Below are positions 1 to 64,000 of a stretch of 64,000 nucleotides of DNA, piece by piece. The position numbers were made by a program, and so were the translations under genes. This stretch comes from an uncultured Omnitrophica bacterium (GTDB lineage Bacteria > Omnitrophota > Gorgyraeia > JACQQV01). The notes beneath the pieces are model-generated. The model did no database searches. It saw only the letters and a list, made by a program, of their open reading frames with translations, and was not told where the DNA came from. The stretch is from the NCBI GenBank assembly GCA_947085655.1, contig CAMTXH010000014.1, forward strand, positions 9,825-73,824, written 5' to 3'. Positions within the stretch are counted from its first letter, which is position 1, and each line of letters opens with the position of its first letter.

Positions 1-58
1 GGCCGAGTTGCCGAAGAGTCTAGGCAATTCGGCCATTTTTATTGGAGGAGGTTTTAAG

Positions 59-829
59 ATGAAAAAAATAAAAACAATCGGGCTTTTGAGCGCAGCCGCT
101 TTTTTCGTTTTGGCGATGGGGGCGGAAGCGGCCTACGCGAATCCGTTTGACCCGCTTCATAACCGCGCTTTACGGGATCTTGTGATGAAACCGGTCAAGG
201 TTGACCCAACCAAATTGATTAAACCGATCAAGGTTGAGCCAGCCAAGCTGGTTGATGTGAAGCCGGTGGATGAGGTCAAGCCGGTGAAAAGAGTGAAAAT
301 TAATCCTATCGTGATTGACGGCCCGATTGAACAAGCAGAGGCGGTTCTTCTCCCTCACGAAGTGACGGCTATGGGAATTATCCCCCAAGTGGTGAAAGTC
401 GAACCGATCAAGGGGAGGGTTGTGGATATTCCGGAGCCGCCTGCTCCGGTTGAAAGAGTTACCGGTATTGAGAATGCCATAGAGATGAGCCAGACGAATG
501 TGGGCAAAGTGGTCGGCAAGGCGGGAACCCTCATCGGGCGGGAAGGGCCGGGAATGCAAGTGGAAAAGACAAGGCCGATCGGCCTGCCGCTTACCGCACC
601 GGTTGATGGAGGCGGCCCTCGGATGATTATGCCTGTTCCGGAAGAGACTAGGCCAATCGGACCACCGGAAACCGCACGCGTGGATGGCGGCGGGATCAAA
701 ACTTCGCCAAATGGGATTGCGGGGGATGTGGTCCGGAAGCGCGCCCCGAAGATGCCGACCGAGGAGGAGCGGAACCGCTTCAAACCGACCGACCTCAAGA
801 ATCAATTTTTCGGAATCGGGCGGAGGTAA
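59..829 (+). CDS. Secreted repetitive protein with a signal peptide, KP[VI]KV[DE]P..KL mini-repeats and a duplicated TRPIGxPxTAxVDGGG motif
   Basis: ORF 8..829. The first in-frame ATG at 59 is preceded by GGAGGAGG (45-52). The N-terminus MKKIKTIGLLSAAAFFVLAMGAEAAYA is a classic Sec signal. It contains short K/P/V-rich tandem motifs. The C-terminal PTEEERNR motif is shared with the next ORF. Confidence 0.6.
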   Translation: MKKIKTIGLLSAAAFFVLAMGAEAAYANPFDPLHNRALRDLVMKPVKVDPTKLIKPIKVEPAKLVDVKPVDEVKPVKRVKINPIVIDGPIEQAEAVLLPHEVTAMGIIPQVVKVEPIKGRVVDIPEPPAPVERVTGIENAIEMSQTNVGKVVGKAGTLIGREGPGMQVEKTRPIGLPLTAPVDGGGPRMIMPVPEETRPIGPPETARVDGGGIKTSPNGIAGDVVRKRAPKMPTEEERNRFKPTDLKNQFFGIGRR

Positions 830-835
830 AGGATC

Positions 836-1681
836 ATGAAGAAACTGGGCCTCGCGATTTGTTCGATTTTTGTTTTGTCCGGCATCGGCCAGGCAGAACC
901 GGTTGATCCGATGGACATGCGTGAACTTCAGATCAATATTCAACCGCTCATCAAGGCGGTTCAGATCAAGCCGGTGACGCTTCCGAAAATCTACGGGATA
1001 GACCCCCGGATCCAGCAGCTTTTCAACAGTCTCGTTGCGAAGGGGATGGAGAAGTATCGGGAAGCCGAACCCGGCGTGTATGCGGACGAAAAAGTCTATT
1101 ACGATGAGCAAGGCCGCGTCAGCCGGATCGTCCGGTATGAAAGGGTTAAAAACAAGGACCAATCCGGAGGCAGGCGGTGGATTTACACCGATTTTGTTTA
1201 TGACGAAGCCGGAAACGTCATCGGATACGATCAGACAATTATCGAAAAAGGCTGGCTCCCGGACCCGGAGACGGGGAAACTGGTTTACCATGACAATAGG
1301 GTCACGAAAATTTCTGTGCGCTATGATCCAATCAAGCCCGGGGCGGGAATTCCAGGACAGGGTGCTGCGGGGAACGAAAAAGATGCCAAGGCGGATAGAG
1401 GGGTCGGACAAAACGAAGGATTGAGACCTCTTTGTTCTGGTGATCCTTCACTTTGCGGGGAGTATTTGGAGTGGCAGGCGATGTACCCAGAATTGGATCC
1501 AATGGAATTTTGGATGCACCACATCAGGTTCCCTGATCGGGAAATAACACCGGTCTCGGTAGAACGATTGCCTCTTCCGGGGGATGTAACCCGGAATCGG
1601 ACCAAAACGCTTCCTACCGAGGAAGAGCGGGAGCGGAGGCAGTCGATGTCGTCCCAAGATCCGCTTTTCCGGTTGAGATGA
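836..1681 (+). CDS. Small secreted YD-repeat protein
   Basis: ATG at 836 is 8 nt after GGAGG. Signal peptide MKKLGLAICSIFVLSGIGQA. YD/RHS-type repeat motifs are present (YYDEQGRVSRIVRYE, FVYDEAGNVIGYDQT, LVYHDNRVTKISVRYDP). C-terminal LPTEEERERR motif. Confidence 0.65.
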   Translation: MKKLGLAICSIFVLSGIGQAEPVDPMDMRELQINIQPLIKAVQIKPVTLPKIYGIDPRIQQLFNSLVAKGMEKYREAEPGVYADEKVYYDEQGRVSRIVRYERVKNKDQSGGRRWIYTDFVYDEAGNVIGYDQTIIEKGWLPDPETGKLVYHDNRVTKISVRYDPIKPGAGIPGQGAAGNEKDAKADRGVGQNEGLRPLCSGDPSLCGEYLEWQAMYPELDPMEFWMHHIRFPDREITPVSVERLPLPGDVTRNRTKTLPTEEERERRQSMSSQDPLFRLR

Positions 1682-1691
1682 GGGTAGCGTG

Positions 1692-2015
1692 ATGAAACGG
1701 ATAACGCCTTTAACGATTTTGACGGTGAGTCTGGCAGCCCTCATTTCATTTTTAGGGATGACGGGTGCGGCATCGGCATTGGATGCCGCGATCGGACCCC
1801 ATCCGGGGCTTCAGAATGAAAAACAGGTTTCAAGACACCTTTATCACGACAAGGGGGGAGCCCGGCGCGTGATTCCCGGAAAGGACGTTGCGGTTGCAAA
1901 ACTGAACGGGATTCTCTTCCGGGAGACGATGCTGCGGCTCACCGCTCCGAACGCTTTTCAGATGAAACAGCCGATTCTTCCGGAGCGGCCGAATCCCCAT
2001 AGGATTGCGCAATAA
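1692..2015 (+). CDS. Small secreted protein, 107 aa, function unknown
   Basis: ATG at 1692 (in-frame GTG at 1689) sits 7 nt after GAGGG. N-terminus MKRITPLTILTVSLAALISFLGMTGAASA is a signal peptide. Begins immediately after the upstream stop. Confidence 0.5.
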   Translation: MKRITPLTILTVSLAALISFLGMTGAASALDAAIGPHPGLQNEKQVSRHLYHDKGGARRVIPGKDVAVAKLNGILFRETMLRLTAPNAFQMKQPILPERPNPHRIAQ

Positions 2016-2062
2016 TGAATGAAAAACTTGGCGGCGAGCGCCGCCAAATATGGAGGTGTAAC

Positions 2063-4030
2063 ATGATGGGAAGAAGGAAGGTAACAAAGGGAATAGGAGT
2101 GATGACACTTGCGCTCTTCGGTGCTTTCATTCTCGCGTCGAGTGCTTACGCAGTGTGTCCACCGAAGTGTACTCTGGATGATGGCGTCATCCCTGACACC
2201 GGTTTTGGAAAAGACCTCATCGAGGGAAAAGCGGAGGTGAAGGGAAAAGCGGAGGCGCTGCCACCGGAGGGACCGGGTTATGCGTTTGAATCCGTCACAG
2301 TCAGCAAGATCATCGACCAGATTTTCAAGAAAATCAGGGGCCGGCTCGTTGCGGTTAAGACGGTAATCGGAAGCCATACTGAAGATATTTTCGGAAGCAT
2401 ACAGGATCTGATTCAGACGTCGATTTCCGAATACACCTTTACCGGACAACTGGCTGCTCAGACCGGCCGCGTGGAGGGAACATTCAGTTCAAACGGCGGG
2501 TTGACGCATGGCACCATCTACGGCTCGCAGTCCTTTGAAATCGGTGCCGGCGGGCTTGCGATGCTGGACAAGTCCTCCAACATTCAGGAGGTCTTCGATG
2601 AACTGCTCATGACCCACACGGTCACGTTGAGCAACGAGGACCGGGCGAACGACCGGGCCACCGGCGTCGTTGACCCGGAGGCCACCACGGGCGGCTCAAG
2701 GACGTTCACCAACAATTTGAACTGGCAACTCATCGATCCGGCGGGGGATCCGACGGATCCGGCGAACAGAAGGATGGTGGACGGCTATGAGGTCATGACC
2801 CTTGCGGAAACGGTCAATGATTATGCGTTCATTGCCGGTGATATCCGTGTGATCCTGGCCACGACAGATTCATCGTCCTACAATTTTGAAACCGAGACCA
2901 CGACAACGTCAGAACAAAGCCAGGAGACGATCTATCACCCGGTGACCGGGCAGATTACCGGCGGGGGTCAAAGGTTCACCTCTGTCCAGACCTCTTTGTA
3001 TGAGTCCTGCGGAGCGAATAATGAGTGCTTGATTTGGAACGAAGCAGGAACAGAGATTATCGACACCACGTTGAGCGAGGCCACTTATACCACAGGGAAC
3101 ACAACGCTGGCACTCACCTACGCGGGGAATTTGGTTGCCACTGATTCGCTCGCTGCAAGCGTCAGCTTCCTGAAGGATCCGGAGCTCATGGATTTTTCAG
3201 AGTTGCAGGAAGACCCAGAAAGGGGAGCGACCCAGGTGAGCACTTCGATCCAGAGGCAGCACTTTGACTACCGCAGACTCGCCGATGGGACCTTGACCGG
3301 GCGCCTTGAGGATGCGCGGGGAACCGTTGTGACCGATTCCCGGGTGCTGAGACCGTTAGAGACTGGACCGGGTTATGACCGGACTGGTGATCCTCTCTCG
3401 AGGACAACGCAGAACACCACGATGGAGGCGATCGTTGTCAACAATCAGGCGGTTTTTAACGACATCTCCACGACGATTAGCGGGGTGGATAACCGTCCCG
3501 GACAAGACACTCAGAGGGTCACGAGTGGAACATCCCGCACGATCCTGGCTGTGGATATGACCACAGGGGCCATTTTGGAAGAGGGTTCCTTCCGCGACGA
3601 TGTCTTCGAGACGGGAAATGCAGCAGGCGGCGGGATCGCTCAGTGGGGCTACAGCTACACGAGGACGGAATCGCACACCGTGTTTGCGGTCATCGGAAAC
3701 GAGGCGCAGGATCGCGTCACCACAAGCGGGTCTCTCACCCTTACCAAGAATGCGGCAGGAGAGGTCACAGCCCTCCAATTCAACGGAAATGTCACCACCA
3801 CCGCGTATAACCCGTTGAAGGGTGTCGCATCCATTGACCTTGCCAGGACCCGCACCGATCCGTTTGATGGGCCGAATGCCACATTCGAAGCGCCACCGAC
3901 CGCTCCGATGAACAGTCTCTCGGATGTGATCGCCTATTGTGCAGCGGGCAATTGCGTTCAGGGTGCCAATGAAACCAACGCTGATTATGCAGCGCGGCTT
4001 TTCTTCCAACCGTTGCGTAGACCTATTTAA
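2063..4030 (+). CDS. Secreted Thr/Ser/Gly-rich protein, about 655 aa, function unknown
   Basis: The ORF frame is open from 2015, but the likely start is the ATG-ATG pair at 2063-2068 downstream of GGAGG (2053-2057). Signal peptide MMGRRKVTKGIGVMTLALFGAFILASSAYA. The body is rich in T/S/G/N, suggesting β-rich structure. No recognisable catalytic motif. Confidence 0.6.
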   Translation: MMGRRKVTKGIGVMTLALFGAFILASSAYAVCPPKCTLDDGVIPDTGFGKDLIEGKAEVKGKAEALPPEGPGYAFESVTVSKIIDQIFKKIRGRLVAVKTVIGSHTEDIFGSIQDLIQTSISEYTFTGQLAAQTGRVEGTFSSNGGLTHGTIYGSQSFEIGAGGLAMLDKSSNIQEVFDELLMTHTVTLSNEDRANDRATGVVDPEATTGGSRTFTNNLNWQLIDPAGDPTDPANRRMVDGYEVMTLAETVNDYAFIAGDIRVILATTDSSSYNFETETTTTSEQSQETIYHPVTGQITGGGQRFTSVQTSLYESCGANNECLIWNEAGTEIIDTTLSEATYTTGNTTLALTYAGNLVATDSLAASVSFLKDPELMDFSELQEDPERGATQVSTSIQRQHFDYRRLADGTLTGRLEDARGTVVTDSRVLRPLETGPGYDRTGDPLSRTTQNTTMEAIVVNNQAVFNDISTTISGVDNRPGQDTQRVTSGTSRTILAVDMTTGAILEEGSFRDDVFETGNAAGGGIAQWGYSYTRTESHTVFAVIGNEAQDRVTTSGSLTLTKNAAGEVTALQFNGNVTTTAYNPLKGVASIDLARTRTDPFDGPNATFEAPPTAPMNSLSDVIAYCAAGNCVQGANETNADYAARLFFQPLRRPI

Positions 4031-4051
4031 GCGCTGTCAGGAGGCATCTTG

Positions 4052-6766
4052 ATGGATCGTCTTTCAAAAAGACAGAACACGATCCGACCGAAAGGGCCGG
4101 GGAAAAACCCGGCCCTTGTCGGCTTTCTATGGGGGGTGCTCTTTTTTGCTTTTGCACCCCTCTGTGCGGCGGTTGATTTCCAGACTTTTGAACCTTACAC
4201 CCCCCGTGTCACCGGCGGAAGCGACGCCCGCTCAGGCGGAACGCGCGATGCCCAGTTTGATGCAAGGCGGGCGGTGATTCAGTTTCAGGAAAGAGCGCGG
4301 CGGGAGGAGCGGACAAAGGAGCGGAGCGAAGAAAAAGAGATGGTGACCGGCCAAGCACTTGGCATCGAGCAGCATGTGGCCCAGGAAAAGCAGGTCAGCC
4401 AGGCCACCTCCCAGCACCAGCATCAGGACGGCGAGTTCATCTACAACCGGACCACCGGCATCGACCAATATAGCGCGGACAAAGACGGCGGTTACTGGTG
4501 GAGCAAGGTGGGGCTTCTTTTTAAGGCATGGAATGTCCTCTCCCGAGACCTCTACGCTAACGAATCCCGGAGCGAAATGACCGATTTTACGTTTAACGAC
4601 CTTTTGAACATCACCGGCATGAACCGCAAAACGGTGGATCAGGCAGGCCGGGTGACGGATGCCATCATTTCGGATATTACTTACCAGGAGGGTGAGACTC
4701 TCCGGAATTTCCTCAGCAAAAATAAAGAAGCGACGCGGACGGAAGTGAGCACCACGCATCATCCGACCGGGGACCAAACAACCCGGACCCGCATTTATGA
4801 CATTGTTTATAACGAGGAGCAGGTGGTCTCCCAGAAAGCGGAAATCTTCGACCTTTCCGGGCCGAACAACCCAATCTTGCAGGAAACCTTTGACATGAAA
4901 TACGACAAGGAAGGGAATGTCATCGGGGCGAAAACCCGCATCACCGACACCCTGACAGGGGTGGTGACCGAAAGCAAAACAGACAGCAGTTTCAACGGCA
5001 ATCGTGTCGTTTCATCCGTCTCGACCAGCAAAACATTCGACCCTTACCGGAACACCCTGACCGAACAGCTCAGTACCCAATCGGTTTCCTACGGCGGCGG
5101 GACCCAAGTGGATGCAAAAACGACCACAACGATTTATTCGACAGATAGCGAAGGAAACATCACCCGCGATTTCAAAACCGTCACCGAGTCCACGCAGGTG
5201 ATGGAGAATTTCTTCGGGATTCCGGAACTGGTGGAATCGCTCTCCAATACCCTGACGGAGGATTTCCTCGAAGTCCAGACGGTCCGCTCCGAATCCAAGC
5301 AGTTTTTTGCAAGGGATAAACATGGGAACCTTTTGAGCGCACGGGGCCTTGAAAGCGGCACCACCGTGAATTTCGACGGCTCCGTCACCCAGACCACCGA
5401 AAGCACGATGGACTTTACGGTGGTGGCAGACCAGCCGTACCTCACCGGAAGAAGCGACAAGACCTTTACCAAAGACATGAACCGGAATTCGGATTCGACG
5501 ACCGCCTCGACGCTCACCGTCCGCTTGGGCGCAAAAGGGGAGGTGTTGAATGGAACCCGTGAAGCGGAGACCTTTTCTTCCAACGGGGACGGGAGCATCA
5601 GTTCGACCCTTCGCGTGATTGAGGATTATGACCGGGCGGGCCTTGTGAATGACTTGGGGCTCATCAGACGGGTCACCACAAACCGGACCAAAAATGAAAT
5701 TGACCTGACGGATGAAGAAGAGACCCGGATTTATCTTCAGACCCATGATGATTTTAACCGGGTTCTTTCCGCGGAAGAGACGATCGAGGGAAGCGGAACC
5801 ACCTTGGATAATGTCGGAAGCTGGACAAGGACTTCCGGCCGCGTTGAATATGCCGTCAGCGAAAGAACTCTGCGGCCCTATGCGGTCAAGACCACGGTCA
5901 CCACCACCGCTTTTAATGCGATCGATCTTCTTTTGACCGAGGCGACCCAGATTCAGACGGTGGATGCGGACAAGGCCACCGGACGGATTCTGGGCGGGGA
6001 GGGCCGGACCCAAAGCACCTCCTTTGTCACAGACCAGGAAGGGAATGTGGTCAAGGTCCGGAGGGGGGATGTCTATACGCCGGCGATGGGGGACCGAGGC
6101 GACCCGGATGAGTTGATTCCGGTGGTCACGGTCCGGACGGAAAGCATCGAGCATTTTGTCGGCCTTGAGCATGCGAATGCGCTCGGTCTTACGACCCGGG
6201 AAACGGTGACAGACAACCTGGATGTCCGGTCGCACGACCGGACGGTGGTCCGCGAAGTACTGACCCAGAACTTAAACAGCGTCGGGAAAGTTCTCGGCGC
6301 CAAGGGCGTTACCAGAAGCGTTTCGGACGATGAATGGGGATACGGCGTGAGCCGGACCGAATCCTACATCGAGACGGAATATTTCCTGACGGATGACAAC
6401 CGGATTCTTCCCTCCATTCTCAAGATTGTGGAAGTGACAAAAGACCGGAATGACGGTGCTTACCGGGTGGTTGTCCGGGAGGACCGGACCCGTTACGACG
6501 ATTTCGGAAGAATTCATGAAGTGGACAATAGAAATCCGAGCCAGGGCGGGTTTGAGCGGATCTGGTATCAGGATGTCACTGTCCGTCCGATTCCGCCGGA
6601 TGCGGAAACGCCTGAGCAGATTTTTGAGCGGTTCTTTGGGAATGCATCACCTACGCTTCTTTCGGAGACTTCCGGGACTCTTCGCAACGGAGATGCCCCG
6701 ACACCCTTTCATCCCTTTGATCTGCCCCATGGGTGGATTTTAAGAATGTTTGGCCGGACAAGATAA
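4052..6766 (+). CDS. Large secreted protein, 904 aa, with degenerate YD-like repeats
   Basis: ATG at 4052 (TTG at 4049) is 7 nt after AGGAGG. N-terminal hydrophobic segment ALVGFLWGVLFFAFAPLCAAVD. Degenerate YD motifs (KYDKEGNVIGAKTRITD, TDQEGNVVKVRRGDVYTP, RTRYDDFGRIHEVDN). Thr-rich. Confidence 0.65.
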   Translation: MDRLSKRQNTIRPKGPGKNPALVGFLWGVLFFAFAPLCAAVDFQTFEPYTPRVTGGSDARSGGTRDAQFDARRAVIQFQERARREERTKERSEEKEMVTGQALGIEQHVAQEKQVSQATSQHQHQDGEFIYNRTTGIDQYSADKDGGYWWSKVGLLFKAWNVLSRDLYANESRSEMTDFTFNDLLNITGMNRKTVDQAGRVTDAIISDITYQEGETLRNFLSKNKEATRTEVSTTHHPTGDQTTRTRIYDIVYNEEQVVSQKAEIFDLSGPNNPILQETFDMKYDKEGNVIGAKTRITDTLTGVVTESKTDSSFNGNRVVSSVSTSKTFDPYRNTLTEQLSTQSVSYGGGTQVDAKTTTTIYSTDSEGNITRDFKTVTESTQVMENFFGIPELVESLSNTLTEDFLEVQTVRSESKQFFARDKHGNLLSARGLESGTTVNFDGSVTQTTESTMDFTVVADQPYLTGRSDKTFTKDMNRNSDSTTASTLTVRLGAKGEVLNGTREAETFSSNGDGSISSTLRVIEDYDRAGLVNDLGLIRRVTTNRTKNEIDLTDEEETRIYLQTHDDFNRVLSAEETIEGSGTTLDNVGSWTRTSGRVEYAVSERTLRPYAVKTTVTTTAFNAIDLLLTEATQIQTVDADKATGRILGGEGRTQSTSFVTDQEGNVVKVRRGDVYTPAMGDRGDPDELIPVVTVRTESIEHFVGLEHANALGLTTRETVTDNLDVRSHDRTVVREVLTQNLNSVGKVLGAKGVTRSVSDDEWGYGVSRTESYIETEYFLTDDNRILPSILKIVEVTKDRNDGAYRVVVREDRTRYDDFGRIHEVDNRNPSQGGFERIWYQDVTVRPIPPDAETPEQIFERFFGNASPTLLSETSGTLRNGDAPTPFHPFDLPHGWILRMFGRTR

Positions 6767-6767
6767 A

Positions 6768-9700
6768 ATGAAGAACAATCTTCTTGATCATAACCTGGAT
6801 GTCGCACGAATAGAGGAGCGGGACACCTCTATCCAGAAGTGGCAAACCCCTCGGTTGAAGCCGATTCTGGGGGCTTTGGCGCTTGTGGTTGCGGAGCTCT
6901 TTTTCGTGACACAGGTCGCCTGGGCCCTGGACTTGAATCATATCAATGCCTTCAAACGGCAGTTCCGGCAGCGGACCCTTGAGATGCAACGGATGATGCT
7001 TCCGCAACAGATGGATCGGAAACGGCAGGAACAGCAGGCGGCCCTTGACCGGAAAAACCTTGTGATTGAGAACTTCGGCAACACCGACTCCTCCTTCTTG
7101 GCGCTTGCGGATGTGGAAAGTCAGCCGCTCACGGAAGATTCGGTTCCGCGGCCGGTCTACCGGCTGGGGGAGGAGGAAAAGGATGACCGCAAGGTCATTC
7201 AACTCGCCCGCGGTCCCTTGGTCGGCGTTGAAGTCCTTGGGCGGACGACGGACGAGGCGGGTTTTGGCCATGTGACCTTACGAACCGAGGACGGCGCTCT
7301 GAAAGATGCCACCATCGGCTCTTCCTTATTTACGAAAGTGCCCGCCAAAGAGAAAAAACCGGTTGCGCCGGGAACCTATCTTGCCGAGGGCCTTGCCGGA
7401 GGAGCAGGTCTCCTTGAAGCGAGGGAGACTTTGGGCGGAGAACTGATTACGAGTCTTTCCCCCATCCTTCATATGAGGGAAGAGACACCCGAAAAAGCTT
7501 CCTTGCGCGAAACCATTCAAAGGCAAACCCAAGTTGCCGAATCAGAAACCGTTTTACCCGAAACTTCCAGTACCCTTCCGGTTGATATTGACACATTCAA
7601 AGACGAATACGGGCAGATTCCGGTGATCGATGCCCGGACCGGCAAGGCGAAGACCAGTTTTGAAAAATACATCGACAGTCTCTCCGAACTCTTCCATGCG
7701 GCAGGCCGCGCCGCCCTCAAGGCATTCCTCGAGGAGGCGGAGGAACTGGAGAATATCGAAAGGACCGATCCTGAAGCGGCGCGGATCGCCAAGGCCCACC
7801 TCACAGGAAAACGCGAACGGGACGGCCAAGAGCCACCGAACCCCGGCCAGCAGGATACCCCGAGAGACAGATTCCAATTCTCCAGTTCGGGCAACGCCCA
7901 GTTTGACGCCTTTCTCCAGAATCTGACGGAAGAAATGGAGAGGCGTCTTGCGGAAGGCCCGGAGACGACCAAAGATTCCTACACGTATGTGGCGAAAGAG
8001 GTCGGAGTTAAGTTTGATGCGGACGGGAATGTGGTCTCGACCTATACCCGTTATGTGAAAAAGACCTTCACCCTCCACCGCGGAGAACTCCGACTCATCG
8101 GACGGACCACCACAACCAATTATGAGAATGCGGACGGCACCACCGGCACCAAGGTGGAGATGGCCAAGTTCGGCTATGATGACCGGGGCCGGCTGGTGAC
8201 GCGGGATATTGAAATTCTCCTGAACGGCTTTGTCTACGACGAAGACCTGGAGAGAGTGACCGGACCATTTAACAATTTCCGGATGACGCTCCACCAGCAA
8301 GCGATTCGGGATGAGGAAGGCCAGATCGTTAAATTCATCTCTGTCTCCACGGTCGGGGACATCGAAAACCGCTACGTCCTTGAAATCGAAGAGCGCGACA
8401 CCGCCTACCAGAAGACCCGGTGGAAAGAAACCACCACCGTCACGAATCTCCGGACCGGAGAGGTCCGTACCACCGAGACCGAAGGACACGCCACCGGCTT
8501 TGACGACCAGGGCCGCGCCACCGGCTTTGAAATCAACGAACATGTCTTCGGCGGTCAGGATGATTACTTCCGGACGATCACGATCGAAGGGATCGTTTAC
8601 GGCAGAGACAACGAATGGGTGTCCTTCCGGCGGACCATTGAAACGGATGGCTTTGTCGGATTGCCGGACGGCGGCGGGGAGATGGTGCATCGGCGGGAGG
8701 TTTATGATCATTGGGTGGATTCCGAGACGGGTGACGCGATGATCACCACGAGAGTGTATGAAAACGGCGTATTGATTGACACCACCACTTACCGTCAGAG
8801 TGAGATGCCCGAATATATGGCCCTTTACCTGGACGGCCGCTTTGTCGCCCTGGCTCCTCTTCTTGGGATCAATTTCGAAACCTTTGTCAACGGCACTCTG
8901 GATGCCCAGAACTTCCTGACCGCCATGGGCATCAGCATGCCGCTTGAGACGCTGCTGGGTCTTACCGGAGACAGCGAGCTTGCGGCCGCTTTTGCCCAGA
9001 TGGACCCGGATGCAGTGGATGCGCTGGTCGCCGGTGCGTTGATGGCGCTTCTCTTTGAGGTGGTTAAGACTTACGCCGAGAATGTGGGACAGGATATCGC
9101 GGATGAGGAAGCGGAGAATCGGAGGACAAAGGTTATCAATAACTTTGTCGACAGGATGCCGGATCACCTCAAAGCGGCGGCACGTCAAATTGCCGAAAAC
9201 CTCTTTGACAATCTTGCAGACGTTCTGGCCGATATTCAGCAGGATCCTGCCAAGATGGATGCCCTGATCGGCCGCTTAAGGGATGCCGGTTTGACGGGCA
9301 ATCTCTCCAAGGTCGAACTCCGCTCGATGGGTTATACCGAAACGGTGATGTCCAGCACAAGCGACATCATCGAAAGGCGGACCGTTATCTTCGAATATGA
9401 CGAGGAAGGACGCATCTCCCAATCCCTTGAAAGGGTCCACCGCTTCGGGAGGGACAATGACGGAAAGGTCATTGACCAGACCTACAGCATCGAGCGCTCC
9501 GATTACCGCTACAGCGAAAACGGGGTCCTGATCGGCTATCGCGAAACCCTCATCGGCGTGAATGAAAACGGCGAAGTGACCCCCGGATTGAAAGTCGAAC
9601 GGGATGTCACGCCGGAATACGGCCCGGATGGCCGGCTCATCCGGATGACCTCGGTCAATACCTACAGCATCACCGATGAAAGAAGGGCGGAAGTCCAGGC

Positions 9701-12700
9701 CGGGATCGATGCCATTGACAGACGGGTCGCCGAAATCAAAGCGAAACTAAAAGGGAAAGTCGGTTATAAGGAACTCATCAAACTCCGGAACGAACTGAAG
9801 GTATTAGAAGAGCGGAAAAAGAGACTGGCAGCCGAGCGGGATGCCGAGCCCTTTACCCGGAAAACGGTTCAGGACCGGTTTGAATATGACGAGCAGGGGA
9901 ATGTGATCGGATACCGGCAGATCACGCGCGATGCGGAAGGGAACGTCGTCGATCATAACGAAGTCTCCGGCATCTATATCCATCCGGTCACCCAAAATGT
10001 GGTGAGGCAGATCCGGACCACCTATGTCCGGGACGGGGTGACGCTGGAAAAACCGGAGGTCCGGACCGAGTACAACAAACAGTACGACATGCGAGGCCGG
10101 CTCATCCGTCAGACGATTGAGCAGGATGGGAAAACGTTCGTCGAAGCATTCAAATATAATCGCCTCGATCAACTGATCTGGAGCCGGAATCAGCAGGGAA
10201 TCACCTCCAATTATACCTATAACCGAAGCGGCCAGGTGACCGGCTATGAGATGCACTTCTTTGAAGGGGAGACGAAATACGTCAAAGTTTACAATATCCG
10301 CTATGACGGATTCGGCCGGAAAGTCGGCGAAACCCGCCGGGCCTATATAGAAAATAAAGATGTGAAGGGCTGGCAGACAACCACCGTCACCTATGGGTAC
10401 GACCAACTCGGCCGGATTGCCTGGGAAGAGACCCACAGCGTCTTCAAGGGCAACACAAAGAAAGGTGACCACAAGGTCACCATCAAGGAGGGGTGGCGGA
10501 CCACCTACACCTACGGGCCCAACGGACAGGAAAAGCGCGAAAGGAGACTCTATTATGACCAGGAGATAAAACGGGGCTTCTGGGCGAATGTAGTCCACAA
10601 TCTCTTCGGCGGGTTTGTCTTTGATGCGATCGCAGAAATCTTCGAAGCGTTCGGGTGGGAGAAGGGCGCCAACTTTGTCCGTCAGATTACCCCGATTCTT
10701 CAGATGGTCGGCATTATGATCGCTGCCATACTCGCCGCGCCCTTCTCCGGAGGCCAGTCGCTCACCTTCGGCATGATGCTTGGGAACGCCCTTTTTGTGG
10801 CGGCCGTGACCGGTGCAGCCGCCTTCATGATGAATGTGGCAAACGGCATGTCCGTGAAAGATGCCCTTATCGCCTTTGCGAAGGGGCTTGCCCTCGCCGT
10901 TGTCACCGCGGGCCTCATGCAGGGGCTTGAAGCATTTGCCAGCGTCATCGATTCCATAGCGAGACTCGGGTGGGACATCTTGACCACGATTCCGAAACTG
11001 ATCGGCATCGCCCTGAAATTTGTGAAGGATGTCGGCACAAAGATTTATGATGCGCTGAATACCGCCTATACAAAGACTCTCCGGAAATTCATCGAGAAAT
11101 TCGGCGGAACCGCAGGGGCGACCGGTGGAATGATCACCCTTTCAACCGCCGGAAAGATTATGCAGGATGTGGTCCGGCAACTTGTGACCGCCGCCTTCAT
11201 GCAGATTAAGTTGCTCCGGGATTCCGACACCGCCAAGCTCCTCACCCTCTTCGCCCTCGGCGCCTACTTCGGAAATGTGGTGAATAGTTTCATCCTCCCG
11301 ATCGGACAGGAGATGATCCAGGGGAACAATCCGGAGGATATGGGTTATGCGGTCTATGCGCTTTATGCCTTTAACGTCGGGCTTCAGGCCTCTGGAGGCG
11401 ACTTCCTGAATCTTTTCCGGAATGCGGCGGGTGAACTGTCCGCTGTTGTCAGTAAAGGGGCCTTTATCGCGCAGTCGCTCTATCAGGCCCTTCAGGACCA
11501 GCTCCTTGCGGAACTCGGCGAAGCGCTCAAGCCGGATGTGATCCTCAAGACGGATGATTACGGAAACGTTCTTGAAAAGAAAAAAGGCGACCTTTCTCTC
11601 GGGGACAACATCTTAATTTCGATCGCCCGTTCCCTGACCGGCTACGAGATGTTCACCGCCATCCGCCACTTCACCTTCGGCAAGGGCCCCTTGATTGAAA
11701 AACAGGCGACCCCCGGCGGAAAATACCAGACTCTTCAATTCAATACCTTCGGCGATTTCCTGAAAGGCCGCGCCTCCCACATCGCCTTCTGGAGCGGCTT
11801 GCCGGATCCGGCGGATCCGAAAAAACTCATCTTCGGCTCCCAGCAGATGGCGATCAGCCGGCTGGGCGGTCAGACCCAAATTCAATACTTCAACAGCCTC
11901 TTTGAGGGGGGCGCAAAACCGTTCCGGACCGATCTCCTCAATCCGGGCGGCAAGTCCACCATTTCCCTTCATACGTATAAGCCGGACGGGACACAAGTCA
12001 CATACCGGACTGATTTCTTCCAAAACAATAAACCGGTTGCGACGGAACTTTATAGCGAAGATCACACCGTCCGGATCAACCACCTGGATAACACGGTGAC
12101 CGTTGTCGGACGCGGCGTCATACCGATACCGATTTACCCGATTTTCCCGTTTGTCCAATTCACATTCCCTCAGGCCATTGCCAATACCCAGCTGGACGGT
12201 CCCTTCCTGAGGATTCAGGGGAAGAACGGGGATATCGCGACGTATGACTTGAATAAAGTTATGGAGGGATGGGGGGAGAACATCGTTCCTCTGACAACGG
12301 CCACGTTTGACAAAAAAGGACAACCGACCTTTACCTATCATCCGGAAGGGCTTTCAGAAAGGACCTTTTCCTCCGAGGCCTTCCGGAATCAGCTTCCTGA
12401 AGCCCTCCGGGACGTGGAAATCACCAGGGACCGGCTCGATATCCGCTTCGGCACGCAGGTTTATGTTTATGCGGATAACGAGAAGAGCAAACTTCTCTTC
12501 ATCCACGACCTTGCTTCGGGATGGACGCTGGTGGAGGGACGGGAGAAAAACGATGTTGATCTCTATGTGAGTGCCGCAGGTGGGCCAAAGTCGGTCCGTC
12601 AATCCCTGCCGGAACTGTTCAAGCATATTGAACTGAATCTTAAAAATATCCAGATGCAGCAGACCGCCGCAGGACCGCTTCTGACTATTTTTGACGCTGT

Positions 12701-15700
12701 CAAGGGACAGGGAATCCTCTCGCTGGATCTGGAGGGAGGGGAACTGGCCGTCTCCTTCATCCATCCGCAGGGCCTTGAGATCGCCCTCGGTAACCAGACG
12801 GGGCAGGTCCTGCATGAGTGGAACGCGGCGCATCCTGAAAACCAAATTGATCCGAACCGCTTGGATGCGAATGCGGCAAAGAATCTCTTCAGTTTCTTCA
12901 GCGAAAAACTGAGCCAGCTCCAAAATCCGGATATGGATATGGCGGAGCGGGAGGTGCGGGTCAACCAGATCCGGCCGCTGGTTCAACTGCTCATTGCCAG
13001 GATGGGTGAGTTGGAAGGGCTTCTCGGAAGCGATGAGATCCAGACTCTGAAGAATAGCATAACCACCTTCTATCAAATTGCCATTCAGGTTGTGGAATAT
13101 AAGATAAGTGCCGTCCAAAAGACCATTTCAATCTTGAAGGAAAATGCAACCGGCCCCGGGGCTGCGGATTATCAGAACCATCTCCAAAAACTGGAAACTC
13201 AATTGGTTCAGGCGACAAATGCACTGACCCATTTGGAGGACTCCATCGATCAAAACCATTTTGATGCGGCGGATGTATTCCTTTCAAACGCGATGAACCT
13301 TCCGAGTCTTCTGACCCTACGGAGTGAAGCGGCGGGACTTCTTTACAAGCAGGGCGGGATCCAAGAGGGTAGAGTCAATGCCCTCAAGACCCTTTTGAAA
13401 CTCTATGAAGCCGAATTGAAAGAGGCGAGGAGCACAGCCGCTCCGGATACGACACGGATCGAGGATTTAACCAAGGCGATCTCTTACCTTAATTCCGCCA
13501 TCAACACCGGCCTGATCAGTCCTGAACTGCAGAATATTCTTTTGACTCCCCAGCGGAGAGTCCGGCTTCTTTTGTCACAGGCCCTTCCGGAACTGCTGAG
13601 GACCCAGGCGGCAGGAGGAGATATTACGAAACTAAAAGCAGACCTCCTTGCGAAGGCGGAAGAAATCAGTCCGGCATTCAGGGAGAGACTGGAAAACGTC
13701 ATTCGTATTTCTGCCGGCATCACCAGTCCGGAAATGGAGAAACTTTCTTCCGAAGCCCGGGCTGAAAGGGTTGTAAACATTACCCGGACCGAACTCATTC
13801 CGGCGGTGTTGGAGTTGAACCGATTCCTCGAGACGCAGGGGTATCTTTTGTATGCGGTGCCGTCTGCGGACGGCCGCAGGGTGGAAAGCCGTGTTCTGGA
13901 TATCAATGAAATCCGCCGGTACAAAATCACCCTCAACGGGAAAACGCATGAATTCCGCGTCTTCTTTGTGACCTATCCGGGGGCCGACTCGGGTGTTCCC
14001 GGCGGCGCCCTCCATGATCTTGAGACCCGGCTCAGCCATTACGGATACAGCATGGGGGATTACAATGTGGTTCTCCAGGATAACCTTGGCCGGTTTGTGG
14101 AAGTGATCAACGACTCAACCTTCAGGGATGTGGAAGGGCAGCGCCTTGAGGGCTTGGTCGCGGGCCAAGCACTGACCGTGGCAGGGTATCAGGTCATTGC
14201 AAACCTCACTGCAGACCACGAAGTGGGTCATGCGGTCGAGCGGCTACTCGGACATATTGATCCAACGGATGCCCCGGCACAGGAGACAGCCGCCTACTTC
14301 CGGGAATTGGCCGGCGCCGAAACATTCCAAGAGGCATGGGGATCGCTTAAGGATCTCTGGGGGATGGCCAAACATGGTCCGGAAGGGGCGCCTCATACGA
14401 TTGCCGCCCGAAACGTCTTACGCGCACTTTATACACGGCTGGCTCAAAAGGAGGGGGGAGACTTTAATGACCTCTCAACCCATCCGAAATTCCAAAGGGT
14501 CCTGATGCGCCTTGCGGAGGCGAACCTTGACGGATTCCGGTCTCTTATCGGAGAAGGGTACGAGGCCCACTTTGGCAGGGCATTGGTCCAGCCGGAACTT
14601 GAAGAGGGCTCTACCATCCCGAACCGGCCGGTCAGTCTTGAGGCGGTTGGGCTTGCGCTGAACACAGCGGACGACACCTTCATCACAAGGGCCGAAAGCG
14701 CCTACAACCGGCTCGGGGCATTTACCGACGACATTATTACTGCAATCAACAATAACGATTTGGATGCGGCCAAAGGGCTTCTCCAGTCCTCTGGGGCGTT
14801 TGTTACCGACATAACCGCCTTCTTCAACGAGGTCAGCTCGGTGATGGACGCGCTGAGTCATGTTCCCTCCAGCATCTTCGGAGAGCAGATGTCTCCGGAA
14901 GAAACGGCAAATCTGAGCCGGACCCTTCGTCAACTCGGGGATATTGTTGCCGAAGAGGAACTGACGCTTTCGCAAGCCCAGCGCAGCCCAACGCTCCGGA
15001 TGACGGATAGCGATTCTATTCCTGTGGCCGCGGTGGTGAACGCTGTGAATGCGGCAGAGGTGATCCATGAAGATGACACCATCACGAAACCGGGTAGTGT
15101 CAAAACAGCCGACGGCACATCGGTTAACTATAACGAGCACCGGCACCTTCAAATCCAGAATAACGACACCCAGACCCTCACAACGATTGACCGTTACTTC
15201 CAAGGGGAGAAACTTGTCTACCTTCAAGTGAGCGTCAAGGATCTGGTCACCGGCCGGATCACGAATTTCGCCTATACCGGAACGATGGAGTTGAACAAAT
15301 CGGGCGGGCTTAACCTGATTGATGCAAAAGTGTTCAGGACCTACACGACCCTCGCGACCCTGAACGGCGTCCGGCAAGAAGTTCTCATCGAAGAGATTTC
15401 CATTATAAAGGATAACGAACTCATCAGCTCGAATCAGGTCCTGAAGAGTCTCGAAGGGATTCCCCTTGGGACTTTGGATCCGCAAGAGCTCCAGAATCAA
15501 TTGAACGGAGTGGATGCCTCCGGAGCCGCTCTCCGGTTTACCGCGTTGGATGACCCGAAGAATCTCGGGGAGATCGAGGGCCTTAGGGGAAGAGAGAAAC
15601 TCCTGACACTTTATGAAGTGACCCGGACGGTTGAGACAGAGGAAGGGCCAAAGACAGAGACCTTCCATGTCCTTGCCAATGATGATTTCTCCGAGCAGTT

Positions 15701-18700
15701 CAGGGTGGAGATCACGCGTCAAGGGGATGCGATTCAGATTACCAAGGTCATTTATGATTCTGTCGTCGATCCCCTGACCGGCAATATCACTGTTCCGTTT
15801 GAGGTTCTTGAAAACGGAAAATTTGTGAGCGACCGGTTTGAATATGCAAGACTCTCCGATCCGAAGAACCTTGCATCGGCCGAACTCAAACTGAAGGCGG
15901 AAGGGTTCCTTGAAGTGAGCGGCCTTCATCTCTATAAACTCACCCGGATTCATGGAACGCAGCAGGTGGGGGAGGCCTCCTATGTCCTTGCAACTCAGGA
16001 CCTCTCGGAACAATACGGTATCCGGCTCGGCAAAAATGGACAGATTAAGAGTATCCAAGTCCAGTTTAAGACGGAAGGCAATAATAAGAAAGTCACTTCC
16101 CTTGACTTTGAAAACGGCGAATTTGTCGTTACAGAAAGATTCTTCGGACGGAAGAGTGCCGCAAATCTCTCCTCGGCTCAAAAAATCCCGCTTTTGGCAG
16201 GGTTCCATCTCTATGAGGTGACAGAGACGGTCAAATTGGCGAATGGGAGTATTCGCCGCGGAGAAACCTCCATGGTCATGGCGAACGACGATCTCTCCGA
16301 TATTTACGGCGTCACGATGGAAGGGAGACAAATCGAAGCGATTCATATCTCCTTCGAGCGCCATGCCGAGGGCGCCACCTCCCGCTCCTTCATCTTTGAC
16401 AAGGGACGCTTTGAAGATACGATCAGCAAATACACACTGTCAGATTTGGCCGTGGAGAAACTCCCCGAAGCGATTGCCGCCTTGAAAGCGGCCGAAGGTC
16501 TCAAGATCGAAGGGAAACTTTCACTCTATCTCCTTGAGCAGACGGTGGACGGCAAAAAAGAGGCACCGGCATTTGTGCTGGTGAACGATCAGTTTACGCA
16601 GCAGTTCGGTGTCTCGCTGAATGAAGAAAGGACCCGGGTGATCGGGGGTCAAATCTCCTTTGATCGGAAGACCCTGACCGGGCGCGCCCTCGTCCTCAAC
16701 GAAAAAACCGGCCAATTCGATGATGTCATCAGCCATTACACAAAACTTGATTTGGTGCTCGGGAATCTGCCGGAGGCGGAAAGACGGCTCGGTGTCGGAG
16801 CGCTTACCGTCTACAAACTCAACCGGATCGTGAACGGGGTGGAAGAGGATCCTTCCTATGTTTTGATCAATAGCGACTTCAACAGACAATACTCGGTAGA
16901 GTTGAACGAAACCCAGACAGAGATTACCAGGATCCCGCTCGGTTCCAAAAAGGATCCCAAGACCGGAAATATCATTGTGACCTCCCTGGATGTCATCAAC
17001 GGCGAATTCCACGACGTGGAGACGCATCATCTCAATACACTGTTTAACCGGAGGGATTTGGAAGTCTACCGCTCCAGAATGAGGGAAGCGGGATATTCGC
17101 CCGAGGACTTCACCCTTTACGAGGTGGTCAAATATATTGATGGCAAACGTCAGCCGCAATCACCGACTCAGCACAGTGCCGCCCTTCTTCCGGCCCACGT
17201 TCCGACTATTCCTCTCGCCAATCTCTTTGAAGCGGACGGCCGCCAGTTTATTCTTCTGAGCAACGACTTCAACAAACAGTACGGCGTGAACTTTAGGAGC
17301 GGAAAAATCGAATCACTCAATTTCCGGACCGAAGGGGAAAACGGCGCTTTTACCATTACCACCTGGACGCCGAATAAGAAAGGCGGCATTGACGAACATT
17401 TGGATCTCTACGCACCGGTCTTCTTTGATGAATCGAGTCTTGGTGTATTCAGGGATCGGAATGTGATCGGAAGCGACCAGCACACCCTCTACAAAGTCAT
17501 TCAGAAACTGAATGGTGCCGTCCAGGCAGATTTCCATCTTCTGGTGAATGAGGACTTCAGCAAGCAGTTTGTGGCAACCCTTGAAGGGGACAGAATCACG
17601 AGTCTCATGCTCCGGACAGAGGATACGGACACCTTTAAACTCACCACCTTCACATTGTCCGGCAATGAAATTATCGAAACCTCTGCTATTTTCAACAAAA
17701 AAACTGGCGAACTGATCCGGGTCGAAAGCCCCTACGCCGAACGGCTCCAGACGCTTGAATCGCTTGTCGCGCAGCGGGACTACCTGAACGCCCTGATTCT
17801 TTATCTGACCGCCTCCTCGGATGCGCGGGATACACCGGGGCAGGACGGGCGGGATGCGCAGGTCGTTCTCCATCGGCAGGAGTTGGCAAGGATCGAAATC
17901 CAAATTGCCGAGGCGCAGGATCTGGTGGCGGCGGATCTTCTGGAATCGCTGAAGGCGCAAGGGTATGACACAACCCGGCTCACCCGCGAGAATGTCGTCT
18001 TTGTCAATAATGACAGATCACCGAAACTGACTGTCGATATTACATCTGAAAAGGAGGTCGGCGGGCGGAATCAGGTCATCAAAATCGAACCGAACGCCAT
18101 CTTTGGAATTGATGCGCAGACCGGAGGATATGCGGTCCACACAGGCGTTCTCCGGGTCGGGAATCTCAAACTGGCCTACCGGGACTTTAATCCGGAAATA
18201 CCGGCGCCACAGGATGATCAGAAACCGCAGGCCGGCGAAATGGTCTCAACCGGCATCACCCAGGTCGAGTTAGATGTGGATGAAAATAATAACTACTGGG
18301 TGACCGGAAGGATTGAAGTAAAGGACTTTGCCCGGCTTTTGGTGGTCCCCGGCTCGCGGATCGCTCTGCTCGGCAATCAGCAAGCAATCATTCTTGGAGA
18401 TACTTTTGACCCAGCCACCTCCGAAATCGGCCGGGTGATTGTGATTGAATTTGACAGCCGCCTCGGCGAAGACGGGAAAACGCCTATCGGCGCGGTGGCA
18501 CGGGATATTACGGGAGAGGTCCTTGCCGCACAAGAGACATTCCGGCAGAAGCGGACGATGCCGCAACGCTATAGCGCCGGATTCGATGGTATGGTGGATG
18601 ACGAAAGAGCCGCGGCTCCCAGATTTGACAGTGACGTTGCCCCTAATTTCGACATTGTCCCTTCCGACGCGGGGACAGGAAGAGAACTCAACACCGCCCG

Positions 18701-21700
18701 CGAGTTGGTCAATGCCAATATAGGAGGCGACACCGTAAGAGCGATGCCGGTCCTGGATGCCTCGATCGGGCGGATTTTCGTTCAGGCGATGAAGGTTGTT
18801 TGGGGGAATGTTGTCATCCGGCTTGGAAAGGAGTTCCATAATAGAGGGTGGATCGAGTCAGGCGAGGCACTCGCCAGGGAAGGACAGATGAACCAGGCGG
18901 TTCTTGGCGGGCCGTGGAAACAGGCATTGGCAAAGCCCGGCATTCTCCCGGCCATTACCTCTTTCCTCAGCGGATTTGCCTTCTTTGCACTCGCCATGCC
19001 GCAGTTTATCGCTGAATTTGTGGGCAAGCCCTGGGAGCTCATCAAGAAAACACTCGATCCCAACTCACCCGATTTTATCCTGACTTCGATGGCGAGAACT
19101 TTTGCGCAGGATCTGAAGACGAATGTCTGGTTCGGGCTCGGTGAACTGGCGGTCTTCGGCGCTTCGTTTGCCGTCGGCGGTTTCCTAAAGGGTGCGGGCC
19201 TGTTCCGGGTGATGAAGCAGGCAGCAAAGGCCCACAATAGACCTGCTTTGGCGGCGAGGGCGCTTGGTGAATCGATCACTGCAGGCGTTTCATACGGTAT
19301 CCGTTCGGCTCTCATGCTTCCGGTGCACCTGGTGACCTTCCCGATTACAATGACGCTTGGCATCATCGGAAAAGGATTACAGTTTGCCGGCGTCATGCGG
19401 CTTGGGAAGCTATTCAACGCATTGGGCGGCAATGCCCTCCGTTCTTACCTTGCTAACTTTTCCCTGAATCATCCGATTGCCTTTGTCAGAGCAAACGGCT
19501 TCTTTGGAAATGTTTCCGCTTTCATGAACCAGTTCCGCTTTGCCGATGCAAGCCCCGAGCGGCTTCTGGAGAGTCAGGCCGAGGCGTATCTCTTGCAAAA
19601 GACCGCGGCGGAGATGCTGAAGGGGGGCAATAATTGGATTCAGAAGAAAAGTTTGCAGCTTGCCCTTCAGCACTTCACCAAACAGTTGGGCCGGATCGAT
19701 ACGGCGATTTTGCAACTGGCAGGACAAAGAGGCGAACTTGACAGACTCATCGATCTTGGTTCCGGCAGGGGGAATGAACTCTTCGGTCAGCGGATCTCCA
19801 ATCTTGAACCGCTTGCCAACCTGATGCAGAGGGCCGCCAACTTTTATTTCGGAGAGCTTCTAAGGACGGCAGGACACGCCGAATCCGTCTCTGTCTTTGG
19901 TGAACTCCTTCAAAGAGGGATGATGCCGGAGACGATCCGGGAAGCAGTCCTCGACGCCCTGAATGGCGGAGGCGCGGGCCCGAGAAGAATCGCCGGCATT
20001 GAAATTGTGAATACCAGTGTGCTTCGCGGCATCTTAAACCTTGCACAGAAATTTAACAATACGCTCCGGCTTCCGGAACGGGTCCAGCAACTCGCCTTTG
20101 ACCAGTTTGTCTATGAAATGGTCCGGACGATGCCCGGTTACAGCCCGCAGGATATTCGAACCATCATTGACGGGGAGGGAAAACCGATCGATCTTCTCCT
20201 TCCGGGCGGCGATGCAAACTATAGCAGAGTCTACCGGACTGTCCGGCTTTCCAACGGCCAAGAAGTCGAGGTAACCCCGGTCCGTTTGGCCGCGGCAAGA
20301 AGGATTTATGAAGTACAGGGTGAGCGGGCGGCGAATCTTCTTTTTGAAGGGCTCTTTAGAGGGCTCCGGAATCCGGCTGAAATCCTGAACCGGTTGAATG
20401 CTCTCGGAAAAATCATCTTTGACCCGGCCAATTACGGAAAGACGTTAAGGGAAATTCTTCCGGCTGAATTGATGCCGCGGCTTCTCCGTGGGTCGCCCCT
20501 TGCCGACTATCGGCTGACGCCTCAGAGCCATTTGTTTAAACTCCTCCATACCAAACTGGAGAGCTACAATAGCCGTTTTGGCAATAAACCCTCTTTGTTC
20601 AACCTTGGAAATCCCTATCGGGACTTCTGGAAACCGGTGACCTCCACCAGCAGCGGAAAAAGCGCCCCCGGTGAATATGGAGGCACCCCGGAGCAGGTCC
20701 GGACACAGTTCGAAAGCCAGATGAATGCGGCCGAGAATCATCGGGCGAAGGCCAAGGAGTGGGCGAAAGCAAATGGCGTTCCCGAATCCCAAGCAGAGGC
20801 CAAATGGCTCCGGTCGGAACTGAAGCGGGTGAAACTGACCGGAAGAGAAATCCGGCACGCGGTCCGGCAGTATCGTCAAAATCCGGCCGGGTTACAAGAA
20901 TTCCTGAACGGACTTCGAAGGACCGAGCTTTTGACACCGGATGGCCGCGTTAATCCCGAAGGGCTCAGGAATCATGCGCTGGCGGAAGTCGTCGATCTCC
21001 TTGTCAATGTCTATCCCGATTTTAAACTTGACCGGAGGGGCTCCGGTGACCAACTCACCTTCCTTTATTTAATTACAGAGCGTGATTTCCTCCGGTTAAA
21101 CGGAGAAAGCGTTCCGACAGCCCTTCTCCAGTTGGTCCAAGGAGGCGGAAAAACACTCGGTGTCTTAATCGGAAAAGAGGCCGCTTACTCGCTTCATCTC
21201 AAACAGAAACCGAACGCCTCCTTCCATGACCTGATTGTGACCTCCAGGGATCAGTTGGCTTTCCAGTATTTCAAGGAAGGATCCCTTGAACGGAGGGTCA
21301 TTGACCATATGCGCGATACACTCGGAGTCGAGATCCGGAATGTCTCCTCCAAAGAAGTCCAAAACGTGGAGAACATCGGACCGGTCGGTCCCCGGAGTCT
21401 CCTCGTTATGGATAACTATAACTTCAAACGGCTGAGCATGAGTCTCACAAAACTCTACCAGGAGAAGGAAGCGCTTCAGCCGAAGCTCCTTGCCAAGGAG
21501 AAGGAGATTGAGATAGCCGGACAAGACCTTCGGGCAACAGAGGCACAATACCGGGCGAACACGGGACGGAATATCCCCTCCCTTTTGGATGCGGCTTCCG
21601 AGTTGGGTACAGCGAGGAGGACGGTGGTCGGCAGACAAGCAGACTGGTACCAGATTGCAACCCGGCTAAAGGAAGTGGAAGCCAAGATCGAAGATCATTA

Positions 21701-24700
21701 CCTTGCAAAAGTCAAAAAAGAAGGTGGCACCCTTTTTGACGAGATTCAGGAGGCACTTGCCGACTCGGACCTTATTGAAGGGCCGGGGGGCGCTCTCCTT
21801 GAAACTCAAGACCCGACGAAAATCGAGGGCATCCGGGCGGATATCCGGGGCCGGATCAAAACCTTCCAAGCGCTTCAGGAGGAATTCTTAAGGACGGATA
21901 ATCCTTACGATGCGATTGAAAATGTCCTTCATGGCCAGAGGCGCGTGCGGGGCCAGTACCAGTTTAGAGCCGAGGTGGTCCAAAGGGTCTCTGAGCGGTT
22001 GAAACACGATCCGGATGTTGCCTCACTCGGCGAGCGGGGGAGGGGAAGCGAGTTTGAGCAATTTGCCGATGCGACGGCCAATGCCCTCATGTACCGGGAG
22101 GGAACCGATTACTTTATCAGAGCAAGGGGCGAGGCCCTTCGGTATTCCACAGGGCGCTTCGGCGTCAACCAACTGGAGACGGTCTTCGGAAACCGGGAGC
22201 TTGGCACAGCGGTCCTCATCAAAGAATACCTGAATCCCGAAAGAAACTTTGTCCGTGCCGGCGAGAGTGTCAATGCCATGGCAAGACGCTTCACGACAAA
22301 CGAAAGCATTCTCAACAGCATTGCCGATAGCTATCTCCACCATGAATTCAACCGGACCACCACCTTGAATGCCCTTGCCTTGGTCGGGCTTGAAAAGACG
22401 ACCTTTGTGACCGGAACAAGCAAAGGGATCCGGCATACCCTTAAGAAAATCGGTGCTTTAGTCTACGCAATCCAGAAGGAATCGCCGATTAAGTATCAGG
22501 AGAATTTGGAGCATGTCTTGGAAGTGCCTGTAGCCAATGAAGGCGACTCGATCAAGGAAGCAGTCAAGCAGGTGAGAAAGGCGCTTGCTGCAAATGCAAA
22601 AGGGGTCAAGATCGTGATTACAGGCGCGGATGGCGCACTTCTTGCGCAGATTCGTGAGGCACTCATCAAGGCAGGCCTCGGCGAACAGCTTCATATTACA
22701 AGAATCCGCGGACAGAAAGGAAGCGCCCATATTACCACAGCGCTTGATGCGGTCCGGAAGCGGTTTGAAAGTCATCCTGACCAGAATCACCTCATCTTGG
22801 TTCCCGATTTTGGCGCCGGGTCCAACCTCTTTGCTTTCATTGAGAATGTTCTCACGGGGGAAAAGATGCCCGGATCTCTCAAGCCGACCATCATTGAAAT
22901 GGGTCTCCGGGGCGAAACCCACCGGCAGCAGCTGGGCGCCCGGATGAACGGCGTTATCAGAGCCGATGTCCAGGGACGTGAAACCGGACGCTTCATCACC
23001 ATTATTAATGAACAGGGCCGGGAGCTGACCGATACCGAGCGGGTAACGCTTGGCCGCATCACCGACCCGGCCAAGCGGGAAGCTTTCTGGAGAGACACCT
23101 CCCGGAGAATGGACCGGGAGATTGATACCCAGAATGTGGTCCGGGTGGTCCAGGTCTCCCTCACGCATGCGGAGAGACGTCTGGTTGAGCACCGGATTTA
23201 CGACCGGGTGGTCAAGGGAGCGCTCGAACGGTCCAAGCGGAGAGCGGAAGTTTCGTTTGAAGAGGCGGTTAAAAATATCACCCAATTTAGAGAAGCACTT
23301 GAAAAACTCGGCATCCCTGTCCTGCTTATCCCGGACGTGGTGAACGCCATTCAAGGGTTCCGGCTCGGGAATCATCGCCTTCTGGACGAGGACGGGAACT
23401 TTACAAAAGAGGGGACCGCATTCCTTCGGCTCATGGATGACCTGATTCAGTTCGATGCTTCGCATGAACTGAAGGAGGACGCTCTTGCGCTCATCGCCAG
23501 CGCAAAGGTCTCTGTGGTCGACAAGCTCCGACAATTGAATGGGGCGGCAGCGACCCTTAGAGAGGCACCGGAGAAATATGCGGCGGATGTGGCCTTTATC
23601 GCTTTAGGGTGGATGGAATATGCGAATTCCTCGGATCCCTTTATGATGGACCCGTTGAGTTTTGCCGGGGCGCGGAATGCTTTCCGGGAGACCTTCAACG
23701 AGGCACTTCTTGCGGTACTCGAGGTTCTTCCGGATGCGATGGCCGAGGATCTGACAGATGAAGAATTCAATGTTCTCTTCGAGGAACTGGTCACCAAGAT
23801 CAAAGAGGTACAGAAGAGCCATAAGGATGTCCCTGCCTTCATGCTGACAGAGAAATTTACTGAACTGGTCCTTGCCCGGATTGACCGCGCCTTGGCAGGG
23901 AATACCTTATCCCCGATCGAGCGGGAGCGTGCGGAACACCTCAAGGGGGCCATTACCGAGCTTTCCGGAAGTCTGATGAAAACGGTGGATGGCAAAGAGG
24001 AGCCGAAAAGTTTTGAAGAGTTTATGTTCACCATGATGCAGATTGCGGCGAAACCGGAATATCCGGAAGTCTCCGCACTCGACCTTTTAAGCGCCATGCA
24101 GCCCTTGATGAGCCACAGCAAACGGGAACAGGCCGGGCATGCGATGGATGCCCTCGGACAGGTGGTGAAGGTCGGCCGGCTCGAAGAACTCGGACTTAAG
24201 GAAGCGGTCCTTGCAAAAATCAGGGAATCCACGAGAGGCGAAAAGATTGATACGGTAGCGGTGCTTCAAAGAGGGCTCACAACGAACGTTCTTGCCGGAC
24301 GGAATTTCCTTCTTGTTTCGCATCGGCCCACCCTGACCGGGAACGGGATGGTCTATCAGTTTGGCACGAGTCCCCTTCAGTACCGGGAGGAAGACGATCG
24401 GCTTATCCTGACAGGGGATAGCCGGGGAACGCGCACGCCAACCGGTGAGCTGGTCAAGGAACCGCCTGTCAAGAAAGTCGCTGTGAGGGAGATTGAGGAT
24501 GAAAAAGTACGGGCTGCCCTCGCGGCTCGCGGCCTTGGGGAAGACGGCGCCGTCCGAGTGGTGAATTACGAAAAAGGCCTCCTCACGGAAACGTATTACC
24601 TTGCTCCGGAGGCGGATCGCATCCTCCATGCAGCGGTGGATATTCCTCTTTATACCGAAGACCTTGCAAGGAGTCTTGGGTTCCTCTTCCCGGGTGCAGG

Positions 24701-27700
24701 AGCACTCAAGAAGGGCGACCGGCTCCTGGTGCATAATTATTACAAAGAAGGAGAAAATCTGGTCCAAAGCGCTGTTTTCGCAAGGGACTCCCTGGGTGGT
24801 GAAAGAAAAATCGGACAGGTTCGGGTTGAGCAGATGCCCTTGAGAGAGTTCAGATTCAGCACCGTACCGGGCCGGGAGAGTCTCTACAGAAGACTCCTCC
24901 GTCACGGCGTTCATTCGGACCAGACGGTGGCGATCCGGACTTTCCAGGATCATCTCGGCAATGATCTGAGCGATGTGGGCGGGGAGAAAATCCTGCATGT
25001 GAGCGCCATTCAAGCGGGCAATGCCGCCCTTCCGACGACGGCGCGCCATCTCTTCGGCAGAGCCGTGACAAGCCAGGTCTCCACCGAAGAGCGGAAGCCC
25101 GGACTCCTTGTGATGGAACTTGACTTCATGCAGAAGGACTCGATTGACATGCGGAACGACTCGCCCACCGGAGAAGTCGAGAATTTTGAAAGTCAGGTCA
25201 GCATCAACTATCATCCCGGGCTGATGGACGCCTTTGAAAACCGGTTCGGATTCGACCCGGAGAGCAGCCATACCGTTGCAGGCGTTGACAAGAAACTCTA
25301 TCTATTCCTCTCCCTCTTTTACCGGATGAATATCCACGAGTTCCGCGGACACCTACGGTTTGAGAGCCCCGTCCTGAAAGAGGCAGTGGCAAAAGAACTG
25401 GGTCTTACATCACGCATCCTGACGGAGGATCTCCTGAAAGAAATTTTGGCAAAGAAGGATCAACTCGGAATCACGGTGGTTCCATCCGAAGCGCGTCCCG
25501 GCATCTTGGAAATCCGGCTTCGAAACGGGGATGTTTTGGTCGGGTTGGATGATTCCAACAACATTGCGACGCTCGGCACGGAATTGACGGATGCAAACGG
25601 GCGCTTCAGCGGATTCAAGCATTTTGACAGCCACGGCTCCTACAAGATTCAGACCAGCGAGCGGATCGCGGAGACTCTGAGCGGCGCGCATTACCGGGCG
25701 ACCGATCATGCGGCCCGCTTCATGTGGTTCTTCGGTCTGAAGCAGGAGCAGCACAGCGCTGACCGGATTGACCAGAATATCGAGGAGATGGTCCATCGGT
25801 ACGGTGCGCGCGAGGCGGATGATTATCTCTCTCTTATTCATGATCCGGTATTGAAGGAAGATGTGAAGCATGTGACCAAGCGCTTCAGCGAGGGCCACTT
25901 CAAATCACTTGATGAACAGAGAACACACCGCCTGGCGCGCTACTACGGGGTTGAGCCGGAGCGTTCCCTGACGCCTCCTGAGCCGCCCAAGACCCGCCTT
26001 GAGAGCGGACATTCCATCCTGGATATTCCGGCGATGGTTCCGATGATCATGTCGATCGGTCAGGGTCTGATGGTCGTGGACCGGGGAACCTACGATAGGA
26101 TCAAAGGCGATTATGAAATAGAGAAACTGGCCGATCCGAACTCGCCGTTTGTGCGGGTGATGTCCCTTTTCTTTGAAACAGACACGATTGATTTGGGCAA
26201 CCTTCAGAGTGCGGTTGAAGCGCGGCTTAGCCGACTCGGAGAGCTTTCCATTGCGGATCGTCGCGCCCTCTCCGAACGGCTGACTTCACTCTACCAGGTC
26301 ATTGAAGGGGCCCGGCTCCTTGCCTCCGCCTTCCGGTCCGGTCCAACCGCTGAGCGGGATGCCTTGGTCTATGAAGTGGGGCAGGCCCTTGAAGCGCTTA
26401 TCCGGCAGGTTGCGCACATTGAGGTGGGTGAGGGGATGTTGTTTGAGACAAGATCGTTACTTTCCGCCCTCCGGACCTTTGCGCTCATCTTTAGGGATGA
26501 CAAGGCGTTTGGGCAGGCGTTTAACCGGATGGCCTTCTTCTTCGACAAACAGGGCGGACGGCTCCTGAATGACAGGGAGCTTTCGGCACTCATCCGGAGC
26601 CGCGGAAAGAATATCTTCGACGGAGGCGCATTCCCGATCGAGAAATTCGTTACGTTCTATAATGAAATGTTGAGCCGGGGCATCAAACCGAACGAGGCGG
26701 AACAGGCAGTTTTAAGCATCCTCACGCTGAAAGACCTCATCGACCGGGATCTTAAGACGGGTCGTTACTTTGTCAAACACCCGGAGAATCCCGGCTCCAT
26801 TGCCGCATTCGACCGGAGCAAATCAAGCGATGAATCCTCGTTCATCCTCGCTGTGCATGAAATCATTCATACGTTCCAGCATACCCATAAGCCGCTCATG
26901 GATGCGTTGAGGAACTACCACCGATCGCTTGCCAATCGGACAGTGACGGTTCAGGGGAAAGCCATGAACGGTCTTGAGGTTGTGAAGATGGTCCTGAGCG
27001 CCAACGGAGAATATAAAACCAGCGATCCGGAACTTATCGTGAGAGAATTCCACGCCCACTTCCGCGAGCCGCGGCAGTTCCTCGGGAAGTTGCAGGGCAA
27101 GCTTGACCAGAATGCCCGTCGCTTTATCGAAGAGATCCGGTTAGAGCTGAGACAGCTGGAAGCGCCGTTCCTTGCGGAGGTGCTGGGTGTTGCAGGAGAA
27201 GAGGCGGCAGCGGCTGTTCGGGATGCAGGGGTCAAAATCACGAATTTTGAGTCGATGCAGCATACGGGCGGCCAGGAACTCAAGACACTTCCGCTTCTTC
27301 CGGGTGCACCGCCAAAACCGTCGATTCCGATGTCGTTCAATTTGCCTAAGATCAACATAGGCCTTGAGGTCATTCCGGTGGATGAGGATAATGACGACCA
27401 GTTTGTGTTCGATGGCAATGTCGTTCAACTCGCATCAGTCCGTTCTGCCAAACGGGCCTTTGCTCAGGAAGGACCGGTGGCGACGGAGCAACCGACGCGG
27501 ACGCGGTGGGTGGAGGAGGCAGAGGCGAAAACCGCTCAGGCAAAACCGGTTCAACTGAGCGAGATGCGGCCCAAACAGGAAGCGGTCCCGCCTGAGATGC
27601 GCGAATGGTTCGTCGTCGGTGAGATTGCCAGAAAAAGCGGCGGCATTCCGGCCGAGGGACGGAAAACCATCCAGAAAATCCTCCGGGCGAATCCCGAGGC

Positions 27701-28025
27701 GCGCGACCTTCTCTATGATCATATCGACCGGATTGAACTTCCGAAACATTTCCAGGAAGGGATCCAGCAGGGAGAACTGAGGCCGGCGGAACTTCTGAAA
27801 CTTCTGATTCTCGTGAGCCGTATTCACAAAGCGGGCGTGCTTGACGGGGTGAAGATTAACGGAGTCAACATCACGGACGTGCAGAAATTCTTCGAGGGAT
27901 ACGGAATCGGAGAAATTCCGATCACAGCGATGGACCTTCTTCTTTTCCTGAATGCTGCAAAGGGCGCCCTCAATGCAGAACTCTTTGTGGAAAAAGTGAA
28001 GGTAGAACTTTTGCGGAACGTCTAA
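6768..28025 (+). CDS. Giant membrane-anchored YD-repeat protein (7,085 aa from ATG 6768), teneurin/RHS-like shell followed by polytopic membrane regions, tandem repeats and two HExxH motifs
   Basis: Uninterrupted 21.3 kb reading frame; the track gives 6750..28025 with a TTG at 6750. The first ATG at 6768 lies 1 nt after the upstream TAA, consistent with translational coupling. Near the N-terminus there is one hydrophobic helix (LKPILGALALVVAELFFVTQVAWAL). Many canonical YD repeats lie between about 7980 and 10580 (FGYDDRGRLVTRD, FEYDEEGRISQSL, FEYDEQGNVIGYRQI, YDMRGRLIRQT, YNRSGQVTGYEM, RYDGFGRKVGE, YGYDQLGRIAWEE). Features are then Gly/Ala-rich hydrophobic helices, tandem repeats, and HEVGH and HEIIH motifs. 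Confidence 0.8.
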   Translation: MKNNLLDHNLDVARIEERDTSIQKWQTPRLKPILGALALVVAELFFVTQVAWALDLNHINAFKRQFRQRTLEMQRMMLPQQMDRKRQEQQAALDRKNLVIENFGNTDSSFLALADVESQPLTEDSVPRPVYRLGEEEKDDRKVIQLARGPLVGVEVLGRTTDEAGFGHVTLRTEDGALKDATIGSSLFTKVPAKEKKPVAPGTYLAEGLAGGAGLLEARETLGGELITSLSPILHMREETPEKASLRETIQRQTQVAESETVLPETSSTLPVDIDTFKDEYGQIPVIDARTGKAKTSFEKYIDSLSELFHAAGRAALKAFLEEAEELENIERTDPEAARIAKAHLTGKRERDGQEPPNPGQQDTPRDRFQFSSSGNAQFDAFLQNLTEEMERRLAEGPETTKDSYTYVAKEVGVKFDADGNVVSTYTRYVKKTFTLHRGELRLIGRTTTTNYENADGTTGTKVEMAKFGYDDRGRLVTRDIEILLNGFVYDEDLERVTGPFNNFRMTLHQQAIRDEEGQIVKFISVSTVGDIENRYVLEIEERDTAYQKTRWKETTTVTNLRTGEVRTTETEGHATGFDDQGRATGFEINEHVFGGQDDYFRTITIEGIVYGRDNEWVSFRRTIETDGFVGLPDGGGEMVHRREVYDHWVDSETGDAMITTRVYENGVLIDTTTYRQSEMPEYMALYLDGRFVALAPLLGINFETFVNGTLDAQNFLTAMGISMPLETLLGLTGDSELAAAFAQMDPDAVDALVAGALMALLFEVVKTYAENVGQDIADEEAENRRTKVINNFVDRMPDHLKAAARQIAENLFDNLADVLADIQQDPAKMDALIGRLRDAGLTGNLSKVELRSMGYTETVMSSTSDIIERRTVIFEYDEEGRISQSLERVHRFGRDNDGKVIDQTYSIERSDYRYSENGVLIGYRETLIGVNENGEVTPGLKVERDVTPEYGPDGRLIRMTSVNTYSITDERRAEVQAGIDAIDRRVAEIKAKLKGKVGYKELIKLRNELKVLEERKKRLAAERDAEPFTRKTVQDRFEYDEQGNVIGYRQITRDAEGNVVDHNEVSGIYIHPVTQNVVRQIRTTYVRDGVTLEKPEVRTEYNKQYDMRGRLIRQTIEQDGKTFVEAFKYNRLDQLIWSRNQQGITSNYTYNRSGQVTGYEMHFFEGETKYVKVYNIRYDGFGRKVGETRRAYIENKDVKGWQTTTVTYGYDQLGRIAWEETHSVFKGNTKKGDHKVTIKEGWRTTYTYGPNGQEKRERRLYYDQEIKRGFWANVVHNLFGGFVFDAIAEIFEAFGWEKGANFVRQITPILQMVGIMIAAILAAPFSGGQSLTFGMMLGNALFVAAVTGAAAFMMNVANGMSVKDALIAFAKGLALAVVTAGLMQGLEAFASVIDSIARLGWDILTTIPKLIGIALKFVKDVGTKIYDALNTAYTKTLRKFIEKFGGTAGATGGMITLSTAGKIMQDVVRQLVTAAFMQIKLLRDSDTAKLLTLFALGAYFGNVVNSFILPIGQEMIQGNNPEDMGYAVYALYAFNVGLQASGGDFLNLFRNAAGELSAVVSKGAFIAQSLYQALQDQLLAELGEALKPDVILKTDDYGNVLEKKKGDLSLGDNILISIARSLTGYEMFTAIRHFTFGKGPLIEKQATPGGKYQTLQFNTFGDFLKGRASHIAFWSGLPDPADPKKLIFGSQQMAISRLGGQTQIQYFNSLFEGGAKPFRTDLLNPGGKSTISLHTYKPDGTQVTYRTDFFQNNKPVATELYSEDHTVRINHLDNTVTVVGRGVIPIPIYPIFPFVQFTFPQAIANTQLDGPFLRIQGKNGDIATYDLNKVMEGWGENIVPLTTATFDKKGQPTFTYHPEGLSERTFSSEAFRNQLPEALRDVEITRDRLDIRFGTQVYVYADNEKSKLLFIHDLASGWTLVEGREKNDVDLYVSAAGGPKSVRQSLPELFKHIELNLKNIQMQQTAAGPLLTIFDAVKGQGILSLDLEGGELAVSFIHPQGLEIALGNQTGQVLHEWNAAHPENQIDPNRLDANAAKNLFSFFSEKLSQLQNPDMDMAEREVRVNQIRPLVQLLIARMGELEGLLGSDEIQTLKNSITTFYQIAIQVVEYKISAVQKTISILKENATGPGAADYQNHLQKLETQLVQATNALTHLEDSIDQNHFDAADVFLSNAMNLPSLLTLRSEAAGLLYKQGGIQEGRVNALKTLLKLYEAELKEARSTAAPDTTRIEDLTKAISYLNSAINTGLISPELQNILLTPQRRVRLLLSQALPELLRTQAAGGDITKLKADLLAKAEEISPAFRERLENVIRISAGITSPEMEKLSSEARAERVVNITRTELIPAVLELNRFLETQGYLLYAVPSADGRRVESRVLDINEIRRYKITLNGKTHEFRVFFVTYPGADSGVPGGALHDLETRLSHYGYSMGDYNVVLQDNLGRFVEVINDSTFRDVEGQRLEGLVAGQALTVAGYQVIANLTADHEVGHAVERLLGHIDPTDAPAQETAAYFRELAGAETFQEAWGSLKDLWGMAKHGPEGAPHTIAARNVLRALYTRLAQKEGGDFNDLSTHPKFQRVLMRLAEANLDGFRSLIGEGYEAHFGRALVQPELEEGSTIPNRPVSLEAVGLALNTADDTFITRAESAYNRLGAFTDDIITAINNNDLDAAKGLLQSSGAFVTDITAFFNEVSSVMDALSHVPSSIFGEQMSPEETANLSRTLRQLGDIVAEEELTLSQAQRSPTLRMTDSDSIPVAAVVNAVNAAEVIHEDDTITKPGSVKTADGTSVNYNEHRHLQIQNNDTQTLTTIDRYFQGEKLVYLQVSVKDLVTGRITNFAYTGTMELNKSGGLNLIDAKVFRTYTTLATLNGVRQEVLIEEISIIKDNELISSNQVLKSLEGIPLGTLDPQELQNQLNGVDASGAALRFTALDDPKNLGEIEGLRGREKLLTLYEVTRTVETEEGPKTETFHVLANDDFSEQFRVEITRQGDAIQITKVIYDSVVDPLTGNITVPFEVLENGKFVSDRFEYARLSDPKNLASAELKLKAEGFLEVSGLHLYKLTRIHGTQQVGEASYVLATQDLSEQYGIRLGKNGQIKSIQVQFKTEGNNKKVTSLDFENGEFVVTERFFGRKSAANLSSAQKIPLLAGFHLYEVTETVKLANGSIRRGETSMVMANDDLSDIYGVTMEGRQIEAIHISFERHAEGATSRSFIFDKGRFEDTISKYTLSDLAVEKLPEAIAALKAAEGLKIEGKLSLYLLEQTVDGKKEAPAFVLVNDQFTQQFGVSLNEERTRVIGGQISFDRKTLTGRALVLNEKTGQFDDVISHYTKLDLVLGNLPEAERRLGVGALTVYKLNRIVNGVEEDPSYVLINSDFNRQYSVELNETQTEITRIPLGSKKDPKTGNIIVTSLDVINGEFHDVETHHLNTLFNRRDLEVYRSRMREAGYSPEDFTLYEVVKYIDGKRQPQSPTQHSAALLPAHVPTIPLANLFEADGRQFILLSNDFNKQYGVNFRSGKIESLNFRTEGENGAFTITTWTPNKKGGIDEHLDLYAPVFFDESSLGVFRDRNVIGSDQHTLYKVIQKLNGAVQADFHLLVNEDFSKQFVATLEGDRITSLMLRTEDTDTFKLTTFTLSGNEIIETSAIFNKKTGELIRVESPYAERLQTLESLVAQRDYLNALILYLTASSDARDTPGQDGRDAQVVLHRQELARIEIQIAEAQDLVAADLLESLKAQGYDTTRLTRENVVFVNNDRSPKLTVDITSEKEVGGRNQVIKIEPNAIFGIDAQTGGYAVHTGVLRVGNLKLAYRDFNPEIPAPQDDQKPQAGEMVSTGITQVELDVDENNNYWVTGRIEVKDFARLLVVPGSRIALLGNQQAIILGDTFDPATSEIGRVIVIEFDSRLGEDGKTPIGAVARDITGEVLAAQETFRQKRTMPQRYSAGFDGMVDDERAAAPRFDSDVAPNFDIVPSDAGTGRELNTARELVNANIGGDTVRAMPVLDASIGRIFVQAMKVVWGNVVIRLGKEFHNRGWIESGEALAREGQMNQAVLGGPWKQALAKPGILPAITSFLSGFAFFALAMPQFIAEFVGKPWELIKKTLDPNSPDFILTSMARTFAQDLKTNVWFGLGELAVFGASFAVGGFLKGAGLFRVMKQAAKAHNRPALAARALGESITAGVSYGIRSALMLPVHLVTFPITMTLGIIGKGLQFAGVMRLGKLFNALGGNALRSYLANFSLNHPIAFVRANGFFGNVSAFMNQFRFADASPERLLESQAEAYLLQKTAAEMLKGGNNWIQKKSLQLALQHFTKQLGRIDTAILQLAGQRGELDRLIDLGSGRGNELFGQRISNLEPLANLMQRAANFYFGELLRTAGHAESVSVFGELLQRGMMPETIREAVLDALNGGGAGPRRIAGIEIVNTSVLRGILNLAQKFNNTLRLPERVQQLAFDQFVYEMVRTMPGYSPQDIRTIIDGEGKPIDLLLPGGDANYSRVYRTVRLSNGQEVEVTPVRLAAARRIYEVQGERAANLLFEGLFRGLRNPAEILNRLNALGKIIFDPANYGKTLREILPAELMPRLLRGSPLADYRLTPQSHLFKLLHTKLESYNSRFGNKPSLFNLGNPYRDFWKPVTSTSSGKSAPGEYGGTPEQVRTQFESQMNAAENHRAKAKEWAKANGVPESQAEAKWLRSELKRVKLTGREIRHAVRQYRQNPAGLQEFLNGLRRTELLTPDGRVNPEGLRNHALAEVVDLLVNVYPDFKLDRRGSGDQLTFLYLITERDFLRLNGESVPTALLQLVQGGGKTLGVLIGKEAAYSLHLKQKPNASFHDLIVTSRDQLAFQYFKEGSLERRVIDHMRDTLGVEIRNVSSKEVQNVENIGPVGPRSLLVMDNYNFKRLSMSLTKLYQEKEALQPKLLAKEKEIEIAGQDLRATEAQYRANTGRNIPSLLDAASELGTARRTVVGRQADWYQIATRLKEVEAKIEDHYLAKVKKEGGTLFDEIQEALADSDLIEGPGGALLETQDPTKIEGIRADIRGRIKTFQALQEEFLRTDNPYDAIENVLHGQRRVRGQYQFRAEVVQRVSERLKHDPDVASLGERGRGSEFEQFADATANALMYREGTDYFIRARGEALRYSTGRFGVNQLETVFGNRELGTAVLIKEYLNPERNFVRAGESVNAMARRFTTNESILNSIADSYLHHEFNRTTTLNALALVGLEKTTFVTGTSKGIRHTLKKIGALVYAIQKESPIKYQENLEHVLEVPVANEGDSIKEAVKQVRKALAANAKGVKIVITGADGALLAQIREALIKAGLGEQLHITRIRGQKGSAHITTALDAVRKRFESHPDQNHLILVPDFGAGSNLFAFIENVLTGEKMPGSLKPTIIEMGLRGETHRQQLGARMNGVIRADVQGRETGRFITIINEQGRELTDTERVTLGRITDPAKREAFWRDTSRRMDREIDTQNVVRVVQVSLTHAERRLVEHRIYDRVVKGALERSKRRAEVSFEEAVKNITQFREALEKLGIPVLLIPDVVNAIQGFRLGNHRLLDEDGNFTKEGTAFLRLMDDLIQFDASHELKEDALALIASAKVSVVDKLRQLNGAAATLREAPEKYAADVAFIALGWMEYANSSDPFMMDPLSFAGARNAFRETFNEALLAVLEVLPDAMAEDLTDEEFNVLFEELVTKIKEVQKSHKDVPAFMLTEKFTELVLARIDRALAGNTLSPIERERAEHLKGAITELSGSLMKTVDGKEEPKSFEEFMFTMMQIAAKPEYPEVSALDLLSAMQPLMSHSKREQAGHAMDALGQVVKVGRLEELGLKEAVLAKIRESTRGEKIDTVAVLQRGLTTNVLAGRNFLLVSHRPTLTGNGMVYQFGTSPLQYREEDDRLILTGDSRGTRTPTGELVKEPPVKKVAVREIEDEKVRAALAARGLGEDGAVRVVNYEKGLLTETYYLAPEADRILHAAVDIPLYTEDLARSLGFLFPGAGALKKGDRLLVHNYYKEGENLVQSAVFARDSLGGERKIGQVRVEQMPLREFRFSTVPGRESLYRRLLRHGVHSDQTVAIRTFQDHLGNDLSDVGGEKILHVSAIQAGNAALPTTARHLFGRAVTSQVSTEERKPGLLVMELDFMQKDSIDMRNDSPTGEVENFESQVSINYHPGLMDAFENRFGFDPESSHTVAGVDKKLYLFLSLFYRMNIHEFRGHLRFESPVLKEAVAKELGLTSRILTEDLLKEILAKKDQLGITVVPSEARPGILEIRLRNGDVLVGLDDSNNIATLGTELTDANGRFSGFKHFDSHGSYKIQTSERIAETLSGAHYRATDHAARFMWFFGLKQEQHSADRIDQNIEEMVHRYGAREADDYLSLIHDPVLKEDVKHVTKRFSEGHFKSLDEQRTHRLARYYGVEPERSLTPPEPPKTRLESGHSILDIPAMVPMIMSIGQGLMVVDRGTYDRIKGDYEIEKLADPNSPFVRVMSLFFETDTIDLGNLQSAVEARLSRLGELSIADRRALSERLTSLYQVIEGARLLASAFRSGPTAERDALVYEVGQALEALIRQVAHIEVGEGMLFETRSLLSALRTFALIFRDDKAFGQAFNRMAFFFDKQGGRLLNDRELSALIRSRGKNIFDGGAFPIEKFVTFYNEMLSRGIKPNEAEQAVLSILTLKDLIDRDLKTGRYFVKHPENPGSIAAFDRSKSSDESSFILAVHEIIHTFQHTHKPLMDALRNYHRSLANRTVTVQGKAMNGLEVVKMVLSANGEYKTSDPELIVREFHAHFREPRQFLGKLQGKLDQNARRFIEEIRLELRQLEAPFLAEVLGVAGEEAAAAVRDAGVKITNFESMQHTGGQELKTLPLLPGAPPKPSIPMSFNLPKINIGLEVIPVDEDNDDQFVFDGNVVQLASVRSAKRAFAQEGPVATEQPTRTRWVEEAEAKTAQAKPVQLSEMRPKQEAVPPEMREWFVVGEIARKSGGIPAEGRKTIQKILRANPEARDLLYDHIDRIELPKHFQEGIQQGELRPAELLKLLILVSRIHKAGVLDGVKINGVNITDVQKFFEGYGIGEIPITAMDLLLFLNAAKGALNAELFVEKVKVELLRNV
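7980..10580 (+). other. YD/RHS-repeat region of the giant protein
   Basis: At least ten YD motifs of the xYxYDxxGR[LIV] type spaced at about 20-60 aa. A K/E-rich coiled-coil insert (AEIKAKLKGKVGYKELIKLRNELKVLEERKKRLAAERD) lies in the middle. No canonical RHS-core (PxxxxDPxGL) was seen afterwards. Confidence 0.7.
10570..11490 (+). other. Predicted polytopic membrane block 1 of the giant protein (Gly/Ala-rich hydrophobic helices)
   Basis: Roughly 300 aa of successive hydrophobic stretches (FWANVVHNLFGGFVFDAIAEIF, ILQMVGIMIAAILAAPF, FGMMLGNALFVAAVTGAAAFMM, GLALAVVTAGLMQGL, LFALGAYFGNVVNSFILPI, AVYALYAFNVGL) immediately after the last YD repeat. Confidence 0.5.
14216..14254 (+). other. HExxH motif 1 (HEVGHAVERLLGH), candidate zinc-binding or metallopeptidase-like site
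   Basis: The sequence TADHEVGHAVERLLGHID is read directly. It has an HExxH core with a further His 8 residues downstream. The fold cannot be assigned without a profile search. Confidence 0.35.
15598..17750 (+). repeat. Seven tandem degenerate repeats of about 95-120 aa inside the giant gene (L[YS]LY[EK][VL]T...YVL[AV]N[DS]DF[ST]xQ[FY]GV...SLD..NGEF)
   Basis: Successive units begin at LLTLYEVTRT, LHLYKLTRIH, HLYEVTETVK, LSLYLLEQTV, LTVYKLNRIV, LYEVVKYIDG and LYKVIQKLNG. Each has a YVL[AV]NDDFS/QQFGV core and a downstream NGEF motif. Periodicity is about 290-370 nt. Confidence 0.6.
18900..19530 (+). other. Predicted polytopic membrane block 2 of the giant protein
   Basis: Hydrophobic segments ILPAITSFLSGFAFFALAMPQFIAEFVG, WFGLGELAVFGASFAVGGFL, ITAGVSYGIRSALMLPVHLVTFPITMTLGIIGKGLQFAGVM and IAFVRANGFFGNVSAFM. 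Confidence 0.45.
26856..26870 (+). other. HExxH motif 2 (HEIIH) in the C-terminal part of the giant protein
   Basis: SSFILAVHEIIHTFQHTHKP is read directly. HExxH is followed by H-x-H. The context is helix-rich. Confidence 0.3.
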
Positions 28026-28051
28026 ATCAACGGGGGCTCCAAGGCGTTTTC

Positions 28052-28095
28052 CGAAAGCCGGGTGAACTAAAAATTCATCCGGCTTTTGTTTTCCT
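28052..28095. terminator. Putative rho-independent terminator after the 7,085-aa gene
   Basis: Inverted repeat AAAGCCGG (28054-28061) and CCGGCTTT (28079-28086) with a 17-nt loop, followed by TTTGTTTTCC. Lies 27 nt after the stop. Confidence 0.35.
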
Positions 28096-28186
28096 TAAAA
28101 ATAAACAAAGTTTCAAATTGAAACAAAGTTTTTTAATGTAAATATTTTAAAATAAACATCTTAAAATGTTAAACGAAACAAATTCT

Positions 28187-28216
28187 TGTTTAAAAAAGAG
28201 CATTTCGTGATATACT
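28187..28216 (+). promoter_or_regulatory. Candidate sigma70-like promoter (-35 TTGTTT, -10 TATACT) in the AT-rich intergenic region upstream of the 6,100-aa gene
   Basis: TTGTTT at 28187-28192 and TATACT at 28211-28216 with an 18-nt spacer. The surrounding 231 bp is strikingly AT-rich compared with the coding DNA and carries repeated AAACAAAG motifs (28103, 28121, 28171). Confidence 0.3.
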
Positions 28217-28256
28217 TAAGATAGAAGACGTAACTTCTTAAAGGACAGTTCCTTCA

Positions 28257-31200
28257 GTGAAAAATTCAGAAGAAAAAAGTCCAGAAATCAAGGGACGATT
28301 TCCATCTTGGTTTAGACCTCTTGCCTTCATTGTGGTCGAAACCTTTTTATGGACGACTCTCTCTTTTGATATTGCACTCGCCTTTGAACATCACGCCGCC
28401 GTTCATCTCCGCCCGAAGGCCTCCACACTGAAAGACGGCGGAGTGAAGGGACTCCGGGAAGCGCTCCGCGGAGAGGAACTTTTGGACTTGCCTGCCGAAC
28501 CCTCGGTCGCTGAGGACGGTGCCCGAAAAGGAAAGCCGTTCCGGGGAAAATATCCGACCCTCCACTTCCTGCACCGACCCAGCGAAACCGGCGGTCTTGA
28601 ACTGTCCGGTTTCGAAACGGACATCATGAAGATGGCCATTGCACCGAGCGCCGGCTCCAATGAAGGCCTGTCATTGAGCAATGAAGAGGCCGCCGCCTTC
28701 TTCCGCTTTGCGAGAGCGGTCGGTTTTGAAGACCTCATGATGATTCAAAATATGAATGACCGGCTTAACCGGGTACCGGAAGGAGACCGGAGGCGGCTTC
28801 TTCAGGGTGCTGTTCCAAGTCTCAAGAAAAAAGTCGTTCCTGTTCTTCCCTACGTTCTCAATCCCTTCGATGAGGGACTCGCCGAAATTTTATTGAGCGG
28901 AACAGAAGAGTTGAATTATTCCCTCCAGAGCCGCTTGAGCGGCGCGTTTGCCAAGGCAAGCGAAGTCAAGGGAACACCGGTAGAAAAATTAGCCCATCTT
29001 AGAAATGAGCTTTTGGAAGAAGGGGACCCCTCCAAAGCAAGGCTGCTGCGCATCCTCGAATTGATCGCAGAGCTCCAGACACCGGAGGCCAAACGGAAGG
29101 CCATCGTGGCCTTCACCGCACGGTATCTTTTCTCCGTGGAGAATAGCTTGCAGCTTGTGAAAATTTTTGGGCTTGCGGAAAGGGGATCGGAGACCGCTTC
29201 GGACGGCGCCAGAAAAACCATTGAGGGGGGCTATCCTTCGTTTGAGTACATGCATCAGCACTTCAGCCCGGCCGAACTTGCCCTTGTCCGCTTTATGATG
29301 CATCCGGATGCGGCGTTTGACCTGCAGGGTCGACTGAGCGTTCCGGAAATCCTCTTCTTTTTCAAAGCACTCCATGCGGTCGGTTTTGAGAATCTCCTTC
29401 TGATTCAAAACGTGGAGAAGGAACTTGAACAAACGGCTTTGCAGAAGAAAGAAATCCAAGAAGCGATTCATGGACTTCAGGCAAAAATTCCCCCTTTGCT
29501 TGAAAAAGTCACCTTTTCAGGCAAAGCGACAATCGGTTTAAGCAGTATCTTGGCGACCAGAACCGAAACGCTGGACGATGGCGTGAAACATCGCCTCCAA
29601 AAGGTCCTCGGGATGATTCAGAGGGCCAACGACCGATTTGCGGTTCAGACCGTGGACGATCTTCGCGAAGGTAAGATGCGCCTTCCGGATTCCAAGCCGA
29701 ATCAGCGGCTTATCGCGATTCTCCGTTTAATTGCCGACCTCCCGACCGTTCCTGAAAAAGAGAAAGCGGCCGTCGCTTTTGCCAAGCGCTTCCAATTGGA
29801 TGACCAAGATCTTTTTCACCTCCAAAGGGTTATGGGCGTCTCGCGAGTGATGTCCGGCCGGCTTCCGAACGAAGAGCAACTCAGAAAGGGGCTTAACCGT
29901 TACATCCGCCTTTTGATTCTTTCTGTTTTGAGAAAGGGATCCCCTGCGAAAGTGCTGGCGAAACCGACACTTCGCGATTCCCAATTCAGCGACGAGGAGA
30001 TCTCCCAATTTCTGGTGGAGGCCTATCAGCACCCTGACCGGCTTGTTGAAACGGCACGTCGTCAGTTTGAGGAAGCCCGGGCAGGACTTGTGCAAAGGAT
30101 TAGTCCAGAGGATCTGCGGGGATATGAACATGCGCTGCTTCAGATGGGTCCGGAGATTCGCGGCTTTTTGGAGCAGTATGCCTTGGTCTCTCCGGAAGGA
30201 ACAGAGGGAAGAGCCGCTGTTGCATCCCGTGACCGCCCGCCTGTTTCTCCTCTAGAACCGGAATCTCAAACTGCTGAAAGCAGCGGGCCGCTCAACGAGC
30301 TGTTGTCGGTCATCCGCGATCTTTTTGTCCAGGAGATCGGTTATCCGCTCCCGAATGACGCACTTGAACTTTTCCGAAGACCGCTGCAGAAAGGGCAAAT
30401 CACCCCGGATCAGATCATCTTTCAAATTACGGAATTGAGCGACCGGCTGACCGACAAAGAAAAAAGAGCCCATCAGGGAGACCGGATTTATTGGGTTCGG
30501 TTTGCAAAAGAGGCCATTGCCATCGAACCGATTACCCTGATCCAGCATGGAAAAACCCCCTCTCTCAAAGGGGTGCCCTATCAAAAAGAGCTTTATGAAT
30601 TGATGAATCGGGGTGCCATCACCAACACCCAGGCCTACTGGACCAAGGCGCTCATCCGGCATGCCGGCTTTGATCCGAAAAAGCTGGGCGCCGTCCTCCC
30701 GGCCGAAAATGGGAGCAGGCGGTTTGTGGACTTTGGAGCGCTTATCTCGGTTTTGGAGGCAGCGGGTAGCGGCAAATACACGGATGAGACAAAGGCGAAC
30801 ATTGTGTACGATTTCTTCCGGCATATTGCGACCCGGGAATCCAGAAAGGAACACTTTGAGGATCCGCGCACCCCCCTTCATTTATTCGGCGCACTCTATC
30901 CTTTTGTGGAATCCAACGTCCACGCATTTATTTACGAGGTGACGGAGGATATCACAAAAGGGGAAAAGCGTTTTCTCTATGACCCCGAAGGAAAACTCCT
31001 TCCTCCTGAAAAGACGGATGAGGTCGTTCAAAAAGTCTCCCGTTTGCTTGCCGGCAAAGGAAGAAAACTGAAGCGGGTGGATCAGTATCTGCTCGGGCGT
31101 GTCGTGAAAACTGTCCTCACAATGGACTACGAAAAGGGCCCCTCTGAGAGAACCCGCGACGGCGGCACCCGGCTGGCGAGTCGGGCGAGAGGACGCCTCA

Positions 31201-34200
31201 GGAGAGCATTTCATAACTTCCTCCTTTTGACGCAGTTGGTATATTCGGTGACAGTGAGCGTCAATCCTCCATCTGCTGCCGCGGCCCTTCCGGCAAGAGT
31301 TGCTGTACACCAAACGGTCTCTGTGCAACTTCCAGAACCCGAGTTTTCAGAACCGAGGGTTGAGACAAAGGCGGTTGATGAGTCAAATAAACCGATTCTC
31401 TCCAGAGGAAGCCGTGGAGAATCGGTTGCCGATTTGCAGAGGATGCTCGAGAAGACGGTTCATTTCGACGAACTTGGACAACTCCTTGCAGGGACAGGTG
31501 TGGATATCCCGAATCTGATCGCAGGATGGAAAATCGACGGTCTTTACGGCTGGCGGACCGAGGCGATGGTTTATGCCTTCCAGACGAAATACGGACTGAC
31601 GCAGGATGGGGATGTTGGTCCAGCGACTTGGCCGAAACTCGAAAGTGCTTCAGAGACAGTCGGAACGCCCATCCATGCAAGGGCGAGTCTGAATGAAAAT
31701 CTTCTCCCGCAGGAGCCGCATGATGTCACCGAAGGGCCGCTCCTTGCGTCACTGACACCTGATGTCATGTCCGATGTCGCGATGACAGCCGCCTTTCAAC
31801 CGGCAGCTCCGTCCCCTGTTCCCACATCCGCTCGGCCCGGCACCCACGCCGTCGTTGCCCCTGTTACGAAAACAGCAGTCTCACCCGCCGGCACCCCTCC
31901 GACGCCCCCTTCTCCCGCCGATACGCTTTCGGTCACGGCTGCCGCGACCGCTGATACTTTGCAGGTTTCGGGCGTTCCGCTTCTGACTTATGATTACGTT
32001 TCGGGCGATTTGTCCAAGTACCCGATGTATCTTACGGAAGACAGAGACGGACGGAAAGGACGATTCGGCGGATTCACGGAAGAGGAGAGCCGGCAGGTCA
32101 GACGGGCCTTGCGGGGAGAAGACCCGGCCTTTCCCGGAAAATACAGAGGAACCGGAGCCATTGTCTGGAGGAGTCTAGGACAGACCCTCTGGCGGAATGC
32201 AGAAGGCGCCCGGGAGATGATTGAAGAGGCCGAAAACTTTGTGAACGAGGCGGTTTCTAAAACCCCTTCCACGGATGTCTCAAAGTGGAAGGCCTCTTTG
32301 TTCGCGCCTTTCCCTGTCGCAGGTGTTCAGGATGCGGTTTTCCTCATGGATCCGCTTGGGATTCCGGCAGCCAGAATCCCGGAGTATGTGGCGGGGCTTT
32401 CAAAGGCGGGGGTCAATACCCTCTTTGTCAACACAGGCGGTTTGATGATGCTGGATGAGGCCAAGCGGCCGGAGGCGCGGGCCAAATACAATTTCCTCCT
32501 TCTTGAAGCAAGGGCGAGGGGAATCCGGACCGGGAATTGGGTCTCTGACGTGGTTCTCATGGGCGATCCGTTTCTCCCGATGGCGCTCGACGATGTTGAA
32601 CTGATCCGGAAATATTTCAACCTTTTGGCGGACGAAGTCCTTCCGTTCGATTTCCATCTGGTTGACCTTCAGCCGATGGATGATCTTCAGTGGGCGAATT
32701 ACGTCTCCACGGTCCGCTTCATTCAGACCGCCCTTGCGGTAAACGGCGGCGGGGACCTTTTCGTTTCAGTCGATCCTCAGGAAGTTTCTCACGCCGAATA
32801 CTGGAACCTTCCGGACGGCGTCGGATACATGGTCAAGGCCTACGCGACGACAGAGGCGGGAATCCTCCATAACGTCTATCAGGCCAAACTCGGTTTTGCG
32901 GCATCCCTCTTTGACGGAGTGGAGGTGTCGGATGGCGTTCGGTCTCTTTTAGAGCAGGCGAGGTCCGTCAGCAAAGAGTTGGAGCGGCTCGCTGCCGTCA
33001 GAAACCACGAGGCAAGCCGCGGCCCGGCGGAAGCGGCTTTCCAGAAGGGACTTGAACTTCTGAAAAAAATCCGGGAGGCCTTCGAACCTGCCCTCGGCAC
33101 CGCCCGGACCGCCGAACGGCCTTATACGTTTGTGGTCGGAACCTCTCCGCGTCTTGAAGACGGCGACCGGAGTTTCTTTAGACAGGAGGACCGGATTGCC
33201 GCCGTGACCGGGGAAACAGCCGCATTTTTGGAGGGAACGGACGGAGAGACCTTTGAAGGGCGAAGCATCCATTTCAATTCCTTCCAGGACCAACTGCACG
33301 TTTTGAAAGGGGGTAAGACGAGTTGGGCGAAGGGTGTCCGGCTTCAGGTGGTGGACCCGGCCGTTCGTTGGACGGTCCAAGCGATTGAAGATGCGGTGAA
33401 TTTTATCCGGCCGGGCGTGAGACCGAAGCGGACCGAAGAGGTGAGCCGGCCTCTTCTCACCCAAACGGGCGATTTTCTGATATTGAAGGGAAAAGGACTT
33501 TCCGGCGGTATTTTCGGGGCGAGTTTTGAGGTGCCCCTTGCGGATAATCTAGGAATTCTTTACGGCACCATGACGGGACTCCGTGGCATTGCCTTTACCC
33601 ATGTGGCAGATATCCAGAAGGAGACGTTCAGTCTGCGGGTGGTGGATGCGGACGGAAACGTTGTCCCTTTGAAAGATGCGGACGGAAATGAAAGACCGTC
33701 CCTCAACGCGGAGGAACTCCGGGCATTGACCCAAGCGGGAAGGGCTCTTCTTCTCCCAAGAGACCGAGGCAAATTGTATGCCGAGGCGACCTTCACGGTT
33801 GCCAAACGACTGGATGACCGTCCCAAAGATTTAGGAAGGATCTATAGCGGCAACATCGTCATTCCGTCCAATCTTCCGACGCAGTTTGGATGGGAGGAGA
33901 CATTTTCAGAAGAAGTGATCATCCCGGCGGGTGTTGCAGAAAGGGAGATCACTGTTCGCTCCCCGATCGCAGAAGGGCAGGTCAGTCAGATGCGGATGTT
34001 TGCAGTGAGTGAGGTCCGGCCCCATCTGGAATTCATCTCGCGTGAAGCAATCAGCGGCCGTGAAATTCCGCGCTTTATGTTCGGGGAAGAGCGGTTCCAA
34101 ATCAGCGGGGAGGAAGTTGTCCGGGAGGGCCATGAGGTCGTCTTTCCCCCGCTTTTTTACGGTGTCGCGGATACCACCGCCTATTTTCCGTTTGAATTTC

Positions 34201-37200
34201 ATAACCGCGGGACGGTTCCGGTTTCCCGGTATCTTTATCACCTTGTCCTCACCAATCAGGATGCGGGGGTGACCCTTCCGCCGAATGGTGAAACACGGGA
34301 AGTGGTGTTGAATCAAGAACGCTTTCGCGCCTGGATTGAGACGGATGAGGAAAGCGGAAGACAACGGGTGATCCTTGAACCGGTGGACGGCTCTTTCAAC
34401 GGGGAAGTATCGATTGGGGGAGAGGTTTTCTCACCTCCCGTTTTTGTCTCGCGTCATATCAAGCTGAAAGAGGTCGATTTTCTTGCGCGACTTGAGGGAA
34501 ATCGGATTATCCTTGAGCATGCCCGGTTGGGAGAGGGACGTCTTGTGGCAGATCCCGCCCCCATTCCCAAAGAAATCCTCGGTGTTCCGACCGATGGAAA
34601 AACCGTTTCTGTGGAAATCGACGGCAGGCGTTTCGCCGGCCGGATGGAAGGAAACCGGCTCACGCTCGTTCATGAGGGAGGATTGATTACCGAGCCGGTG
34701 CTTGTTGACAATGTCGAACTGCAACCCTCCCATGTCGTTGTTGAAAGACTCGAGGTGGGAGTGAACAGCCCCGACACAAAAACCGGCGTTGATTATTCGC
34801 TTCGGGGTTATGTTGAAGGGGACCGGATCATCCTTGAACCGACGCACGACTCCGGACGCCTCAGAACGCCTTTCATGATTTACGATGAGCGGATGCTGAG
34901 AGGATCGCTTAGAGCCGAGGCGGAGAGCGACCTTGAGACCTACCTTGACCTCCGGCATCTGCCGCCGGGCGGATACAAAGTGAGCGGCATCGTCTACTCG
35001 GTCCATCTTTCAGGCGAGGAGATCCAACGGATCCGGCTGGCGGAGGGCGCTGCGCCGGAGGCGGACGAAGTTTTCGGAATTCATGGCAGTTTCCGGGTCG
35101 GAAAGCCGTCCCTTTCAACCGGTGCGCCCGGCGGCCATGGTTTTCCGAGGGCCCACTCTCCTGCAGCGGCTGTTGTCGAAACAAGCATTCGGAATGACGG
35201 GGACGCCCCGGTCACAGTCTATCCGGTCGGCGTCTCACAGAATAAGCGGACCGGCCGGGTGATTACAACGGATGAGGATCGGAGCGACCCGCATGAGGCC
35301 TACTTTGTCACTTCAACTGGCGAGCGGCTTGAAGCGGTGACGCTTGCAGCGGGCGAAGAAATGAGGGTCCGGGTGAAACTTTTGCTTCCGGAGGATCCGC
35401 TGGATAAAGAAAAGCGTGATTTTACCGCCATTCTGGTGAGTCTTCGCAAACTTGATTTTGAACGGCCCCTTTCTGATGTGAGGGGCGAGGTCCTTGCACT
35501 TTTTGACCAGGCGGAATCGGTCGGGGAAGAAGCACTTCAGAGCCGCCGGCAGGATGAGAGACGTCATCTTGAGACCCGTTCGGAACTTGAAAGGAATAGA
35601 GAGAACACGAAAGATCTGGATGAGGCGCTCAAAGGGCTCCGGGAGGGGACCCAAAAACTTGAAGCGGCCTTGAATGGGCTGGATGAGGCGAGACAGGACA
35701 TCTCCGAAACAGATGACCCTGAAATGATTTCCCGGATTGCCTCCGGTTCCATCGGTGCCGTCTCAAGGGGACTTCGAGAGGCCTCCGACGCCGTTTACGG
35801 GGTAAGGGTCCTTTTTGTGGACACTGGCAAAACCTCTCCGAAAGAAAAAACCGAAGCAGACGGCGCTTACCTGGGCGACCGGGGGATTCTTGCGCGGACC
35901 GAGCCCCTTCTTTACGAGGTTCAAAGCGAGTCGCTCCTTAGATGGAAATTCGAGGGGCTTGCCTCACAGATGGATGACCTCCGGAGGGCCGAAGCAGGCA
36001 TCCTCCAACTGGAGGCGGATCGGGAGCGGCAGAGAGAAGGTCTTGAAGAGGAGAGGGCGTATCTGGGACGGTCCCTCCGGGCAGGCCCGGCCGCCGTTTC
36101 GGCACAGGCCGGCAATCTCCTTTTAGATGCTTTGTCCGGAAATACGCTCATGGCGGATCTGGAGAATGCCATCAGCACCGTCATGAACGACTCCCTTGCT
36201 GTGAGAGTGGCGGAATTAAACGGGGATGACCTGACACCGAAAAAGCGCGGATTCTTCGGGAAGGTTGGGTATGTCTTGGGCAGACCGTTTGCCGCGCCAG
36301 TCCGTGCTATCGGTTCACTCTTTTCGGAGGGGGAAAAGCGGGTTCCGCCGGATCAGATGCTTCACGCACTCTTCCCTGATTCAGCGTCCGTGGAAGCATT
36401 CCGCGAGGCGACGTTCAATGCCACCCGGACCCGTTTGGAAGAGCAGGGGAAAGGTTCTCTGCTTCAATTGATGGATTTCATCGCCCTTCGGGATGAACTT
36501 TCCGAGTTAAACGCAGAGCTTGAGGCAAACTATAAAGATGTGGCAGAAAAAGAGGCCTTGATTGCGGCGAATGAAGAGGTCGACCGGATTCTGGAGCGGC
36601 ACGGCGGAGTGGCCGGAGTCTCCGAAAAAATCTGGCGGTTGGTTACAATGGTTCTTACGCTGCAAGGCAAAGAAGCGCCGGTTGTGACGGTTACCGATCT
36701 TTCGAGTCTTCGGGATGCCGTCGTCCAAGCGAGAGAACTTTTACCCGAGACCCTTTTCGCGCAACTCATTCAATCGATGGATCGTGAAATCTCGGATAGC
36801 CAAAGAAGGGAGGAAGCGATTCAAAGAACCCTTGCTTCCATCGGGCGGCTTGAAAATGAAAAACTTCCGGAGGCAAGGACGCATCGCGACCGGTTGGCCG
36901 GAGATCTTGCCGAGTTGAAAAAGCGGCTGGGCGAGACCCTTCCTTTGAATGCGGATGAATTGCGGGCGCGGTACCACTCGGTCCTTGCAGAACTTGAGGT
37001 GGCGATTGCGGAAGAGAAAGAGGCGGTCCGTCGGTTGGAGGCAGAACTCGCCGGGCTCAGAGAGCGGCGGGAAGCACTGACAAGGCAGATTTCGGTTGAC
37101 CTTGAGCCCCGCGAACTGCTGACACAACTTGAGCAGGAACTTGAGGCGCTTCGGGATCAAAGCATACCCGAGATCATCCGGCTTTCGGAGGAGGGGGAAC

Positions 37201-40200
37201 AGGCCCTGAAGAAAAAAGAATATGAAGAAGCAAAACGCTCCTTTGACCAGGTCCTTGCCCTTGAACCGCTTCATCCCAGAAGCGCGCAATCCGAAGAAGT
37301 GAAGGAAGCGATTGAACAGGCGAGGAAGGGATGGCAGAAAGCGGATGAAAAACTGAAAGAAGAGGGCCTTCCGGTCGGAAAAGTCGAGGCGACAAAGATC
37401 ACCCTTGCGCAGACAGACCGATTTTTGGCGGTCGCCATTTCATCCATGGAGATGCTCCGTGCAGAGCGGGAGAAGAAGAAAGACGAGAAGCGGGCTGAAG
37501 CGTTCCAGGGATATCTGGACAAACTCTTTGCCCTCCGGCAAAAACTCCACGGAATGAAGGAAGGAGACGACCTTTCCTCCCTTTTGGTGGAGGCAGAGGA
37601 GGTGTTGGATGAGGCGTATGAGTCGGTAAGCGGCTTTTCCCTCCGAGTCACCGGCGTGAATCTGGCCCTCTCCTTTGTCCGGGACAAACTCAAACTCGGC
37701 GTGATCGGATTGATTCCGGTTTTCAACGTGACGATTCCGGATGGCCGCGCACCGATGCAAGGCCCGCTTAGGGAGTTGACCCTCGGTGCGGATGCGGTCC
37801 GGATGACGACCGAAAGCCAACCCTACGCGCCTTCCTTTAAAGGGGAAGGAGAGCGGTTGATTGACCGGCTCTTCGCCGGACACACCCCAAGCCGCGAAGC
37901 GGACCGGGAGGCATTCGACCTTGAGCAGAAGATTCGCGAGACGGAACGTGCGCTTGGGGAGGAAAGGAACCAGCTGAAGGCGGATGAATCCCTGCTTGGG
38001 GTGTTGACGGAGAAGCCGATTCAGAAATCGCATGCCAAAGCGCCGAAGGTGGTGACCGCAGAAGAGAAGGTCACCCAGAATCTCATTGCCTCCAGAGAAG
38101 CGAGGGATAGAGCCCGTGAGGCGCTTGACGTGGTGCAGCGCGATAAACAATTCGCCGAAGATGCCGCGCTCGTCCATCAAAAAGAGCTTGAACTCCGGGA
38201 AGCACAAATTGCGTTTGACTCGGCAGTCGCCGATTCCCTTGCGGAAGAACTCGATGCATCGGCACAGATCCTTTACCGGCATCTTGTCGGACGGTTTGAG
38301 GCGTCCGAGGCGATGGTCCGCGCCCAAAAAGGATATGAGGCAACAGGGAAGTGGCATCTCCATACCCCGTTCCATCTTCTTAAAAATCCGAAACAGCTTT
38401 TTTCATTAGAGACATTTGCCGGCGTAGGGGCCGCCTTCTTCCTCGGTCGCGAAGAGATTCCGGGCGGAATGGGCAAAAAAGCGATGACCGCCGCCGGATT
38501 CCCCTATCCGGAGCATCCGCTCCTTTCGTTCACAACGGGCCTTGTGACCGTTTCAAGCCCGGACCAGGAACTGACGCTGGGTGCAGGGGCGATCTCGATA
38601 CCTGACTACCTGAAGCAGCTGGATGAATATGAAAGAGGACTCCGGGATGAAAGACCGACTTTCCCGGTCGGTGTCGGAATCAATTTTAAACTCAGTGAAG
38701 AGGATCAAAGACTCCTTGCGAAAAAATACCTCACCTCAAAAGAGGCGGCTTACATCATCGCCCGTGTGATGGCGGAGGAATATGCGGATGAGTTGATACA
38801 GGGCGTGCAGGATCTTTCCCGAAGGACGAGCGACTTGGAGAAGGGGAAAGCAGACCTTGCCCGGAGAAAAGAGGAAAAGCGGCTCCTTGGGCGCTTTATC
38901 CGCCGGCTTGAGGCCGATTCCACAAGGGCCGCTTCTGAACTTGAAAGAGCCAATCTGGAGGCGTTCCGGAGCGCTGCCGCGCTTGACAGTCTGAAGGTCT
39001 TGATGGCGCGCCAAAGGGAAGCGGAAGAGGGGACCGGAAATTACCGGTACGTGAAACCGCCGGTTCCGGGAAGCGCTACACCGGCAGACACTACTGCGAA
39101 AGTTTCTCCTGATACAACGGGTACCGCAACCCCCGCCTCGAAATCTCGCGGAAACAAAGCGATCCCGACCGTCCTTGGCGGAACGGCGCTCCTCTGGCTT
39201 GCCTGGCTCCTCCGCAAAAGCAGGGAGTGGGGAGAATCTGCCAAAGACGGCGGCAATAAAGGGATCTTTGCGATTCGAAATGTGGCAAAAGAGTTCAGAA
39301 CGCAGAAAGTCGCTCCTTTCACTGCCAAGCGATACGCCACACGGCGCGTGAGCCAGTGGGAAGAGCCGAAGAAGGTTGTGAAAAACGTCGTTACGTTCGG
39401 CACCGGTATCTGGAACAGAATGGGCCTTGTGGATATCACCCCTGCCAATCCTGAAACGGAGACTCAAGCAAAAATCAGAACATGGGTCCGCCGGATCACC
39501 AAGGGGGCCCTCTTCGGCACTGCCACCCTTCTTGCCGCATCCGCCTTTCCCGGCGTCGGCCTTTTGGCAACGGCCATGCTGGGCGGTTTAGCCCTACTCC
39601 CTGGCTCTATTAAGCCGCTTGCCACCGTGGCGCTCGTGGTGGGAAACATGGCGCTTGGAGGCCTCCCCTTCAGTTTTTGGCTTCTTTTCAAATCGGTGCT
39701 TGCGGTTCAATTTGTTCCGAGCGGTTTTGTCACCCTGCGGCATGCCGTTCAGAACTTCTACCAGCACTTTGCCGTCTCCCACACGTCGCTCAGGGAATCG
39801 GGAGAGCACATTGGACGAGCGAGGTTCGGGCGAGAAACGTACGTCACTCTCCGGACACTTCTCATTGGCGCAGGTCTTGCTGGCTTTTCTCTTCTTGGCA
39901 TCGTTTCGAGTCCCTGGTGGTTTTTAGGGATTCCGGCGAATCATCTTCTCTTCGGGTTTGGTGAACTTCTCTTCTCCTTGAGACGGCCTCCTTTGACAGA
40001 AGCACAATTTGCGGCGATCGCTTCTCTCCGTGGGCGGAGTCTTCAGGATTCGGAGGACCGGTTTAACCGCAGGGAGTTACGCGAGTTAAGCGACGATTAC
40101 AATGATTTCAAAAGGGAAAAAGAAAGAGCGGAAAACAGGAAATTCAGAAGCGAAAAAGAGAAAGCGGAGCTCTTTAATGCCTTCCTTGAGTATGAGAGGG

Positions 40201-43200
40201 GACTCAAAGAAGAGACCCTTCGGATGCAGGCGGAGGCGGAGAGAGAAATCTCAGACCGGGCCATCGCCGCTCATCAGGGAATTTTTGAAACCGGATACCC
40301 TTACCAAGGACAACACTACGATCCGCTCACAGAAGAGGAGCAGATATTTCTTGCGGAACTTCTCATGAAATATCCTCATGTAGTGAAATTGCATCTCAAT
40401 GATGAGTTGGGATTGGTTGGGAAAGCAGAGGAAGGGAGAATTGAGGCCACGATTGCAGAGCTAGAGCGTGAAAGGCCGTGGCTAAACCCTGAAGAGCGGA
40501 CCAATTTCTTCAAGAGTCTTGACCCGGATGATTTGATTGCCATCATGCGGGTGCGTGAGGAAGTTCGGAGAGTCTCTCTTGGGAATCCTTCACTGACCCC
40601 ATGGGGAAGAGACGATGGCGTCAAACAGACATTGACTGCTCTCTTTGCTCATTACCGCCTCGATACCACCGCACAGCACGCGGATGTATCGCATTTTGAC
40701 TTTGGGGCCTATGTGAGAGGGGCCTCCCTCAGTCAGATTTACCTCTCTTTCCGGAAGGATAAAACACAAATCGCCTTAAACCCGGGTCTTTTTGTCTGGA
40801 CCGGATGGGGCTTGTGGATGGAAATATTCCATAAGACACGGACAGGGGAAATCCCATTCCGGAAAGGAATCCTGGCGCTACTTCTCACGCCATTGACCCA
40901 GGTCTTGAGTTATTACCCGAATGCGGCTGCTCTCCGGCCGCTCCGTGGCTATGAAAAAGATACGAACCAGCGGTTTAGTCTCCGGATGATTGCCGAAAGC
41001 GATCCGGAACTGGATATCTGGTCCTGGACCTTCGGTGTTTTTGCCCGCTGGATCTATGGCCACCTATTTACGATTGCCCCTGAAATAGTGGGAGGCGAAA
41101 TCTTTCTCCGTGACCTGATTGCGCCGCACCGGTTTGAGTATAAAAACGAAGGGGGATGGATAGATCCGGTAACCGGCATCCGGGTACCGATGTTCTATGC
41201 AAAATTTGCCCAGGAACTTGATCCTTCCAGACCCCCCGAAGACCAGCTCGCCGCGATGCTGGATGCGATGGGGAATCCGGAGACGACCAATACCCTTTTC
41301 CCCGGCGCCCGAGTGGATCGGATTCATGATTTGATTTACCTTGGACGACTCACCGAGGATAGCCGGAGTGCGATGGGGAAGGACGGCGAGACGGAGAGGA
41401 CCTCTCTCCACCGCGACCTTATCGTCTCGCGGCTCATCCGGGACGACGGCGTTCTTGTGATTCTCCCGAACGGCGACAGTTTCCTTTTCCGGGTCGCGAA
41501 TCCCGGCTATCTGAACCGGATTGCAAAAGGGGCTGCCCTCGGGATGCTTCTGATTGTGTATCTCTCCGGACGGGTCCGGGTTCTTCCAAGACTTTCGATT
41601 GTGAACGGGCGCCCGGTCCTCGAAAATGAGACGACCAGCGGTTATGAAACCTATGCGCACGAGGTTAGGGAAGCCGATGAGATATCCAGAGAGGTCAGCG
41701 AAGCGCGTGCCCAGCGGGCCCAACAGTTTATTCATCGGCAGATGGGTCAGACTTATACGATTGATCCGGAAGGAGACCGAAAAGAGATCCGACTCGGCGC
41801 AAGAGTCGGTTACGACCCGGACAGTTACGGCATGGCTCACTTCTTCCGACGGGGCAAGGCCAAAATCTTTGGTCTGATTCCCCTTTCCCTTTACGGCGGT
41901 GCAGGGGACAACAATCTGGAACAGGTCGTCAAGGCATTCTATGATCCGGAAGAGGTGATCCGATTTGTGCAGGAGCAAATCAAGGAAGATCAGAGAAAAG
42001 CGGGGACATTTGCTTCGCTGAGGGACTCATTTTCAAATGTGACCCTCAAAATTGAAAAGGAAACCCCGGACATCCTGCATCTTTCTTCGGCAACGCTTGA
42101 TCCGGCAGCGCAAGAAGCGTACGCCCTTTATCTTGGGCAACTTCTCCGGATGCGCGGCATTGATGTTCCTGAAAGAATTTTAAGGGCCCATGCGCCAGCC
42201 CTAACGCATCCCCTTGAGGCACTTCCGACCTTCATTCAGCATGTGGTGCGGGCGGTTTTGGACATTGATGAAGCGGCCATTCAAGGCGAGGATCACCGGC
42301 TCCTTTACGAAGGCCTTTTCCTTGCCACCAGCAAACTCTATCTTAAGGCGATTGCGCGCTCCATCGCGGATCCTTATGTCACGGTCGAAGGAACAAAGCG
42401 GCGCGATCTTGTGAAGGCGGTGGATTCCCTTGCCGCAGGAATCGGAACATCCGCTGCTCCCACACGGCTCACCGGCTTCAAAGAAAGCACCGCTTTGGAA
42501 TTTTTCCTCCTTTCCGATGAGCGGGGTGAACGGAGTGCGGTTGGCTCAGGCGTTGCCAGAGACCTTTATTATCTATCGGGCAAAGCAGGCGTCATGCGGC
42601 TCGGCGATCAGACATTCGGAGAATGGCGGGGGGCTCTCCACCTGATGGAGAAAATCCGGGATCGCTTCTTCGGACAGGATCGGTCCTGGACATGGCTGGG
42701 TCGCCGGAGTGCAACCCACGGCGCTTCAGAACTCGGCTCCGAACTTTTCCGGATTTCGAGGAATGCCGAGCCGGGGCTTCAGTCGCATCTCGAAGCATTT
42801 CTCCGTGCCGCAAGCGACCAGGGCCTTTCCATCCAGCGGCTTCATGTGACGCGGGGGAGAGATCTCGTCGTTGTCGCAGACTATGCGGGGGCACAGAATT
42901 ACAGTCGGTTGAAGGAAAAAGACGGAGCCCTTTTCTTCGATGGGAAACCGATGAAGCGGAGAAACGAACGGGTTGAACGGATTCTGGGTGAGCACGGACT
43001 CAATATTCGCCATGCCTTCGAACGGGTGATTGTTTTCAGCCCTGCGGAATATGACGTGTTGCGAAACCACGATCTCTATCGGACAAAAGAATTGAATGTG
43101 GATGCTCAAGATGGGGCGAGAAAAGCAAGACCGGCCACCCCGACATGGCTCTCACGACTCAGAAACGGCTTCGTCACCTATAGCCGGAGTTATCTTTTGG

Positions 43201-46200
43201 TAGGAACCCTCGGCACCATTGCCTATGGTCTTGCCGCCCTCTTTGGTGTTCCGGCCCTTTCCGCTCCGGCGCTTGCCATCGGTGCGGTTTCAGGAACAGG
43301 ACTCATTGCGCTGGGATGGCTTATGTCGAAAATACGGTCTGATTCTTTGATGGCACCGGCGCTCAAGAACTTTTTCGGAATTACAATCCTCTCCGGTACA
43401 GCGGCATATGGGCTCATGGCCGGAATAGGCGGGCTGGCCGCGAAACTCTTATCATCCCTTGAAGATCCCCTTATCTCGACAGCACTCCTTGCTCTGGGCC
43501 CGCTTTCCGCATTGGGCCTCGTCGGAACCAGTTGGCTCTGGTCTCGCCATCAGGAGGATGAATCCAGTTTTGCCAAGAAACTCCACAGTGTCTCCAAAAC
43601 GCTCGGCATCGCCGCAGCAGGGTATACCGCCCTTTATTTGGCGACTGCGCCCGTCGGAGGAATCGCCCTCTACTGGTTGGCGCTGCTCGGAGCCGGCACT
43701 CTTGCGCTTCCGGGCTTTGTTATCCAAGTCGTTCAGTTTGCCAAGCGGTGGTTTGGGGACAGCGACGAATATCCGGCCATCAGCGCCTCTGAAAAGAAAG
43801 CAGCACTGGATGAGGAAATTCAAAGGGCGATCTCCGGGAATTCGCCGGTTCGGATTTACGAAGGAGATATCAGTGAAAAAGGCCGGGCCAGCAGCCGGCT
43901 GGATCCGCTCTTTGTGGTGAACGAAGCCCACCGGACAAAGCAAAACGGATTTGTAGATGGAGACAGGAACAGATTTGAGGTTGTGAGAGAGACGGCCGAG
44001 TGGCTTAATGGAGTCATTGAAGATGAAAACACCATTACGGTCCGGCGGGCCTCTGCTCCTGAGATACATTTGGTTGAAACTCCGCAACGCGATTACGCTG
44101 AATCGGTCGCGGCAAACTCCGATGTCGAGCAGGCAAGAGAAGATTTAGACAAGACCATTCGGGAAGTTGGAAAGAAAGCTCTGCGGGGAGAGGACGCAGA
44201 AAACTTAAGGGCGCTTGGGCTTCAAAAAGAAGTCGAGCAAGGATCGGTCCACGTCTTTAGCGGCTTGATGAGAGGCATTTCTGCAATCGGAAGCGCATTG
44301 AGTTGGATGACCAGAAAAGCGGCCTTTGTCGGCGCGTTCACAGCGGCCTGGCTTATCCCGGGCCTGGGATTCTTTGATGCGGGAACCGGTCTGGGAGCTC
44401 TTCTTGTCAAGGCAACCTTTATTTTGGCCACCGGTGTCTTTGGACTCATTGTCGGCTCCTTGGCACGAACCGCGGTCAAAATTGCTTTTACTTTTACTGC
44501 CACAAAATTCATCGGACTCATCGGCTGGATTGAAAAACCGCACAAGCGGTTTGGGAACCGGCCGATCCCTCTCCTGAGCCGGTTTGTGAATATCGAAAAT
44601 GTGGTCTTAAGCCGCGGTTTTGTGAAATTGGTGAGGGCGTACGGCCATGAGCCGAAAGCATTCCTGGCAAACTACTATGGCGAGGCGGAGTATCCGCTTG
44701 TCTTCGGGATTCCGTTCCTTCCGGGTCACTTCAAATTTGTGGTTCCCCTTCTCACAAGGAAGTTCCATGTGCATCGCGTCCCGAGCGAGTTGTCGCTCAC
44801 GGCGATGTTGACGAAACTCCATGAGCCGCCGATGACCCTTCCGGTTTCCGGCTATAACTTCCTCGAGGGAATCATCCAGCGTTTTAAGGTGGTCCTCATC
44901 TACACCGAGGATACCCTCTCCGGCATAGGGGTCACGAAGCCGGTCTGGCAGCCGGTGATGCCTGCCAAAGGGGAACTCCGGATGGAAGGGCTCATGGCGA
45001 TCGACACGTTTAGACGGTTCAACCAGTCACCGCAGCGGGCCCTCCTTTATGCGAAAGGGAAAGGACTTTATGAGGCGATTGAGGCGCTGGCTCGCGGCGA
45101 TGATCCGTATGTCGGGGACGCGTTCGCCCCATTTGCAGAATTCCTCCGGAACATGTTCTTTATGAAAGCATTTGACGATAATCAGGTGGATGTGGACGCT
45201 TCTGCCAAGAGCGCCGGGTTCTTCAGTTACATTTTCGGGCGCTTTACAAACCGGGACCTTGTCGGGAAGCATATCACCGAATTCGGTCTCGGCGATGCTC
45301 AGGCGTTCCGGGAGTTTGACCGGTATCATGCTTTGGATGAACAATTAGGTGGTAGGTTTGTGGATAACAGGTACCTCAAAGGTAGATTTTATCAGGTGAT
45401 GGATGCGGTTCAGGAGAGGATCCGTGAGGCGGTCCGTGAGCGCTTCGGAGTGGAACCGGAAGCATATTATCCGGTCGATCCGGAAATCGTGGCGGCTGCA
45501 GCTATGCTCTGGAATAAGTGGGAACGCGAAAATCTTCAAGACAATATTCACCGCCAGCTGGGACTCGGCCATCTAGCGGAGGAAGTCAATTCTATTCGCA
45601 TGAACCCAGAGATAACTATGGCGGTGGAGAACCTCTGGAGAGAGTGGATGAGGAATAGACGAACTATTCATAACATGGAAGAAGCACTTCAAATCCAAGT
45701 CGGTCGCATCCGTGGCACGGATAGAACTTCTGTATCGATTGCCCCAGAAATAGTAGGAGTGATTGAAAATCTCTGGGAACAGTGGATAAGAACTGAACAA
45801 TACATTACCCGGGAAGCGCTTGAGTCAGTCCTTGTGCTCTGGCAAGAAAGGGAAGATACAGGATTTTCTATTAACGAGGCCTTGAATCGCTTGCAGGATA
45901 CGATTGTCAATATTACCAACGAAAGATTAGGACTTGAGGATAGAAATTCTGTAATGAATAATCCCGAAGCGATCAAAGTCATCAATGCAACGCAACGACT
46001 TTGGAGAGTGTGGGATGAAACTGGGCGTGGACCGACATTTTCTGTCAACGAGGTTCTTGGAAGATTTGAAGAACTGATTGAGGTGACAGATGCGTCCGAT
46101 GGCGGGAGAAGGTATATCGAAGAATCAAAGCCCCTCCTTACCGAACAAGGAATCACTTATGAGAGAGAGATCGCTGTGACTTTGGCGCCCCAGGGGATGG

Positions 46201-46559
46201 ATGCCGAACTCTTTATCGAGCATGTTTCGTTCCTGAATCCTACAACGCGGGAGTTGGTCGGGCAGATTAAGGACAAAGTCAATGATGAAGACGTTGCGCG
46301 GATGATTGTGCCGGGGAGCGCCACAGAAGAGTTGACCGCGGAACGGCTTGTCAAACTCTATGCTCTCCTCGCCCATCACTTTAACGGCGGAAAGGATATC
46401 GAAGAGATTCGATTGCCCGAAGGCTTTACGTTGGATCAACTCGGAGAGATCGACTTCTTCGGGCTTGATATGATTGATGCGCATATTTCCCCGGATTTGA
46501 TCCGGGCGGTCTTTACCGAACAGCAGCTTGAAATGATGCACGTCTTGACGAAGTTCTAA
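28257..46559 (+). CDS. Giant membrane-anchored protein (6,100 aa, GTG start) with a peptidoglycan-binding domain, a GH-like region, a very long coiled coil, hydrophobic blocks and C-terminal repeats
   Basis: Uninterrupted 18.3 kb frame. The first in-frame start is GTG at 28257; the next Met is about 124 codons in, after the predicted TM helix. AAGGA lies 11 nt upstream. N-terminus: RPLAFIVVETFLWTTLSFDIALAFEHHAAVHLRPKA. Sub-features are listed separately. Confidence 0.8.
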   Translation: MKNSEEKSPEIKGRFPSWFRPLAFIVVETFLWTTLSFDIALAFEHHAAVHLRPKASTLKDGGVKGLREALRGEELLDLPAEPSVAEDGARKGKPFRGKYPTLHFLHRPSETGGLELSGFETDIMKMAIAPSAGSNEGLSLSNEEAAAFFRFARAVGFEDLMMIQNMNDRLNRVPEGDRRRLLQGAVPSLKKKVVPVLPYVLNPFDEGLAEILLSGTEELNYSLQSRLSGAFAKASEVKGTPVEKLAHLRNELLEEGDPSKARLLRILELIAELQTPEAKRKAIVAFTARYLFSVENSLQLVKIFGLAERGSETASDGARKTIEGGYPSFEYMHQHFSPAELALVRFMMHPDAAFDLQGRLSVPEILFFFKALHAVGFENLLLIQNVEKELEQTALQKKEIQEAIHGLQAKIPPLLEKVTFSGKATIGLSSILATRTETLDDGVKHRLQKVLGMIQRANDRFAVQTVDDLREGKMRLPDSKPNQRLIAILRLIADLPTVPEKEKAAVAFAKRFQLDDQDLFHLQRVMGVSRVMSGRLPNEEQLRKGLNRYIRLLILSVLRKGSPAKVLAKPTLRDSQFSDEEISQFLVEAYQHPDRLVETARRQFEEARAGLVQRISPEDLRGYEHALLQMGPEIRGFLEQYALVSPEGTEGRAAVASRDRPPVSPLEPESQTAESSGPLNELLSVIRDLFVQEIGYPLPNDALELFRRPLQKGQITPDQIIFQITELSDRLTDKEKRAHQGDRIYWVRFAKEAIAIEPITLIQHGKTPSLKGVPYQKELYELMNRGAITNTQAYWTKALIRHAGFDPKKLGAVLPAENGSRRFVDFGALISVLEAAGSGKYTDETKANIVYDFFRHIATRESRKEHFEDPRTPLHLFGALYPFVESNVHAFIYEVTEDITKGEKRFLYDPEGKLLPPEKTDEVVQKVSRLLAGKGRKLKRVDQYLLGRVVKTVLTMDYEKGPSERTRDGGTRLASRARGRLRRAFHNFLLLTQLVYSVTVSVNPPSAAAALPARVAVHQTVSVQLPEPEFSEPRVETKAVDESNKPILSRGSRGESVADLQRMLEKTVHFDELGQLLAGTGVDIPNLIAGWKIDGLYGWRTEAMVYAFQTKYGLTQDGDVGPATWPKLESASETVGTPIHARASLNENLLPQEPHDVTEGPLLASLTPDVMSDVAMTAAFQPAAPSPVPTSARPGTHAVVAPVTKTAVSPAGTPPTPPSPADTLSVTAAATADTLQVSGVPLLTYDYVSGDLSKYPMYLTEDRDGRKGRFGGFTEEESRQVRRALRGEDPAFPGKYRGTGAIVWRSLGQTLWRNAEGAREMIEEAENFVNEAVSKTPSTDVSKWKASLFAPFPVAGVQDAVFLMDPLGIPAARIPEYVAGLSKAGVNTLFVNTGGLMMLDEAKRPEARAKYNFLLLEARARGIRTGNWVSDVVLMGDPFLPMALDDVELIRKYFNLLADEVLPFDFHLVDLQPMDDLQWANYVSTVRFIQTALAVNGGGDLFVSVDPQEVSHAEYWNLPDGVGYMVKAYATTEAGILHNVYQAKLGFAASLFDGVEVSDGVRSLLEQARSVSKELERLAAVRNHEASRGPAEAAFQKGLELLKKIREAFEPALGTARTAERPYTFVVGTSPRLEDGDRSFFRQEDRIAAVTGETAAFLEGTDGETFEGRSIHFNSFQDQLHVLKGGKTSWAKGVRLQVVDPAVRWTVQAIEDAVNFIRPGVRPKRTEEVSRPLLTQTGDFLILKGKGLSGGIFGASFEVPLADNLGILYGTMTGLRGIAFTHVADIQKETFSLRVVDADGNVVPLKDADGNERPSLNAEELRALTQAGRALLLPRDRGKLYAEATFTVAKRLDDRPKDLGRIYSGNIVIPSNLPTQFGWEETFSEEVIIPAGVAEREITVRSPIAEGQVSQMRMFAVSEVRPHLEFISREAISGREIPRFMFGEERFQISGEEVVREGHEVVFPPLFYGVADTTAYFPFEFHNRGTVPVSRYLYHLVLTNQDAGVTLPPNGETREVVLNQERFRAWIETDEESGRQRVILEPVDGSFNGEVSIGGEVFSPPVFVSRHIKLKEVDFLARLEGNRIILEHARLGEGRLVADPAPIPKEILGVPTDGKTVSVEIDGRRFAGRMEGNRLTLVHEGGLITEPVLVDNVELQPSHVVVERLEVGVNSPDTKTGVDYSLRGYVEGDRIILEPTHDSGRLRTPFMIYDERMLRGSLRAEAESDLETYLDLRHLPPGGYKVSGIVYSVHLSGEEIQRIRLAEGAAPEADEVFGIHGSFRVGKPSLSTGAPGGHGFPRAHSPAAAVVETSIRNDGDAPVTVYPVGVSQNKRTGRVITTDEDRSDPHEAYFVTSTGERLEAVTLAAGEEMRVRVKLLLPEDPLDKEKRDFTAILVSLRKLDFERPLSDVRGEVLALFDQAESVGEEALQSRRQDERRHLETRSELERNRENTKDLDEALKGLREGTQKLEAALNGLDEARQDISETDDPEMISRIASGSIGAVSRGLREASDAVYGVRVLFVDTGKTSPKEKTEADGAYLGDRGILARTEPLLYEVQSESLLRWKFEGLASQMDDLRRAEAGILQLEADRERQREGLEEERAYLGRSLRAGPAAVSAQAGNLLLDALSGNTLMADLENAISTVMNDSLAVRVAELNGDDLTPKKRGFFGKVGYVLGRPFAAPVRAIGSLFSEGEKRVPPDQMLHALFPDSASVEAFREATFNATRTRLEEQGKGSLLQLMDFIALRDELSELNAELEANYKDVAEKEALIAANEEVDRILERHGGVAGVSEKIWRLVTMVLTLQGKEAPVVTVTDLSSLRDAVVQARELLPETLFAQLIQSMDREISDSQRREEAIQRTLASIGRLENEKLPEARTHRDRLAGDLAELKKRLGETLPLNADELRARYHSVLAELEVAIAEEKEAVRRLEAELAGLRERREALTRQISVDLEPRELLTQLEQELEALRDQSIPEIIRLSEEGEQALKKKEYEEAKRSFDQVLALEPLHPRSAQSEEVKEAIEQARKGWQKADEKLKEEGLPVGKVEATKITLAQTDRFLAVAISSMEMLRAEREKKKDEKRAEAFQGYLDKLFALRQKLHGMKEGDDLSSLLVEAEEVLDEAYESVSGFSLRVTGVNLALSFVRDKLKLGVIGLIPVFNVTIPDGRAPMQGPLRELTLGADAVRMTTESQPYAPSFKGEGERLIDRLFAGHTPSREADREAFDLEQKIRETERALGEERNQLKADESLLGVLTEKPIQKSHAKAPKVVTAEEKVTQNLIASREARDRAREALDVVQRDKQFAEDAALVHQKELELREAQIAFDSAVADSLAEELDASAQILYRHLVGRFEASEAMVRAQKGYEATGKWHLHTPFHLLKNPKQLFSLETFAGVGAAFFLGREEIPGGMGKKAMTAAGFPYPEHPLLSFTTGLVTVSSPDQELTLGAGAISIPDYLKQLDEYERGLRDERPTFPVGVGINFKLSEEDQRLLAKKYLTSKEAAYIIARVMAEEYADELIQGVQDLSRRTSDLEKGKADLARRKEEKRLLGRFIRRLEADSTRAASELERANLEAFRSAAALDSLKVLMARQREAEEGTGNYRYVKPPVPGSATPADTTAKVSPDTTGTATPASKSRGNKAIPTVLGGTALLWLAWLLRKSREWGESAKDGGNKGIFAIRNVAKEFRTQKVAPFTAKRYATRRVSQWEEPKKVVKNVVTFGTGIWNRMGLVDITPANPETETQAKIRTWVRRITKGALFGTATLLAASAFPGVGLLATAMLGGLALLPGSIKPLATVALVVGNMALGGLPFSFWLLFKSVLAVQFVPSGFVTLRHAVQNFYQHFAVSHTSLRESGEHIGRARFGRETYVTLRTLLIGAGLAGFSLLGIVSSPWWFLGIPANHLLFGFGELLFSLRRPPLTEAQFAAIASLRGRSLQDSEDRFNRRELRELSDDYNDFKREKERAENRKFRSEKEKAELFNAFLEYERGLKEETLRMQAEAEREISDRAIAAHQGIFETGYPYQGQHYDPLTEEEQIFLAELLMKYPHVVKLHLNDELGLVGKAEEGRIEATIAELERERPWLNPEERTNFFKSLDPDDLIAIMRVREEVRRVSLGNPSLTPWGRDDGVKQTLTALFAHYRLDTTAQHADVSHFDFGAYVRGASLSQIYLSFRKDKTQIALNPGLFVWTGWGLWMEIFHKTRTGEIPFRKGILALLLTPLTQVLSYYPNAAALRPLRGYEKDTNQRFSLRMIAESDPELDIWSWTFGVFARWIYGHLFTIAPEIVGGEIFLRDLIAPHRFEYKNEGGWIDPVTGIRVPMFYAKFAQELDPSRPPEDQLAAMLDAMGNPETTNTLFPGARVDRIHDLIYLGRLTEDSRSAMGKDGETERTSLHRDLIVSRLIRDDGVLVILPNGDSFLFRVANPGYLNRIAKGAALGMLLIVYLSGRVRVLPRLSIVNGRPVLENETTSGYETYAHEVREADEISREVSEARAQRAQQFIHRQMGQTYTIDPEGDRKEIRLGARVGYDPDSYGMAHFFRRGKAKIFGLIPLSLYGGAGDNNLEQVVKAFYDPEEVIRFVQEQIKEDQRKAGTFASLRDSFSNVTLKIEKETPDILHLSSATLDPAAQEAYALYLGQLLRMRGIDVPERILRAHAPALTHPLEALPTFIQHVVRAVLDIDEAAIQGEDHRLLYEGLFLATSKLYLKAIARSIADPYVTVEGTKRRDLVKAVDSLAAGIGTSAAPTRLTGFKESTALEFFLLSDERGERSAVGSGVARDLYYLSGKAGVMRLGDQTFGEWRGALHLMEKIRDRFFGQDRSWTWLGRRSATHGASELGSELFRISRNAEPGLQSHLEAFLRAASDQGLSIQRLHVTRGRDLVVVADYAGAQNYSRLKEKDGALFFDGKPMKRRNERVERILGEHGLNIRHAFERVIVFSPAEYDVLRNHDLYRTKELNVDAQDGARKARPATPTWLSRLRNGFVTYSRSYLLVGTLGTIAYGLAALFGVPALSAPALAIGAVSGTGLIALGWLMSKIRSDSLMAPALKNFFGITILSGTAAYGLMAGIGGLAAKLLSSLEDPLISTALLALGPLSALGLVGTSWLWSRHQEDESSFAKKLHSVSKTLGIAAAGYTALYLATAPVGGIALYWLALLGAGTLALPGFVIQVVQFAKRWFGDSDEYPAISASEKKAALDEEIQRAISGNSPVRIYEGDISEKGRASSRLDPLFVVNEAHRTKQNGFVDGDRNRFEVVRETAEWLNGVIEDENTITVRRASAPEIHLVETPQRDYAESVAANSDVEQAREDLDKTIREVGKKALRGEDAENLRALGLQKEVEQGSVHVFSGLMRGISAIGSALSWMTRKAAFVGAFTAAWLIPGLGFFDAGTGLGALLVKATFILATGVFGLIVGSLARTAVKIAFTFTATKFIGLIGWIEKPHKRFGNRPIPLLSRFVNIENVVLSRGFVKLVRAYGHEPKAFLANYYGEAEYPLVFGIPFLPGHFKFVVPLLTRKFHVHRVPSELSLTAMLTKLHEPPMTLPVSGYNFLEGIIQRFKVVLIYTEDTLSGIGVTKPVWQPVMPAKGELRMEGLMAIDTFRRFNQSPQRALLYAKGKGLYEAIEALARGDDPYVGDAFAPFAEFLRNMFFMKAFDDNQVDVDASAKSAGFFSYIFGRFTNRDLVGKHITEFGLGDAQAFREFDRYHALDEQLGGRFVDNRYLKGRFYQVMDAVQERIREAVRERFGVEPEAYYPVDPEIVAAAAMLWNKWERENLQDNIHRQLGLGHLAEEVNSIRMNPEITMAVENLWREWMRNRRTIHNMEEALQIQVGRIRGTDRTSVSIAPEIVGVIENLWEQWIRTEQYITREALESVLVLWQEREDTGFSINEALNRLQDTIVNITNERLGLEDRNSVMNNPEAIKVINATQRLWRVWDETGRGPTFSVNEVLGRFEELIEVTDASDGGRRYIEESKPLLTEQGITYEREIAVTLAPQGMDAELFIEHVSFLNPTTRELVGQIKDKVNDEDVARMIVPGSATEELTAERLVKLYALLAHHFNGGKDIEEIRLPEGFTLDQLGEIDFFGLDMIDAHISPDLIRAVFTEQQLEMMHVLTKF
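28620..29860 (+). repeat. Internal tandem duplication of an alpha-helical module of about 205 aa in the N-terminal region of the 6,100-aa protein
   Basis: Copy A has FFRFARAVGFEDLMMIQNMNDRL ... ARLLRILELIAELQTPEAKRKAIVAFTARYLF. Copy B has FFFKALHAVGFENLLLIQNVEKEL ... QRLIAILRLIADLPTVPEKEKAAVAFAKRFQL. Confidence 0.5.
31401..31644 (+). other. Peptidoglycan-binding domain (PG_binding_1-like)
   Basis: RGESVADLQRMLEK...GWKIDGLYGWRTEAMVYAFQTKYGLTQDGDVGPATWPKL matches the PG-binding three-helix consensus (G.xV..LQ..L...G...DG.FG..T..AV..FQ...GL..DG.VG..T). A Pro/Thr/Ala-rich linker follows (about 31790-31960). Confidence 0.6.
32300..32900 (+). other. Possible glycoside-hydrolase-like (TIM-barrel-like) region, very tentative
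   Basis: Alternating β-strand/α-helix pattern with conserved acidic residues (VFLMDPLGIP...GVNTLFVNTGG...GIRTGNWVSDVVLMGDPF...FDFHLVDLQPMDDL...LFVSVDPQE). Only loose resemblance to GH-like families. Needs an HMM search. Confidence 0.2.
35500..38300 (+). other. Extended coiled-coil region (E/R/L/A/K-rich heptad-like sequence) of more than 900 aa
   Basis: Long stretches such as LETRSELERNRENTKDLDEALKGLREGTQKLEAALNGLDEARQ and ELEVAIAEEKEAVRRLEAELAGLRERREALTRQ. Low-complexity charged helices typical of SMC- or myosin-tail-like coiled coils. Confidence 0.5.
39160..39990 (+). other. Hydrophobic, multi-helix membrane block A of the 6,100-aa protein
   Basis: IPTVLGGTALLWLAWLL, ALFGTATLLAASAFPGVGLLATAMLGGLALLPGSIKPLATVALVVGNMALGGLPFSFWLLFKSVLAVQFV, LLIGAGLAGFSLLGIVSSPWWFLGIPANHLLFGFGELLF. 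Confidence 0.45.
43170..44535 (+). other. Hydrophobic membrane blocks B (43170-43750) and C (44320-44535) of the 6,100-aa protein
   Basis: Block B: LLVGTLGTIAYGLAALFGVPALSAPALAIGAVSGTGLIALGWLM, ITILSGTAAYGLMAGIGGLAA, ALLALGPLSALGLVGTSWLW, AAAGYTALYLATAPVGGIALYWLALLGAGTLALPGFVIQVV. Block C: AAFVGAFTAAWLIPGLGFFDAGTGLGALLVKATFILATGVFGLIVGSLA. Confidence 0.45.
45478..46110 (+). repeat. Four tandem repeats of about 45-70 aa of a PE[IA]xxxxxNLW..W helix motif near the C-terminus of the 6,100-aa protein
   Basis: PEIVAAAAMLWNKWEREN / PEITMAVENLWREWMRNR / PEIVGVIENLWEQWIRTE / PEAIKVINATQRLWRVWDE. The repeat is also visible at nucleotide level (gagaacctctggagagagtgg versus gaaaatctctgggaacagtgg). Confidence 0.55.
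46230..46556 (+). other. Conserved C-terminal module (about 105 aa) shared with the next gene
   Basis: LNPTTRELVGQIKDKV...TAERLVKLYALLAHHFNGG...LPEGFTLDQLGEIDF here. LNPETRELVGKIQDKI...TAERLVKLHALLAHYFNGG...LPSGFQLNQLGAIDD at 50380-50690. About 50 % identity by eye. Confidence 0.6.
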
Positions 46560-46565
46560 AGGAAC

Positions 46566-49500
46566 ATGATGAACCGAAACAGGAAACGACAATTTGGAAT
46601 TCGATGGGTTGGCCTTATGGTGGCTCAAGCATTCGTCTTTGGCACCTTGCTGACAGATACTGCCTGGGCCTTCCGTCGAAACCCTTACGATCATCTTCGC
46701 CAGAGGCCCCTTGCCTCTCAGGATGGGGGAATGAAGGAACTGAAGGCGAAATTGACCGGGGGGGCTCCTACCGAAAATCTTCGGGAAGTTACGTCCAGCC
46801 CCCCCGTGCTCAATTCTGAGGGGGCAAGGGATTCTTTCCGACGGGGCGTTTTGAGACTGAGTCTTCTCGGACTTTTGGCCGGCTCGGGCGCCGCAATACC
46901 TGCCATCACCCATGCGGCCTTTCCTCTTTCTCCCCCGGCACAGGTGGAAGTTCAAGCACCCGACTCTTTAAAAGCAGTACGACTTGCACGGACGAAGCAG
47001 GCATACCTGAATGCCTATTTGAACTATCAGGAGGCCTTTTCAAGACAGAATAGGTCGTTAAGGGCGGTTCAGGAGGATGCTGCCTGGAGCAGGGTGGATG
47101 AAGAGTTTTTCCGGACGCTTGAAGCGATCCGGCAGTTTGTGAAATTCGAAGTAACGGCGATGGATAAAGTGATTGCGCTTCACACCTTTATTCCGGGAAG
47201 TGTCGGGAATGTCACCTTTGACGAATTTGCGCGGCTCATCCGGCAGGATGTGAACGCTCCCGGAGAGTTCTATATGCCGCCCGATCTTTTGAATCAGGTC
47301 TCCTTTGATATCACCGCAACGACCGAACTTGATTTTCAGGACGGGGTCCAGATTGAGGGCATTTTGACTGTGACCACTGCACGGGGTCCGGATCAGCGTG
47401 TTTATCAATATGAACTTCCTGTCACAGCAACCCTTAAGGACCCGGGAAAAATCGCGTTTCACTTTAATACGCTTCAACTCCGAAACGAGGGAAAGATCAC
47501 GAGGCGGCTCATTGATACGAAAGGAACCGAAACGGAAAGAGACGATGTGGTTTTGGGGAGCGGACAGGTCTCCCGGATCGAGGAAGGGGTGATTGCCAAT
47601 GTCAGTTTCAATGCCCTTTGGAACGGGATCGGTCTCCTTCCGAGGGGAGAACCGGTTTCGTTGGAAATCCCGTTTGTGCTGGCAGAGGGGGTCCTCCGTC
47701 CGGGGAGTTTCCAGGTTCTCACCAACAATATGGAGGATGTCGGCATTGCCCCAAGTTCTTCGGAGTTGAATCGATTTCCCTTTGAATACCAAATCCGCTA
47801 CGCCGATTCACCGACGCTTGCTCCTCTTTCCAAGGCGCATGGTTTGTATGAGTTGACCTTTACCCTCACCACCGACCGTCGGAGAACCTTTGTGGTCTCC
47901 GGCCAGATGGGATCCCTCTTGGGCCGTGGGGAGACCGGAACGCTCCGCTTCCGGCTTTCGGACCGTCCGATTGTGGAGACATTTCTGGGTCAGCGGGTCG
48001 GTGAGGTTTCCGAAGTTCCGACCGGATTTTATATCGTTTCGCTTTCGATTCTCGATTTGGATACAAAGTCTCCGCTGCAACCCAACGACCGGCTTGCAGG
48101 CCCGGTGGTCCGCCCGAATCTTTTGTTTGTGGGGAGCCGTGTTCAGTCCGGGTCGAATGCAGTGGCCACGGACGGGGAATGGTTTGTGGATGGAAGCGCC
48201 ATTTATACAGAAGGGAGGGGTCCCGGCACAAAGGTCTGGGCAGAGTACGAAATCGACCTTGGTCCCAATCCGCTCGAAGATCTCGGTCTTGTGGTCTATG
48301 CCAGGAACCGGACGCCAGGCCCCACGGGCACGTTCGATCTGGAGGTCTTTGTCGACGGAGAGCCGCTCGATCTGGGTCGGGGCTCACCTCATGTGATCCG
48401 CGTTCCGATTCATCCGGACGGTCTGGTCCGGACAAGCGGGACGCCGGCATTCGATCTTCCTTCAGGGGTGCATCGGTTCCGCTTGCAATGGGTGAACGAT
48501 ACCGGTCCTACAACGACCCTTCAGATTGAAAGGGTCTTGCTGACCATACCGAGACAGGCAGGAGGCGCCCTCTCTGCTCCCGTAGCCGGTGTTTCGATTC
48601 CGGAAGCAGGGGTCCTTGCAGAAGAACCGACCCGTGCTCAAGTCCGTGAAGAACGGCTCAAACAGGAGTTGGAAAGAGCCAAAAAAGAAAGCGAACGGCG
48701 CAGAAGTATTTTGGAGCCGAGACTTCTCCTTCTGCCTGAAGCCATGCGGCATCTTCCGATGGAATTGATTCATCTTTTACGGAACGACCAAGATTTGAGA
48801 GAGGCGGAGAAAACACTCCTTGCGCGCGCAGACGAGGTCCGCCAGGCCGCTCAAGGGGTGGAGGGAGCGGAGGCAGAGGTAGCGACGATGGAATGGCTTG
48901 AAACACAAAGGAAAAAACAGACGGCTCCTTATGCAACCGCTCGGATCACCGGTCTTAATTTGGAAGGGACGGAGGATGCGGTTGCTCATTTGAAACTCGG
49001 AGACTGGATCCGTCTCGGGCCGGTGGGTCTTTCCCCCTTTGTTGAATACCGGTTCAGAGCCCCTTATCTTTCGGGGAAATCGGAAAAAGACCAACTCCGC
49101 GACGAGGCGGCTGAAGTCCAAAAAGCGCTGGATGACATTGAGGCACGGATTAAAGCGGAGCGGGATCCGGAAGTGGCGAGGCGGCTGAATCAGGAAAGAG
49201 ACTCTCTCAAAAACCAACAGCTTGCCTTGGAAGAAAACATCGCTGAACTGGAACATCTGAAACGGGTCCTCCATCTGGAGGAGAATCTCCGATACGGCCT
49301 CCAAGGGTTTTACCTTCTTTCGGACCGGCATCTTGCCGGAAGTTTCCGGCTCGCCGGGTACGGCTCTCCGGTCTGGCTCGAAGAAGTGCTCCCCGGATAC
49401 GGGCATCTTCCGGGACTGAAGGAGCGCGGAACAAAAGTGAGCGAGTCGCAGCGGCTCCGGTTTGGTCTCCCGCGGCTTTATGAAGTCTCCAACACTCTTG

Positions 49501-50735
49501 CATGGGTTCATCCGAGCGATCTTTTGGAACTCGGCGGAAGCGGGATGCTCGTAACCGACCCGGACTTCTGGACGCTTTGGGCTCTTTCCACGCAGGCCCG
49601 TCTGAATCTTGGCTCCTCTTTCCAACTTGCTGTTGAACGGGGTGACGTCGGATTCGATGTTTCATTTTATGATTACCTCAGAGAAGCGACAGGCGGGGGG
49701 ACTTATCGGGAAGGGATCCTTGCGGCCTTGAGAGAAAAGGGTCTCGGAAATTCGTTCCATACTCAGGGAGACTACACTCTCGGCCTTCTTTCCTATCTAT
49801 GGGATAAAGGGGAAGGAAGTGCCGAATTTGGGACTGATTTCGGGGGGGCGTATCATCTGCGGCTGCAGGGGATTCTTTTGGGTGTGCCGTTTAATGCTCA
49901 AACGGTTCTTGCAAGACATGCCTCACCCCGAGTTGACGTTGGTATTTCGCGGGAAATCACCTCCCGGGGAAAACTTTTCGCATCGCTCGGAATAAATCCT
50001 AACGAGATAGATCCTAATCAGAAGGTAAAGTTTAGTCTCGGCCTTCGGATCGGGACTTCAAGACCGAGACTTCCGACAAAGCGCGACGCCTTCAATGCGT
50101 CTCAGGTCGGCGCTTCCTTTGAAAGGGACCTGAAACGGCTGGAACATCTCGGAGAGAATCCGGAAGAACTGATTCAGGGCGCGATCCCTTCGGAACTCCG
50201 TTTGAGAAGGAGCGAGGGAGAAACCGAATATACCGGACCGAGCGTTCGGGATCTGTTTGACCGTGTGAAACAAAAAATCGACGTGTCAGAATCAATCAGG
50301 CAGCAACTGGATCAAATTCAGACCACCGCAAAGTCTCTGACGCCTTCGAAGACCGATTCGTCGCTCTATATCCATCCTGTCAGCCGTCTCAATCCTGAAA
50401 CCCGCGAACTGGTCGGAAAGATTCAAGACAAAATAGACCCAAGCGCTTTACGGCGTCTTGTTCCTCCGGAAGAAAGATCTGATCGATTGACCGCCGAACG
50501 GCTCGTCAAACTCCATGCACTTTTAGCCCATTACTTCAATGGCGGGGAAGGGATGAGAGATATTCATCTCCCTTCCGGATTCCAGTTAAATCAACTCGGC
50601 GCCATCGATGATGTTTCTCTTGAAACCATCCATGCAACGACCTATGAAGGCCTTATCCTCAAGGTTTTCCCAGAGATGCAACAGTTGGAATTGGAGCAGC
50701 AGAAGCTTCAGTCGATGCGGGAAAAGCAGGTCTAA
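46566..50735 (+). CDS. Large membrane-anchored or secreted protein (1,389 aa) with a β-rich N-terminal half, a coiled-coil middle and the shared C-terminal module
   Basis: ATG-ATG at 46566 lies 6 nt after the upstream stop; AAGGAAC overlaps that stop. N-terminus RKRQFGIRWVGLMVAQAFVFGTLLTDTAWAF...HLRQRPLASQDGG fits the leader shared by neighbouring genes. Coiled coil around 48640-49260. The last about 105 aa are homologous to the end of the 6,100-aa protein. Confidence 0.75.
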   Translation: MMNRNRKRQFGIRWVGLMVAQAFVFGTLLTDTAWAFRRNPYDHLRQRPLASQDGGMKELKAKLTGGAPTENLREVTSSPPVLNSEGARDSFRRGVLRLSLLGLLAGSGAAIPAITHAAFPLSPPAQVEVQAPDSLKAVRLARTKQAYLNAYLNYQEAFSRQNRSLRAVQEDAAWSRVDEEFFRTLEAIRQFVKFEVTAMDKVIALHTFIPGSVGNVTFDEFARLIRQDVNAPGEFYMPPDLLNQVSFDITATTELDFQDGVQIEGILTVTTARGPDQRVYQYELPVTATLKDPGKIAFHFNTLQLRNEGKITRRLIDTKGTETERDDVVLGSGQVSRIEEGVIANVSFNALWNGIGLLPRGEPVSLEIPFVLAEGVLRPGSFQVLTNNMEDVGIAPSSSELNRFPFEYQIRYADSPTLAPLSKAHGLYELTFTLTTDRRRTFVVSGQMGSLLGRGETGTLRFRLSDRPIVETFLGQRVGEVSEVPTGFYIVSLSILDLDTKSPLQPNDRLAGPVVRPNLLFVGSRVQSGSNAVATDGEWFVDGSAIYTEGRGPGTKVWAEYEIDLGPNPLEDLGLVVYARNRTPGPTGTFDLEVFVDGEPLDLGRGSPHVIRVPIHPDGLVRTSGTPAFDLPSGVHRFRLQWVNDTGPTTTLQIERVLLTIPRQAGGALSAPVAGVSIPEAGVLAEEPTRAQVREERLKQELERAKKESERRRSILEPRLLLLPEAMRHLPMELIHLLRNDQDLREAEKTLLARADEVRQAAQGVEGAEAEVATMEWLETQRKKQTAPYATARITGLNLEGTEDAVAHLKLGDWIRLGPVGLSPFVEYRFRAPYLSGKSEKDQLRDEAAEVQKALDDIEARIKAERDPEVARRLNQERDSLKNQQLALEENIAELEHLKRVLHLEENLRYGLQGFYLLSDRHLAGSFRLAGYGSPVWLEEVLPGYGHLPGLKERGTKVSESQRLRFGLPRLYEVSNTLAWVHPSDLLELGGSGMLVTDPDFWTLWALSTQARLNLGSSFQLAVERGDVGFDVSFYDYLREATGGGTYREGILAALREKGLGNSFHTQGDYTLGLLSYLWDKGEGSAEFGTDFGGAYHLRLQGILLGVPFNAQTVLARHASPRVDVGISREITSRGKLFASLGINPNEIDPNQKVKFSLGLRIGTSRPRLPTKRDAFNASQVGASFERDLKRLEHLGENPEELIQGAIPSELRLRRSEGETEYTGPSVRDLFDRVKQKIDVSESIRQQLDQIQTTAKSLTPSKTDSSLYIHPVSRLNPETRELVGKIQDKIDPSALRRLVPPEERSDRLTAERLVKLHALLAHYFNGGEGMRDIHLPSGFQLNQLGAIDDVSLETIHATTYEGLILKVFPEMQQLELEQQKLQSMREKQV

Positions 50736-50867
50736 AATATACCTGCCTGTAACCCTTAGAAAAATTAAATGTTATGTAAGTAAAACAAGACAAAAGTTAC
50801 TTCCATAAAGCTTGATTTTGGTGTATCCTTGTATTGTCCCCTTTTCTAAGCGTAATGGCGAGACACT

Positions 50868-50892
50868 CCCTTATGTTCTAAGGGGCTTTTTT
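50868..50892. terminator. Putative rho-independent terminator
   Basis: CCCTTA (50868-50873), loop TGTTC, TAAGGG (50879-50884), then GC and TTTTTT (50887-50892). Lies 133 nt after the stop of the 1,389-aa gene. A TATAAAAT -10-like box follows at 50905-50912. Confidence 0.35.
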
Positions 50893-50947
50893 GGCAACCA
50901 CTTCTAACATCTTTATAAAATCGTGAAATAAGGAAAAACGCCAAAAG

Positions 50948-53900
50948 ATGGACCGATTCAGGAAAAATTTCCTTTTACCCTTCAATCTTCTTGCGCTCCT
51001 GGTTACGGAGCTTTTTTTGGGATCCCTCCTCCTGATCGATTCTGCTTATGCTTCCTCCCGTCCTTCCTTTAATACGCTCCGGCCCAGGGCCTCCAAAGCG
51101 CACTCTCCTTTTTTTGATGCCCCCTTTGTTTCGACTCCGAACGATCTTAGGGCGGAAGACGGCGGAAAAAGAAAGAGCACCGAAGAAAGGTGGCGGGAAG
51201 TTTTTGTCAAAGCGCAAACACTCTATCAATTTCTTGATGAAGGCCTTTTCCAGAGGGGGGGCGGAGTAACGCGCCCCATTCCCAATTCGGGAGAGGTCTG
51301 GGAGAAAGTCGTACGGCAACTTGAGAAAATCCAAAAAACCGTCCGGCCTTACGGTGAGGAACAGATATCTCTGAGCATTCAAGAAATACTGAAGGCCCTT
51401 TACCATTACAAATATGAAAGCGGCGCGCCGGGAGGAGATATGACCAGCATTTTGATTGCGGCCCACTCCCGGGTCTCAGTTGAACTTCTACCAAGAATCA
51501 AAGCCCTTGCCGGAATCCGGAGACTTGAAGATATCGTAAGGGAGGATTTGTCAAAGACGGAGGAGATTGACCGGCGGCGGCTTCCGGAACTCCCCGATTG
51601 GGAAAAACTGGAGGAGGAAGGACAGCTTCAAGACGCCTTCATTGTTGTTTCTCTTTTGGCCGGAAAGGGAAGCCGTTTTCATGTGGGAGAAGAGAGTCCG
51701 CCGAAAGTGGTGTATCCCATCGGGAATGAACCCCTTGCTTGGTATACGCTGCAAGGAATCCGGGATCTCCGTCATGAAGGGTTTCCCACCTTTACGATTG
51801 GAATTGTTGGGGGTCATCCCACCCCGGATGGCAAATCCGACCGCGTCATGGAAAAAATCGGGACAGGGTACGTGGACCGCTATGTCCGTCAGTCGGTCCA
51901 GCGCGGTTCCGGCCACTCCGCTTTCTTTGCAACATATGCGATTCCGAAAACTTACCCCGGATACGTGATTGTTACGTCAGGAGATGTAGTGGTTCCGAAG
52001 GAGGCGCTGAAACTTTTGATTCGGGAACACCGGCGCTCGGGCGCTGCTCTTTCCATTCTCACCACCGACCTTGAGAATCCTCAAGGCAAGGGGCGAATTA
52101 TCCGAAGGGAAAACGGCATCATTGACCGGATTATGGAGCAGTCGGATATCGACCAAGTCATAGAGGAGGGAAAGACCGTTACTCTTGCAGACGGAAAGGT
52201 GCTGAGCGGCGAAGAACTCCGCGCGATTAAGGAGATCAACCTGGGTGTCTATGCTGCCAGAGCGAAGACATTTTTCGCAGCGCTCCGGGAAGTCGAAAAC
52301 GACAAACGGTTCGAAGAGTGGTATGTGACGGATGTGATTGCGGAGTTAAGGAAGCAGGATCAAAGAATCGAGGGAGTCCGTTTCTTGAAGGCATCCGATA
52401 TCCGAAAGCTTTCAGGGGCAAACGATATTTCGGAGTTCAAAAACATCGTCTCGGAATTTCTTGAGGAACTTTTGTTTCCGGATACGGTGGGGCGCATTAA
52501 TGAGATTCTGACCGATGCCTTTGGCGGCCTGGGAGAGGAGGCGCCGCTTCAGGCCCTGAACACCGTCCTGACCGCAGCCCGGGTCTATCAACATCTTCCG
52601 CCGAAGGATGGCACCAAAACATCGGACGACATCTTTCCAGAAGTGGTCTCCCGCGCGGCCAAGGTCTCAAGCGATACCATACAATTCCAGGCAGCGCTTG
52701 AACGGGAGCTTCAAGCCGCTTTTCACCATGCGCAGGATGGCGGCATCAGGGAGGGGTTCAAAAGATTGGTTGAGCTGGGGCAGACGGATATCGGAGATCT
52801 TTCGCATTGGGTCCGTAACCGGATTCTCACCCGGAAACTCCGTCATCGGAATGTGATTCTCCACGGACGGCTCACGTCCGGAGAGATTACCATCGGACCG
52901 GAAGTGGACCTGAGCGATTTTAGAGGCGGAGAGATTGCTGCGGGTACCCAGATCACCGGAAAAAGCAAAATCGGCCCCGGAACACACCTCAGCGGAACCA
53001 TCCATAATTCCGTGATTGCAGAAGGCGTCCAGATTTACCGGGGACGGGAAATCCGGGATACGGCGATTGAGGAAGGAGCGGTGGTTGAAGAGAGTAAACT
53101 CATCAATACCACTGTGGGGAGAAATGCCTACCTTGAAAACGCCCAGGTGAGCGACTACGATTTGGAAGAGAATGTCCGGGTGATTCATGCCTCCCTTTCG
53201 ATGGACGGTGAGAGTTCCTTTGGAAACGGCGTTGAAATCCGGACCGGCCCCGAGAAAGAGGGAAAATGGGAAGTCCTTGCCTATGACGGACTCACATGGA
53301 AAGAGGCAAAAGAGGTCATCACCCGGCGAGCGGACACCGCCTTCCTGACCGGCTTCCGGGAAAAGGTCGGTCGACATGTTCAGGAAGTTGCTTCCAGAGG
53401 AGGCCGCGTGGGGAGGGGAGCTGTGATTGACCGGACACCGGTTCTCAAGAATGTGAGGGTGGGGCCGTTTGCGCACATTGAAAACGCCAGGGAAATCCGG
53501 GACGCCTCTATTTTAAGCACGAAGCAATTTCCGACGCATGTCAACTCCGGCGCCATTATCCGGCATGCGATTGTCCAAGAGGGAAGTTACGTCGGGGAGC
53601 ATTCCAATGTGAGTCATGCGATTCTTTTGAAGCACTCCGGCGCTGCAGATGGCGTGAAGGTGGAAGAGTCGTGGATTGCCCCGCATTCCATCATGCGGTT
53701 CGGACATGTAGTCGCCTCTTCCATCGGGCCTTTTGTCGGAAAAAACCACCCCTCGATTTTGATTGCGGTTCAATGGCTTGAGGGGAGGGGGAATATCGGA
53801 GGGCAGCATACGGGAAGTAACCACGCCGGAACCGGCCCAACCTATGTAGCGTGGTATCCCAAATTTGCATTTTTCGGAACCAATACGGATGTTCTTTATC

Positions 53901-55915
53901 CTTTTAGGGCCGCCACCGGCCTTATTGTGGGTGCGAGTCTCACCCTTTCTCCTGAGGAAATCGGTCCGCTTCCGGACGAAGAATCAGTCCATCCTTATGA
54001 GCAGAAAATGACCATTCCCTCCCAGGAGATTGACTTTCCTTTCTCGGTGATCACAACCTCCGCCAACCCGAGATGGAATGAGATCCTCCCCGGCGGAGGC
54101 CTTTATCTTCTCCCTTACTACTTTGCGCGCCTTGAATCCAACCACCGGCATATCGTCCGACAGAAGGGAACGGAGGATGAAATCGATACCCGCGTCTTTA
54201 CCCCGGAAGTGATTGACGAAATGATTAAGGCAAGGGATCGACTCACCCGCCCGCCGGTTTCCGGGAAGCCGAAAGGAGACGATGCCCTTTACAGCGAGAG
54301 AGACTATCCGGGGCTCGGTAAAAGCATCATGACCGAACAGAGCCGGCAGAAAGCGATCAAGGCCTATGACCTGTACATTCTGTACCATATCCTCAAAGCG
54401 TTCAGGAACCGTCTCAGCCAGATTTTCCCCCATCGTCCCGAGGAGGCGCTCTTTTCGTCTCAAAACTGGCGTGTGCTTCAAGGGACCCTTCTTTTGAAGA
54501 CGGACGACGAAGCTTGGGAACATGCCCGGGGCATTTTGGAGGAGCGTTTCGGAAGAAAAATCCACCGCTGGGACAAAAAATTCGTGTTGAATCTTCTGAA
54601 ACAACTACAGATGCTCGAGAATCAATATTACAGCGGCATCCTTGACCACAAGATGAGGGAACGCGTTCGGCTGATGAAGATGTTCGACGAAGAGTTTGAC
54701 AAGATCTACATTCCGTTGAGTGAAGTGGATGCCCTTCAACTCCTTCACCGGGACTTTGAGATGGGAACTTCGGAAAATAGACGGATTCTGGATGCCGTGG
54801 CCGCCCTTCAGCGCTCTGCCGACGGAGGAGAGAAAAACAACTTCTTGGGTCTGGTTGCCCTCGGAGCAAACGCCTTTGAAGGGGGAACCCCAGACGACCA
54901 ACTCCCGAGTCTCCGGAGGATGCTTGAGCCGGTCGCAGAGTTAATTGCCGAAGGAAAAACATTCCTCCTCACACACGGAAATGGCCCGCAGGTCGGAGAG
55001 GAAGCGGTTCGGGTGGAACTTGCCAAAGAGGCGGGCGAGGCCCCTTCGATGCGGCTCCCTTACATTGTAGCCAACACCCAGGGCTCCATGGGAAGCATGA
55101 TTGCGCTCACGCTCCGGAATTTGCTCAAGGAGCGGGGTGCTGAAAAAAGGGTCGTTTACCTTTTAACCCACGTTGTGGTGGATCCGGAAGACCCTGCCTT
55201 TCAGGATCCGACCAAATTCATCGGGAAGGGGTATAACCGGGGAGATTCTCTCTATCTCGAACAGGAAAGAGGATGGACCTTTAAGGAATATCAGAACGGG
55301 ATCTGGCGCCGGGTGGTTTATTCGCCGGCTCCCCGGGAAATTTTGGAAGAAGAGATGATCAACGGCCTTTTGGATAAAGGAACGATTGTCATTGCAGGAG
55401 GCGGCGGCGGGATTCCGGTGTTTCGGAAGGGAGATGGAACGTTGGAGGTTGTTGACCATGTTGTCATTGACAAAGACCGGACGTCGGCCCTTCTGGCAAG
55501 TAACATTGGGACGCACCCATTCGTTATCTTGACAAAAGTTCCTCAGGTCTTCCTTCATTTTGGGACCGAAAGACAAACACCCCTCTCCCACTTGACATTG
55601 GATAAGGCGAGGCAGTATTTGGCGGAAGGACACTTCCCTCCCGGAAGCATGGGCCCCAAGATTGAAGCAGCGATTGATTATCTGGATAATTTTGGTTCAG
55701 AGGTCATCATCACCGACGGCCCCCATCTGCGCGAGGCCCTTGAAGGAAGGGCGGGCACCCGGATCGGCTGGCCCGTGGCCAAAGATGGGGGAGAAAAGGG
55801 AATAACACTTCAAAGTCTTCCCCTTTTCGATCTCCTGCCCCATCTTCCCAGTGCAACCCCTTCCCTGCACGAGATACAGACCCCCGCCGAAACAGCCCTC
55901 GGAAACGGGGTGTAA
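50948..55915 (+). CDS. Multidomain protein (1,655 aa): N-terminal leader, sugar-nucleotidyltransferase-like domain, left-handed β-helix hexapeptide repeats, a helical middle and a C-terminal carbamate-kinase-like domain
   Basis: ATG at 50948 is 12 nt after AAGGA. Leader LLALLVTELFLGSLLLIDSAYA...TLRPRASKA. Nucleotidyltransferase glycine motif IVVSLLAGKGSRF. Hexapeptide repeats run from about 52880. Carbamate kinase hallmarks are LVALGANAF, LLTHGNGPQVG, VIAGGGGGIPV and IDKDRTSALLA. Confidence 0.75.
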   Translation: MDRFRKNFLLPFNLLALLVTELFLGSLLLIDSAYASSRPSFNTLRPRASKAHSPFFDAPFVSTPNDLRAEDGGKRKSTEERWREVFVKAQTLYQFLDEGLFQRGGGVTRPIPNSGEVWEKVVRQLEKIQKTVRPYGEEQISLSIQEILKALYHYKYESGAPGGDMTSILIAAHSRVSVELLPRIKALAGIRRLEDIVREDLSKTEEIDRRRLPELPDWEKLEEEGQLQDAFIVVSLLAGKGSRFHVGEESPPKVVYPIGNEPLAWYTLQGIRDLRHEGFPTFTIGIVGGHPTPDGKSDRVMEKIGTGYVDRYVRQSVQRGSGHSAFFATYAIPKTYPGYVIVTSGDVVVPKEALKLLIREHRRSGAALSILTTDLENPQGKGRIIRRENGIIDRIMEQSDIDQVIEEGKTVTLADGKVLSGEELRAIKEINLGVYAARAKTFFAALREVENDKRFEEWYVTDVIAELRKQDQRIEGVRFLKASDIRKLSGANDISEFKNIVSEFLEELLFPDTVGRINEILTDAFGGLGEEAPLQALNTVLTAARVYQHLPPKDGTKTSDDIFPEVVSRAAKVSSDTIQFQAALERELQAAFHHAQDGGIREGFKRLVELGQTDIGDLSHWVRNRILTRKLRHRNVILHGRLTSGEITIGPEVDLSDFRGGEIAAGTQITGKSKIGPGTHLSGTIHNSVIAEGVQIYRGREIRDTAIEEGAVVEESKLINTTVGRNAYLENAQVSDYDLEENVRVIHASLSMDGESSFGNGVEIRTGPEKEGKWEVLAYDGLTWKEAKEVITRRADTAFLTGFREKVGRHVQEVASRGGRVGRGAVIDRTPVLKNVRVGPFAHIENAREIRDASILSTKQFPTHVNSGAIIRHAIVQEGSYVGEHSNVSHAILLKHSGAADGVKVEESWIAPHSIMRFGHVVASSIGPFVGKNHPSILIAVQWLEGRGNIGGQHTGSNHAGTGPTYVAWYPKFAFFGTNTDVLYPFRAATGLIVGASLTLSPEEIGPLPDEESVHPYEQKMTIPSQEIDFPFSVITTSANPRWNEILPGGGLYLLPYYFARLESNHRHIVRQKGTEDEIDTRVFTPEVIDEMIKARDRLTRPPVSGKPKGDDALYSERDYPGLGKSIMTEQSRQKAIKAYDLYILYHILKAFRNRLSQIFPHRPEEALFSSQNWRVLQGTLLLKTDDEAWEHARGILEERFGRKIHRWDKKFVLNLLKQLQMLENQYYSGILDHKMRERVRLMKMFDEEFDKIYIPLSEVDALQLLHRDFEMGTSENRRILDAVAALQRSADGGEKNNFLGLVALGANAFEGGTPDDQLPSLRRMLEPVAELIAEGKTFLLTHGNGPQVGEEAVRVELAKEAGEAPSMRLPYIVANTQGSMGSMIALTLRNLLKERGAEKRVVYLLTHVVVDPEDPAFQDPTKFIGKGYNRGDSLYLEQERGWTFKEYQNGIWRRVVYSPAPREILEEEMINGLLDKGTIVIAGGGGGIPVFRKGDGTLEVVDHVVIDKDRTSALLASNIGTHPFVILTKVPQVFLHFGTERQTPLSHLTLDKARQYLAEGHFPPGSMGPKIEAAIDYLDNFGSEVIITDGPHLREALEGRAGTRIGWPVAKDGGEKGITLQSLPLFDLLPHLPSATPSLHEIQTPAETALGNGV
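51630..52350 (+). other. Nucleotidyltransferase (GlmU or RmlA N-terminal-like) domain
   Basis: The LAGKGSRF motif matches the G-x-G-[ST]-R-[LMF] nucleotide-binding loop of sugar-1-phosphate nucleotidyltransferases, with an α/β pattern downstream. Confidence 0.45.
52880..53770 (+). other. Left-handed β-helix (hexapeptide-repeat) region
   Basis: Repeating [LIV]-G-x-x-x-x hexads: ITIGPEVDLSDFRGGEIAAGTQITGKSKIGPGTHLSGTIHNSVIAEGVQIYRGREIRDTAIEEGAVVEES... and VLKNVRVGPFAHIENAREIRDASIL...GAIIRHAIVQEGSYVGEHSNVSHAIL. Confidence 0.5.
54835..55770 (+). other. Carbamate kinase-like (amino-acid kinase family) domain
   Basis: Motifs VALGANAF, LLTHGNGPQVG, IAGGGGGIPV and VIDKDRTSALLA closely resemble the ArcC carbamate kinase signatures. 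Confidence 0.6.
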
Positions 55916-55921
55916 TCCCGC

Positions 55922-58900
55922 ATGATCCGGCGTCTTATCTCCGTTATCCTCATTGAAACCTTCCTATTGAGTTCCCTCGGCACAGAATTTGTACGGGCCG
56001 AGCCGGTCATCTTTTCCCAGATGTTGCTCAGGGCCCGAAGCGTTGCCAGCGACGGCTCTTCCCGCCAGGAGCTCACTGACTCCCTCCGGACTGCAGACTC
56101 AATCGAAACGCCCCAGGATGTTCCCGCGGAGACCCCCTTCGGAAGTGAAGCAGAGCTCCGGAGGAAAATTTCGGGCCAGACCTTTACGCCGATTAGAGGC
56201 GGTGCCCAGATCGAAACCGTTTATCTCAGCCGGGATCTTGCTTTGTACGTTCCCAGGTTCACCGGGGCACTTTATTTAAGCGATACGGCCCGGTCGGAAA
56301 TAGATAAAAATCCTTTTTTGAAATTTTCTTATCAGTTGGCCAATCGGCTTGGATTCCCCCTCGCCATATCCCTGAAACAAAAAATCAAGTCGGCTATCCA
56401 ACAGGTGCGGGAAGATCTCGTTGGTTCAGATCCGGTCGGCCCAGCCCTTTTACAGAGCTACCGGCTGGCGGAGGGATTGGGGCCGCTGGTCGATCCCTTT
56501 CGCGTTCTGTGGGATGTCTCCATCAAAACGAAGAAGGGGAAGGTTGTGGATTTGCCTCTTGTCATTGTGAGGGAAAGAAGTAACACCTTTCTCATCGACG
56601 ACCTGAAAAGACTGGAGAACTCCGAAGAGGCAAGACAAAAAATCGAGGAGGTCTTTCGTCTTGAGGAAACCCTTTGGGAAAAGGGGATTGTCAATCTGGA
56701 CATCCTTTTCTTAAGAAACGCCCGAACCCGAAACGGCAACGTTGTCCTGCGGGATTTGGGAAATCTGACGCAAGATGGGGCGCATGTCCTTCTCCTCTTG
56801 GAGCGGCTTCACACCGGCGGCTTCAGCCGGAGATTTCATCCCATTGAGAAAGGGGCAAGGAGGATTTCGCGATGGGTCTCGCCCGAGCTCGGGACGTATT
56901 ACAAACGCCGGGCCTACGAGGTCTATTCCGCCGAAAACTTTCTCCGTCACTGGCCCTCCCCCATTCCTTCCGCTTCCGTGTCGGACGGCGGGGACAAAGT
57001 GCCGGAAGAAGGCAAACAGATCCCCCGCTGGACTATTCCGCGGGCCGCTTTGTTAGGTTCCTTCATCCTTGTTCCCAGCGTTTATCTGTCCGTCTCTCAT
57101 TTTTTGGAAGGGTATGCTTTTTTGAGAACGCACTATACCTGGCAGACGGATGTAACAGCCGGCGCATTGATTGTCGGACTCTCTGACATGTTGGGCCAAT
57201 GGATGGCCTATCGTTCAAAGGGCGTCCCCATTCTTAAGAAACAACTCGTTCTGGCCGCGGCGCTCGGAGGTTTGTTCGGATGGACCTACGGGGTTTTTTA
57301 CCACTGGATTGAGCCGTTTTCTCTTTGGAGCCGGGTGGGACTTGCCGCTTTCATTGGAAGCGCCAAGGGGGCTGTGTATGCCCTCATGGTCGGAAAAATC
57401 AAAATGAGTTCTCTTCCCCGTTTCCGAGACCATTACCGGACGAGACGCCAGGTCGAGAAATTCGTGACAGTGATGGCGTTTGAAATACCGCTTCGATTTT
57501 TGAGACATGTCATGATTCAGGGATGGGTGGACCCTTTTTACCGCCAGATTGTGAGTTTTGCCAGTAACGCCATTCTAGCCCCCATCGGCGGATGGATTTT
57601 TAACCGCCTCCAGGTGCCCCTTCCCGGTTTGGTCCAATTTCTGGAAAATACCCTTGCGCGACTGGGGATTGATGTGAGGACGAAAAGGGCACAGGATGGG
57701 GGGCGTCAAGTCTCTTCGGCCGAAGTGGCCCGGGAAGTGGCTGAGGCGGCGCGGGAGGAAAAATGGAAAGGCGAAAGTTTTATGAAAAGCCTTTTCATGG
57801 GCGAGTTTCGTCCGGAACTCCTTTCCCCGTATCCGGTGCAGGATCCGGTCGACAAAGCGGTGGGCGATGCCACTCTTGCGGGACTCGAGAGCTTCTTGAA
57901 GGAAAACGTTGACCCGTCACAAATTGACCGCAACACCAAAATCCCCCAGGATGTCATCGATGGCCTCTTCGCCCTCGGCGCCTTCGGCATGAGAATTCCC
58001 AAGGAGTACGGGGGGCTCGGGCTTTCCCAGACCAATTATTTGCGGGCGCTTCAGCTTACGGCAAGTTACAGCCCGATCGTGTCGGCCCTTCTCTCCGTGC
58101 ACCAGAGCGTCGGGCTTCCCCAGCCGCTTAAAATCGTTTATGCAGAGGCGCAGAAAGAGGGGGATAGGGCCATCATCGAGAAGACGCGGCGCCAGATGCA
58201 GAAATACTACCCGGAAATGGCCACGCATGCCCTTTCCGCCTTTTCCATCACCGAGAAGGAAGCGGGCTCCGATCCTTCAAAGGCCTCTTTGCGCGCGGAA
58301 CGTGCGCCGAATGGAAAAGGGTGGATTCTGAACGGGAGGAAACTCTGGACGACAAACGGGCCGATCGCGCGCTACATCCTCGTCCTCGCCAGAACCCCGG
58401 ATCAGAACGGCAGACCGCAGCTCACCGCCTTTATCGTCGATACGAACTCCCCGGGACTCCAAAGAACCCGGTTGGAATTTTCAGGACTACGCGGCATCGA
58501 AAATGGGGAGTTATTGATGGACAATGTGTATGTCTCAGACGAGGATGTTTTATGGAAGGAGGGGAAAGGACTTAAAATCGCTCTTGCAACGCTCAATACC
58601 GGCCGCCTCTCCATCGCCGCGATCACCCTGGGGACCCTGAAGCGTTCTCTGAATCTTGCCCGCGGGTACGCCAGCCGGCGCATCCAGTGGGGGAAGCCGA
58701 TCGGCCAGCACGAGGCCATGGCCCAGAAAATTGCGGGGATGGCAAGGACCATCTTTGCGCTGGAGGCGGTCCTCTGGCATGCCTCCCTCCTGGTGGACCA
58801 GGTCCCCGAGGAACAACTCGATATCCGGCTTGAGTCCTCCGCGTCGAAACTGGAGACCACGGAGCTGGGATGGCGCATCATTGATGACTTGGTGCAAATC

Positions 58901-60271
58901 TTCGGCGGATTGGGATATGAAACGGCAGATTCAAAAGGGGGGCGGGGAGAGCGCCCCATCCCGGTCGAGCAGCTTTTCCGGGACTTCCGGATTACACGCA
59001 TCTTTGAGGGGACCTCCGAAATTCAGCACCTCTTCATTGCGCGGGAAGCGACCGATTTCCACTTCAAACGCGCAAAGACCCTTCTGAATCCGAAAGCCCC
59101 CCTCTCTCAAAAAGCGGCGGCTTTCCTGCGGGTGGGCCTTTTTTATCTTGCGTGGTATCCCAAACAGTGGATTCCCCGGCGGCTTTTCCTGAAGGGAGAG
59201 GAACGGTATCTTGCCCGCATGAGCCAGCGCCTGGCGCGTCATACCTTCCATCAGATCCTCCGTCATGGGCCGGGACTTGAAAGGAGGCAGTCGGTTCTCT
59301 TTCCGCTTGTCGATATCGGCGACAAACTGTATTTAAGCGCTGCCGCCCTCGCAAGAGCAGAGTCGCTTAAAGGAAAGTATCCGAATGCGGTTGCGTTGGC
59401 AGAGCGTGTCGTTAAGGAAACCCATCATGCCCTCAAGGGCCGGTCTCTTTTCCCGAGTTTAGGAATCCTCGACCGGGCAGAGGAACAGAACTATCAACTC
59501 GCCCAGCGCGTTCTCGCCGGAGAATACGCATGGCTTGAGGAAGGAATCATTCCGGATCCGGAATTTCTTCCGGATGAGGCGCTGCGTGAGGTCCTTCACT
59601 CCAACGATATCCCTCCCCGGCGCGCCCGCGCCAGGGACGAACTCCTCCGCCGGCAGGCGTCGCGGGATGGGGGAGAGAAGGACAATTTTATCCCTTATGC
59701 AGAAATCGAGGAAGCGCTCAGGTCGCTGGGCGTCCCGATTCAAAGGTCTTCGGATCCGGTCAAGGGATTCATCCGGTTTGACGCAGAAGGGACGCTTTGG
59801 GTCGACCCCTTTGTCGTGGATCATCCCGTCCCCCGCGTCTTTTTTGAAAAAGGCCTTCTCCCGGCCCTTCAGTTTGAAAAGCTTCTTTTATCCCGTTTTG
59901 GGTTTGGGAAGGAAACAGGCGCGGGCACTGAGGATCAGGAGTGGACCCTTGAAATCCTCGGGCTTCAGCCGTTCACTCAAGGAATCGTTTCGCTTTCTGA
60001 AGAAGAACGTGGGTTCATTCAAGAGTGGGTCAGTGCACGTGTTACAGAGAGTCCCCGCGAGGACTTTTTGATGCTCCGGCGGCTTTTGTCCCTTGCCGAA
60101 TGGATCGAGCAACCCGAAATCCAAGAAGGTTTTGTCCGGGATTGGCTGGAGCGGGCCCGCTCGCCGGAAAATCCGGATCGCAAGCCGGATGGCGGGAGAA
60201 GGATTTTTTTCCACGACGCCATACATCCTGCCGTCATCCAGAGACCCGTTGCGGTTGAGAGCGGCGTATAA
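55922..60271 (+). CDS. Membrane protein fused to an acyl-CoA dehydrogenase (1,449 aa): N-terminal leader, unknown domain, polytopic hydrophobic block, VLCAD/ACAD9-like ACAD core and a C-terminal helical extension
   Basis: ATG at 55922 lies 6 nt after the upstream stop. Leader ISVILIETFLLSSLGTEFVRAE. Hydrophobic block about 57040-57400. ACAD motifs: FMGEFRPELLSPYP, IPKEYGGLGLS, AFSITEKEAGSDPS, GWILNGRKLWTTNG, YETADSKGGRGE...LFRDFRITRIFEGTSEIQHLFIARE. Confidence 0.75.
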   Translation: MIRRLISVILIETFLLSSLGTEFVRAEPVIFSQMLLRARSVASDGSSRQELTDSLRTADSIETPQDVPAETPFGSEAELRRKISGQTFTPIRGGAQIETVYLSRDLALYVPRFTGALYLSDTARSEIDKNPFLKFSYQLANRLGFPLAISLKQKIKSAIQQVREDLVGSDPVGPALLQSYRLAEGLGPLVDPFRVLWDVSIKTKKGKVVDLPLVIVRERSNTFLIDDLKRLENSEEARQKIEEVFRLEETLWEKGIVNLDILFLRNARTRNGNVVLRDLGNLTQDGAHVLLLLERLHTGGFSRRFHPIEKGARRISRWVSPELGTYYKRRAYEVYSAENFLRHWPSPIPSASVSDGGDKVPEEGKQIPRWTIPRAALLGSFILVPSVYLSVSHFLEGYAFLRTHYTWQTDVTAGALIVGLSDMLGQWMAYRSKGVPILKKQLVLAAALGGLFGWTYGVFYHWIEPFSLWSRVGLAAFIGSAKGAVYALMVGKIKMSSLPRFRDHYRTRRQVEKFVTVMAFEIPLRFLRHVMIQGWVDPFYRQIVSFASNAILAPIGGWIFNRLQVPLPGLVQFLENTLARLGIDVRTKRAQDGGRQVSSAEVAREVAEAAREEKWKGESFMKSLFMGEFRPELLSPYPVQDPVDKAVGDATLAGLESFLKENVDPSQIDRNTKIPQDVIDGLFALGAFGMRIPKEYGGLGLSQTNYLRALQLTASYSPIVSALLSVHQSVGLPQPLKIVYAEAQKEGDRAIIEKTRRQMQKYYPEMATHALSAFSITEKEAGSDPSKASLRAERAPNGKGWILNGRKLWTTNGPIARYILVLARTPDQNGRPQLTAFIVDTNSPGLQRTRLEFSGLRGIENGELLMDNVYVSDEDVLWKEGKGLKIALATLNTGRLSIAAITLGTLKRSLNLARGYASRRIQWGKPIGQHEAMAQKIAGMARTIFALEAVLWHASLLVDQVPEEQLDIRLESSASKLETTELGWRIIDDLVQIFGGLGYETADSKGGRGERPIPVEQLFRDFRITRIFEGTSEIQHLFIAREATDFHFKRAKTLLNPKAPLSQKAAAFLRVGLFYLAWYPKQWIPRRLFLKGEERYLARMSQRLARHTFHQILRHGPGLERRQSVLFPLVDIGDKLYLSAAALARAESLKGKYPNAVALAERVVKETHHALKGRSLFPSLGILDRAEEQNYQLAQRVLAGEYAWLEEGIIPDPEFLPDEALREVLHSNDIPPRRARARDELLRRQASRDGGEKDNFIPYAEIEEALRSLGVPIQRSSDPVKGFIRFDAEGTLWVDPFVVDHPVPRVFFEKGLLPALQFEKLLLSRFGFGKETGAGTEDQEWTLEILGLQPFTQGIVSLSEEERGFIQEWVSARVTESPREDFLMLRRLLSLAEWIEQPEIQEGFVRDWLERARSPENPDRKPDGGRRIFFHDAIHPAVIQRPVAVESGV
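57780..59070 (+). other. Acyl-CoA dehydrogenase domain (N-terminal α, middle β, C-terminal α) of VLCAD-like type
   Basis: Conserved ACAD catalytic-region motifs, including the FAD/substrate loop SITEKEAGSD and the C-terminal IFEGTSEIQ segment where the catalytic Glu normally lies. Confidence 0.65.
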
Positions 60272-60294
60272 TATAATGGTGAGCGAGTCGAACC

Positions 60295-62655
60295 ATGACA
60301 CCGGAGAAAAAGTTCAGAAGTATTCGGAAAGAATTAATTCTCCTCGGCATTTTTCTGGCCTTTGCCGTTTTGGTTGTGGTGGTTTTTCTCTTACAGCCGC
60401 CCTTTTTGGCGCACTTTTTGCCGAAGCGGCTCGTGACAAAAGGAATGACTATCCCCGAATCGGCGGCGGTTTCACCGGCGGTCCCCGCTCCAATTCCTAC
60501 CGAGGCACCGGTTCCCCCTAAAGCAGTTCCTCCTCGCGTACAAGTCGAGGTGGTTCCGGAAAGCCTCCTCGTTGACGATTTTGATCTGGGATCGGCCCGC
60601 GGCGTTTTTAAAGAGCGTTTCAATGCCCTCGGGACCTATCAGGGAACCTTTTCAAAGCGTCCTTCCTATACGGTCCTTTCCAAGACAACAACCATCCGCC
60701 GCGGGGAGAAGGGGCGGAGTCTCATCATTGATTATTTTACGGGCGGGGGCTGGTGCGGTTATTACACCCTTTTGGCCGGAATCGACATTTCCGCCTTCAA
60801 TACTCTCTCCTTCTGGATCAAGGGAGAACAAGGCGGGGAGGTATTCGATATCGGCCTTGCGGATCAGAGAATGCAGGAACTCGAAATCGATGCCGTCTAT
60901 CTTGGGTCTGTGAACCATTTCCTTCCGCAAGGCGTCAACACTGAGTGGCAGGAGGTGAAAGTTCCGCTCGGCAAGGTTGCGGCAGACATTGACCTGACCC
61001 AGATGGGATCTTTGGTCTTTTTCTTCCGCCATGAGGGGAAGGGGCGTGTCTATGTGGAGGATATCCTGTTTAAGAACGATCCGGAAATCGAGCGGATGCT
61101 TGCGGAGAACGCCCCGCGGGCGGAAACCGACCCCCTTCATCCGAGGAGCGTTTGGGTCTGGAAGACTGACCCGGCCCAAAATCTGAAGGCGCGGAAGGAG
61201 CTCTTGGAACTCTGCGAGCGGACCGGCATCAAGATTCTCTACCTTTTTGTCGGCGATTTCTCCGAAGAGGATGACCTTGAATATGCAAAAGGGCTTGAGG
61301 GGTTCCTTCGGGAGGCGCACCAAAGAGGTCTCAAAGTCGAGGCGTTGACCGGGAACCCGATCTGGCAGATGGAGGAACAACATGAGACCGCGCTGAACTG
61401 GGTCCGTTCGTTCCTTGAGTTTAACAAAAAGCGTCCTCCGGAGGCCCGGATGGACGGCATCTCCCTTGATGTGGAACCGTATCTGGCGCAGGAGTGGAAC
61501 GAGGACCGGGAGGGGGTCAAGGCGGGCTTCCTTTCCTTATTAAGGAAGGTCCGGGCCCTGATTGAGGAGTACCCGGAGCAGGAGTTCCGGTTCGGCGTGG
61601 TTGCCCCTGTTTTCTACGCTGCGGAAGGCCCTGAATTTGAGCGGGAGATTTTCAGGAACGTGGATGTGGTGGCGTTGATGGACTACTACGACACGGCGCG
61701 GGAGATTCTGGGAAATGCCAAGTATCATCTGGATCTTGCCGAGGAAATGGGGAAAAAACTCGCCATCGGCGTCGAGACACAGGATCTGGTTGCCATCAAA
61801 CAGGGAGGGCGGCGGAACACCTTCTTCGAGGAGGGATGGGAAGGGATGGAAGAGGTTTTGAAGGAGGTGAAAAAGGAGGTGGCCTCCACCAGCGCCTTTG
61901 AAGGGTTCGCCATCCATTATGACATCAGCTACAAAAACCTTCAGAAAGGGCGGAATGTCCCGACCAAAGAAAGAAAAATACTCTATACCCTCACCGCCGC
62001 GAAGGCGCCGGTCCCCCCTGTCATTGACGGCGATCTTTCAGATTGGAAGCGGGAGGAGTACCTCTGGGTGGTAACGGAGAAGGACAATGTGGTGTACGGA
62101 CAGGGGGCCTGGCGGGGGGCAGGGGATCTTTCTTTCCAGACAATGCTTCAATGGGATGAGCAAAACCTCTACTTTGCCGCCCGAATCACAGACGACCAGC
62201 ACGTGCAGGAGAAAAAAGGAAAAGACCTCTGGGAAGGGGATCATGTGGAATTTTGGCTCGATATGGACCTTGAGGGGGATTATCTTGAAGCGGTGAATTC
62301 AGACGATGACTTCCAATTCGGCTTCAGCCCGGGTAATTTCAAATCCCTCCCCCCCGAAATCTACATCTGGACCCCTCCGCTTGATCCGGAAAACCTGAAA
62401 CTGGCGGAAGTGGCCTGTCGCAAGACAGAAGAGGGCTATGTCGTAGAGGTCCGGCTTCCTGTATCATTCCTTTTTACCACCTCCAAGCGGAACCAGACCG
62501 AAAGGATCTTCAAACTCGGCGACCGCTACGGCGTCAGCATCGATATGAGCGATACGGATGACGCCAGAGCCCCCCAGAAATCGCTCCTTTCCACTTCAAC
62601 CAACCGGATCTGGGGAGACCCGACCACCTTCGGCATTCTGGAGTTGAAAGAATGA
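60295..62655 (+). CDS. Membrane-anchored protein (786 aa) with a Pro-rich stalk, a paralogous β-sandwich (CBM-like) domain, a GH-like α/β region and a C-terminal CBM9/DOMON-like domain (tentative)
   Basis: ATG at 60295. Upstream are TATAAT (60267-60272, overlapping the preceding stop) and GGTGAG. TM helix LILLGIFLAFAVLVVVVFLL. Pro/Ala/Val-rich linker. GGGWCGYYTLL...GGEVFDIGLAD...TEWQEVKVPL domain (60580-61080). α/β region VWVWKTDP...ILYLFVGDF...DGISLDVEPY (61140-61800). C-terminal LSDWKREEYLW...WDEQNLYFAARITDD...GDHVEFWLD (62030-62640). Confidence 0.7.
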   Translation: MTPEKKFRSIRKELILLGIFLAFAVLVVVVFLLQPPFLAHFLPKRLVTKGMTIPESAAVSPAVPAPIPTEAPVPPKAVPPRVQVEVVPESLLVDDFDLGSARGVFKERFNALGTYQGTFSKRPSYTVLSKTTTIRRGEKGRSLIIDYFTGGGWCGYYTLLAGIDISAFNTLSFWIKGEQGGEVFDIGLADQRMQELEIDAVYLGSVNHFLPQGVNTEWQEVKVPLGKVAADIDLTQMGSLVFFFRHEGKGRVYVEDILFKNDPEIERMLAENAPRAETDPLHPRSVWVWKTDPAQNLKARKELLELCERTGIKILYLFVGDFSEEDDLEYAKGLEGFLREAHQRGLKVEALTGNPIWQMEEQHETALNWVRSFLEFNKKRPPEARMDGISLDVEPYLAQEWNEDREGVKAGFLSLLRKVRALIEEYPEQEFRFGVVAPVFYAAEGPEFEREIFRNVDVVALMDYYDTAREILGNAKYHLDLAEEMGKKLAIGVETQDLVAIKQGGRRNTFFEEGWEGMEEVLKEVKKEVASTSAFEGFAIHYDISYKNLQKGRNVPTKERKILYTLTAAKAPVPPVIDGDLSDWKREEYLWVVTEKDNVVYGQGAWRGAGDLSFQTMLQWDEQNLYFAARITDDQHVQEKKGKDLWEGDHVEFWLDMDLEGDYLEAVNSDDDFQFGFSPGNFKSLPPEIYIWTPPLDPENLKLAEVACRKTEEGYVVEVRLPVSFLFTTSKRNQTERIFKLGDRYGVSIDMSDTDDARAPQKSLLSTSTNRIWGDPTTFGILELKE

Positions 62656-63797
62656 AGCCCAAAATTCTCATTCTTTGCCTTTTGGTTCTATTGCTTCTGC
62701 CTGTCAAGGGTGCGGCGGAGGCCGTTTCTTTGGCGGAGTTGCCCCCTCTCAATGAGGGGATCCTGGATCCGACCGAGCGGAATTTCGGGTTCCGGGGCCG
62801 GATCGGCGGTTTCAGTCTTCCCCCCTCCCGCTACGGGACTTTTTTGGACGACGATCAATTTTATCCGGAAGGAGAAGACCGGGAATCGATTAAATACATG
62901 TATGAACGAAAAGGGGAAGATTCGTTTGTGGGGACCTATGTCATCCTTGCAGCAGACCTTTCCCAATTCAAGACGCTCACTTTTTTTGTCAGGGGCCAGA
63001 AAGGGGGGGAGACCTTCGAGATCGGATTGAACGATGTGATTTCCAACCGACGGGAGGATGCGGTTTATGTCGGTTCCGTCTACCGGTATCTCCCGGGCGG
63101 GATCACCACCGAATGGCAGAAAGTCACGATTCCTCTTTCGGACTGGTTTGGTCCGGACCTTTCGATGGTGTTCAGTCTCGTCTTCAATTTCAATGAGGAG
63201 GGACGGGGGGTCTTCTGGATCGATGAAATCGTCTTCCATACAGACTCACTCGTGGACCGGGAAGCCGAAATCGAAAAAAAAGGGCATCTCCTTTTGGATA
63301 ACTTTGACCACAGCGACCAGAATCTTCTCGGAAGGAAGAGCAACACCTACAAAAAACTTCCCTCCGTCTGCCGGTTTTCGCGGGTTGTAGAGGGTCGCTG
63401 GGGAGAGTCGGGGCGTTCCCTCCGGCTTGATTACGACAAAAAAGCGACCGGTTGGTGCGGCTATTACACCCTTCTCAACGAAATCGACGGAGACTTTTAC
63501 GACCTTTCCTGGTACGACCGGGTCAGTTTCAGGGTGAGGGGCGAAAAGGGTGGAGAGATGTTTGAAATCGGGATGGCCGACCGGAACTGGCTCACCATCG
63601 GCGATTCGGTCAAGGCGGGGCCGATTGGCAAATATCTCCCGGGCGGGATCACCACCGAATGGCAGGAAGTGATCATTCCCCTTTCCGATTTCGGGCTTCT
63701 CGATTTTGCGCAGATGGGCTCCTTTGTCATTAATTTTTACAAAAAGCAGGAAGGGGTCATTTATGTGGATGACCTCAAATTCCATTTGAGCCGGTAA
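62652..63797 (+). CDS. Secreted protein (381 aa) made of two tandem copies of the GWCGYYTLL/TEWQ β-sandwich domain
   Basis: The ATG overlaps the upstream TGA (ATGA). Signal peptide MKPKILILCLLVLLLLPVKGAAEA. Copy 1 is about 62900-63240, copy 2 about 63290-63790. An identical 33-nt segment, tatctcccgggcgggatcaccaccgaatggcag, occurs at 63087-63119 and 63633-63665. Confidence 0.75.
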   Translation: MKPKILILCLLVLLLLPVKGAAEAVSLAELPPLNEGILDPTERNFGFRGRIGGFSLPPSRYGTFLDDDQFYPEGEDRESIKYMYERKGEDSFVGTYVILAADLSQFKTLTFFVRGQKGGETFEIGLNDVISNRREDAVYVGSVYRYLPGGITTEWQKVTIPLSDWFGPDLSMVFSLVFNFNEEGRGVFWIDEIVFHTDSLVDREAEIEKKGHLLLDNFDHSDQNLLGRKSNTYKKLPSVCRFSRVVEGRWGESGRSLRLDYDKKATGWCGYYTLLNEIDGDFYDLSWYDRVSFRVRGEKGGEMFEIGMADRNWLTIGDSVKAGPIGKYLPGGITTEWQEVIIPLSDFGLLDFAQMGSFVINFYKKQEGVIYVDDLKFHLSR

Positions 63798-63815
63798 CCG
63801 ATCAAGGAGGATGAA

Positions 63816-64000
63816 ATGACAGGGCGATGGAGAGGAATCGTCGGGATATTCGGAATCATTTTTCTCTTGGATCAGGGCGCGGCAACAGCCGAAATCATCA
63901 TCAGTCATTTCGACAAAAGGGACAATGAACTGGGAGGCCGCTCGAGCGTCTATCAACAAGCCCCCTCGATCGCCCGGGTGACGCTGACGGCGGAGACAAG
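63816..64000 (+). CDS. 5' end of another secreted paralogue of the same domain family, truncated by the window end
   Basis: ATG at 63816 follows AAGGAGG (63805-63811). Signal-like MTGRWRGIVGIFGIIFLLDQGAATA. ISHFDKRDNELGGRSSVYQQAPS parallels the LDNFDHSDQNLLGRKS and DDFDLGSARGVF starts of the neighbouring domains. Confidence 0.5.
   Translation, partial: MTGRWRGIVGIFGIIFLLDQGAATAEIIISHFDKRDNELGGRSSVYQQAPSIARVTLTAET

Follow-up and report, generated by a model that had tools for sequence, protein, structure and literature searches.

In zincin hydrolases (clan MA), the Glu directly after the first His of the HExxH motif serves as the general base. Gluzincins include thermolysin (M4), aminopeptidase N (M1) and the minigluzincins, and in M1 and M4 the spacing from HExxH to the downstream Glu is x18-x19. 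In the definition of Cerdà-Costa and Gomis-Rüth, as far as it is quoted in PMC6414381, gluzincins combine HExxH with a Glu further downstream, which is carried by a 'glutamate helix'. The motif of this helix is given there as ExxA, and also in the broader form ExxA/S/G (PMC6414381).

Giant proteins have been described from Omnitrophota and other uncultured bacteria, among them the 'Archaeovorins' and dockerin-type giants (West-Roberts et al. 2023; Nielsen and Lui 2026). We analyzed a window (the whole 64,000-nucleotide stretch of DNA, from an uncultured Omnitrophica bacterium) that contains an ORF, g1, encoding a protein of this type. Like the described giants, the g1 product is very long, membrane-embedded and largely unannotated, and it is encoded in tandem with a second giant. 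Peptidase modules have been reported from the described giants, and there is a link to the cell wall beside g1: the neighboring giant protein of 6,100 aa has one PG_binding_1 domain (and zero HExxH motifs). In contrast, the peptidase domains named for the described giants are C39, S8 and M36 and not the family analyzed here, and we found none of the hallmark Pfam domains of those giants in g1.

A giant ORF with two HExxH motifs

We found exactly two HExxH motifs in g1 by a regular-expression scan (Table 1). The first-pass annotation of this DNA had reported two such motifs in a protein of 7,085 aa and both are present, HEVGHAVERLLGH at residue 2490 (motif 1) and HEIIHTFQHTH at residue 6703 (motif 2). 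It had placed them at 14216-26870. The end of that interval is correct (it is the last base of motif 2), whereas the start is one base early and should be 14217. The ORF has an alternative start, a TTG at 6750 that would give a protein of 7,091 aa, and the residue numbers of the motifs are counted from this TTG.

Table 1. Positions of g1 and of the features within it (positions in the window; residues of features within g1 counted from the TTG)
Feature	Position	Strand	Description
Giant ORF g1	6768..28025	+	7,085 aa from ATG at 6768; contains both HExxH motifs
Hydrophobic block 1	10686..11294	+	residues 1313-1515; 3-4 candidate membrane helices (Kyte-Doolittle scan)
Motif-1 domain core	13788..14309	+	residues 2347-2520; span that aligns with L086
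HExxH no. 1, HEVGH	14217..14231	+	H2490, E2491, H2494; HELGH in L086
ETAA	14283..14294	+	E2512-A2515, ExxA motif 17 residues past H2494; candidate third zinc ligand
Hydrophobic block 2	18942..19367	+	residues 4065-4206; 3 candidate membrane helices (Kyte-Doolittle scan)
Motif-2 domain	26478..27125	+	residues 6577-6792, ~216 aa; belongs to an HExxH…ExxA family that lacks annotation
N-terminal half of motif-2 domain	26526..26702	+	carries invariant R6593, F6636 and E6651
GGAF	26622..26633	+	in place of family GHDY; conserved His-Asp-Tyr lost in g1
HExxH no. 2, HEIIH	26856..26870	+	H6703, E6704, H6707; invariant in 89/89 aligned sequences
Y6755	27012..27014	+	between HExxH and ExxA; invariant in 88/88
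EFHA	27045..27056	+	E6766-A6769, candidate third zinc ligand; E and A invariant in 88/88

Motif 1 lies ~975 residues past hydrophobic block 1 and ahead of block 2, and its earlier description as lying after the membrane block is roughly right. Motif 2 is indeed near the C-terminal end, 389 residues before it, and its domain is followed by a C-terminal tail of ~290 aa. There were zero Pfam matches over the full 7,085 residues of g1. A database protein (P0001; NCBI GCA_964374045.1, contig CAYJWX010000009.1, and Logan assemblies) differs from the 7,085-aa form at 3 residues. We found no loci related to residues 2300-7091 in collections of genomes (GTDB representatives, which do not include the source MAG), metagenomes or viruses. 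Within the window there were no paralogs of either module among the proteins (BLASTP), no tRNA, and no Pfam matches to OmpA or to proteins of type VI secretion systems (T6SS).

Two HExxH motifs in one protein is by itself only mildly unusual. Based on its own composition, 0.21 motifs are expected in g1, and the Poisson probability of two or more is 0.019. The weight of the evidence therefore rests on conservation.

Neither site is that of a metzincin, as the first-pass annotation had recognized. HExxHxxGxxH does not occur, there is no Met-turn at either site, and neither HEVGHAVERLLGH nor HEIIHTFQHTH has the metzincin combination of a Gly at +3 after the second His and a His or Asp at +6. The further claim that neither site fits the gluzincins was not supported. 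Both have a downstream ExxA (HExxH-x17-ETAA for motif 1 and HExxH-x58-EFHA for motif 2), although by our estimate from the composition of g1 about 1 in 3 of all HExxH motifs would have an ExxA within 15-70 residues by chance. A search for a conserved downstream Glu, proposed earlier as a check, found one at each site (E2512 and E6766), in a predicted helix in both cases. The spacer of motif 1 is close to that of M1 and M4.

Motif 2 belongs to an unannotated family

Judged by sequence, the motif-2 domain of g1 is a divergent member of a family of HExxH…ExxA proteins. Searching 1.84 billion proteins with phmmer gave four independent matches to the domain (P0003-P0006), with E from 7e-5 to 5e-4. 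Conversely, a profile HMM made from 88 homologs without g1 matched residues 6577-6777 of g1 among the six-frame ORFs of the window (48.7 bits, E 5e-15). Eleven columns are invariant over 88-89 sequences, five of them being the H, E and H of HExxH and the E and A of ExxA, and g1 keeps all 11; the invariance at HELSHG and NEMQAY is partly circular, since patterns containing one or the other served to find the majority of the 80 genome loci. HExxH and ExxA are also invariant in 8 homologs that were found without any motif pattern and are 20-30% identical to g1. Conservation of the His and Glu residues had been put forward as a test of both motifs, and they are kept in 88/88 homologs of motif 2; for motif 1, its single relative keeps them too.

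The family comprises P0004, P0007-P0010 and loci L006-L085, from Acetobacteraceae and other Alphaproteobacteria, and at least 278 species genomes match two short search patterns for it. Its members differ from the copy in g1 in several respects. The spacer from HExxH to ExxA is ~x48 in typical members and x58 in g1, which has a 10-residue insertion; both are long for a gluzincin. GHDY, present in 98-99% of members, is absent from g1, and the g1 copy could be impaired or altered. The His cluster after HEIIH (TFQHTH), pointed out earlier, is not supported as a source of ligands: the corresponding residues in homologs are GEFFS, ARFFT or AWYFT. The invariant Tyr is a feature shared with many zincins. 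In contrast, the N-terminal half of the domain, with its invariant R, F and E and the family GHDY, has no known counterpart.

We compared these proteins to known peptidases and structures. In contrast to gluzincins of curated families, g1 matches none of the curated peptidase families by sequence or by profile: neither g1 nor any of 45 family members, scanned one by one with E up to 10, gave a Pfam, NCBIfam or PDB-sequence match to a peptidase. Searches of PDB sequences with a profile of the family gave chance matches only, and word-indexed homolog searches gave no matches for either motif region. The earlier suggestion that the two sites belong to unclassified families thus stands, in that both regions, and the scanned members of the motif-2 family, are without a Pfam, NCBIfam or PDB-sequence match. 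AF2 single-sequence models of both motif regions were poor (mean pLDDT 40.2 and 42.5), and Foldseek searches of the PDB with them returned only noise, with nothing below E 0.01. In these low-confidence models both HExxH motifs are in helices. A predicted helix with EFHA follows the HExxH helix of motif 2 and lies in the one region of the model that reaches moderate confidence (pLDDT 56-83 by 10-residue block).

It is very improbable that both motifs are chance matches without function. The count alone is weak evidence against this and the AF2 models are poor, both of which leave room for it. For motif 2, however, chance is excluded in practice by the ExxA combined with invariance across a family at 20-30% identity.

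Free-standing relatives are usually encoded in T6SS operons

Free-standing members of the family are ~330 aa long and have an N-terminal membrane anchor that is followed by a Pro-rich linker. There is a single N-terminal hydrophobic helix in 73/76 members, with basic residues on its N-terminal side in 67 of those 73, and these proteins are probably anchored in the inner membrane and facing the periplasm. In Acetobacteraceae the gene directly follows an OmpA-domain gene and usually closes a T6SS baseplate operon. An OmpA-domain gene was directly upstream in 68/77 loci and T6SS genes (TssA/B/C/E/F/G, Hcp, ImpE) were within 8 kb in 52/80. Together, the membrane anchor, the OmpA-type neighbor and the position at the end of a T6SS operon suggest that the target of the family is the cell envelope. 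We found no description in the literature of the signature peptides of the family or of T6SS/OmpA/HExxH accessory proteins.

The g1 domain is homologous to these proteins over residues 6577-6792 and differs from them in its setting: in addition to the insertion and the missing GHDY, it is inside a protein of 7,085 aa with no T6SS genes nearby. Another large protein with the domain is P0003 (1,568 aa). There is a Walker-A-like region in g1 at about residue 4798. If this region marks a cytoplasmic ATPase, then the motif-2 domain of g1 would be on the cytoplasmic side, in contrast to its probably periplasmic free-standing relatives.

Envelope hydrolases are known from T6SS clusters. TagX, an M15-type L,D-endopeptidase, and MltE, a lytic transglycosylase, are peptidoglycan-remodeling enzymes that let the T6SS cross the wall; neither is known to have HExxH…ExxA. 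The free-standing family would be similar to them in being envelope hydrolases encoded in T6SS clusters, if our hypothesis for its function is right.

The modules might instead be self-processing ('releasing') peptidases that cut the g1 precursor, as proposed for peptidase domains of other giant proteins and of polymorphic toxins, and that do not attack an external substrate. The position of motif 2 just ahead of the C-terminal tail fits this idea. However, the ~330-aa free-standing members have nothing to release, and their place in T6SS operons, next to a peptidoglycan-binding protein of the OmpA type, points to an envelope role in trans. We consider self-processing unlikely.

It is also conceivable that the motif-2 domain binds metal without being a protease. 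It could be another hydrolase, for example a peptidoglycan or lipid amidase, or a regulatory or sensor domain in T6SS signaling by Ser/Thr kinases. The neighbors include a PpkA-like Ser/Thr kinase (37 loci) and a TPR-CHAT protein (23 loci), we detected no similarity to a peptidase family, and g1 itself lacks GHDY; all of this is compatible with a non-proteolytic role. In contrast, the invariant Glu right after the first His would be superfluous in a metal site that is purely structural, and HExxH with ExxA is the gluzincin pattern. On balance, we give a non-proteolytic role little credence.

Motif 1 has one known relative

Motif 1 is a plausible candidate for a second gluzincin-like site. We found one relative, L086, a 551-bp contig from groundwater that is 48% identical over 176 aa (tblastn, E 6e-47) and has two TAA codons in frame. 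The same relative, as a 97-aa fragment (P0002), was the only one that phmmer found in an exhaustive search of 1.84 billion representatives. The best-conserved part of the alignment of g1 and L086 is the 15-mer around HExxH, with 12/15 residues identical compared to a mean of 48%. Past a divergent loop, conservation returns at AQE..YFREL, where ETAA in g1 is EATS in L086; that is, Glu is kept and Ala is changed to Ser. The His at +8 after the motif, also pointed out earlier, is Phe in this sole relative and is likewise not supported as a ligand. The predicted order of secondary structure, from a poor single-sequence AF2 model, is strands, helix, strands, HExxH helix and Glu helix.

Metagenome locus L005, which matched the pattern TA[DW]HE[VL]GH, was rejected as an artifact; it is an off-frame match opposite a gene for an ABC-transporter ATPase (E 6.7e-51). 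A relationship between the motif-1 and motif-2 modules was also considered, and hhalign detected no kinship (P = 0.084).

The main alternative for this site is that motif 1 is a chance HExxH in a conserved non-enzymatic domain, leaving motif 2 as the sole real site. With one relative at 48% identity, about half of all residues would be kept anyway; we found no support from a family, fold or profile, the second metagenome match is an artifact, and 0.21 HExxH are expected in a protein of this size. On the other hand, no 15-mer of the alignment is as well conserved as the HExxH block, and the downstream Glu is kept beyond the divergent loop, in an ExxA/S at the classic x17 spacing. We take the chance alternative seriously, and lean slightly against it.

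Discussion

Our preferred interpretation, held with some reserve, is that g1 contains two unrelated HExxH…ExxA modules, with motif 2 most likely the site of a zinc-dependent hydrolase and motif 1 a second, independent candidate. Motif 2 is probably in a gluzincin-like metallohydrolase module of an unclassified family. Based on the observed motifs, homology and conservation, we infer that H6703, H6707 and E6766 would hold the metal, that E6704 would be the general base, and that Y6755 might be a catalytic helper. The enzyme would probably be a peptidase, and its fold may be zincin-like. Motif 1 is possibly in such a module of another unclassified family, with H2490, E2491, H2494 and E2512 forming a putative site with the classic short spacer, HExxH-x17-E.

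The synteny, like the motifs, the homology and the conservation, is an observation, whereas metal binding, catalysis, the fold, the substrate and the membrane side of each module are inferences. We tentatively suggest, as a wider reading that we regard as doubtful, that the motif-2 domain is from an unannotated gluzincin-like envelope family. In Alphaproteobacteria it would be a small membrane-anchored protein that serves as a T6SS accessory together with a peptidoglycan binder of the OmpA type. Giant membrane proteins from uncultured bacteria of groundwater (g1 and P0003) would have acquired it as a module, and there, with the orphan motif-1 module, it might cut peptides of the envelope or of the surface of prey.

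Bacterial giant proteins are almost wholly unannotated, and the motif-2 domain, with its conserved site of catalytic appearance, offers a first experimental handle on g1. It also represents a sizeable family that is missing from Pfam and NCBIfam. If it is a metallopeptidase, then it would add an enzyme to the known T6SS accessories and a family to the gluzincins, and the small soluble homologs make both of these claims directly testable.

The giant ORF and its two HExxH motifs

We found exactly two HExxH motifs in the giant protein g1 by pattern scan. Both had been read from the sequence by the first-pass annotation, although its first coordinate was one base early. The ORF is on the + strand, from 6750 (TTG) or 6768 (ATG) to 28025, and encodes 7,091 or 7,085 aa (residues are numbered from the TTG). 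A database copy (P0001), differing from the 7,085-aa form at three residues, is on NCBI MAG contig CAYJWX010000009.1 (GCA_964374045.1) and in two Logan assemblies. From the composition of g1, 0.21 HExxH motifs are expected and the probability of two or more is 0.019; the same scan found none in the neighbouring 6,100-aa protein, g2. The motif count by itself is only weak evidence.

Upstream of g1 is a 905-aa ORF (4049-6766). Its end overlaps the possible TTG start, and the ATG immediately follows its stop codon, which suggests that the two are translationally coupled.

Features of g1 (residues from the TTG start; nucleotide positions are those of the window)
Feature	Sequence	Residues	Nucleotides	Strand	Basis
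N-terminal anchor		39-57			hydropathy
YDxxGR-like repeats		~400-1290	~7900-10600
Hydrophobic block 1		1313-1515			hydropathy
Motif 1	HEVGHAVERLLGH	2490	14217-14231	+	pattern scan
Tandem ~100-aa repeats, about eight	LYEVTRTV…VLANDDFSEQF	~2800-3650	~15150-17700		translation
Hydrophobic block 2		4065-4206			hydropathy
Walker-A-like	GGGKT	4798	~21141-21155
Possible Walker-B-like	LFDEIQ	4995	~21732-21749
Motif 2	HEIIHTFQHTH	6703	26856-26870	+	pattern scan

Pfam had no match, either to g1 as a whole or to 450-aa windows spanning the motifs, and PDB sequence searches with g1 had none. The sole NCBIfam match was a borderline YD-repeat near the N-terminus (YD_repeat_2x, 15.9 bits against a cut-off of 15.8). 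The N-terminal region rich in YDxxGR-like repeats, where Pfam was also silent, looks extracytoplasmic. The tandem ~100-aa repeats, with a recurring sequence, were undetected by BLASTP self-comparison at 1e-3.

Motif 2 is in a conserved domain

Word-indexed searches for homologues gave no match. We then used both motif regions, concatenated, as the query in an exhaustive phmmer search of 1.84 billion representatives. Four proteins (P0003-P0006) matched g1 residues ~6547-6788 (E 7e-5 to 5e-4), and a profile of these recovered P0007-P0010. With two conserved peptides we retrieved 278 relatives from GTDB species genomes, and kept 80 loci. A profile HMM of 88 homologues, excluding g1, matched g1 residues 6577-6777 with 48.7 bits; when all six-frame ORFs of the window were searched, this match had E = 5e-15 and the next-best had 3.2. 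Judged from these scores, homology of the motif-2 domain to this family is solid. The g1 copy diverges from the rest of the family by 10 inserted residues past the HExxH helix and by GGAF in the place of GHDY, which 98-99% of members have.

Only 11 columns were invariant in the 89-sequence alignment: R6593, F6636, E6651, H6703, E6704, H6707, L6749, Y6755, E6766, A6769 and F6792. Invariance at the HELSHG and NEMQAY sites is partly circular in the 80 genome loci, since these were retrieved with patterns including one or the other; the eight homologues obtained without those patterns, at 20-30% identity to g1, likewise show no variation at these residues. The first-pass annotation had noted the His cluster in TFQHTH, but homologues have GEFFS, ARFF or AWYF there, so the cluster is not conserved. 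It had also seen no gluzincin spacing. As described in PMC6414381 (quoting Cerdà-Costa and Gomis-Rüth), assignment to the gluzincin clan uses H-E-x-x-H followed by E-x-x-A; the second Glu is on a "glutamate helix", and the residue at +3, mostly Ala, forms a Ser/Gly turn. Both sites in g1 have a gluzincin-type ExxA that had been missed.

AlphaFold2 single-sequence models of the two motif regions had pLDDT of 40.2 and 42.5, and Foldseek with them returned only noise. In the motif-2 model, only the stretch past HExxH was moderately confident (pLDDT 56-83 by 10-residue block), and E6766 was in the helix after the HExxH helix. Motif 2 is likely where a hydrolase domain binds its metal and carries out catalysis; that the domain is specifically a peptidase is a little better than an even bet. 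Zinc would be bound by H6703, H6707 and E6766, E6704 would activate water, and Y6755 may stabilise the intermediate.

Motif 1 has a single known relative

For the motif-1 region, the exhaustive search yielded only P0002, a 97-aa fragment on a 551-bp groundwater contig, L086. One frame of L086 aligned continuously over 176 aa with g1 residues 2347-2520 (48% identity, tblastn E 6e-47). The alignment contains two in-frame TAA codons (nt 167-169 and 491-493), for which a pseudogene, sequencing error and recoding are candidate explanations. HEVGH of g1 corresponds to HELGH, and with 12/15 identical residues the 15-mer surrounding it is more conserved than any other window of the alignment. The two sequences then pass through a divergent loop and become similar again at AQE..YFREL, with E2512 kept. 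This Glu, 17 residues past H2494, opens the sequence ETAA (EATS in L086), a second instance of ExxA/S. The third His noted at +8 in the first-pass annotation has Phe as its counterpart in L086. A pattern-based match at metagenome locus L005 was an artefact opposite an ABC-transporter gene.

The motif-1 model, also poor, runs from strands through a helix and two strands to the HExxH helix and then the Glu helix, an order that could belong to a zincin N-terminal subdomain but is not evidence for one. The two modules had no detectable relation to each other (hhalign P = 0.084). Conservation of the His and Glu residues in homologues is clearly supported for motif 2 and weakly supported for motif 1. 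That motif 1 is a real gluzincin-like site we hold only tentatively, at slightly under even chances. Of the zincin-type modules from unclassified families that had been proposed, g1 appears to have one probable and one possible example, and in neither are the extra histidines conserved as ligands.

Free-standing relatives of the motif-2 domain are often near T6SS genes

A typical family member is ~330 aa. No member had a match in Pfam, NCBIfam or PDB sequences, even when 45 of them were scanned singly at E up to 10, and we found no paper with the family's signature peptides. One N-terminal hydrophobic helix is present in 73 of 76 members; in 67 of these 73, basic residues precede it and a Pro-rich linker follows. 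The helix and its flanking charges are consistent with an inner-membrane anchor in N-in, C-out orientation and a domain in the periplasm.

Of the 77 loci whose sequence extends >1 kb upstream, 68 have a ~205-aa OmpA-domain gene immediately before the HExxH gene on the same strand. T6SS genes are within 8 kb at 52 of 80 loci, and are present at 45 of the 66 with more than 5 kb upstream. The commonest order is TssC - ImpE - TssE - TssF - TssG - methyltransferase - OmpA-domain protein - HExxH protein; at a minority of loci the HExxH gene is divergent from TssA-TssB-TssC-Hcp-ImpE. A peptidoglycan-binding partner in a wall-crossing machine suggests that the substrate is in the envelope.

In MAGs of Acetobacteraceae and other Alphaproteobacteria, the small OmpA-domain gene and the HExxH…ExxA gene are a constant pair, located where T6SS baseplate operons end on the 3' side (for example, L044 135-8981 and L009 2345-9059). 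Genes for a PpkA-like Ser/Thr kinase (37 loci) and a TPR-CHAT protein (23 loci) are nearby, often convergent and downstream of the pair. P0003 (L087 1914-6620), an unannotated protein, is larger: 1,568 aa with a signal peptide and the HExxH…ExxA domain embedded at residues ~720-960, on a 35-kb contig of GCA_024449895.1 beside a row of 600-850-aa genes without Pfam matches.

Neighbouring genes

g2 (28257-46559) has one PG_binding_1 domain (about residues 1054-1127). It shares an N-terminal module (residues 19-92 vs 12-94, 33% identity) and a C-terminal module (5902-6093 vs 1198-1376, 41% identity, E 6e-29) with the next protein, of 1,389 aa (46566-50735). Beyond g2 are several unannotated large ORFs, then fused metabolic enzymes and CBM proteins. 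Five consecutive + strand genes (6750-60271) contain no cysteine in 17,684 residues: g1, g2, 46566-50735, 50948-55915 (DUF4954/LbH and amino-acid kinase) and 55922-60271 (an acyl-CoA dehydrogenase fusion). Cysteine is 0.4-1.1% in the flanking ORFs at 836, 2015, 60295 and 62652.

Location and possible roles of the modules in g1

Motif 1 is between the two hydrophobic blocks, and motif 2 is 389 residues from the C-terminus. GGGKT and LFDEIQ, past the second block, hint at an ATPase of the helicase/SecA-like type, which other giant proteins are reported to contain; Pfam gave no support for one here. Should GGGKT belong to a cytoplasmic ATPase, motif 1 would be outside and motif 2 inside, in contrast to the probably periplasmic free-standing family members.

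It is possible that the modules process the giant protein itself. It is also possible that they cut an external substrate, in the envelope or on the surface of prey; the free-standing homologues favour such a trans-acting role in the envelope.

Follow-up and report, generated by a model that had tools for sequence, protein, structure and literature searches.

A giant protein of 7,085 aa, encoded within the 64,000-nucleotide stretch of DNA analysed here (the window), contains seven tandem copies of a module of about 100 aa. On balance, we read this array as an anciently duplicated beta-meander module that probably serves as a non-enzymatic structural scaffold in a membrane-anchored loop. Each module is predicted to fold into an antiparallel beta-meander of six strands, with a short amphipathic alpha-helix linking it to its successor; strung together like beads, the folded modules would confer length and stiffness on one arm of the loop. 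Variable loop surfaces could also be presented by the array for binding.

Seven diverged units in a single giant gene

The host gene and the elements of the array are arranged as follows.

6750-28025, + strand: host gene; the ORF opens at TTG 6750 (7,091 codons) and ATG 6768 yields the 7,085-aa product (ORF list)
6768..28025, + strand: giant orphan membrane protein of 7,085 aa, cysteine-free (0 Cys), without Pfam or NCBIfam match when searched as a whole
15531..15596, + strand: linker ahead of unit 1 (aa 2928-2949), homologous to the helical linkers between units
15597..15917, + strand: repeat unit 1 (aa 2950-3056); HMM domain 2951-3054, 93 bits; leave-one-out E 2.6e-12
15918..16196, + strand: repeat unit 2 (aa 3057-3149); HMM domain 3058-3148; leave-one-out E 1.2e-12
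16197..16511, + strand: repeat unit 3 (aa 3150-3254); HMM domain 3151-3251; leave-one-out E 2.3e-12
16512..16796, + strand: repeat unit 4 (aa 3255-3349); leave-one-out E 7.1e-15; modelled with AlphaFold2
16797..17102, + strand: repeat unit 5 (aa 3350-3451); leave-one-out E 8.6e-17; modelled with AlphaFold2
17103..17474, + strand: repeat unit 6 (aa 3452-3575); leave-one-out E 4.2e-8
17154-17237, + strand: Pro-rich insertion of 28 aa in unit 6 (aa 3469-3496), placed by alignments in the loop following the first hairpin
17475..17750, + strand: repeat unit 7 (aa 3576-3667); HMM domain 3576-3659; leave-one-out E 4.6e-10

The array spans 718 aa (aa 2950-3667, nt 15597-17750), or 10 % of the protein length. 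Every unit was recovered by a profile built from the other six (E 4e-8 to 9e-17), and the full unit profile found exactly seven domains in the host protein and none in ten other large ORFs of the window. A chunked BLAST self-comparison covering seven large window proteins (two giants and five others) confined the internal repeats of the host protein to aa 2928-3662, at offsets that are multiples of about 100 aa (best E 7e-20). The periodicity that the sequence-only reading proposed to check with repeat-detection tools is thus significant, and its count of seven tandem repeats of about 100 aa is supported by profile, leave-one-out and BLAST statistics. An eighth unit sought in both flanks by hhalign of the unit profile was not found (E 0.23 and 0.15), although the linker ahead of unit 1 is homologous to the inter-unit linkers (BLAST HSP aa 2928-2992 versus 3030-3097, E 3.5e-4).

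The array had been placed at 15598-17750; the end stands, while the start is one base off phase, in a frame that contains stops, and the codon-phased start is 15597. Units measure 92-124 aa, close to the estimate of about 95-120 aa, and inter-unit linkers vary from 14 to 25 aa. Pairwise identity between units is low, as had been noted, but at 17-33 % the earlier figure of about 25-35 % was slightly too high. Unit 7 shows the greatest divergence and is shortened at its C-terminal end. Tandem Repeats Finder detected nothing in the array DNA, and what is left of the repeat at the DNA level (63-73 % matches) extends over the conserved motif only. Given this low identity and the absence of a surviving DNA repeat, the array is old, and the view that it does not stem from a recent duplication holds. 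The motifs first quoted are present in the units: L/V-Y-x-[VL] occurs in 7/7, and [NTS]-x-[DQ]-[FL]-[STN]-x-[QI]-[FY] and a G-x-[FI] turn are found besides.

Conservation and variation within the array

Solely Tyr6 and Gly14 are invariant across the units. The other conserved columns belong to the hydrophobic core or to turns, such as N-x-D-F-S in the loop between strands 2 and 3 or the Gly of the strand 5-6 hairpin, and conserved polar residues that could form an active site or a pocket are lacking. Such a pattern is typical of a fold rather than of an active site and suggests that the array is a spacer or scaffold with a structural rather than an enzymatic role. The N-x-D-F-S loop does not correspond, to our knowledge, to any established Ca2+ motif. 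The net charge of the units ranges from -8 to +4, hence no uniform surface has been kept.

The host gene is also carried by MAG GCA_964374045.1 and by Logan assemblies. The host protein has the same length as database protein P0001, with 3 aa differences. All amino acid differences between near-clonal assemblies of the host gene (4/4, representing three or four events) fall in the array: H3205R (unit 3) in assembly L006, T3331A in unit 4, and V3415F and I3416T in unit 5 of P0001. On the predicted models, aa 3331 lies at a strand end and aa 3415 and 3416 just before the strand 5-6 turn, positions which would fit a tolerant or exposed scaffold surface.

Predicted fold of the unit

Single units were modelled with AlphaFold2 using a 7-row alignment of the units themselves as input. 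The model of unit 5 (pLDDT 82.1) comprises strands at residues 3-8, 20-25, 31-36, 43-52, 59-67 and 70-78 and a helix at 85-97, while unit 4 modelled with its preceding linker helix (pLDDT 73.3) gives the helix and then 6 strands. Although modelled in different phases, the two units show the same order of six antiparallel strands and one helix, in line with the beta-rich character that had been proposed. The remaining four models of each run reached a pLDDT of only 50-69. The predicted topology would be an up-and-down six-stranded meander with one helix and not a Greek-key sandwich.

Membrane placement and locus

Four additional features of the host protein bear on its topology.

6855..6929, + strand: N-terminal hydrophobic leader or anchor (aa 36-60), '...ILGALALVVAELFFVTQVAWA', hydropathy peak 2.17
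7950..10529, + strand: RHS/YD-repeat region (aa ~400-1260); Pfam RHS_repeat E 1.5e-5, 25.7 bits, 3 stretches
10686..11294, + strand: transmembrane cluster 1 (aa 1313-1515), four strong hydrophobic segments (Kyte-Doolittle) and a weak one at 1277-1295
18942..19367, + strand: transmembrane cluster 2 (aa 4065-4206), three hydrophobic segments (Kyte-Doolittle)

The host protein thus has a hydrophobic segment near its N-terminus and seven or eight more in its interior, and the array lies within a soluble segment of roughly 2,500 aa between clusters 1 and 2. Since it is flanked by both clusters, the array would be part of a doubly anchored loop and form no free stalk. Regarding the side of the membrane on which this loop resides, simple hydropathy and positive-inside reasoning conflict (outside versus inside the cell).

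The host protein and its four downstream neighbours, five consecutive proteins totalling 17,684 aa, contain no cysteine. All five share a leader pattern, in which a hydrophobic helix that has Glu/Gln at its centre is followed by A-[WYL]-A and next by 'LRP[RK]AS..DGG'. Neighbouring genes encode membrane-anchored multi-enzyme fusions, and the Cys-free neighbours carry carbamate kinase, GlmU-like and acyl-CoA dehydrogenase domains. The locus also encodes CBM9/CBM30 proteins and further giant leader-bearing proteins, among them one that has a peptidoglycan-binding domain; these peptidoglycan-binding and CBM neighbours suit an envelope or surface apparatus.

The sequence-only reading suggested an adhesive stalk, i.e., an extracellular array presenting binding surfaces to prey, host or substrate as the extenders of giant adhesins do. 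We consider this doubtful, though with an appreciable chance of being right. The four segments of cluster 1 together with the cleavable-looking leader ('AWA') would place the array outside along with the RHS region, and a lack of cysteine is typical of proteins exported unfolded. The peptidoglycan-binding and CBM neighbours, the clustering of variants in the array and the adhesion ascribed to giant proteins in the literature point the same way. However, transmembrane clusters stand on both sides of the array, which is not a free end; the fifth weak segment at aa 1277-1295, if counted, would make the array cytoplasmic; and positive-inside signals around cluster 2 are contradictory. Furthermore, the enzyme domains of the Cys-free neighbours need cytoplasmic cofactors, so the absence of cysteine does not prove export.

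In giant RTX adhesins such as LapA, SiiE and MpIBP, bacterial Ig-like or cadherin-like domains of ~100 aa are strung into extender arrays, which Ca2+ stiffens at the inter-domain linkers. Our array likewise consists of ~100-aa beta-rich tandem modules in a Cys-free giant, with conservation limited to core and turns and a presumed spacer role. It differs by its seven copies at 17-33 % identity instead of tens of near-identical copies, by its position between transmembrane clusters and by the absence of any detected RTX or T1SS signal. No adhesin, lectin, Ig-like, cadherin or Ca-binding signature was found in the array by Pfam or Foldseek, nor was an Ig-like fold at a meaningful score among the top 50 Foldseek PDB matches listed. 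Identity with bacterial Ig-like or cadherin-like extenders was rejected based on these searches (neither HMM nor fold searches matched BIg or cadherin) and on the predicted meander-plus-helix topology.

Comparison with giant proteins of uncultivated bacteria

For giant bacterial proteins, scaffolds of tandem repeats, a lack of Pfam matches and the dissolution of nucleotide tandems are described as the rule (Nielsen & Lui 2026, 10.64898/2026.06.07.730766), and unannotated repeating beta-units joined by helices have been reported as well (West-Roberts et al. 2023, 10.1101/2023.11.21.568195). Like the giant proteins of Omnitrophota and other uncultivated bacteria, the host is very long, membrane-anchored and largely unannotated, contains one tandem module of antiparallel beta units separated by alpha-helices whose nucleotide repeats are dissolved, and adjoins genes for membrane-anchored multi-enzyme fusions. 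Its sequence is unique, as is that of 80 % of those proteins (10.64898/2026.06.07.730766). The locus of Cys-free giant and fusion proteins thereby resembles Omnitrophota-type giant-protein loci. On the other hand, the host has 7,085 aa whereas the catalogues of such proteins begin at 10,000 or 30,000 aa, and its units of about 100 aa contrast with CBM35-like barrels of ~200 aa. The sole internal repeat, the lack of a Tandem Repeats Finder match and the membrane anchoring correspond to the tandem-repeat scaffold class of Nielsen & Lui, a class established from the Pfam domains of proteins with 10,000 aa or more, while the host is Pfam-dark and of 7,085 aa. As in the Omnitrophota-type giants (Archaeovorin and Dockerin types), transmembrane regions are numerous, yet the host is shorter than this 30,000-aa class and none of its SecA_DEAD, C39/S8, glycosyl-transferase/hydrolase or dockerin/TSP3 domains was detected in it. 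Pfam searches returned no SecA_DEAD, C39, dockerin or TSP3 domain in the whole host protein, and no SecA_DEAD, C39/S8 peptidase, glycosyl-transferase/hydrolase, dockerin or TSP3 in aa 4700-5500 even at E <= 10. The sequence 'GGGKTL' near aa 4797 presumably resembles SecA motif I.

Omnitrophota giant proteins include predicted single-chain antiparallel beta-helix tubules of ~1,500 aa with regularly spaced exterior helices (10.1101/2023.11.21.568195, Fig. 5). In a tubule of this type, one sheet would extend unbroken from repeat to repeat about a hollow axis. The units could accordingly merge into one such continuous superstructure instead of forming beads, which we regard as unlikely. Antiparallel strands plus one helix per ~100 aa is the composition described for these tubules (10.1101/2023.11.21.568195). 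RHS/YD repeats, which form related shells, occur in the same protein, and the pTM of isolated unit models is only 0.55-0.60. The helix also scores higher ahead of the next unit than behind its own (pLDDT 74-77 versus 56-58), which hints at inter-unit packing. Conversely, single units are predicted to fold alone with pLDDT up to 82, and the 28-aa insertion of unit 6 and the linkers of 14-25 aa would be accommodated more easily in separate beads.

A much bolder proposal, to which we give little credence, would make the unit a genuinely new fold and also the variable exposed recognition element of an undescribed envelope system formed by the five Cys-free proteins. The shared leader would then direct them to a common disulfide-intolerant export or assembly route, and the clustering of variants in the array would result from diversifying selection where the cell meets other cells or phages.

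Relatedness to known domains

As the sequence-only reading supposed, the module appears to be undescribed as far as we tested it against Pfam, NCBIfam, PDB, 1.84 billion proteins and Foldseek. The host protein searched as a whole matched 0 Pfam families (E <= 0.01) and no NCBIfam family. The array and single units searched against Pfam at E <= 10 returned only noise far below family cut-offs (DUF5514 0.028, DUF7516 0.051, AbbA/Dit_C about 0.06-0.08), and the unit profile gave a best E of 0.72 among PDB sequences. No true relative of the module emerged from an exhaustive HMMER scan of 1.84 billion representative proteins, which matched the host gene itself and gave one spurious hairpin-motif match, nor did two scans of genome contigs yield any match. 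The structure search that had been proposed, run with the models of both units against PDB and BFVD, returned nothing significant (E >= 0.06, TM <= 0.40), consistent with an undescribed domain. These searches suggest a lineage-restricted module without detectable relative elsewhere, as far as tested.

The RHS/YD repeats of the same protein are likewise built of antiparallel hairpins. They differ from the array by their period (about 20 aa versus about 100 aa) and their YD motif, which the array lacks; RHS_repeat (PF05593, cut-off 22 bits) did not match aa 2950-3667 in the very search that detects it at aa 400-1260.

The top-ranked, insignificant Foldseek neighbours of the two unit models were lipocalins and lipocalin-like, DUF3836 or BLIP-PepSY-like proteins of Bacteroides (3hty, 4r8o, 3msw). 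They share with the units an antiparallel meander sheet with one helix over about 90-100 aa. They are single-domain proteins, whereas the units stand in an array, and the matches (E 0.06-1, TM 0.22-0.40, rmsd 6-15 A) come with no profile similarity. A lipocalin/calycin fold, for which an eight-stranded closed meander barrel with a C-terminal helix and a structural match at TM >= 0.5 would be expected, was rejected for the unit, whose models have six strands (best lipocalin E 0.06-1, TM 0.2-0.4). There is accordingly only a very slim chance that each unit is a small ligand-binding cup, lipocalin/calycin-like or BLIP/PepSY-like, and the array a multivalent binder or inhibitor. BT_0869 (3hty), DUF3836 (4r8o), BF3112 (3msw), the YpeB C-terminal domain and lipocalins are the best matches in its favour, but none passes the bounds given above, conserved pocket residues are absent and the sequence profile matches no such family.

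Finally, the idea that the repeat pattern arose by chance or from sequence composition, or that the ORF is no real gene, has virtually no likelihood and nothing in its favour but the absence of homologues: it is refuted by the repeat statistics (leave-one-out E down to 9e-17, BLAST off-diagonal E down to 7e-20), by the codon-position GC asymmetry of the 21-kb ORF (0.61/0.39/0.64) and by independent assembly of the host gene in four sequencing runs and its presence in two NCBI assemblies.

Significance of the array

The module is a new domain family, and such arrays are common in giant bacterial proteins; the repeat by itself neither opens nor settles a major question. If confirmed, it would enlarge by one the set of orphan domain families in the unannotated sequence of giant bacterial proteins. 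Its main use is as an entry point to a 7,085-aa protein that otherwise wholly lacks annotation, and to the locus of that protein. The side of the membrane that the array faces, and whether the array is the part of the protein that varies, would tell if this locus builds a surface apparatus of the sort suggested for ultra-small bacteria that live as predators or episymbionts. A single gene supplies a Pfam-style seed of seven diverged copies of a small cysteine-free fold of about 100 aa, which is probably easy to express.

A tandem array of seven ancient repeats

The array occupies nt 15597-17750 in frame, corresponding to aa 2950-3667 of its host protein. The sequence-only reading had placed it at 15598-17750; the end was correct, whereas the start was one base out of phase. 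The host ORF extends from 6750 to 28025 on the plus strand and counts 7,091 codons from a TTG in the ORF list. Its 7,085-aa product, also present in the database as protein P0001, begins at the ATG at 6768. The codon-position GC content of 0.56/0.35/0.61 in the array region, close to the 0.61/0.39/0.64 of the whole gene, identifies the plus frame of the array as coding, and the long minus-strand ORFs covering it are antisense shadows of the kind usual for a gene with a GC content of 54 %. Near-clonal copies of the giant gene occur in GCA_964374045.1 and on a 76.8-kb contig, both NCBI assemblies, and in the Logan assemblies of four runs.

A search for the start motif L/V-Y-x-[VL] gave seven positions, aa 2954, 3061, 3154, 3259, 3354, 3456 and 3580, and unit boundaries were set four residues upstream of each. 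From 1 to 7, the units measure 107, 93, 105, 95, 102, 124 and 92 aa, unit 6 bearing a Pro-rich insertion of 28 aa, and their full-length alignment gives pairwise identities of 17-33 %. A profile of the seven units recovers exactly seven domains in the giant protein, and no match with E below 0.1 in ten other large ORFs of the window. Chunked BLAST self-comparison confines the internal repeats of the protein to aa 2928-3662 (best E 7e-20), with offsets that are multiples of about 100 aa, and reveals homology between the inter-unit linkers and aa 2928-2949, the linker ahead of unit 1. No eighth unit, even degenerate, was detected on either flank by hhalign and HMM searches, so that the count of seven tandem units proposed from the sequence stands. 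A lack of significant periodicity had been named as what would speak against the array; the periodicity is significant both in the self-comparison and in the seven profile domains. The repeat array is real, and the idea that it is an artefact is refuted.

At the DNA level TRF reports no tandem repeat in the array, and the residual matches between units amount to 63-73 % over the most conserved motif only. Consequently, the duplication is ancient, in agreement with the original description and with the low identity between units.

A domain family without described relatives

Searches for relatives of the module were carried out at several levels. Pfam gave no family at E <= 0.01 on the whole 7,085-aa protein and only noise at E <= 10 on the array or single units, NCBIfam gave no family, and the unit profile reached a best E of 0.72 against all PDB sequences, where searches with both halves of the giant protein likewise returned noise only. 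Pattern-plus-tblastn scans with the array of 185,579 species-representative genomes and JGI metagenomes yielded no relative, and a scan of the species-representative genomes with the neighbouring 1,655-aa protein was equally negative. A word-indexed homologue search with the array, aa 4260-5700 and aa 1270-2949 returned nothing either, and is weak since it missed the self-match too.

HMMER, run exhaustively on 1.84 billion cluster representatives, matched two proteins, P0001 (the giant gene itself) and P0002, a low-complexity protein of 1,630 aa (E 1e-13). The latter was rejected as a homologue: its ~62-aa repeats match profile positions 44-93 only, the 'V-L-x-N-G-K-F' hairpin, at no more than 10 bits per stretch. 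Its total score is due to copy number rather than to a common domain, and we take it for a summed short-motif match without homology. P0002 contains at least 12 copies of the ~62-aa repeat 'GKVPV[ST]RKVLRNGKFE[ED]I[IV]EYV[YF]PEDLPKEK', whose hairpin motif imitates strands 5-6 of the array unit. With negative results in Pfam, NCBIfam and PDB sequences, and with only P0001 and the spurious P0002 among the representatives, the domain suspected by the sequence-only reading to be undescribed belongs to a new family which, as far as we searched, is described nowhere.

Predicted fold of the repeat unit

Models were built for single units only, from the alignment of the array's own seven units. The unit 5 model (mean pLDDT 82.1, pTM 0.60; the four other models of the run scored 51-65) has six predicted strands (3-8, 20-25, 31-36, 43-52, 59-67, 70-78), and its helix at 85-97 has a pLDDT of about 57. 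Reproducibility was tested on unit 4 after re-cutting the array so that each row opened with the preceding linker. The resulting model (pLDDT 73.3, pTM 0.55) starts with a predicted helix at 9-19 (pLDDT 74-77), followed by six strands ordered as in unit 5, and both models share a mini-hairpin after strand 1. Given this agreement in strand order, the predicted plan of each period, an up-and-down antiparallel meander of six strands plus one amphipathic helix, is reproducible across units and phases, and bears out the earlier suggestion of a β-rich domain. On these models, the 'LYxV' motif maps to strand 1, the invariant Gly14 would form the tip of the first hairpin, the 'VL-x-N-x-D-F-S-x-Q-[FY]-x-V' motif would run from strand 2 through a polar turn of five residues into strand 3, and 'N-G-E-F' corresponds to the predicted strand 5-6 turn.

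Conservation, topology and possible role

Only Tyr6 and Gly14 are invariant across the seven units. The remaining well-conserved columns are hydrophobic (alternating in strands) or turn formers, and no polar residue fit for catalysis or metal binding is retained in 7/7 units; the third motif position, for instance, is Asp six times and Gln once. Per unit, the net charge spans -8 to +4. This conservation pattern and charge spread indicate a fold kept for its shape, which is why we interpret the array as structural and not enzymatic.

The following regions were distinguished in the giant protein:

aa 36-60, plus strand: N-terminal leader or anchor (hydropathy analysis)
aa 400-1260 (nt 7950-10529), plus strand: RHS/YD repeats of the N-terminal soluble part (Pfam E 1.5e-5, above cut-off)
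aa 1313-1515, plus strand: transmembrane cluster 1, four strong segments and a weak one at 1277-1295 (hydropathy)
aa 4065-4206, plus strand: transmembrane cluster 2, three segments (hydropathy)

The array sits in the 2,500-aa stretch separating the two transmembrane clusters, which makes it part of a loop tethered at both ends and not a free distal stalk. Its side of the membrane depends on the helix count of cluster 1. With four helices, the array loop would share the side of the RHS region, and a leader that is N-in or cut at 'AWA' would put that side outside; five helices would make the loop cytoplasmic. Lys/Arg counts near cluster 2 give a contradictory orientation, and published work on giant proteins of this type likewise reports unreliable topology calls.

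We lean towards an orphan module that was duplicated in ancient times to form an array serving as spacer or scaffold arm of the membrane-tethered loop. The host of this loop would be a giant envelope-associated protein, and the array may carry variable binding loops. The extracellular adhesive role proposed by the sequence-only reading overlaps with this explanation, and we hold it to be rather unlikely; the geometry of a stalk is doubtful for a loop tethered at both ends. Less probable still is a fusion of the units into a continuous antiparallel beta-helix tubule of the sort predicted in Omnitrophota giants. A multivalent lipocalin/PepSY-like ligand binder seems very improbable.

The giant protein also contains two HExxH motifs, 'HEVGHAVERLLGH' (~14214-14252, aa 2489-2501) and 'HEIIH' (~26856-26870, aa 6703-6707), as well as a P-loop-like 'QGGGKTL' (~21135-21160, aa ~4796-4803), which we take to recall SecA motif I. 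Pfam lends no support to the HExxH and P-loop-like motifs, even at E <= 10.

Variation within the array

The window protein differs from P0001 by 3 of 7,085 residues (T3331A, V3415F and I3416T), all in units 4 and 5. Among five assemblies, nt 4052-16766 contain three variable sites. Two are non-synonymous array changes, H3205R (unit 3) and T3331A; the third, nt 9272, is synonymous and is the sole other SNP seen in the giant gene. The amino-acid variants are located as follows:

16363, plus strand: aa 3205
16740, plus strand: aa 3331
16992-16997, plus strand: aa 3415-3416

All four amino-acid differences observed in the giant gene fall within the array, that is, within 10 % of its length; the chance of such clustering is about 1e-3 to 1e-4, a value based on three or four events only. 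In the models, T3331 would lie at a strand end (unit 4) and V3415/I3416 immediately before the strand 5-6 turn (unit 5). These few variants tentatively suggest that the array tolerates change better than any other part of the giant protein, or else that it is under the strongest diversifying selection, and their clustering fits, thinly, a scaffold or binding surface that is exposed. An origin of V3415F/I3416T by gene conversion from unit 2 was rejected, as the unit 2 codons TTT GAA encode F-E and the variant reads F-T.

A cysteine-free block of five genes

All listed genes of the window lie on the plus strand. Upstream of the giant gene lie four ORFs whose N-termini look signal-like and which match no family. 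The giant gene opens a run of five consecutive genes:

6750-28025, plus strand: 7,085-aa giant (7,091 codons from TTG), no Cys; leader at 6855-6990
28257-46559, plus strand: second giant of 6,100 aa, directly downstream, with a peptidoglycan-binding domain as sole family match; leader at 28290-28440
46566-50735, plus strand: 1,389-aa protein, no Cys, C-terminus akin to that of the 6,100-aa protein; leader at 46590-46740
50948-55915, plus strand: 1,655-aa fusion protein combining a GlmU-like nucleotidyltransferase (aa 233-499), a left-handed beta-helix (LbH)/DUF4954 region (aa ~660-960) and a carbamate kinase (aa 1302-1606); leader at 50970-51110
55922-60271, plus strand: 1,449-aa protein with a full acyl-CoA dehydrogenase embedded (aa 655-1042); leader at 55930-56070

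CBM9/CBM30 proteins come last in the locus. The five proteins (7,091, 6,100, 1,389, 1,655 and 1,449 aa) contain no Cys in 17,684 aa (nt 6750-60271), carbamate kinase, GlmU-like and acyl-CoA dehydrogenase domains included. Among the six genes around the block, the first ORF (nt 8-829) is also Cys-free, and the other five have 1-7 Cys each. All five block proteins carry a common leader at the N-terminus, made up of a hydrophobic helix with Glu/Gln at its centre (cores 'VVAELFF', 'IVVETFL', 'MVAQAFVF', 'LVTELFL' and 'ILIETFLL') followed by A-[WYL]-A, and in four of them an 'LRP[RK]AS..DGG'-like motif comes next. In the 1,655-aa and 1,449-aa proteins the domains are placed behind this hydrophobic leader. 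We know of no sorting signal that matches it.

The locus resembles published giant-protein loci of Omnitrophota and related uncultivated bacteria, which comprise membrane-anchored giants, multi-enzyme fusions and tandem-repeat scaffolds (10.1101/2023.11.21.568195; 10.64898/2026.06.07.730766), and among whose long proteins 15 % are Pfam-dark, 80 % are sequence singletons and nucleotide tandems are dissolved (10.64898/2026.06.07.730766). Unlike the published giants, the giant protein has none of the hallmark SecA_DEAD, C39 and dockerin domains detectable with Pfam. In the Dziani Dzaha PVC paper no link to the locus emerged. Tandem arrays of orphan beta-modules in Pfam-dark giant membrane proteins are a known and common phenomenon; more unusual are the Cys-free block of five genes with a common leader and the clustering of amino-acid variants within the array.

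BLAST comparison also linked two proteins of the block: over its last ~190 aa, the 6,100-aa protein shows 41 % identity to the end of the 1,389-aa protein (45960-46556 vs 50157-50693, E 7e-37), which suggests a common C-terminal module. Within the 6,100-aa protein, aa 84-307 and 313-529 form an internal duplication (28506-29177 vs 29193-29843). Upstream of the giant gene, the small ORF 836-1681 contains a YD-like 'YYDEQGRVSRIVRYE' stretch. Ahead of the 904-aa gene, upstream of window position ~1537, assembly GCA_964374045.1 departs from the window by an indel or rearrangement, and has no called gene where the window and L005, another assembly carrying the locus, have this 281-aa ORF.

Follow-up and report, generated by a model that had tools for sequence, protein, structure and literature searches.

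A putative non-catalytic wall-attachment module in a 6,100-residue protein of an Omnitrophota bacterium

Results

The stretch of DNA that we analyzed, hereafter the window, is 64,000 nucleotides long and hosts on its forward strand an uninterrupted open reading frame of 6,100 codons (28257..46559, + strand), whose product we call G6100. Residue n of this giant protein begins at position 28257+3(n-1), and the module described below, which covers residues about 1054-1690, is in frame with the rest of the reading frame. Since three contigs of the NCBI and Logan assemblies encode the identical protein, G6100 is not the artifact of a single assembly. The locus is found in assemblies from different runs, and the window matches the NCBI assembly GCA_964374045.1. 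A hydropathy scan of G6100 returned hydrophobic clusters at residues 21-43, 984-1002, about 3750-3892, 4978-5162 and 5354-5500. G6100 combines in 6,100 amino acids five or more such clusters, a peptidoglycan-binding domain and a glycosidase-like barrel, and the several predicted membrane-spanning clusters agree with a preliminary description of the locus, made from the DNA letters, as encoding a membrane-anchored giant.

Directly upstream of the module we predict a membrane helix or signal-anchor at residues about 984-1006 (31206..31274, + strand), with a modest hydrophobicity that peaks at 1.31 in the Kyte-Doolittle scan. The 21 residues before this helix contain eight lysines or arginines and the 24 residues after it only one, which by the positive-inside rule would orient the helix N-in/C-out. 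The further helix at residues 21-43 leaves the overall topology of G6100 ambiguous. By eye, a similar basic and hydrophobic stretch can be read ahead of the module in the orthologue P0002 and in the two distantly related giants P0003 and P0004; of these three proteins, P0003 is the only one in which the hydropathy scan detects it, at residues 178-211. The module begins about 45 residues past the predicted helix.

The first component of the module is a PG_binding_1 domain (PF01471) at residues 1054-1127 (31416..31637, + strand). The Pfam profile, whose cut-off is 23 bits, scores 46.9 bits (E = 3.2e-12) on the translated fragment over positions 2-56 of 57, and the match persists in a 2,000-residue piece of G6100 (E = 1.4e-9). 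The preliminary description had recognized a domain of this type at 31401-31644, and the profile search bears this out. Sequence matches to PG_binding_1 domains in the PDB extend overall to 1e-4 and include 5tv7 (7e-7), 1lbu (1e-6), 4lpq, 6tci (SleB) and 5nm7. The motif DG-x-G...T...V..FQ...GL..DG.VG..T is readable in the translation. The domain uses 74 residues for 55 profile positions, as some 19 residues are inserted after the first helix; this insertion is lineage-specific, and the alignment shows it to be shared with P0002 and P0003. Judging from these matches, this is a genuine PG_binding_1 domain, and it is predicted to bind peptidoglycan.

The same clear signature is present in SleB (6tci, 4fet), in the Streptomyces Zn D-Ala-D-Ala carboxypeptidase (1lbu), in the L,D-transpeptidase-like protein 4lpq and in 5tv7. 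As in many wall hydrolases, the domain of G6100 lies N-terminal to a domain of catalytic type. Unlike these proteins, however, G6100 has the 19-residue insertion, which it shares only with the two related giants, and its domain is preceded by about 1,050 residues within a multi-pass membrane protein of 6,100 residues. Moreover, the barrel beside it, in contrast to the partners of the domain in proteins of the SleB and 1lbu type, is devoid of the catalytic acids.

The domain is followed by a linker at residues 1136-1235 (31662..31961, + strand), composed of 17% proline, 14% threonine and 18% alanine, as compared to 4.9%, 5.3% and 9.7% in the whole of G6100, which substantiates the P/T/A-rich linker that had been proposed here. 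Next to it lies a conserved extension of 110 residues, N-terminal to the barrel (residues 1236-1345; 31962..32291, + strand), with the motifs YDY...G...P and WK[AG][SN]LF. The extension can be aligned among G6100, P0002, copy B of P0003 and P0004. Its fold is not readable from a single-sequence AlphaFold model, which is of low confidence (pLDDT 44.7).

In an AlphaFold2 model built on a 29-sequence alignment, residues about 1358-1690 (32328-33326) fold as a (β/α)8 TIM barrel with eight strand-helix units (pLDDT 79.6, pTM 0.83). Strands β1-β6 occupy residues 1358-1547 (32328..32897, + strand; model strands 15-19, 44-48, 80-85, 122-126, 157-161 and 178-183), and strands β7-β8 residues 1620-1690 (33114..33326, + strand; model strands 279-285 and 322-329). 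Between β6 and β7 the model places a helical hairpin of about 70 residues (residues 1548-1619; 32898..33113, + strand; model helices 215-235 and 240-269; pLDDT about 88-96). This insert is confined to G6100 and P0002; P0003, P0004 and the stand-alone family members lack it. When compared to the PDB with Foldseek, the model matched TIM barrels in all 50 listed cases, which are the best 50 of 180 matches at E <= 0.001. The top listed matches are glycosidases of families GH35, GH66, GH10, GH20 and GH5, at low TM-scores (0.35-0.5); sugar epimerases and further TIM barrels that are not glycosidases score similarly. The α/β region that the preliminary description had likened to glycoside hydrolases is thus modeled as a TIM barrel. 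We discarded non-enzymatic helical repeats as a description of the region downstream of the linker, given its α/β character. The region had been drawn to end at 32900; this limit encloses β1-β6, but the barrel reaches 33326, as β7-β8 come after the hairpin.

Direct searches related the barrel to very few proteins. Residues about 1235-1720 returned nothing significant, and no hydrolase model, from Pfam, NCBIfam or PDB sequence searches; a word-indexed homologue search with the barrel domain gave no match, and scans of genome contigs and metagenome contigs returned no relatives. An exhaustive phmmer search over 1.84 billion representatives found only the protein itself, its orthologue P0002 (52% identity in this search) and the distant giants P0003 (2.6e-5) and P0004 (1e-4). 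P0003, a collinear relative that comes from an Omnitrophota MAG, is the closest named one. It holds compact copies of the barrel that link to a stand-alone protein, P0005, which in turn matches PDB entry 10yv (4e-14). A word-indexed search with a profile of six copies returned just one protein.

Profile comparisons place the barrel of G6100 in the family of small TIM barrels of the 10yv type. The family profile matches 10yv with E = 3.9e-36, and the profiles of the giant-type and of the intact family align in hhalign over 230 columns with a probability of 98% (E = 3e-13). Even when G6100 and P0002 are left out of its making, a family HMM matches residues 1358-1424 and 1604-1690 of G6100 (E = 1.9e-10, with a single target). 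The members of this family, which include g786 in the same window (see below) and Bacillales proteins annotated as hypothetical or as "amidase", have in common with G6100 the eight-stranded barrel fold and the scaffold motifs GDP, D-x-x-P, W, Y, T, F and G..IH. G6100 differs from them in the 110-residue N-terminal extension, in the 70-residue helical hairpin and in several conserved residues.

The only solved structure in the family is 10yv, deposited as "Putative GH97 from Cellulomonas fimi". "Putative GH97" is the label of the depositor, and "amidase" is the annotation of some of the homologues. No Pfam or NCBIfam model covers the family, and our literature search on it and on the 10yv protein returned no relevant paper. 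SLH wall anchors are present in four of the stand-alone homologues, and one homologue is encoded in an operon that also specifies a GT2 synthase, a UDP-sugar dehydrogenase and a phosphoglucomutase. The gene neighborhoods of the other stand-alone homologues are mostly uninformative. Three intact copies of the barrel are found in a related Omnitrophota giant.

We compared the family with known glycosidases. The GH97 models PF10566, PF14508 and PF14509 match none of 29 family sequences at E <= 1, nor G6100, and we rejected membership in GH97. We also rejected kinship with GH18. The stretches FDGIHLDVEPY, LMAYRD and ALGG..W resemble the GH18 motifs DxxDxDxE, MxYD and SxGGW, which is a lead, but the likeness is confined to these motifs: PF00704 matches 0 of the 29 members (E <= 1), and the 50 matches listed by Foldseek include no structure of a GH18 protein. 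The retaining glycosidases of clan GH-A ("4/7"; GH5, GH10 and GH35) have the acid/base glutamate in an Asn-Glu-Pro after β4 and the nucleophile glutamate on β7. The two conserved acids of the barrel family likewise lie at the ends of β4 and β7, which is the hallmark of the clan, and structures of GH35, GH10 and GH5 rank high in the Foldseek listing for the barrel of G6100. The Asn-Glu-Pro of the clan corresponds to Val-Glu-Pro in the family and to Leu-Gln-Pro in G6100. G6100 itself is without both acids (Leu-Gln-Pro, and Gly on β7) and has no match to the Pfam models of GH5, GH10 or GH35. The experimental structure 10yv is absent among the Foldseek matches listed for the barrel model.

The glutamate of the LDVEP motif after β4 is invariant in 18 out of 18 intact members, and the acid of the VET motif on β7 is a glutamate or an aspartate in every one of them. 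With such conservation, and located where β4 and β7 end, the two family glutamates would be the catalytic residues. Reading of the sequence and the alignments show that in G6100 the first is replaced by Gln1472 (codon CAG; 32670..32672, + strand) and the second by Gly1628 (codon GGA; 33138..33140, + strand). The presence of the same protein on three contigs, and of the locus in assemblies of different runs, led us to reject assembly errors as the source of these substitutions. In addition, Met1364 and Leu1440 replace two conserved tryptophans, the aspartate of the YxD motif on β6 is missing, and so is a conserved tyrosine. The search for a conserved catalytic Asp/Glu pair, which the preliminary description had suggested together with the idea that the protein may cleave glycans, therefore came out negative for the copy in G6100, and cleavage by this copy finds no support in its residues. 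The barrel retains Asp1470, Trp1479, Trp1516, Tyr1527 and His1672. Other acids that might reach the cleft are, for example, Asp1470, Asp1475 and Asp1476.

The residues at the two acid positions differ between the orthologues, with Gln and Gly in G6100 and Asp and Glu in P0002, which might be active. The equivalent copy in P0003 keeps both acids. When G6100 and P0002 are compared segment by segment, the peptidoglycan-binding domain (69% identity) and the barrel (58-63%, with 63% in β1-β6) are the best-conserved segments, as compared to 32-35% in the linker (32%) and the insert, and 48% overall. The barrel is still under constraint.

The window hosts a second, intact member of the family. The gene g786 (60295..62655, + strand) encodes a short N-terminal hydrophobic stretch, a module similar to CBM30 and CBM11, an intact barrel and a CBM9 module (Pfam: CBM9_1, 4.2e-18; CBM30, 2.8e-7; CBM_11, 0.0016). 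The hydrophobic stretch, read by eye as LILLGIFLAFAVLVVVVFLL at residues about 14-33, is likely a membrane anchor. The barrel (residues 275-554; 61117..61956, + strand) matches the family HMM with E = 3.4e-58 and bears both acidic motifs, as GISLDVEPY and IGVETQD. G6100 and g786 lie on the same strand, in a chain of genes separated by gaps of 6, 212, 6 and 23 bp. The degenerate barrel of the former and the intact barrel of the latter are 14 kb apart and about 20% identical.

Discussion

With moderate confidence, we favor the interpretation that residues about 1054-1690 of G6100 are a non-catalytic wall-attachment module, composed of a PG_binding_1 domain, a spacer and a lectin-like pseudo-enzyme barrel. 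The membrane helix at residues about 984-1006 would carry the chain across the cytoplasmic membrane to its outer side, where the PG_binding_1 domain, about 45 residues further on, would bind peptidoglycan. The 100-residue spacer rich in proline, threonine and alanine would then connect this domain to the (β/α)8 barrel. The latter is descended from small putative polysaccharide hydrolases of the 10yv type and is without their two conserved carboxylates. Because both acidic residues are gone, the barrel more likely holds the sugar chain of the wall than cuts it; as a lectin-like pseudo-enzyme, it would use what was once the active-site cleft to grip a glycan chain. In concert with the PG_binding_1 domain, it would fasten to the wall a stretch of G6100 of about 2,700 residues predicted to be extracytoplasmic. 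With only about 45 residues between the module and a helix predicted to be N-in/C-out, the periplasmic wall of the cell itself is favored as the target over that of another cell, and the wall that is bound is probably the cell's own sacculus. Hydrolysis, if any, would be left to the intact, CBM-flanked paralogue g786 of the same gene chain.

Enzyme folds that outlive their activity are found among other carbohydrate enzymes, such as the GH18 chitinase-like lectins of the YKL-40 type and the degenerate LytM factors EnvC and NlpD. As in the barrel of G6100, the fold is under selection after the loss of the catalytic residues, presumably for binding or regulation. Their folds and families differ from those of the G6100 barrel, whose binding is predicted.

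The main texts of two studies on Omnitrophota giants (West-Roberts et al. 2023, doi 10.1101/2023.11.21.568195; Nielsen and Lui 2026, doi 10.64898/2026.06.07.730766) propose that these proteins bind and degrade walls. Like the giants in these texts, G6100 is several thousand residues long, has several transmembrane clusters and carbohydrate-related modules, and adjoins genes of sugar metabolism and CBM-containing neighbors; with 6,100 residues, it is far smaller than those of 30,000 residues and more. A term search of the same main texts found neither PG_binding_1 or PF01471 nor a TIM barrel. Omnitrophota-like giants are thought to bind and digest walls while the bulk of their sequence is unannotated, and the module offers a concrete and testable anchor point, with a bona fide peptidoglycan-binding domain beside the barrel of an unnamed putative-glycosidase family. 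The predicted loss of activity in this barrel cautions that a hydrolase-like fold in these giants need not mean a hydrolase. The result suggests that labor is divided between the two copies of the operon, of which the one in the giant would only bind, and the CBM-flanked one is intact. A further outcome is the small barrel family itself, which is represented by a structure in the PDB, is without a Pfam, NCBIfam or CAZy-type model, and merits biochemistry.

The loss of many residues of the cleft could also mean that the barrel is past sugar binding and now serves as a rigid structural or protein-protein unit, for instance with its hairpin docking onto another part of G6100 or onto G7091. The two conserved additions that are specific to the lineage, namely the 70-residue hairpin, modeled with high confidence, and the 110-residue N-terminal extension, would fit such a role. 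We consider it unlikely, however, as the cleft retains Asp1470, Trp1479, Trp1516, Tyr1527 and His1672, and a peptidoglycan-binding domain joined through a spacer is typical of carbohydrate-active modules. Furthermore, since the equivalent copy of P0003 keeps both acids, the ancestral role of the barrel in these giants was probably directed at carbohydrates.

The same retained residues could instead belong to an active enzyme, which would cleave glycans through other residues or another chemistry and, together with the peptidoglycan-binding domain, remodel or attack the wall. Asp1470 might act with assistance from an N-acetyl group of the substrate, or the mechanism might be lytic or transglycosylating. 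The glycosidase-like fold, the good conservation between G6100 and P0002 and the usual layout of wall hydrolases, in which PG_binding_1 is joined to a catalytic domain (SleB, 1lbu, 5tv7), all speak for it. We nevertheless judge an active barrel to be quite improbable. Both family-wide acids are replaced, one of them by a glycine, which can be neither nucleophile nor base, and the two positions vary between close orthologues amid conserved surroundings, which is not expected of working catalytic residues. The conserved tryptophans, tyrosine and aspartate are lost as well, and no hydrolase model of Pfam or NCBIfam matches.

The co-occurrence of a degenerate and an intact copy of one rare family, 14 kb apart in a same-strand chain with short gaps, raises the further idea that the dead barrel regulates or positions g786, by binding the same substrate and recruiting or activating the enzyme where G6100 sits. 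By analogy, the degenerate LytM factors EnvC and NlpD activate amidases, and the constraint that still acts on the barrel would be consistent with such a function. With the two barrels only about 20% identical, we hold this to be highly improbable. The giant P0003 has intact copies in its own chain, which shows that the family can work in cis and needs no partner, and the contig of P0002 is too short to reveal whether a g786 homologue accompanies it.

Finally, four consecutive genes, and no others, contain the motif [A/S]-x-D-G-G-x-[K/R], in 11 copies where 0.4 would be expected. We give hardly any credence to the idea that G6100 is a polyprotein in which these motifs are processing sites, with the site at residue 968 releasing an exported fragment whose wall-docking head, made up of the peptidoglycan-binding domain and the dead barrel, would recruit or position the intact, CBM-flanked hydrolase g786, although this, if true, would be a previously undescribed logic of secretion and assembly for giant-gene systems. 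Past the site at 968, the sequence resembles a signal peptide, with RLASRARGRLRRAF followed by a hydrophobic stretch and AAALPA.

A peptidoglycan-binding domain in a giant protein

The giant protein G6100 is encoded on the forward strand by an unbroken open reading frame of 6,100 codons (28257-46559), in which residue n begins at 28257+3(n-1) and the module described here lies in frame. An identical protein is recorded from three contigs in NCBI and Logan assemblies, and the NCBI metagenome-assembled genome GCA_964374045.1 matches the window. The single significant Pfam domain across the entire protein is PG_binding_1 (PF01471), at residues 1054-1127 (31416-31637, forward strand; 46.9 bits against a cut-off of 23, fragment E = 3.2e-12). 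NCBIfam matches are confined to the same stretch, through wall-hydrolase models, and PDB sequence comparison showed that it resembles the solved peptidoglycan-binding domains 5tv7, 1lbu, 4lpq and SleB. This is the only peptidoglycan-binding domain within the window, and it carries a 19-residue insertion, a variant common to G6100 and two related giants, P0002 and P0003. The linker that follows (residues 1136-1235, forward strand) is composed of 17% Pro, 14% Thr and 18% Ala, compared to 4.9%, 5.3% and 9.7% protein-wide. These Pfam and PDB matches, together with the linker composition, confirm, at the positions given, the first two parts of the preliminary description, which had proposed a PG_binding_1-like domain followed by a Pro/Thr/Ala linker. 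NCBI already labels P0003 a peptidoglycan-binding protein.

The peptidoglycan-binding domain begins approximately 45 residues past a moderately hydrophobic stretch (residues 984-1006), with eight Lys/Arg in the preceding 21 residues and one in the following 24. According to the positive-inside rule, these flanks would place the domain outside the cytoplasmic membrane. By eye, a comparable basic-plus-hydrophobic stretch is present upstream of the module in P0002, P0003 and the related fragment P0004; a hydropathy scan of these relatives flagged the segment only in P0003 (178-211). The next transmembrane cluster of G6100 starts from around residue 3750, and the overall topology is ambiguous because of an N-terminal helix at residues 21-43.

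The downstream region folds as a TIM barrel

Residues 1235-1720 had no direct match in Pfam, NCBIfam or the PDB sequence set, and a word-indexed search found no homologues. Among 1.84 billion cluster representatives, exhaustive searching with phmmer retrieved no more than four proteins: G6100 itself, the 4,016-residue orthologue P0002 (52% identity over the barrel domain), the 5,631-residue P0003 (E = 2.6e-5) and the 1,536-residue P0004 (E = 1e-4). Collinearity of G6100 with both P0002 and P0003 extends across thousands of residues, and P0003 has three copies of the α/β domain, one of the G6100 type and two compact ones of approximately 260 residues each. A profile built from the domain copies retrieved P0005, a stand-alone protein of 327 residues with around 30 homologues, chiefly from Paenibacillus, four of which are fused to SLH wall anchors. 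The PDB entry 10yv ("Putative GH97 from Cellulomonas fimi") is matched by P0005 (4e-14) and, over its full length, by the family profile (3.9e-36). When the giant-type copies, leaving out the two compact copies of P0003, were compared profile to profile with the intact family members, the two groups matched with 98% probability (E = 3e-13). No Pfam or NCBIfam model covers this family, which is known only from an unpublished PDB entry. We rejected GH97 membership, since GH97 models match no family member. The family alignments (A2/A4) contain FDGIHLDVEPY at β4, LMAYRD at β6 and ALGG-P-W at β3, which we take to resemble the GH18 signatures DxxDxDxE, MxYD and SxGGW; kinship with GH18 found no support in HMM or fold search.

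The single-sequence AlphaFold model of the region was of low confidence (pLDDT 44.7), with strands and helices already alternating. AlphaFold2 run on a 29-sequence alignment of residues 1345-1700 reached a pLDDT of 79.6 and a pTM of 0.83. Since this model has eight strands with a helix after each, the region is a predicted (β/α)8 barrel (32328-33326, forward strand). A confidently modelled helical hairpin between β6 and β7 (residues ~1559-1613) is present only in G6100 and P0002. All 50 matches listed by Foldseek against the PDB are TIM barrels, the best among them being glycosidases (GH35, GH66, GH10, GH20 and GH5; E = 4e-6 to 1e-4). The TM-scores are just 0.35-0.5 and sugar epimerases score alike, so the fold alone is no proof of a glycosidase. 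AlphaFold2 and Foldseek therefore agree with the hydrolase-like α/β fold suggested earlier and extend it: the original boundary at 32900 stops after β6, and the barrel runs to 33326.

Both conserved acids are replaced

All intact family members, including 10yv and the barrel protein g786 encoded downstream of G6100, carry G-I-H-L-D-V-E-P directly after β4, with invariant Asp, Glu and Pro, and V-E/D-T on β7. The family's two acids lie at the C-terminal ends of β4 and β7. This is the same placement as in clan GH-A glycosidases, where the acid/base and nucleophile occupy the ends of these two strands, and by analogy the two acids would be catalytic. In G6100, F-H-L-V-D-L-Q-P aligns to the β4 motif and F-V-V-G-T-S to the β7 motif. 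Because five independent alignments (three with MAFFT, one with HMMER and one with hhalign) are concordant, the acid positions can be assigned to Gln1472 (CAG) after β4 and Gly1628 (GGA) on β7. With both acids replaced, the glycan cleavage that had been suggested for this region is not supported for the G6100 copy. Also lost are the conserved Trp of β1 (Met1364) and β3 (Leu1440), the Asp of β6 and the Tyr and Trp of β8; Asp1470, Pro1473, Trp1479, Trp1516, Tyr1527, Thr1629, Phe1640, Gly1668 and His1672 are retained. The residues after β4 and on β7 are Asp and Glu in P0002, Glu and Glu in the G6100-type copy of P0003, and Glu and Ala in P0004.

The two compact copies of P0003 (MFH1857860.1, an Omnitrophota giant), at residues 431-712 and 1845-2105, keep intact DIEP/DVEP and ET motifs, and one of them comes after the peptidoglycan-binding domain and before the G6100-type copy. 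Their motifs and placement suggest that an active barrel may originally have stood behind the peptidoglycan-binding domain.

An intact paralogue in a carbohydrate-related context

A family HMM that contained none of the window's sequences identified a barrel in g786 (60295-62655, forward strand) at residues 275-554 (E = 3.4e-58), with intact GISLDVEPY and IGVETQD motifs. Pfam places a CBM30/CBM11-like module and a CBM9 module on either side of it, and a hydrophobic stretch read by eye near the N-terminus (residues ~14-33) may be a membrane anchor. The gene belongs to a same-strand chain (G6100, g1389, g1655, g1449, g786 and g381) with successive gaps of 6, 212, 6, 23 and -4 bp. Beyond the chain, further CBM30-like genes follow downstream, together with one gene of the glucosamine-6-phosphate-isomerase type and one nucleotidyl-transferase gene. 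Two genes of CBM30-like modules come after g786, namely g381 (62652-63797), with two module copies 41% identical to that of g786, and L002 13522-14133. Elsewhere, one stand-alone homologue is flanked by a UDP-sugar dehydrogenase and a phosphoglucomutase and adjoins a GT2 synthase. The strongest evidence that the barrel family acts on polysaccharides comes from the CBM fusions, the SLH fusions and this GT2-synthase operon taken together. The degenerate barrel copy of the giant, with its extra elements, is thus paired with an intact paralogue flanked by CBMs.

A probable wall-attachment module

Identity to P0002 is 69% in the peptidoglycan-binding domain, 63% in barrel strands β1-β6 and 58% in β7-β8, compared to 35% in the helical insert, 32% in the linker and 48% over the whole aligned region (G6100 residues 948-4444). 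These identities indicate that the barrel is still under selection: it is conserved while its "catalytic" positions drift, a pattern typical of a pseudo-enzyme retained for binding or scaffolding. We consider a non-catalytic wall-attachment module the most likely reading, with somewhat more confidence than doubt. The spacer would connect the peptidoglycan-binding domain to a lectin-like dead barrel, and the two domains would anchor the giant's long extracytoplasmic part to a wall. Given how near the module lies to the predicted membrane helix, this wall is probably the cell's own sacculus. If hydrolysis takes place at all, g786 would provide it. The barrel might instead be a purely structural or protein-binding unit, which we regard as rather unlikely. 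An active enzyme with non-canonical residues, which would have the TIM fold and the retained residues on its side and the loss of both acids against it, is improbable. Slightly less credible still is a barrel that regulates or recruits g786, a protein encoded in the same chain.

A recurrent motif in the neighbouring genes

Four consecutive genes (28257-60271) together contain 11 copies of the motif [A/S/T]-x-D-G-G-x-[K/R], at residues 60, 968, 3664 and 5948 of G6100, 53 of g1389, 71, 597, 1292 and 1613 of g1655, and 592 and 1249 of g1449. Shuffled sequences contain 0.40 +/- 0.62 occurrences (maximum 3 in 500 shuffles). The sites in g1655 and g1449 flank Pfam domains on both sides, and the motif is also found in P0002-P0004; it may mark a module boundary or a processing site of multi-domain "polyproteins". 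Immediately after the DGG of residue 968, residues 970-1012 (31164-31292) read TRLASRARGRLRRAF-HNFLLLTQLVYSVTVSV-NPPSAAAALPA. With an Arg-rich n-region containing a twin-arginine-like pair (RRAF), a hydrophobic core and an Ala-rich end, this segment, 45 residues ahead of the peptidoglycan-binding domain, looks like an internal signal peptide or signal-anchor.

G6100 (28311-28532, forward strand), g1389 (46599-46847, forward strand), P0002 and P0004 have in common a conserved hydrophobic leader at the N-terminus, FPSWFRPLAFIVVETFLWTTLSFDIALAF, with Glu and Asp in it. G6100 and g1389 also share a C-terminal domain of 190 residues (45960-46535 and 50157-50693; 41% identity, E = 6e-29), present in P0003 at 45% identity. 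Upstream, the 7,091-residue G7091 (6750-28025), which overlaps the gene before it by 17 bp at its start, contains several transmembrane clusters. Pfam gave no match for it at E <= 0.01, and no similarity to G6100 could be detected. In the stretch 50948-60271, g1655 encodes a 1,655-residue fusion of a left-handed β-helix/DUF4954 module with an amino-acid-kinase module, and g1449 a protein of 1,449 residues with an acyl-CoA dehydrogenase core mid-protein; both are unusually long, and about half of each is unannotated.

Follow-up and report, generated by a model that had tools for sequence, protein, structure and literature searches.

The window that we analysed, a 64,000-nucleotide stretch from an uncultured Omnitrophica bacterium (GCA_947085655.1 CAMTXH010000014.1:9825-73824), encodes on its plus strand, where all features described here lie, a 6,100-residue protein (G6100, ORF 28257-46559) followed by a 1,389-residue protein (G1389, ORF 46566-50735), which raises the question of why two otherwise different large proteins should end in the same way. 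The original prediction had seen a homologous module of ~105 residues at both C-termini, and the homology is well borne out: BLASTP of the last 149 residues of each gave 63/122 identities (52%, E 3e-40), the full-length comparison gave 196 columns at 41% identity (E 4e-30; residues 1198-1376 of G1389 vs. 5902-6093 of G6100), and the Smith-Waterman score of 288 lay far above that of 2,000 shuffles (28.4 +/- 4.9, maximum 57; z = 53). A profile built from sequences outside the window likewise recognized the module of G6100 (E 1.4e-27) and that of G1389 (E 8.6e-28), and by profile match the unit is longer than first thought, about 130-135 residues. It occupies residues 5968-6100 in G6100 (46158..46556; profile match 5968-6097) and residues 1254-1389 in G1389 (50325..50732, by profile match), and its conserved polar positions are P-x-TR-x-L-x-G, TAE, LP-x-GF and D.

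Similarity at the DNA level, also part of the original prediction, is present in two places (46332-46390 vs. 50487-50545, 83% identical over 59 nt; 46233-46277 vs. 50388-50432, 76% over 45 nt), with none beyond the coding core, the flanks of the two modules being unrelated. Across the module the DNA is ~60% identical, with values of 0.61, 0.71 and 0.40 at the three codon positions, and the same codon is kept at 28 of the 62 conserved residues. The low third-position identity, the few shared codons and the unrelated flanks argue for an old duplication under purifying selection. One might still suppose that recent segmental duplication or gene conversion left this similarity behind incidentally, without any functional meaning, as the modules of G1389 and G6100, ~50% identical within one genome, group together rather than with their orthologs, suggesting past exchange. 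We regard this as extremely improbable in view of the third-position identity, the overall DNA divergence and the dissimilar flanks, and each orthologous lineage keeps its module across several genomes; a recent duplication taking in flanking non-coding DNA is ruled out by the DNA comparison. The C-terminal cap shared by these otherwise different large proteins is thus real, conserved and under selection, and while the observation of the original prediction is confirmed, its interpretation is supported in part.

When 1.84 billion representative proteins were scanned in full with HMMER, 10 true members were recovered, 8 of them beyond the window pair, with the module at the extreme C-terminus in every one; all organism-labelled records belong to Candidatus Omnitrophota, and the whole family of ~13 sequences is too small for covariation analysis. 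Pfam and NCBIfam gave zero matches to the module, and even at E <= 10 no member matched a binding-domain family, SLH and PG_binding included. The compact helical fold that had been proposed for testing was indeed predicted by AlphaFold for the last 150 residues of G1389 (eight helices, pLDDT 86, pTM 0.82; model built with a 10-sequence alignment); as modelled, the module folds as a monomer in which an obvious interface was not seen, and a search of PDB and viral structures for a fold match to it found none. T9SS CTD, dockerin and SLH were each considered as the identity of the module and set aside, given the lack of a match and the predicted all-alpha fold. On this modelling, the module is an all-alpha domain of ~130 residues, compact and not described before, and so far found only in Candidatus Omnitrophota.

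A third copy, sought elsewhere in the genome, was found in divergent form at the end of the upstream 7,091-residue protein (G7091, ORF 6750-28025), at about 27597..28022. In hhalign the family profile matched this C-terminus with a probability of 82.6% (E 9.7e-6), rising to 92.4% (E 5.1e-7 over 77 columns) when the L007 ortholog was added; a search of all six-frame ORFs with the external profile gave one further match only, G7091 (E 0.022), and the C-terminus of its L007 ortholog matches the module of P0008 (BLASTP E 7e-5). The alignment of the G7091 copy is confident for the N-terminal half of the module only. Modules are absent from the two proteins encoded downstream of G1389, H1655 (50948..55915; leader, GlmU-like nucleotidyltransferase, LbH/DUF4954 and carbamate kinase by Pfam and NCBIfam) and I1449 (55922..60271; leader and acyl-CoA dehydrogenase core at residues 655-1152). 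G6100 and G1389 probably form one transcription unit apart from G7091: the G1389 start codon lies 6 nt past the G6100 stop with AGGA just before it, and G7091 is followed by a terminator-like hairpin (28052..28088) and a promoter-like region (28118-28216), in an intergenic region whose conserved blocks align with the equivalent L007 region. The full run in the window, G7091-type, G6100-type, G1389-type and then the H1655-type enzyme fusion, is kept wholly or partly in four further assemblies, with partial runs in L003+L004, L007/L008 and L009.

What, then, might the module do? Every contig examined has two or three bearers, adjacent to one another, and such neighbouring bearers, rather than many scattered cargoes, suit a complex-specific tag. 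We lean, at somewhat less than an even chance, towards a role in docking or assembly that the bearers have in common. The folded domain, alike in every bearer, would stand free at the C-terminal end, and through it the products of neighbouring genes could bind one common partner, or each other; the bearers may in this way come together with the enzyme fusions encoded further downstream in a single membrane-associated complex, probably on the cytoplasmic face. Modular PKS/NRPS subunits, too, are very large proteins from consecutive genes, and they end in small helical C-terminal docking domains that hold successive subunits together, potential partners being conserved regions at the N-terminus of the protein that follows; these domains share no sequence or fold similarity with the module, whose bearers are membrane giants or unknown proteins rather than synthases, and the analogy is one of mechanism alone. 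Dockerin/cohesin pairs and the 'Dockerin-type' Omnitrophota giants (West-Roberts et al. 2023 preprint) offer a second parallel in modular attachment, with a docking function that for the module is our surmise, but no PF00404 match and no Ca-binding repeats are present in it; neither G6100 nor G7091 yielded the SecA_DEAD and C39 domains that typify Archaeovorins.

Between the two options originally offered, partner docking fits better than general secretion or sorting. In the latter case an export machine, for which the T2SS/type-IV-pilus-like system reported beside Omnitrophota giant genes is a candidate, would recognize the module in its folded form and carry its bearers to the cell surface or fix them there. 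Export is favoured by the invariably terminal position of the module, by the PG_binding_1 domain of G6100 and by the description of Omnitrophota giants with mostly extracellular domains and with secretion loci nearby (West-Roberts preprint), as well as by the leader of the bearers. The claim that everything upstream of the module is unrelated did not hold, since the N-terminal ~80 residues of G6100 and G1389 are also similar (33% over 83 residues, E 1e-5); these leaders (28257..28490 and 46566..46781, respectively, from BLASTP of the two N-termini and a ten-sequence leader alignment) are of one family, common to at least four and probably five window proteins; that of G6100 has a basic stretch, a hydrophobic helix in which a Glu is conserved, 'ALAF', 'HLRPKAS' and 'DGG', and the leaders of the bearers show a basic n-region, a hydrophobic core and an A-x-A site. 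However, the enzyme fusions with carbamate kinase and acyl-CoA dehydrogenase have the leader but no module, so whatever the leader does can proceed without the module; a secretion domain should mark many cargoes, whereas the family is extremely rare, with 10 members in the whole scan, and marks only two or three adjacent genes per contig examined; and no secretion-system gene was recognized within the window. T9SS CTD, PEP-CTERM, LPXTG and GlyGly-CTERM signals also cap unrelated large proteins with an N-terminal leader, yet no known CTD family was matched: the T9SS CTD folds as a beta-sandwich and occurs in each genome on tens of cargo proteins, vs. a 130-residue all-alpha module on two or three adjacent genes, and sortase-type signals comprise a short motif, TM helix and basic tail as opposed to a globular domain without any HMM match. 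Secretion seems to us unlikely on balance.

The location of the domain bears on the same choice. G6100 and G7091 are multi-pass membrane proteins by hydropathy, the term 'surface proteins' for the bearers being an assumption. In most orthologs of G6100 the module directly follows a GlmU-like nucleotidyltransferase domain, as in P0003, P0009, L009up and L006, with no hydrophobic segment between; the region before the module in P0003 and P0009 is 37% identical to the GlmU-like residues 169-610 of H1655. A nucleotidyltransferase depends on NTPs as substrates, a point in favour of a cytoplasmic module and against export in these giants, and by a crude measure Lys/Arg is richer on the C-terminal flank of the last hydrophobic segment in G6100, P0003 and G7091. 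G1389-type proteins have only an N-terminal leader resembling a Sec signal (basic n-region, A-x-A); if it exports the body of G1389, that module would be outside the cell and those of the giants inside, which counts against shared docking. H1655, I1449 and the nucleotidyltransferase domain of the P0003/P0009 giants fit the 'multi-enzyme metabolic', membrane-anchored Omnitrophota proteins of over 10 kaa, with TM segments and with sugar-metabolism and kinase domains strung together (2026 preprint, 10.64898/2026.06.07.730766), although the window proteins measure 1.4-7 kaa and a keyword search of that preprint turned up nothing on a shared C-terminal domain, junction motifs or cleavage.

A third idea casts the module as a pro-domain or regulatory peptide that a cut at DG[GA] would release to act as an intramolecular chaperone, auto-inhibitor or separate small protein. 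DGG precedes the module in G6100 (…TDAS-DGG-RRY…, 46098..46106, 20 residues before it), P0009, P0012, L006 and L009up, and DGA in P0003 and P0008, at 20-40 residues in all seven bearers; in the enzyme fusions, the DGG motifs fall between domains in H1655 (residues 71, 597, 1292 and 1613) and outside the domain in I1449 (residues 355, 592, 1249 and 1423; tail 'DGGRR…ESGV'), at positions kept among orthologs. Moreover, P0012 is a complete 312-residue gene with the module, which can therefore work on a small protein. C39 peptidases cut after Gly-Gly or Gly-Ala, the residues with which the motif closes, and C39 domains are reported in other Omnitrophota giants (West-Roberts preprint), but the sequence ahead of it lacks the hydrophobic pattern seen in bacteriocin leaders, with [RKQS] and [AST] at positions -4 and -5, and neither a C39 nor any other peptidase domain was detected within the window. 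Given also that G1389, P0004, P0005 and P0011 have no DG[GA] ahead of the module and that cleavage is purely hypothetical, we find release doubtful. Release would be compatible with a docking role.

The conserved polar positions could also form a binding site by which the module, like SLH or peptidoglycan-binding domains, tethers proteins to a lipid, a nucleotide sugar or a polymer of the cell wall, and many functions encoded in the cluster concern amino sugars and carbohydrates (GlmU-like, NAGPA, CBM9/CBM30, NagB-like). SLH domains carry a 'TRAE' motif to which the 'TAE…KLYxLL' of the module is loosely similar, a lead only, in favor of such an anchor. The failure of any binding-domain family or known fold to match speaks against it, and we consider it less probable still than secretion or release.

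Docking, our tentative choice, receives some further encouragement from how the module moves. P0011 shares 63% identity with P0005 along its body, but its module is only 35% identical to that of P0005 and much closer, at 73%, to the giant-type module of L006, with the break in similarity exactly at the module boundary; the module is a cassette, exchanged between neighbouring genes and often set off by DG[GA]. Likeness of modules across body types in one genome, as in G1389 and G6100, is what would be expected if the modules of a cell must fit one partner, but this is not universal, the two L009 modules being only 27.5% identical. In L005, the region that precedes 'DGG + module' in P0012 is joined via DGG straight to a G1389-type protein without the module (the fusion ORF is seen incompletely, as it continues past the contig end), which hints, in Rosetta-stone fashion, that these proteins are normally linked through the module.

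The C-termini of the two adjacent large proteins G6100 (6,100 aa; 28257-46559, + strand) and G1389 (1,389 aa; 46566-50735, + strand) are homologous, as the original prediction had held. BLASTP of their last 149 residues yielded 52% identity over 122 residues (E 3e-40), with the alignment reaching 196 columns at 41% identity when the full-length proteins were compared, and the Smith-Waterman score was 288 vs. 28.4 +/- 4.9 in 2,000 shuffles (z = 53). The likeness described at the nucleotide level was also recovered, confined to the coding core, with one match of 59 nt at 83% (46332-46390 vs. 50487-50545) and another of 45 nt at 76%. Flanking and intergenic DNA of the two genes revealed no relatedness upon comparison, and identity within the module was 0.61, 0.71 and 0.40 at the three codon positions; these unrelated flanks and the low third-position identity argue against a recent segmental duplication. 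The shared C-terminus is an old duplication that has been maintained by selection. Two details of the prediction needed revision: 1) the unit, put at about 105 residues, spans about 130-135 residues by profile match; 2) the two proteins are not entirely unrelated upstream of it, since similarity was also detected over their N-terminal ~80 residues (E 1e-5).

A third copy, which was searched for, resides in divergent form at the C-terminus of the preceding giant G7091 (7,091 aa; 6750-28025, + strand). By eye the likeness to the other modules is weak, and pairwise tests were marginal (shuffle p 0.0025-0.017). The family profile matched this C-terminus (hhalign prob 82.6%, E 9.7e-6), and a profile built only from members outside the window, when run over all six-frame ORFs of the window, picked it up as the only additional match. 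At the C-terminus, the G7091 ortholog at locus L007 in another assembly is 39% identical to G7091, and this C-terminus matches a canonical module by BLASTP (E 7e-5); after addition of this ortholog, profile-profile comparison of the G7091 type with the module rose to prob 92.4% (E 5.1e-7). The module thus ends three consecutive genes, the first in divergent form.

Among 1.84 billion representative proteins, a full HMMER scan found 12 matches, comprising two repeat-protein artefacts, two window proteins and eight others, with each of the eight outside members carrying the module at its very C-terminus and constituting a singleton 90% cluster. Those with names come from Candidatus Omnitrophota MAGs and are annotated as 'hypothetical' or 'peptidoglycan-binding' (P0003, P0008 and P0011 being NCBI entries from such MAGs). 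The alignment of G6100 with P0003 and with P0009 extends through thousands of residues; the assignment of the window to Omnitrophota is by homology. Pattern scans of contigs located module loci in one metagenome and two Omnitrophota MAGs but in no viral contig; scans with the two window sequences alone had found none, the loci L003-L006 being recovered with a five-sequence alignment (A5), and an alignment of 10 sequences was too diverse for the design of a scan pattern. All-against-all BLAST together with the fetched loci resolved three orthologous groups in constant order, namely the G7091-type giant, the G6100-type giant (P0003, P0009, the ORF upstream in L009 and a fragment in L006) and the G1389 type (P0004, P0005, P0008 and P0011), followed by an enzyme fusion of the H1655 type that lacks the module. 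This order is found, whole or in part, in the window, L003+L004, L007/L008 and L009, with two or three adjacent module bearers per contig. The module is a new and narrowly distributed domain family.

The family signature reads approximately LFIEK-x2-LL[DN]P-x-TRNL[VI]GKI-x-DK … TAE-x3-KLY-x-LL-x2-YF-x-G … I-x-LP-x-GF … D … F-x3-Q-x3-L, ending in a helix rich in Q, E and L with a hydrophobic last residue. Structure prediction, which had been proposed as a check, gave a compact all-alpha AlphaFold model of eight helices (pLDDT 86); a model from the two window sequences alone was unusable (pLDDT 47). Neither the module profile nor the G1389-family profile matched any PDB sequence. Among known C-terminal domains, the sorting domain of type IX secretion (T9SS) is a beta-sandwich of about 70-100 residues, whereas the module is modeled as all-alpha; Por_Secre_tail had no Pfam or NCBIfam match in G1389 and was absent among the matches of 10 members at E <= 10. 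T9SS domains would be borne by many unlinked cargo proteins per genome; for the module, two or three adjacent copies were counted on each contig covered, and 10 members in the 1.84 billion proteins. Dockerin (PF00404), with its duplicated calcium-binding loop-helix repeats, likewise had no match in the module family. An SLH-like domain (PF00395), suggested by the 'TAE…KLY' stretch, was rejected as no profile or fold match was obtained. We also rejected a polymorphic toxin, given that the C-terminus is conserved while the bodies vary, and that no small immunity-like gene follows, G1389 starting 6 nt past G6100. A search of the literature found no description of the module, or of the leader and DGG motif considered below.

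Several comparisons indicate that the module behaves as a cassette, as judged from sequence. In P0003, P0009, the L009 upstream ORF and L006, a GlmU-like nucleotidyltransferase and a 'DG[GA]' motif immediately precede the module. In the window, this enzyme domain sits not in the giant but at the front of H1655, where residues 169-610 (51452-52777) are 37% identical to P0003 5034-5484, with further counterparts in P0009 (6211-6614) and the L009 upstream ORF; it ends at DG[GA] both in the giants and in H1655 (DGG-597). The domain has been relocated from one neighbouring gene to another. The module itself is found in P0012, a complete gene of only 312 residues. P0011 and P0005 share 63% identity in their bodies; in the module, P0011 has just 35% with P0005 vs. 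73% with the giant-type module of L006, and the break in identity lies at the module boundary. The two canonical modules of the window are 50% identical and nearer to each other than to their orthologs, whereas the two in L009 are 27.5% identical and not nearer each other. In the L005 ORF (P0011), the region found ahead of 'DGG + module' in P0012 runs via DGG straight into a G1389-type protein, without an intervening module; the G1389-type part carries a giant-type module, and gene fusion and module swap apparently coincide here. This ORF (L005 1-5226; MBI4435846.1) runs off the contig end, and a TM-rich region and the domain shared with P0012 precede its 'TASDGGRK' join.

As for function, we favor, with somewhat less than even confidence, a role of the module in docking or assembly within one specific complex, probably in the cytoplasm. 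Many cargo proteins would be expected to carry a general secretion or sorting signal; docking or assembly is favored over this alternative because two or three adjacent genes are marked rather than many cargoes. Also in favor of a cytoplasmic docking role, most giant orthologs have the module next to an NTP-dependent enzyme domain, no TM segment separating the two, and the C-terminal flank of the last TM-like segments is more positive by a crude estimate. The L005 fusion, lacking an intervening module, hints in the same direction. PKS/NRPS docking domains, in which a C-terminal helical domain binds the N-terminus of the next subunit, would offer an analogy in architecture alone. Were the module merely a lineage-specific structural cap, it would be a narrow new family with annotation value and no surprise. 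As a well-defined, foldable and conserved unit linking three consecutive large genes, it provides a handle for asking which proteins of the cluster work together.

The main conflict with the docking reading comes from the N-terminal leader common to the large window proteins (+ strand: 28257-28490 in G6100, 46566-46781 in G1389, 50948-51187 in H1655, 55922-56098 in the enzyme fusion I1449 and, probably, 6750-6974 in G7091). The leader runs from a basic stretch through a hydrophobic helix, in which a conserved Glu/Gln is followed by Phe, to 'A-x-A-F' and then 'HLRP[KR]A'. Visual inspection suggests a likeness to Sec as well as to prepilin-type (class III) signals; several leaders (A|FIVVE, A|LLVTE, S|VILIE, A|LVVAE) agree by eye with the class III pattern, which calls for Glu at +5 and a small residue at -1, but others have Gln or Gly in place of Glu +5, and no Pfam or NCBIfam match to N_methyl/prepilin profiles was found. 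In G1389 this N-terminal stretch is the only hydrophobic segment by hydropathy, and if it were a Sec signal, the G1389 body and module would be exported. Yet the same leader is found on the carbamate kinase and acyl-CoA dehydrogenase fusions, which are expected to be cytoplasmic.

The junction motif '[AST][RKQS]-D-G-[GA]-x-[KR]' was found in four settings: 1) after every leader ('HLRPKAS…DGG'); 2) at every junction between Pfam domains in H1655, I1449 and their orthologs; 3) at aligned positions in orthologs despite differing flanks; 4) in seven members, upstream of the module at a distance of 20-40 residues. Window sites (+ strand) are 28434-28442, 46098-46106, 46722-46730, 51158-51166, 52736-52744, 54821-54829, 55784-55792, 56984-56992, 57695-57703, 59666-59674 and 60188-60196, and the motif is also present in L004, L005, L006 and L009. 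None of 18 DGG sites falls inside a domain envelope, although envelopes make up 34-52% of sequence (chance about 1e-4 by our own arithmetic). The motif could be a candidate linker signature or a double-glycine-like processing site. C39 peptidases cut after Gly-Gly and Gly-Ala, which occupy positions -2/-1 of their substrates. DG[GA], as a putative site of this kind, lies at junctions and keeps its position among orthologs, but it is preceded by [AST][RKQS] instead of the conserved hydrophobic residues at -4, -7 and -12. No peptidase domain, and hence no cognate C39, was found in the window proteins with Pfam and NCBIfam. C39 domains have been reported in other Omnitrophota giants, the cleavage points of which are stated to be unknown (West-Roberts et al., preprint). 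We have also considered, as an unlikely scenario, that DG[GA] sites are where processing occurs, or at the least where one cassette meets the next, such that the giants and multi-domain proteins of the cluster would be polyproteins with DG[GA]-delimited units such as a leader pro-region, nucleotidyltransferase, LbH, carbamate kinase and acyl-CoA dehydrogenase, and the terminal module would hold the pieces, released or hinged, together on a single scaffold. If true, this would furnish concrete, testable cleavage sites for Omnitrophota giants; the motif suggests exact places to seek proteolytic processing in metaproteomes. Separately, the module-less cluster proteins end in 'DGG[RE][RK]', 25-45 residues and [SN]GV-stop (55784-55915, 60188-60271; downstream ORFs of L004 and L005), and almost every protein with the leader, whether or not it bears the module, has a terminal [GQK]-[VLI]; this may be a C-terminal recognition signal, e.g. 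a PDZ or tail-specific protease ligand.

To our knowledge, Omnitrophota giant genes are an active puzzle, with mostly unannotated sequence and with the assembly and processing of their proteins not known. Archaeovorin-type giants exceed 10 kaa and have SecA_DEAD or SecA preprotein-binding domains and many TM helices; G6100 and G7091 show several TM-like segments, in clusters, by hydropathy and are 6.1 and 7.1 kaa long, with PG_binding_1 as the sole Pfam domain of G6100 and none in G7091. G1389 had no Pfam or NCBIfam match. All long window ORFs lie on the + strand, and the sequence is also present in MAG contig CAYJWX010000009.1 (GCA_964374045.1) and in an assembly from run ERR4904391. Downstream, Pfam and NCBIfam assign a GlmU-like nucleotidyltransferase, LbH/DUF4954 and carbamate kinase to H1655 (50948-55915), an unusual fusion within one chain of 1,655 aa that is kept in other Omnitrophota, sometimes with an added NAGPA domain, and an acyl-CoA dehydrogenase core to I1449 (55922-60271), equally unusual in that the core is embedded in 1,449 aa. 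Two CBM9/CBM30 proteins are recognized by the same databases in the downstream part of the window, where three such paralogues follow in succession (window 60295-63797; L001 11165-11776). Segments within the giants P0003 and P0009 are similar to residues 283-543 of the protein J786. Upstream, 8-6766 encodes five proteins, each with an ordinary signal peptide and none with a recognizable domain; four upstream proteins of this description (8-829, 836-1681, 2015-4030, 4049-6766) all end hydrophobic-then-basic (…FFGIGRR, …LFRLR, …FFQPLRRPI, …RMFGRTR), possibly another C-terminal signal. The TAA stop of G6100 is followed by AGGAAC and the ATG of G1389 (46557-46571), and this 6-nt spacing suggests translational coupling; the public G1389 call (P0001, 1,372 aa) starts 17 codons later, within the leader, and is probably too short. 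Lastly, the region between G7091 and G6100 (28026-28256) aligns with the corresponding gap in L007 (9679-10000), some blocks being perfectly conserved, including a terminator hairpin (GAAAGCCGGGTGAA…CCGGCTTTT), 'AAACGAAACAA' and 'CGTGATATACTTAA'. All matches in an Rfam scan of this region were under gathering thresholds. The region is probably a terminator plus a promoter or 5' leader, and the proteins beside it are only about 25-45% identical between the two assemblies.
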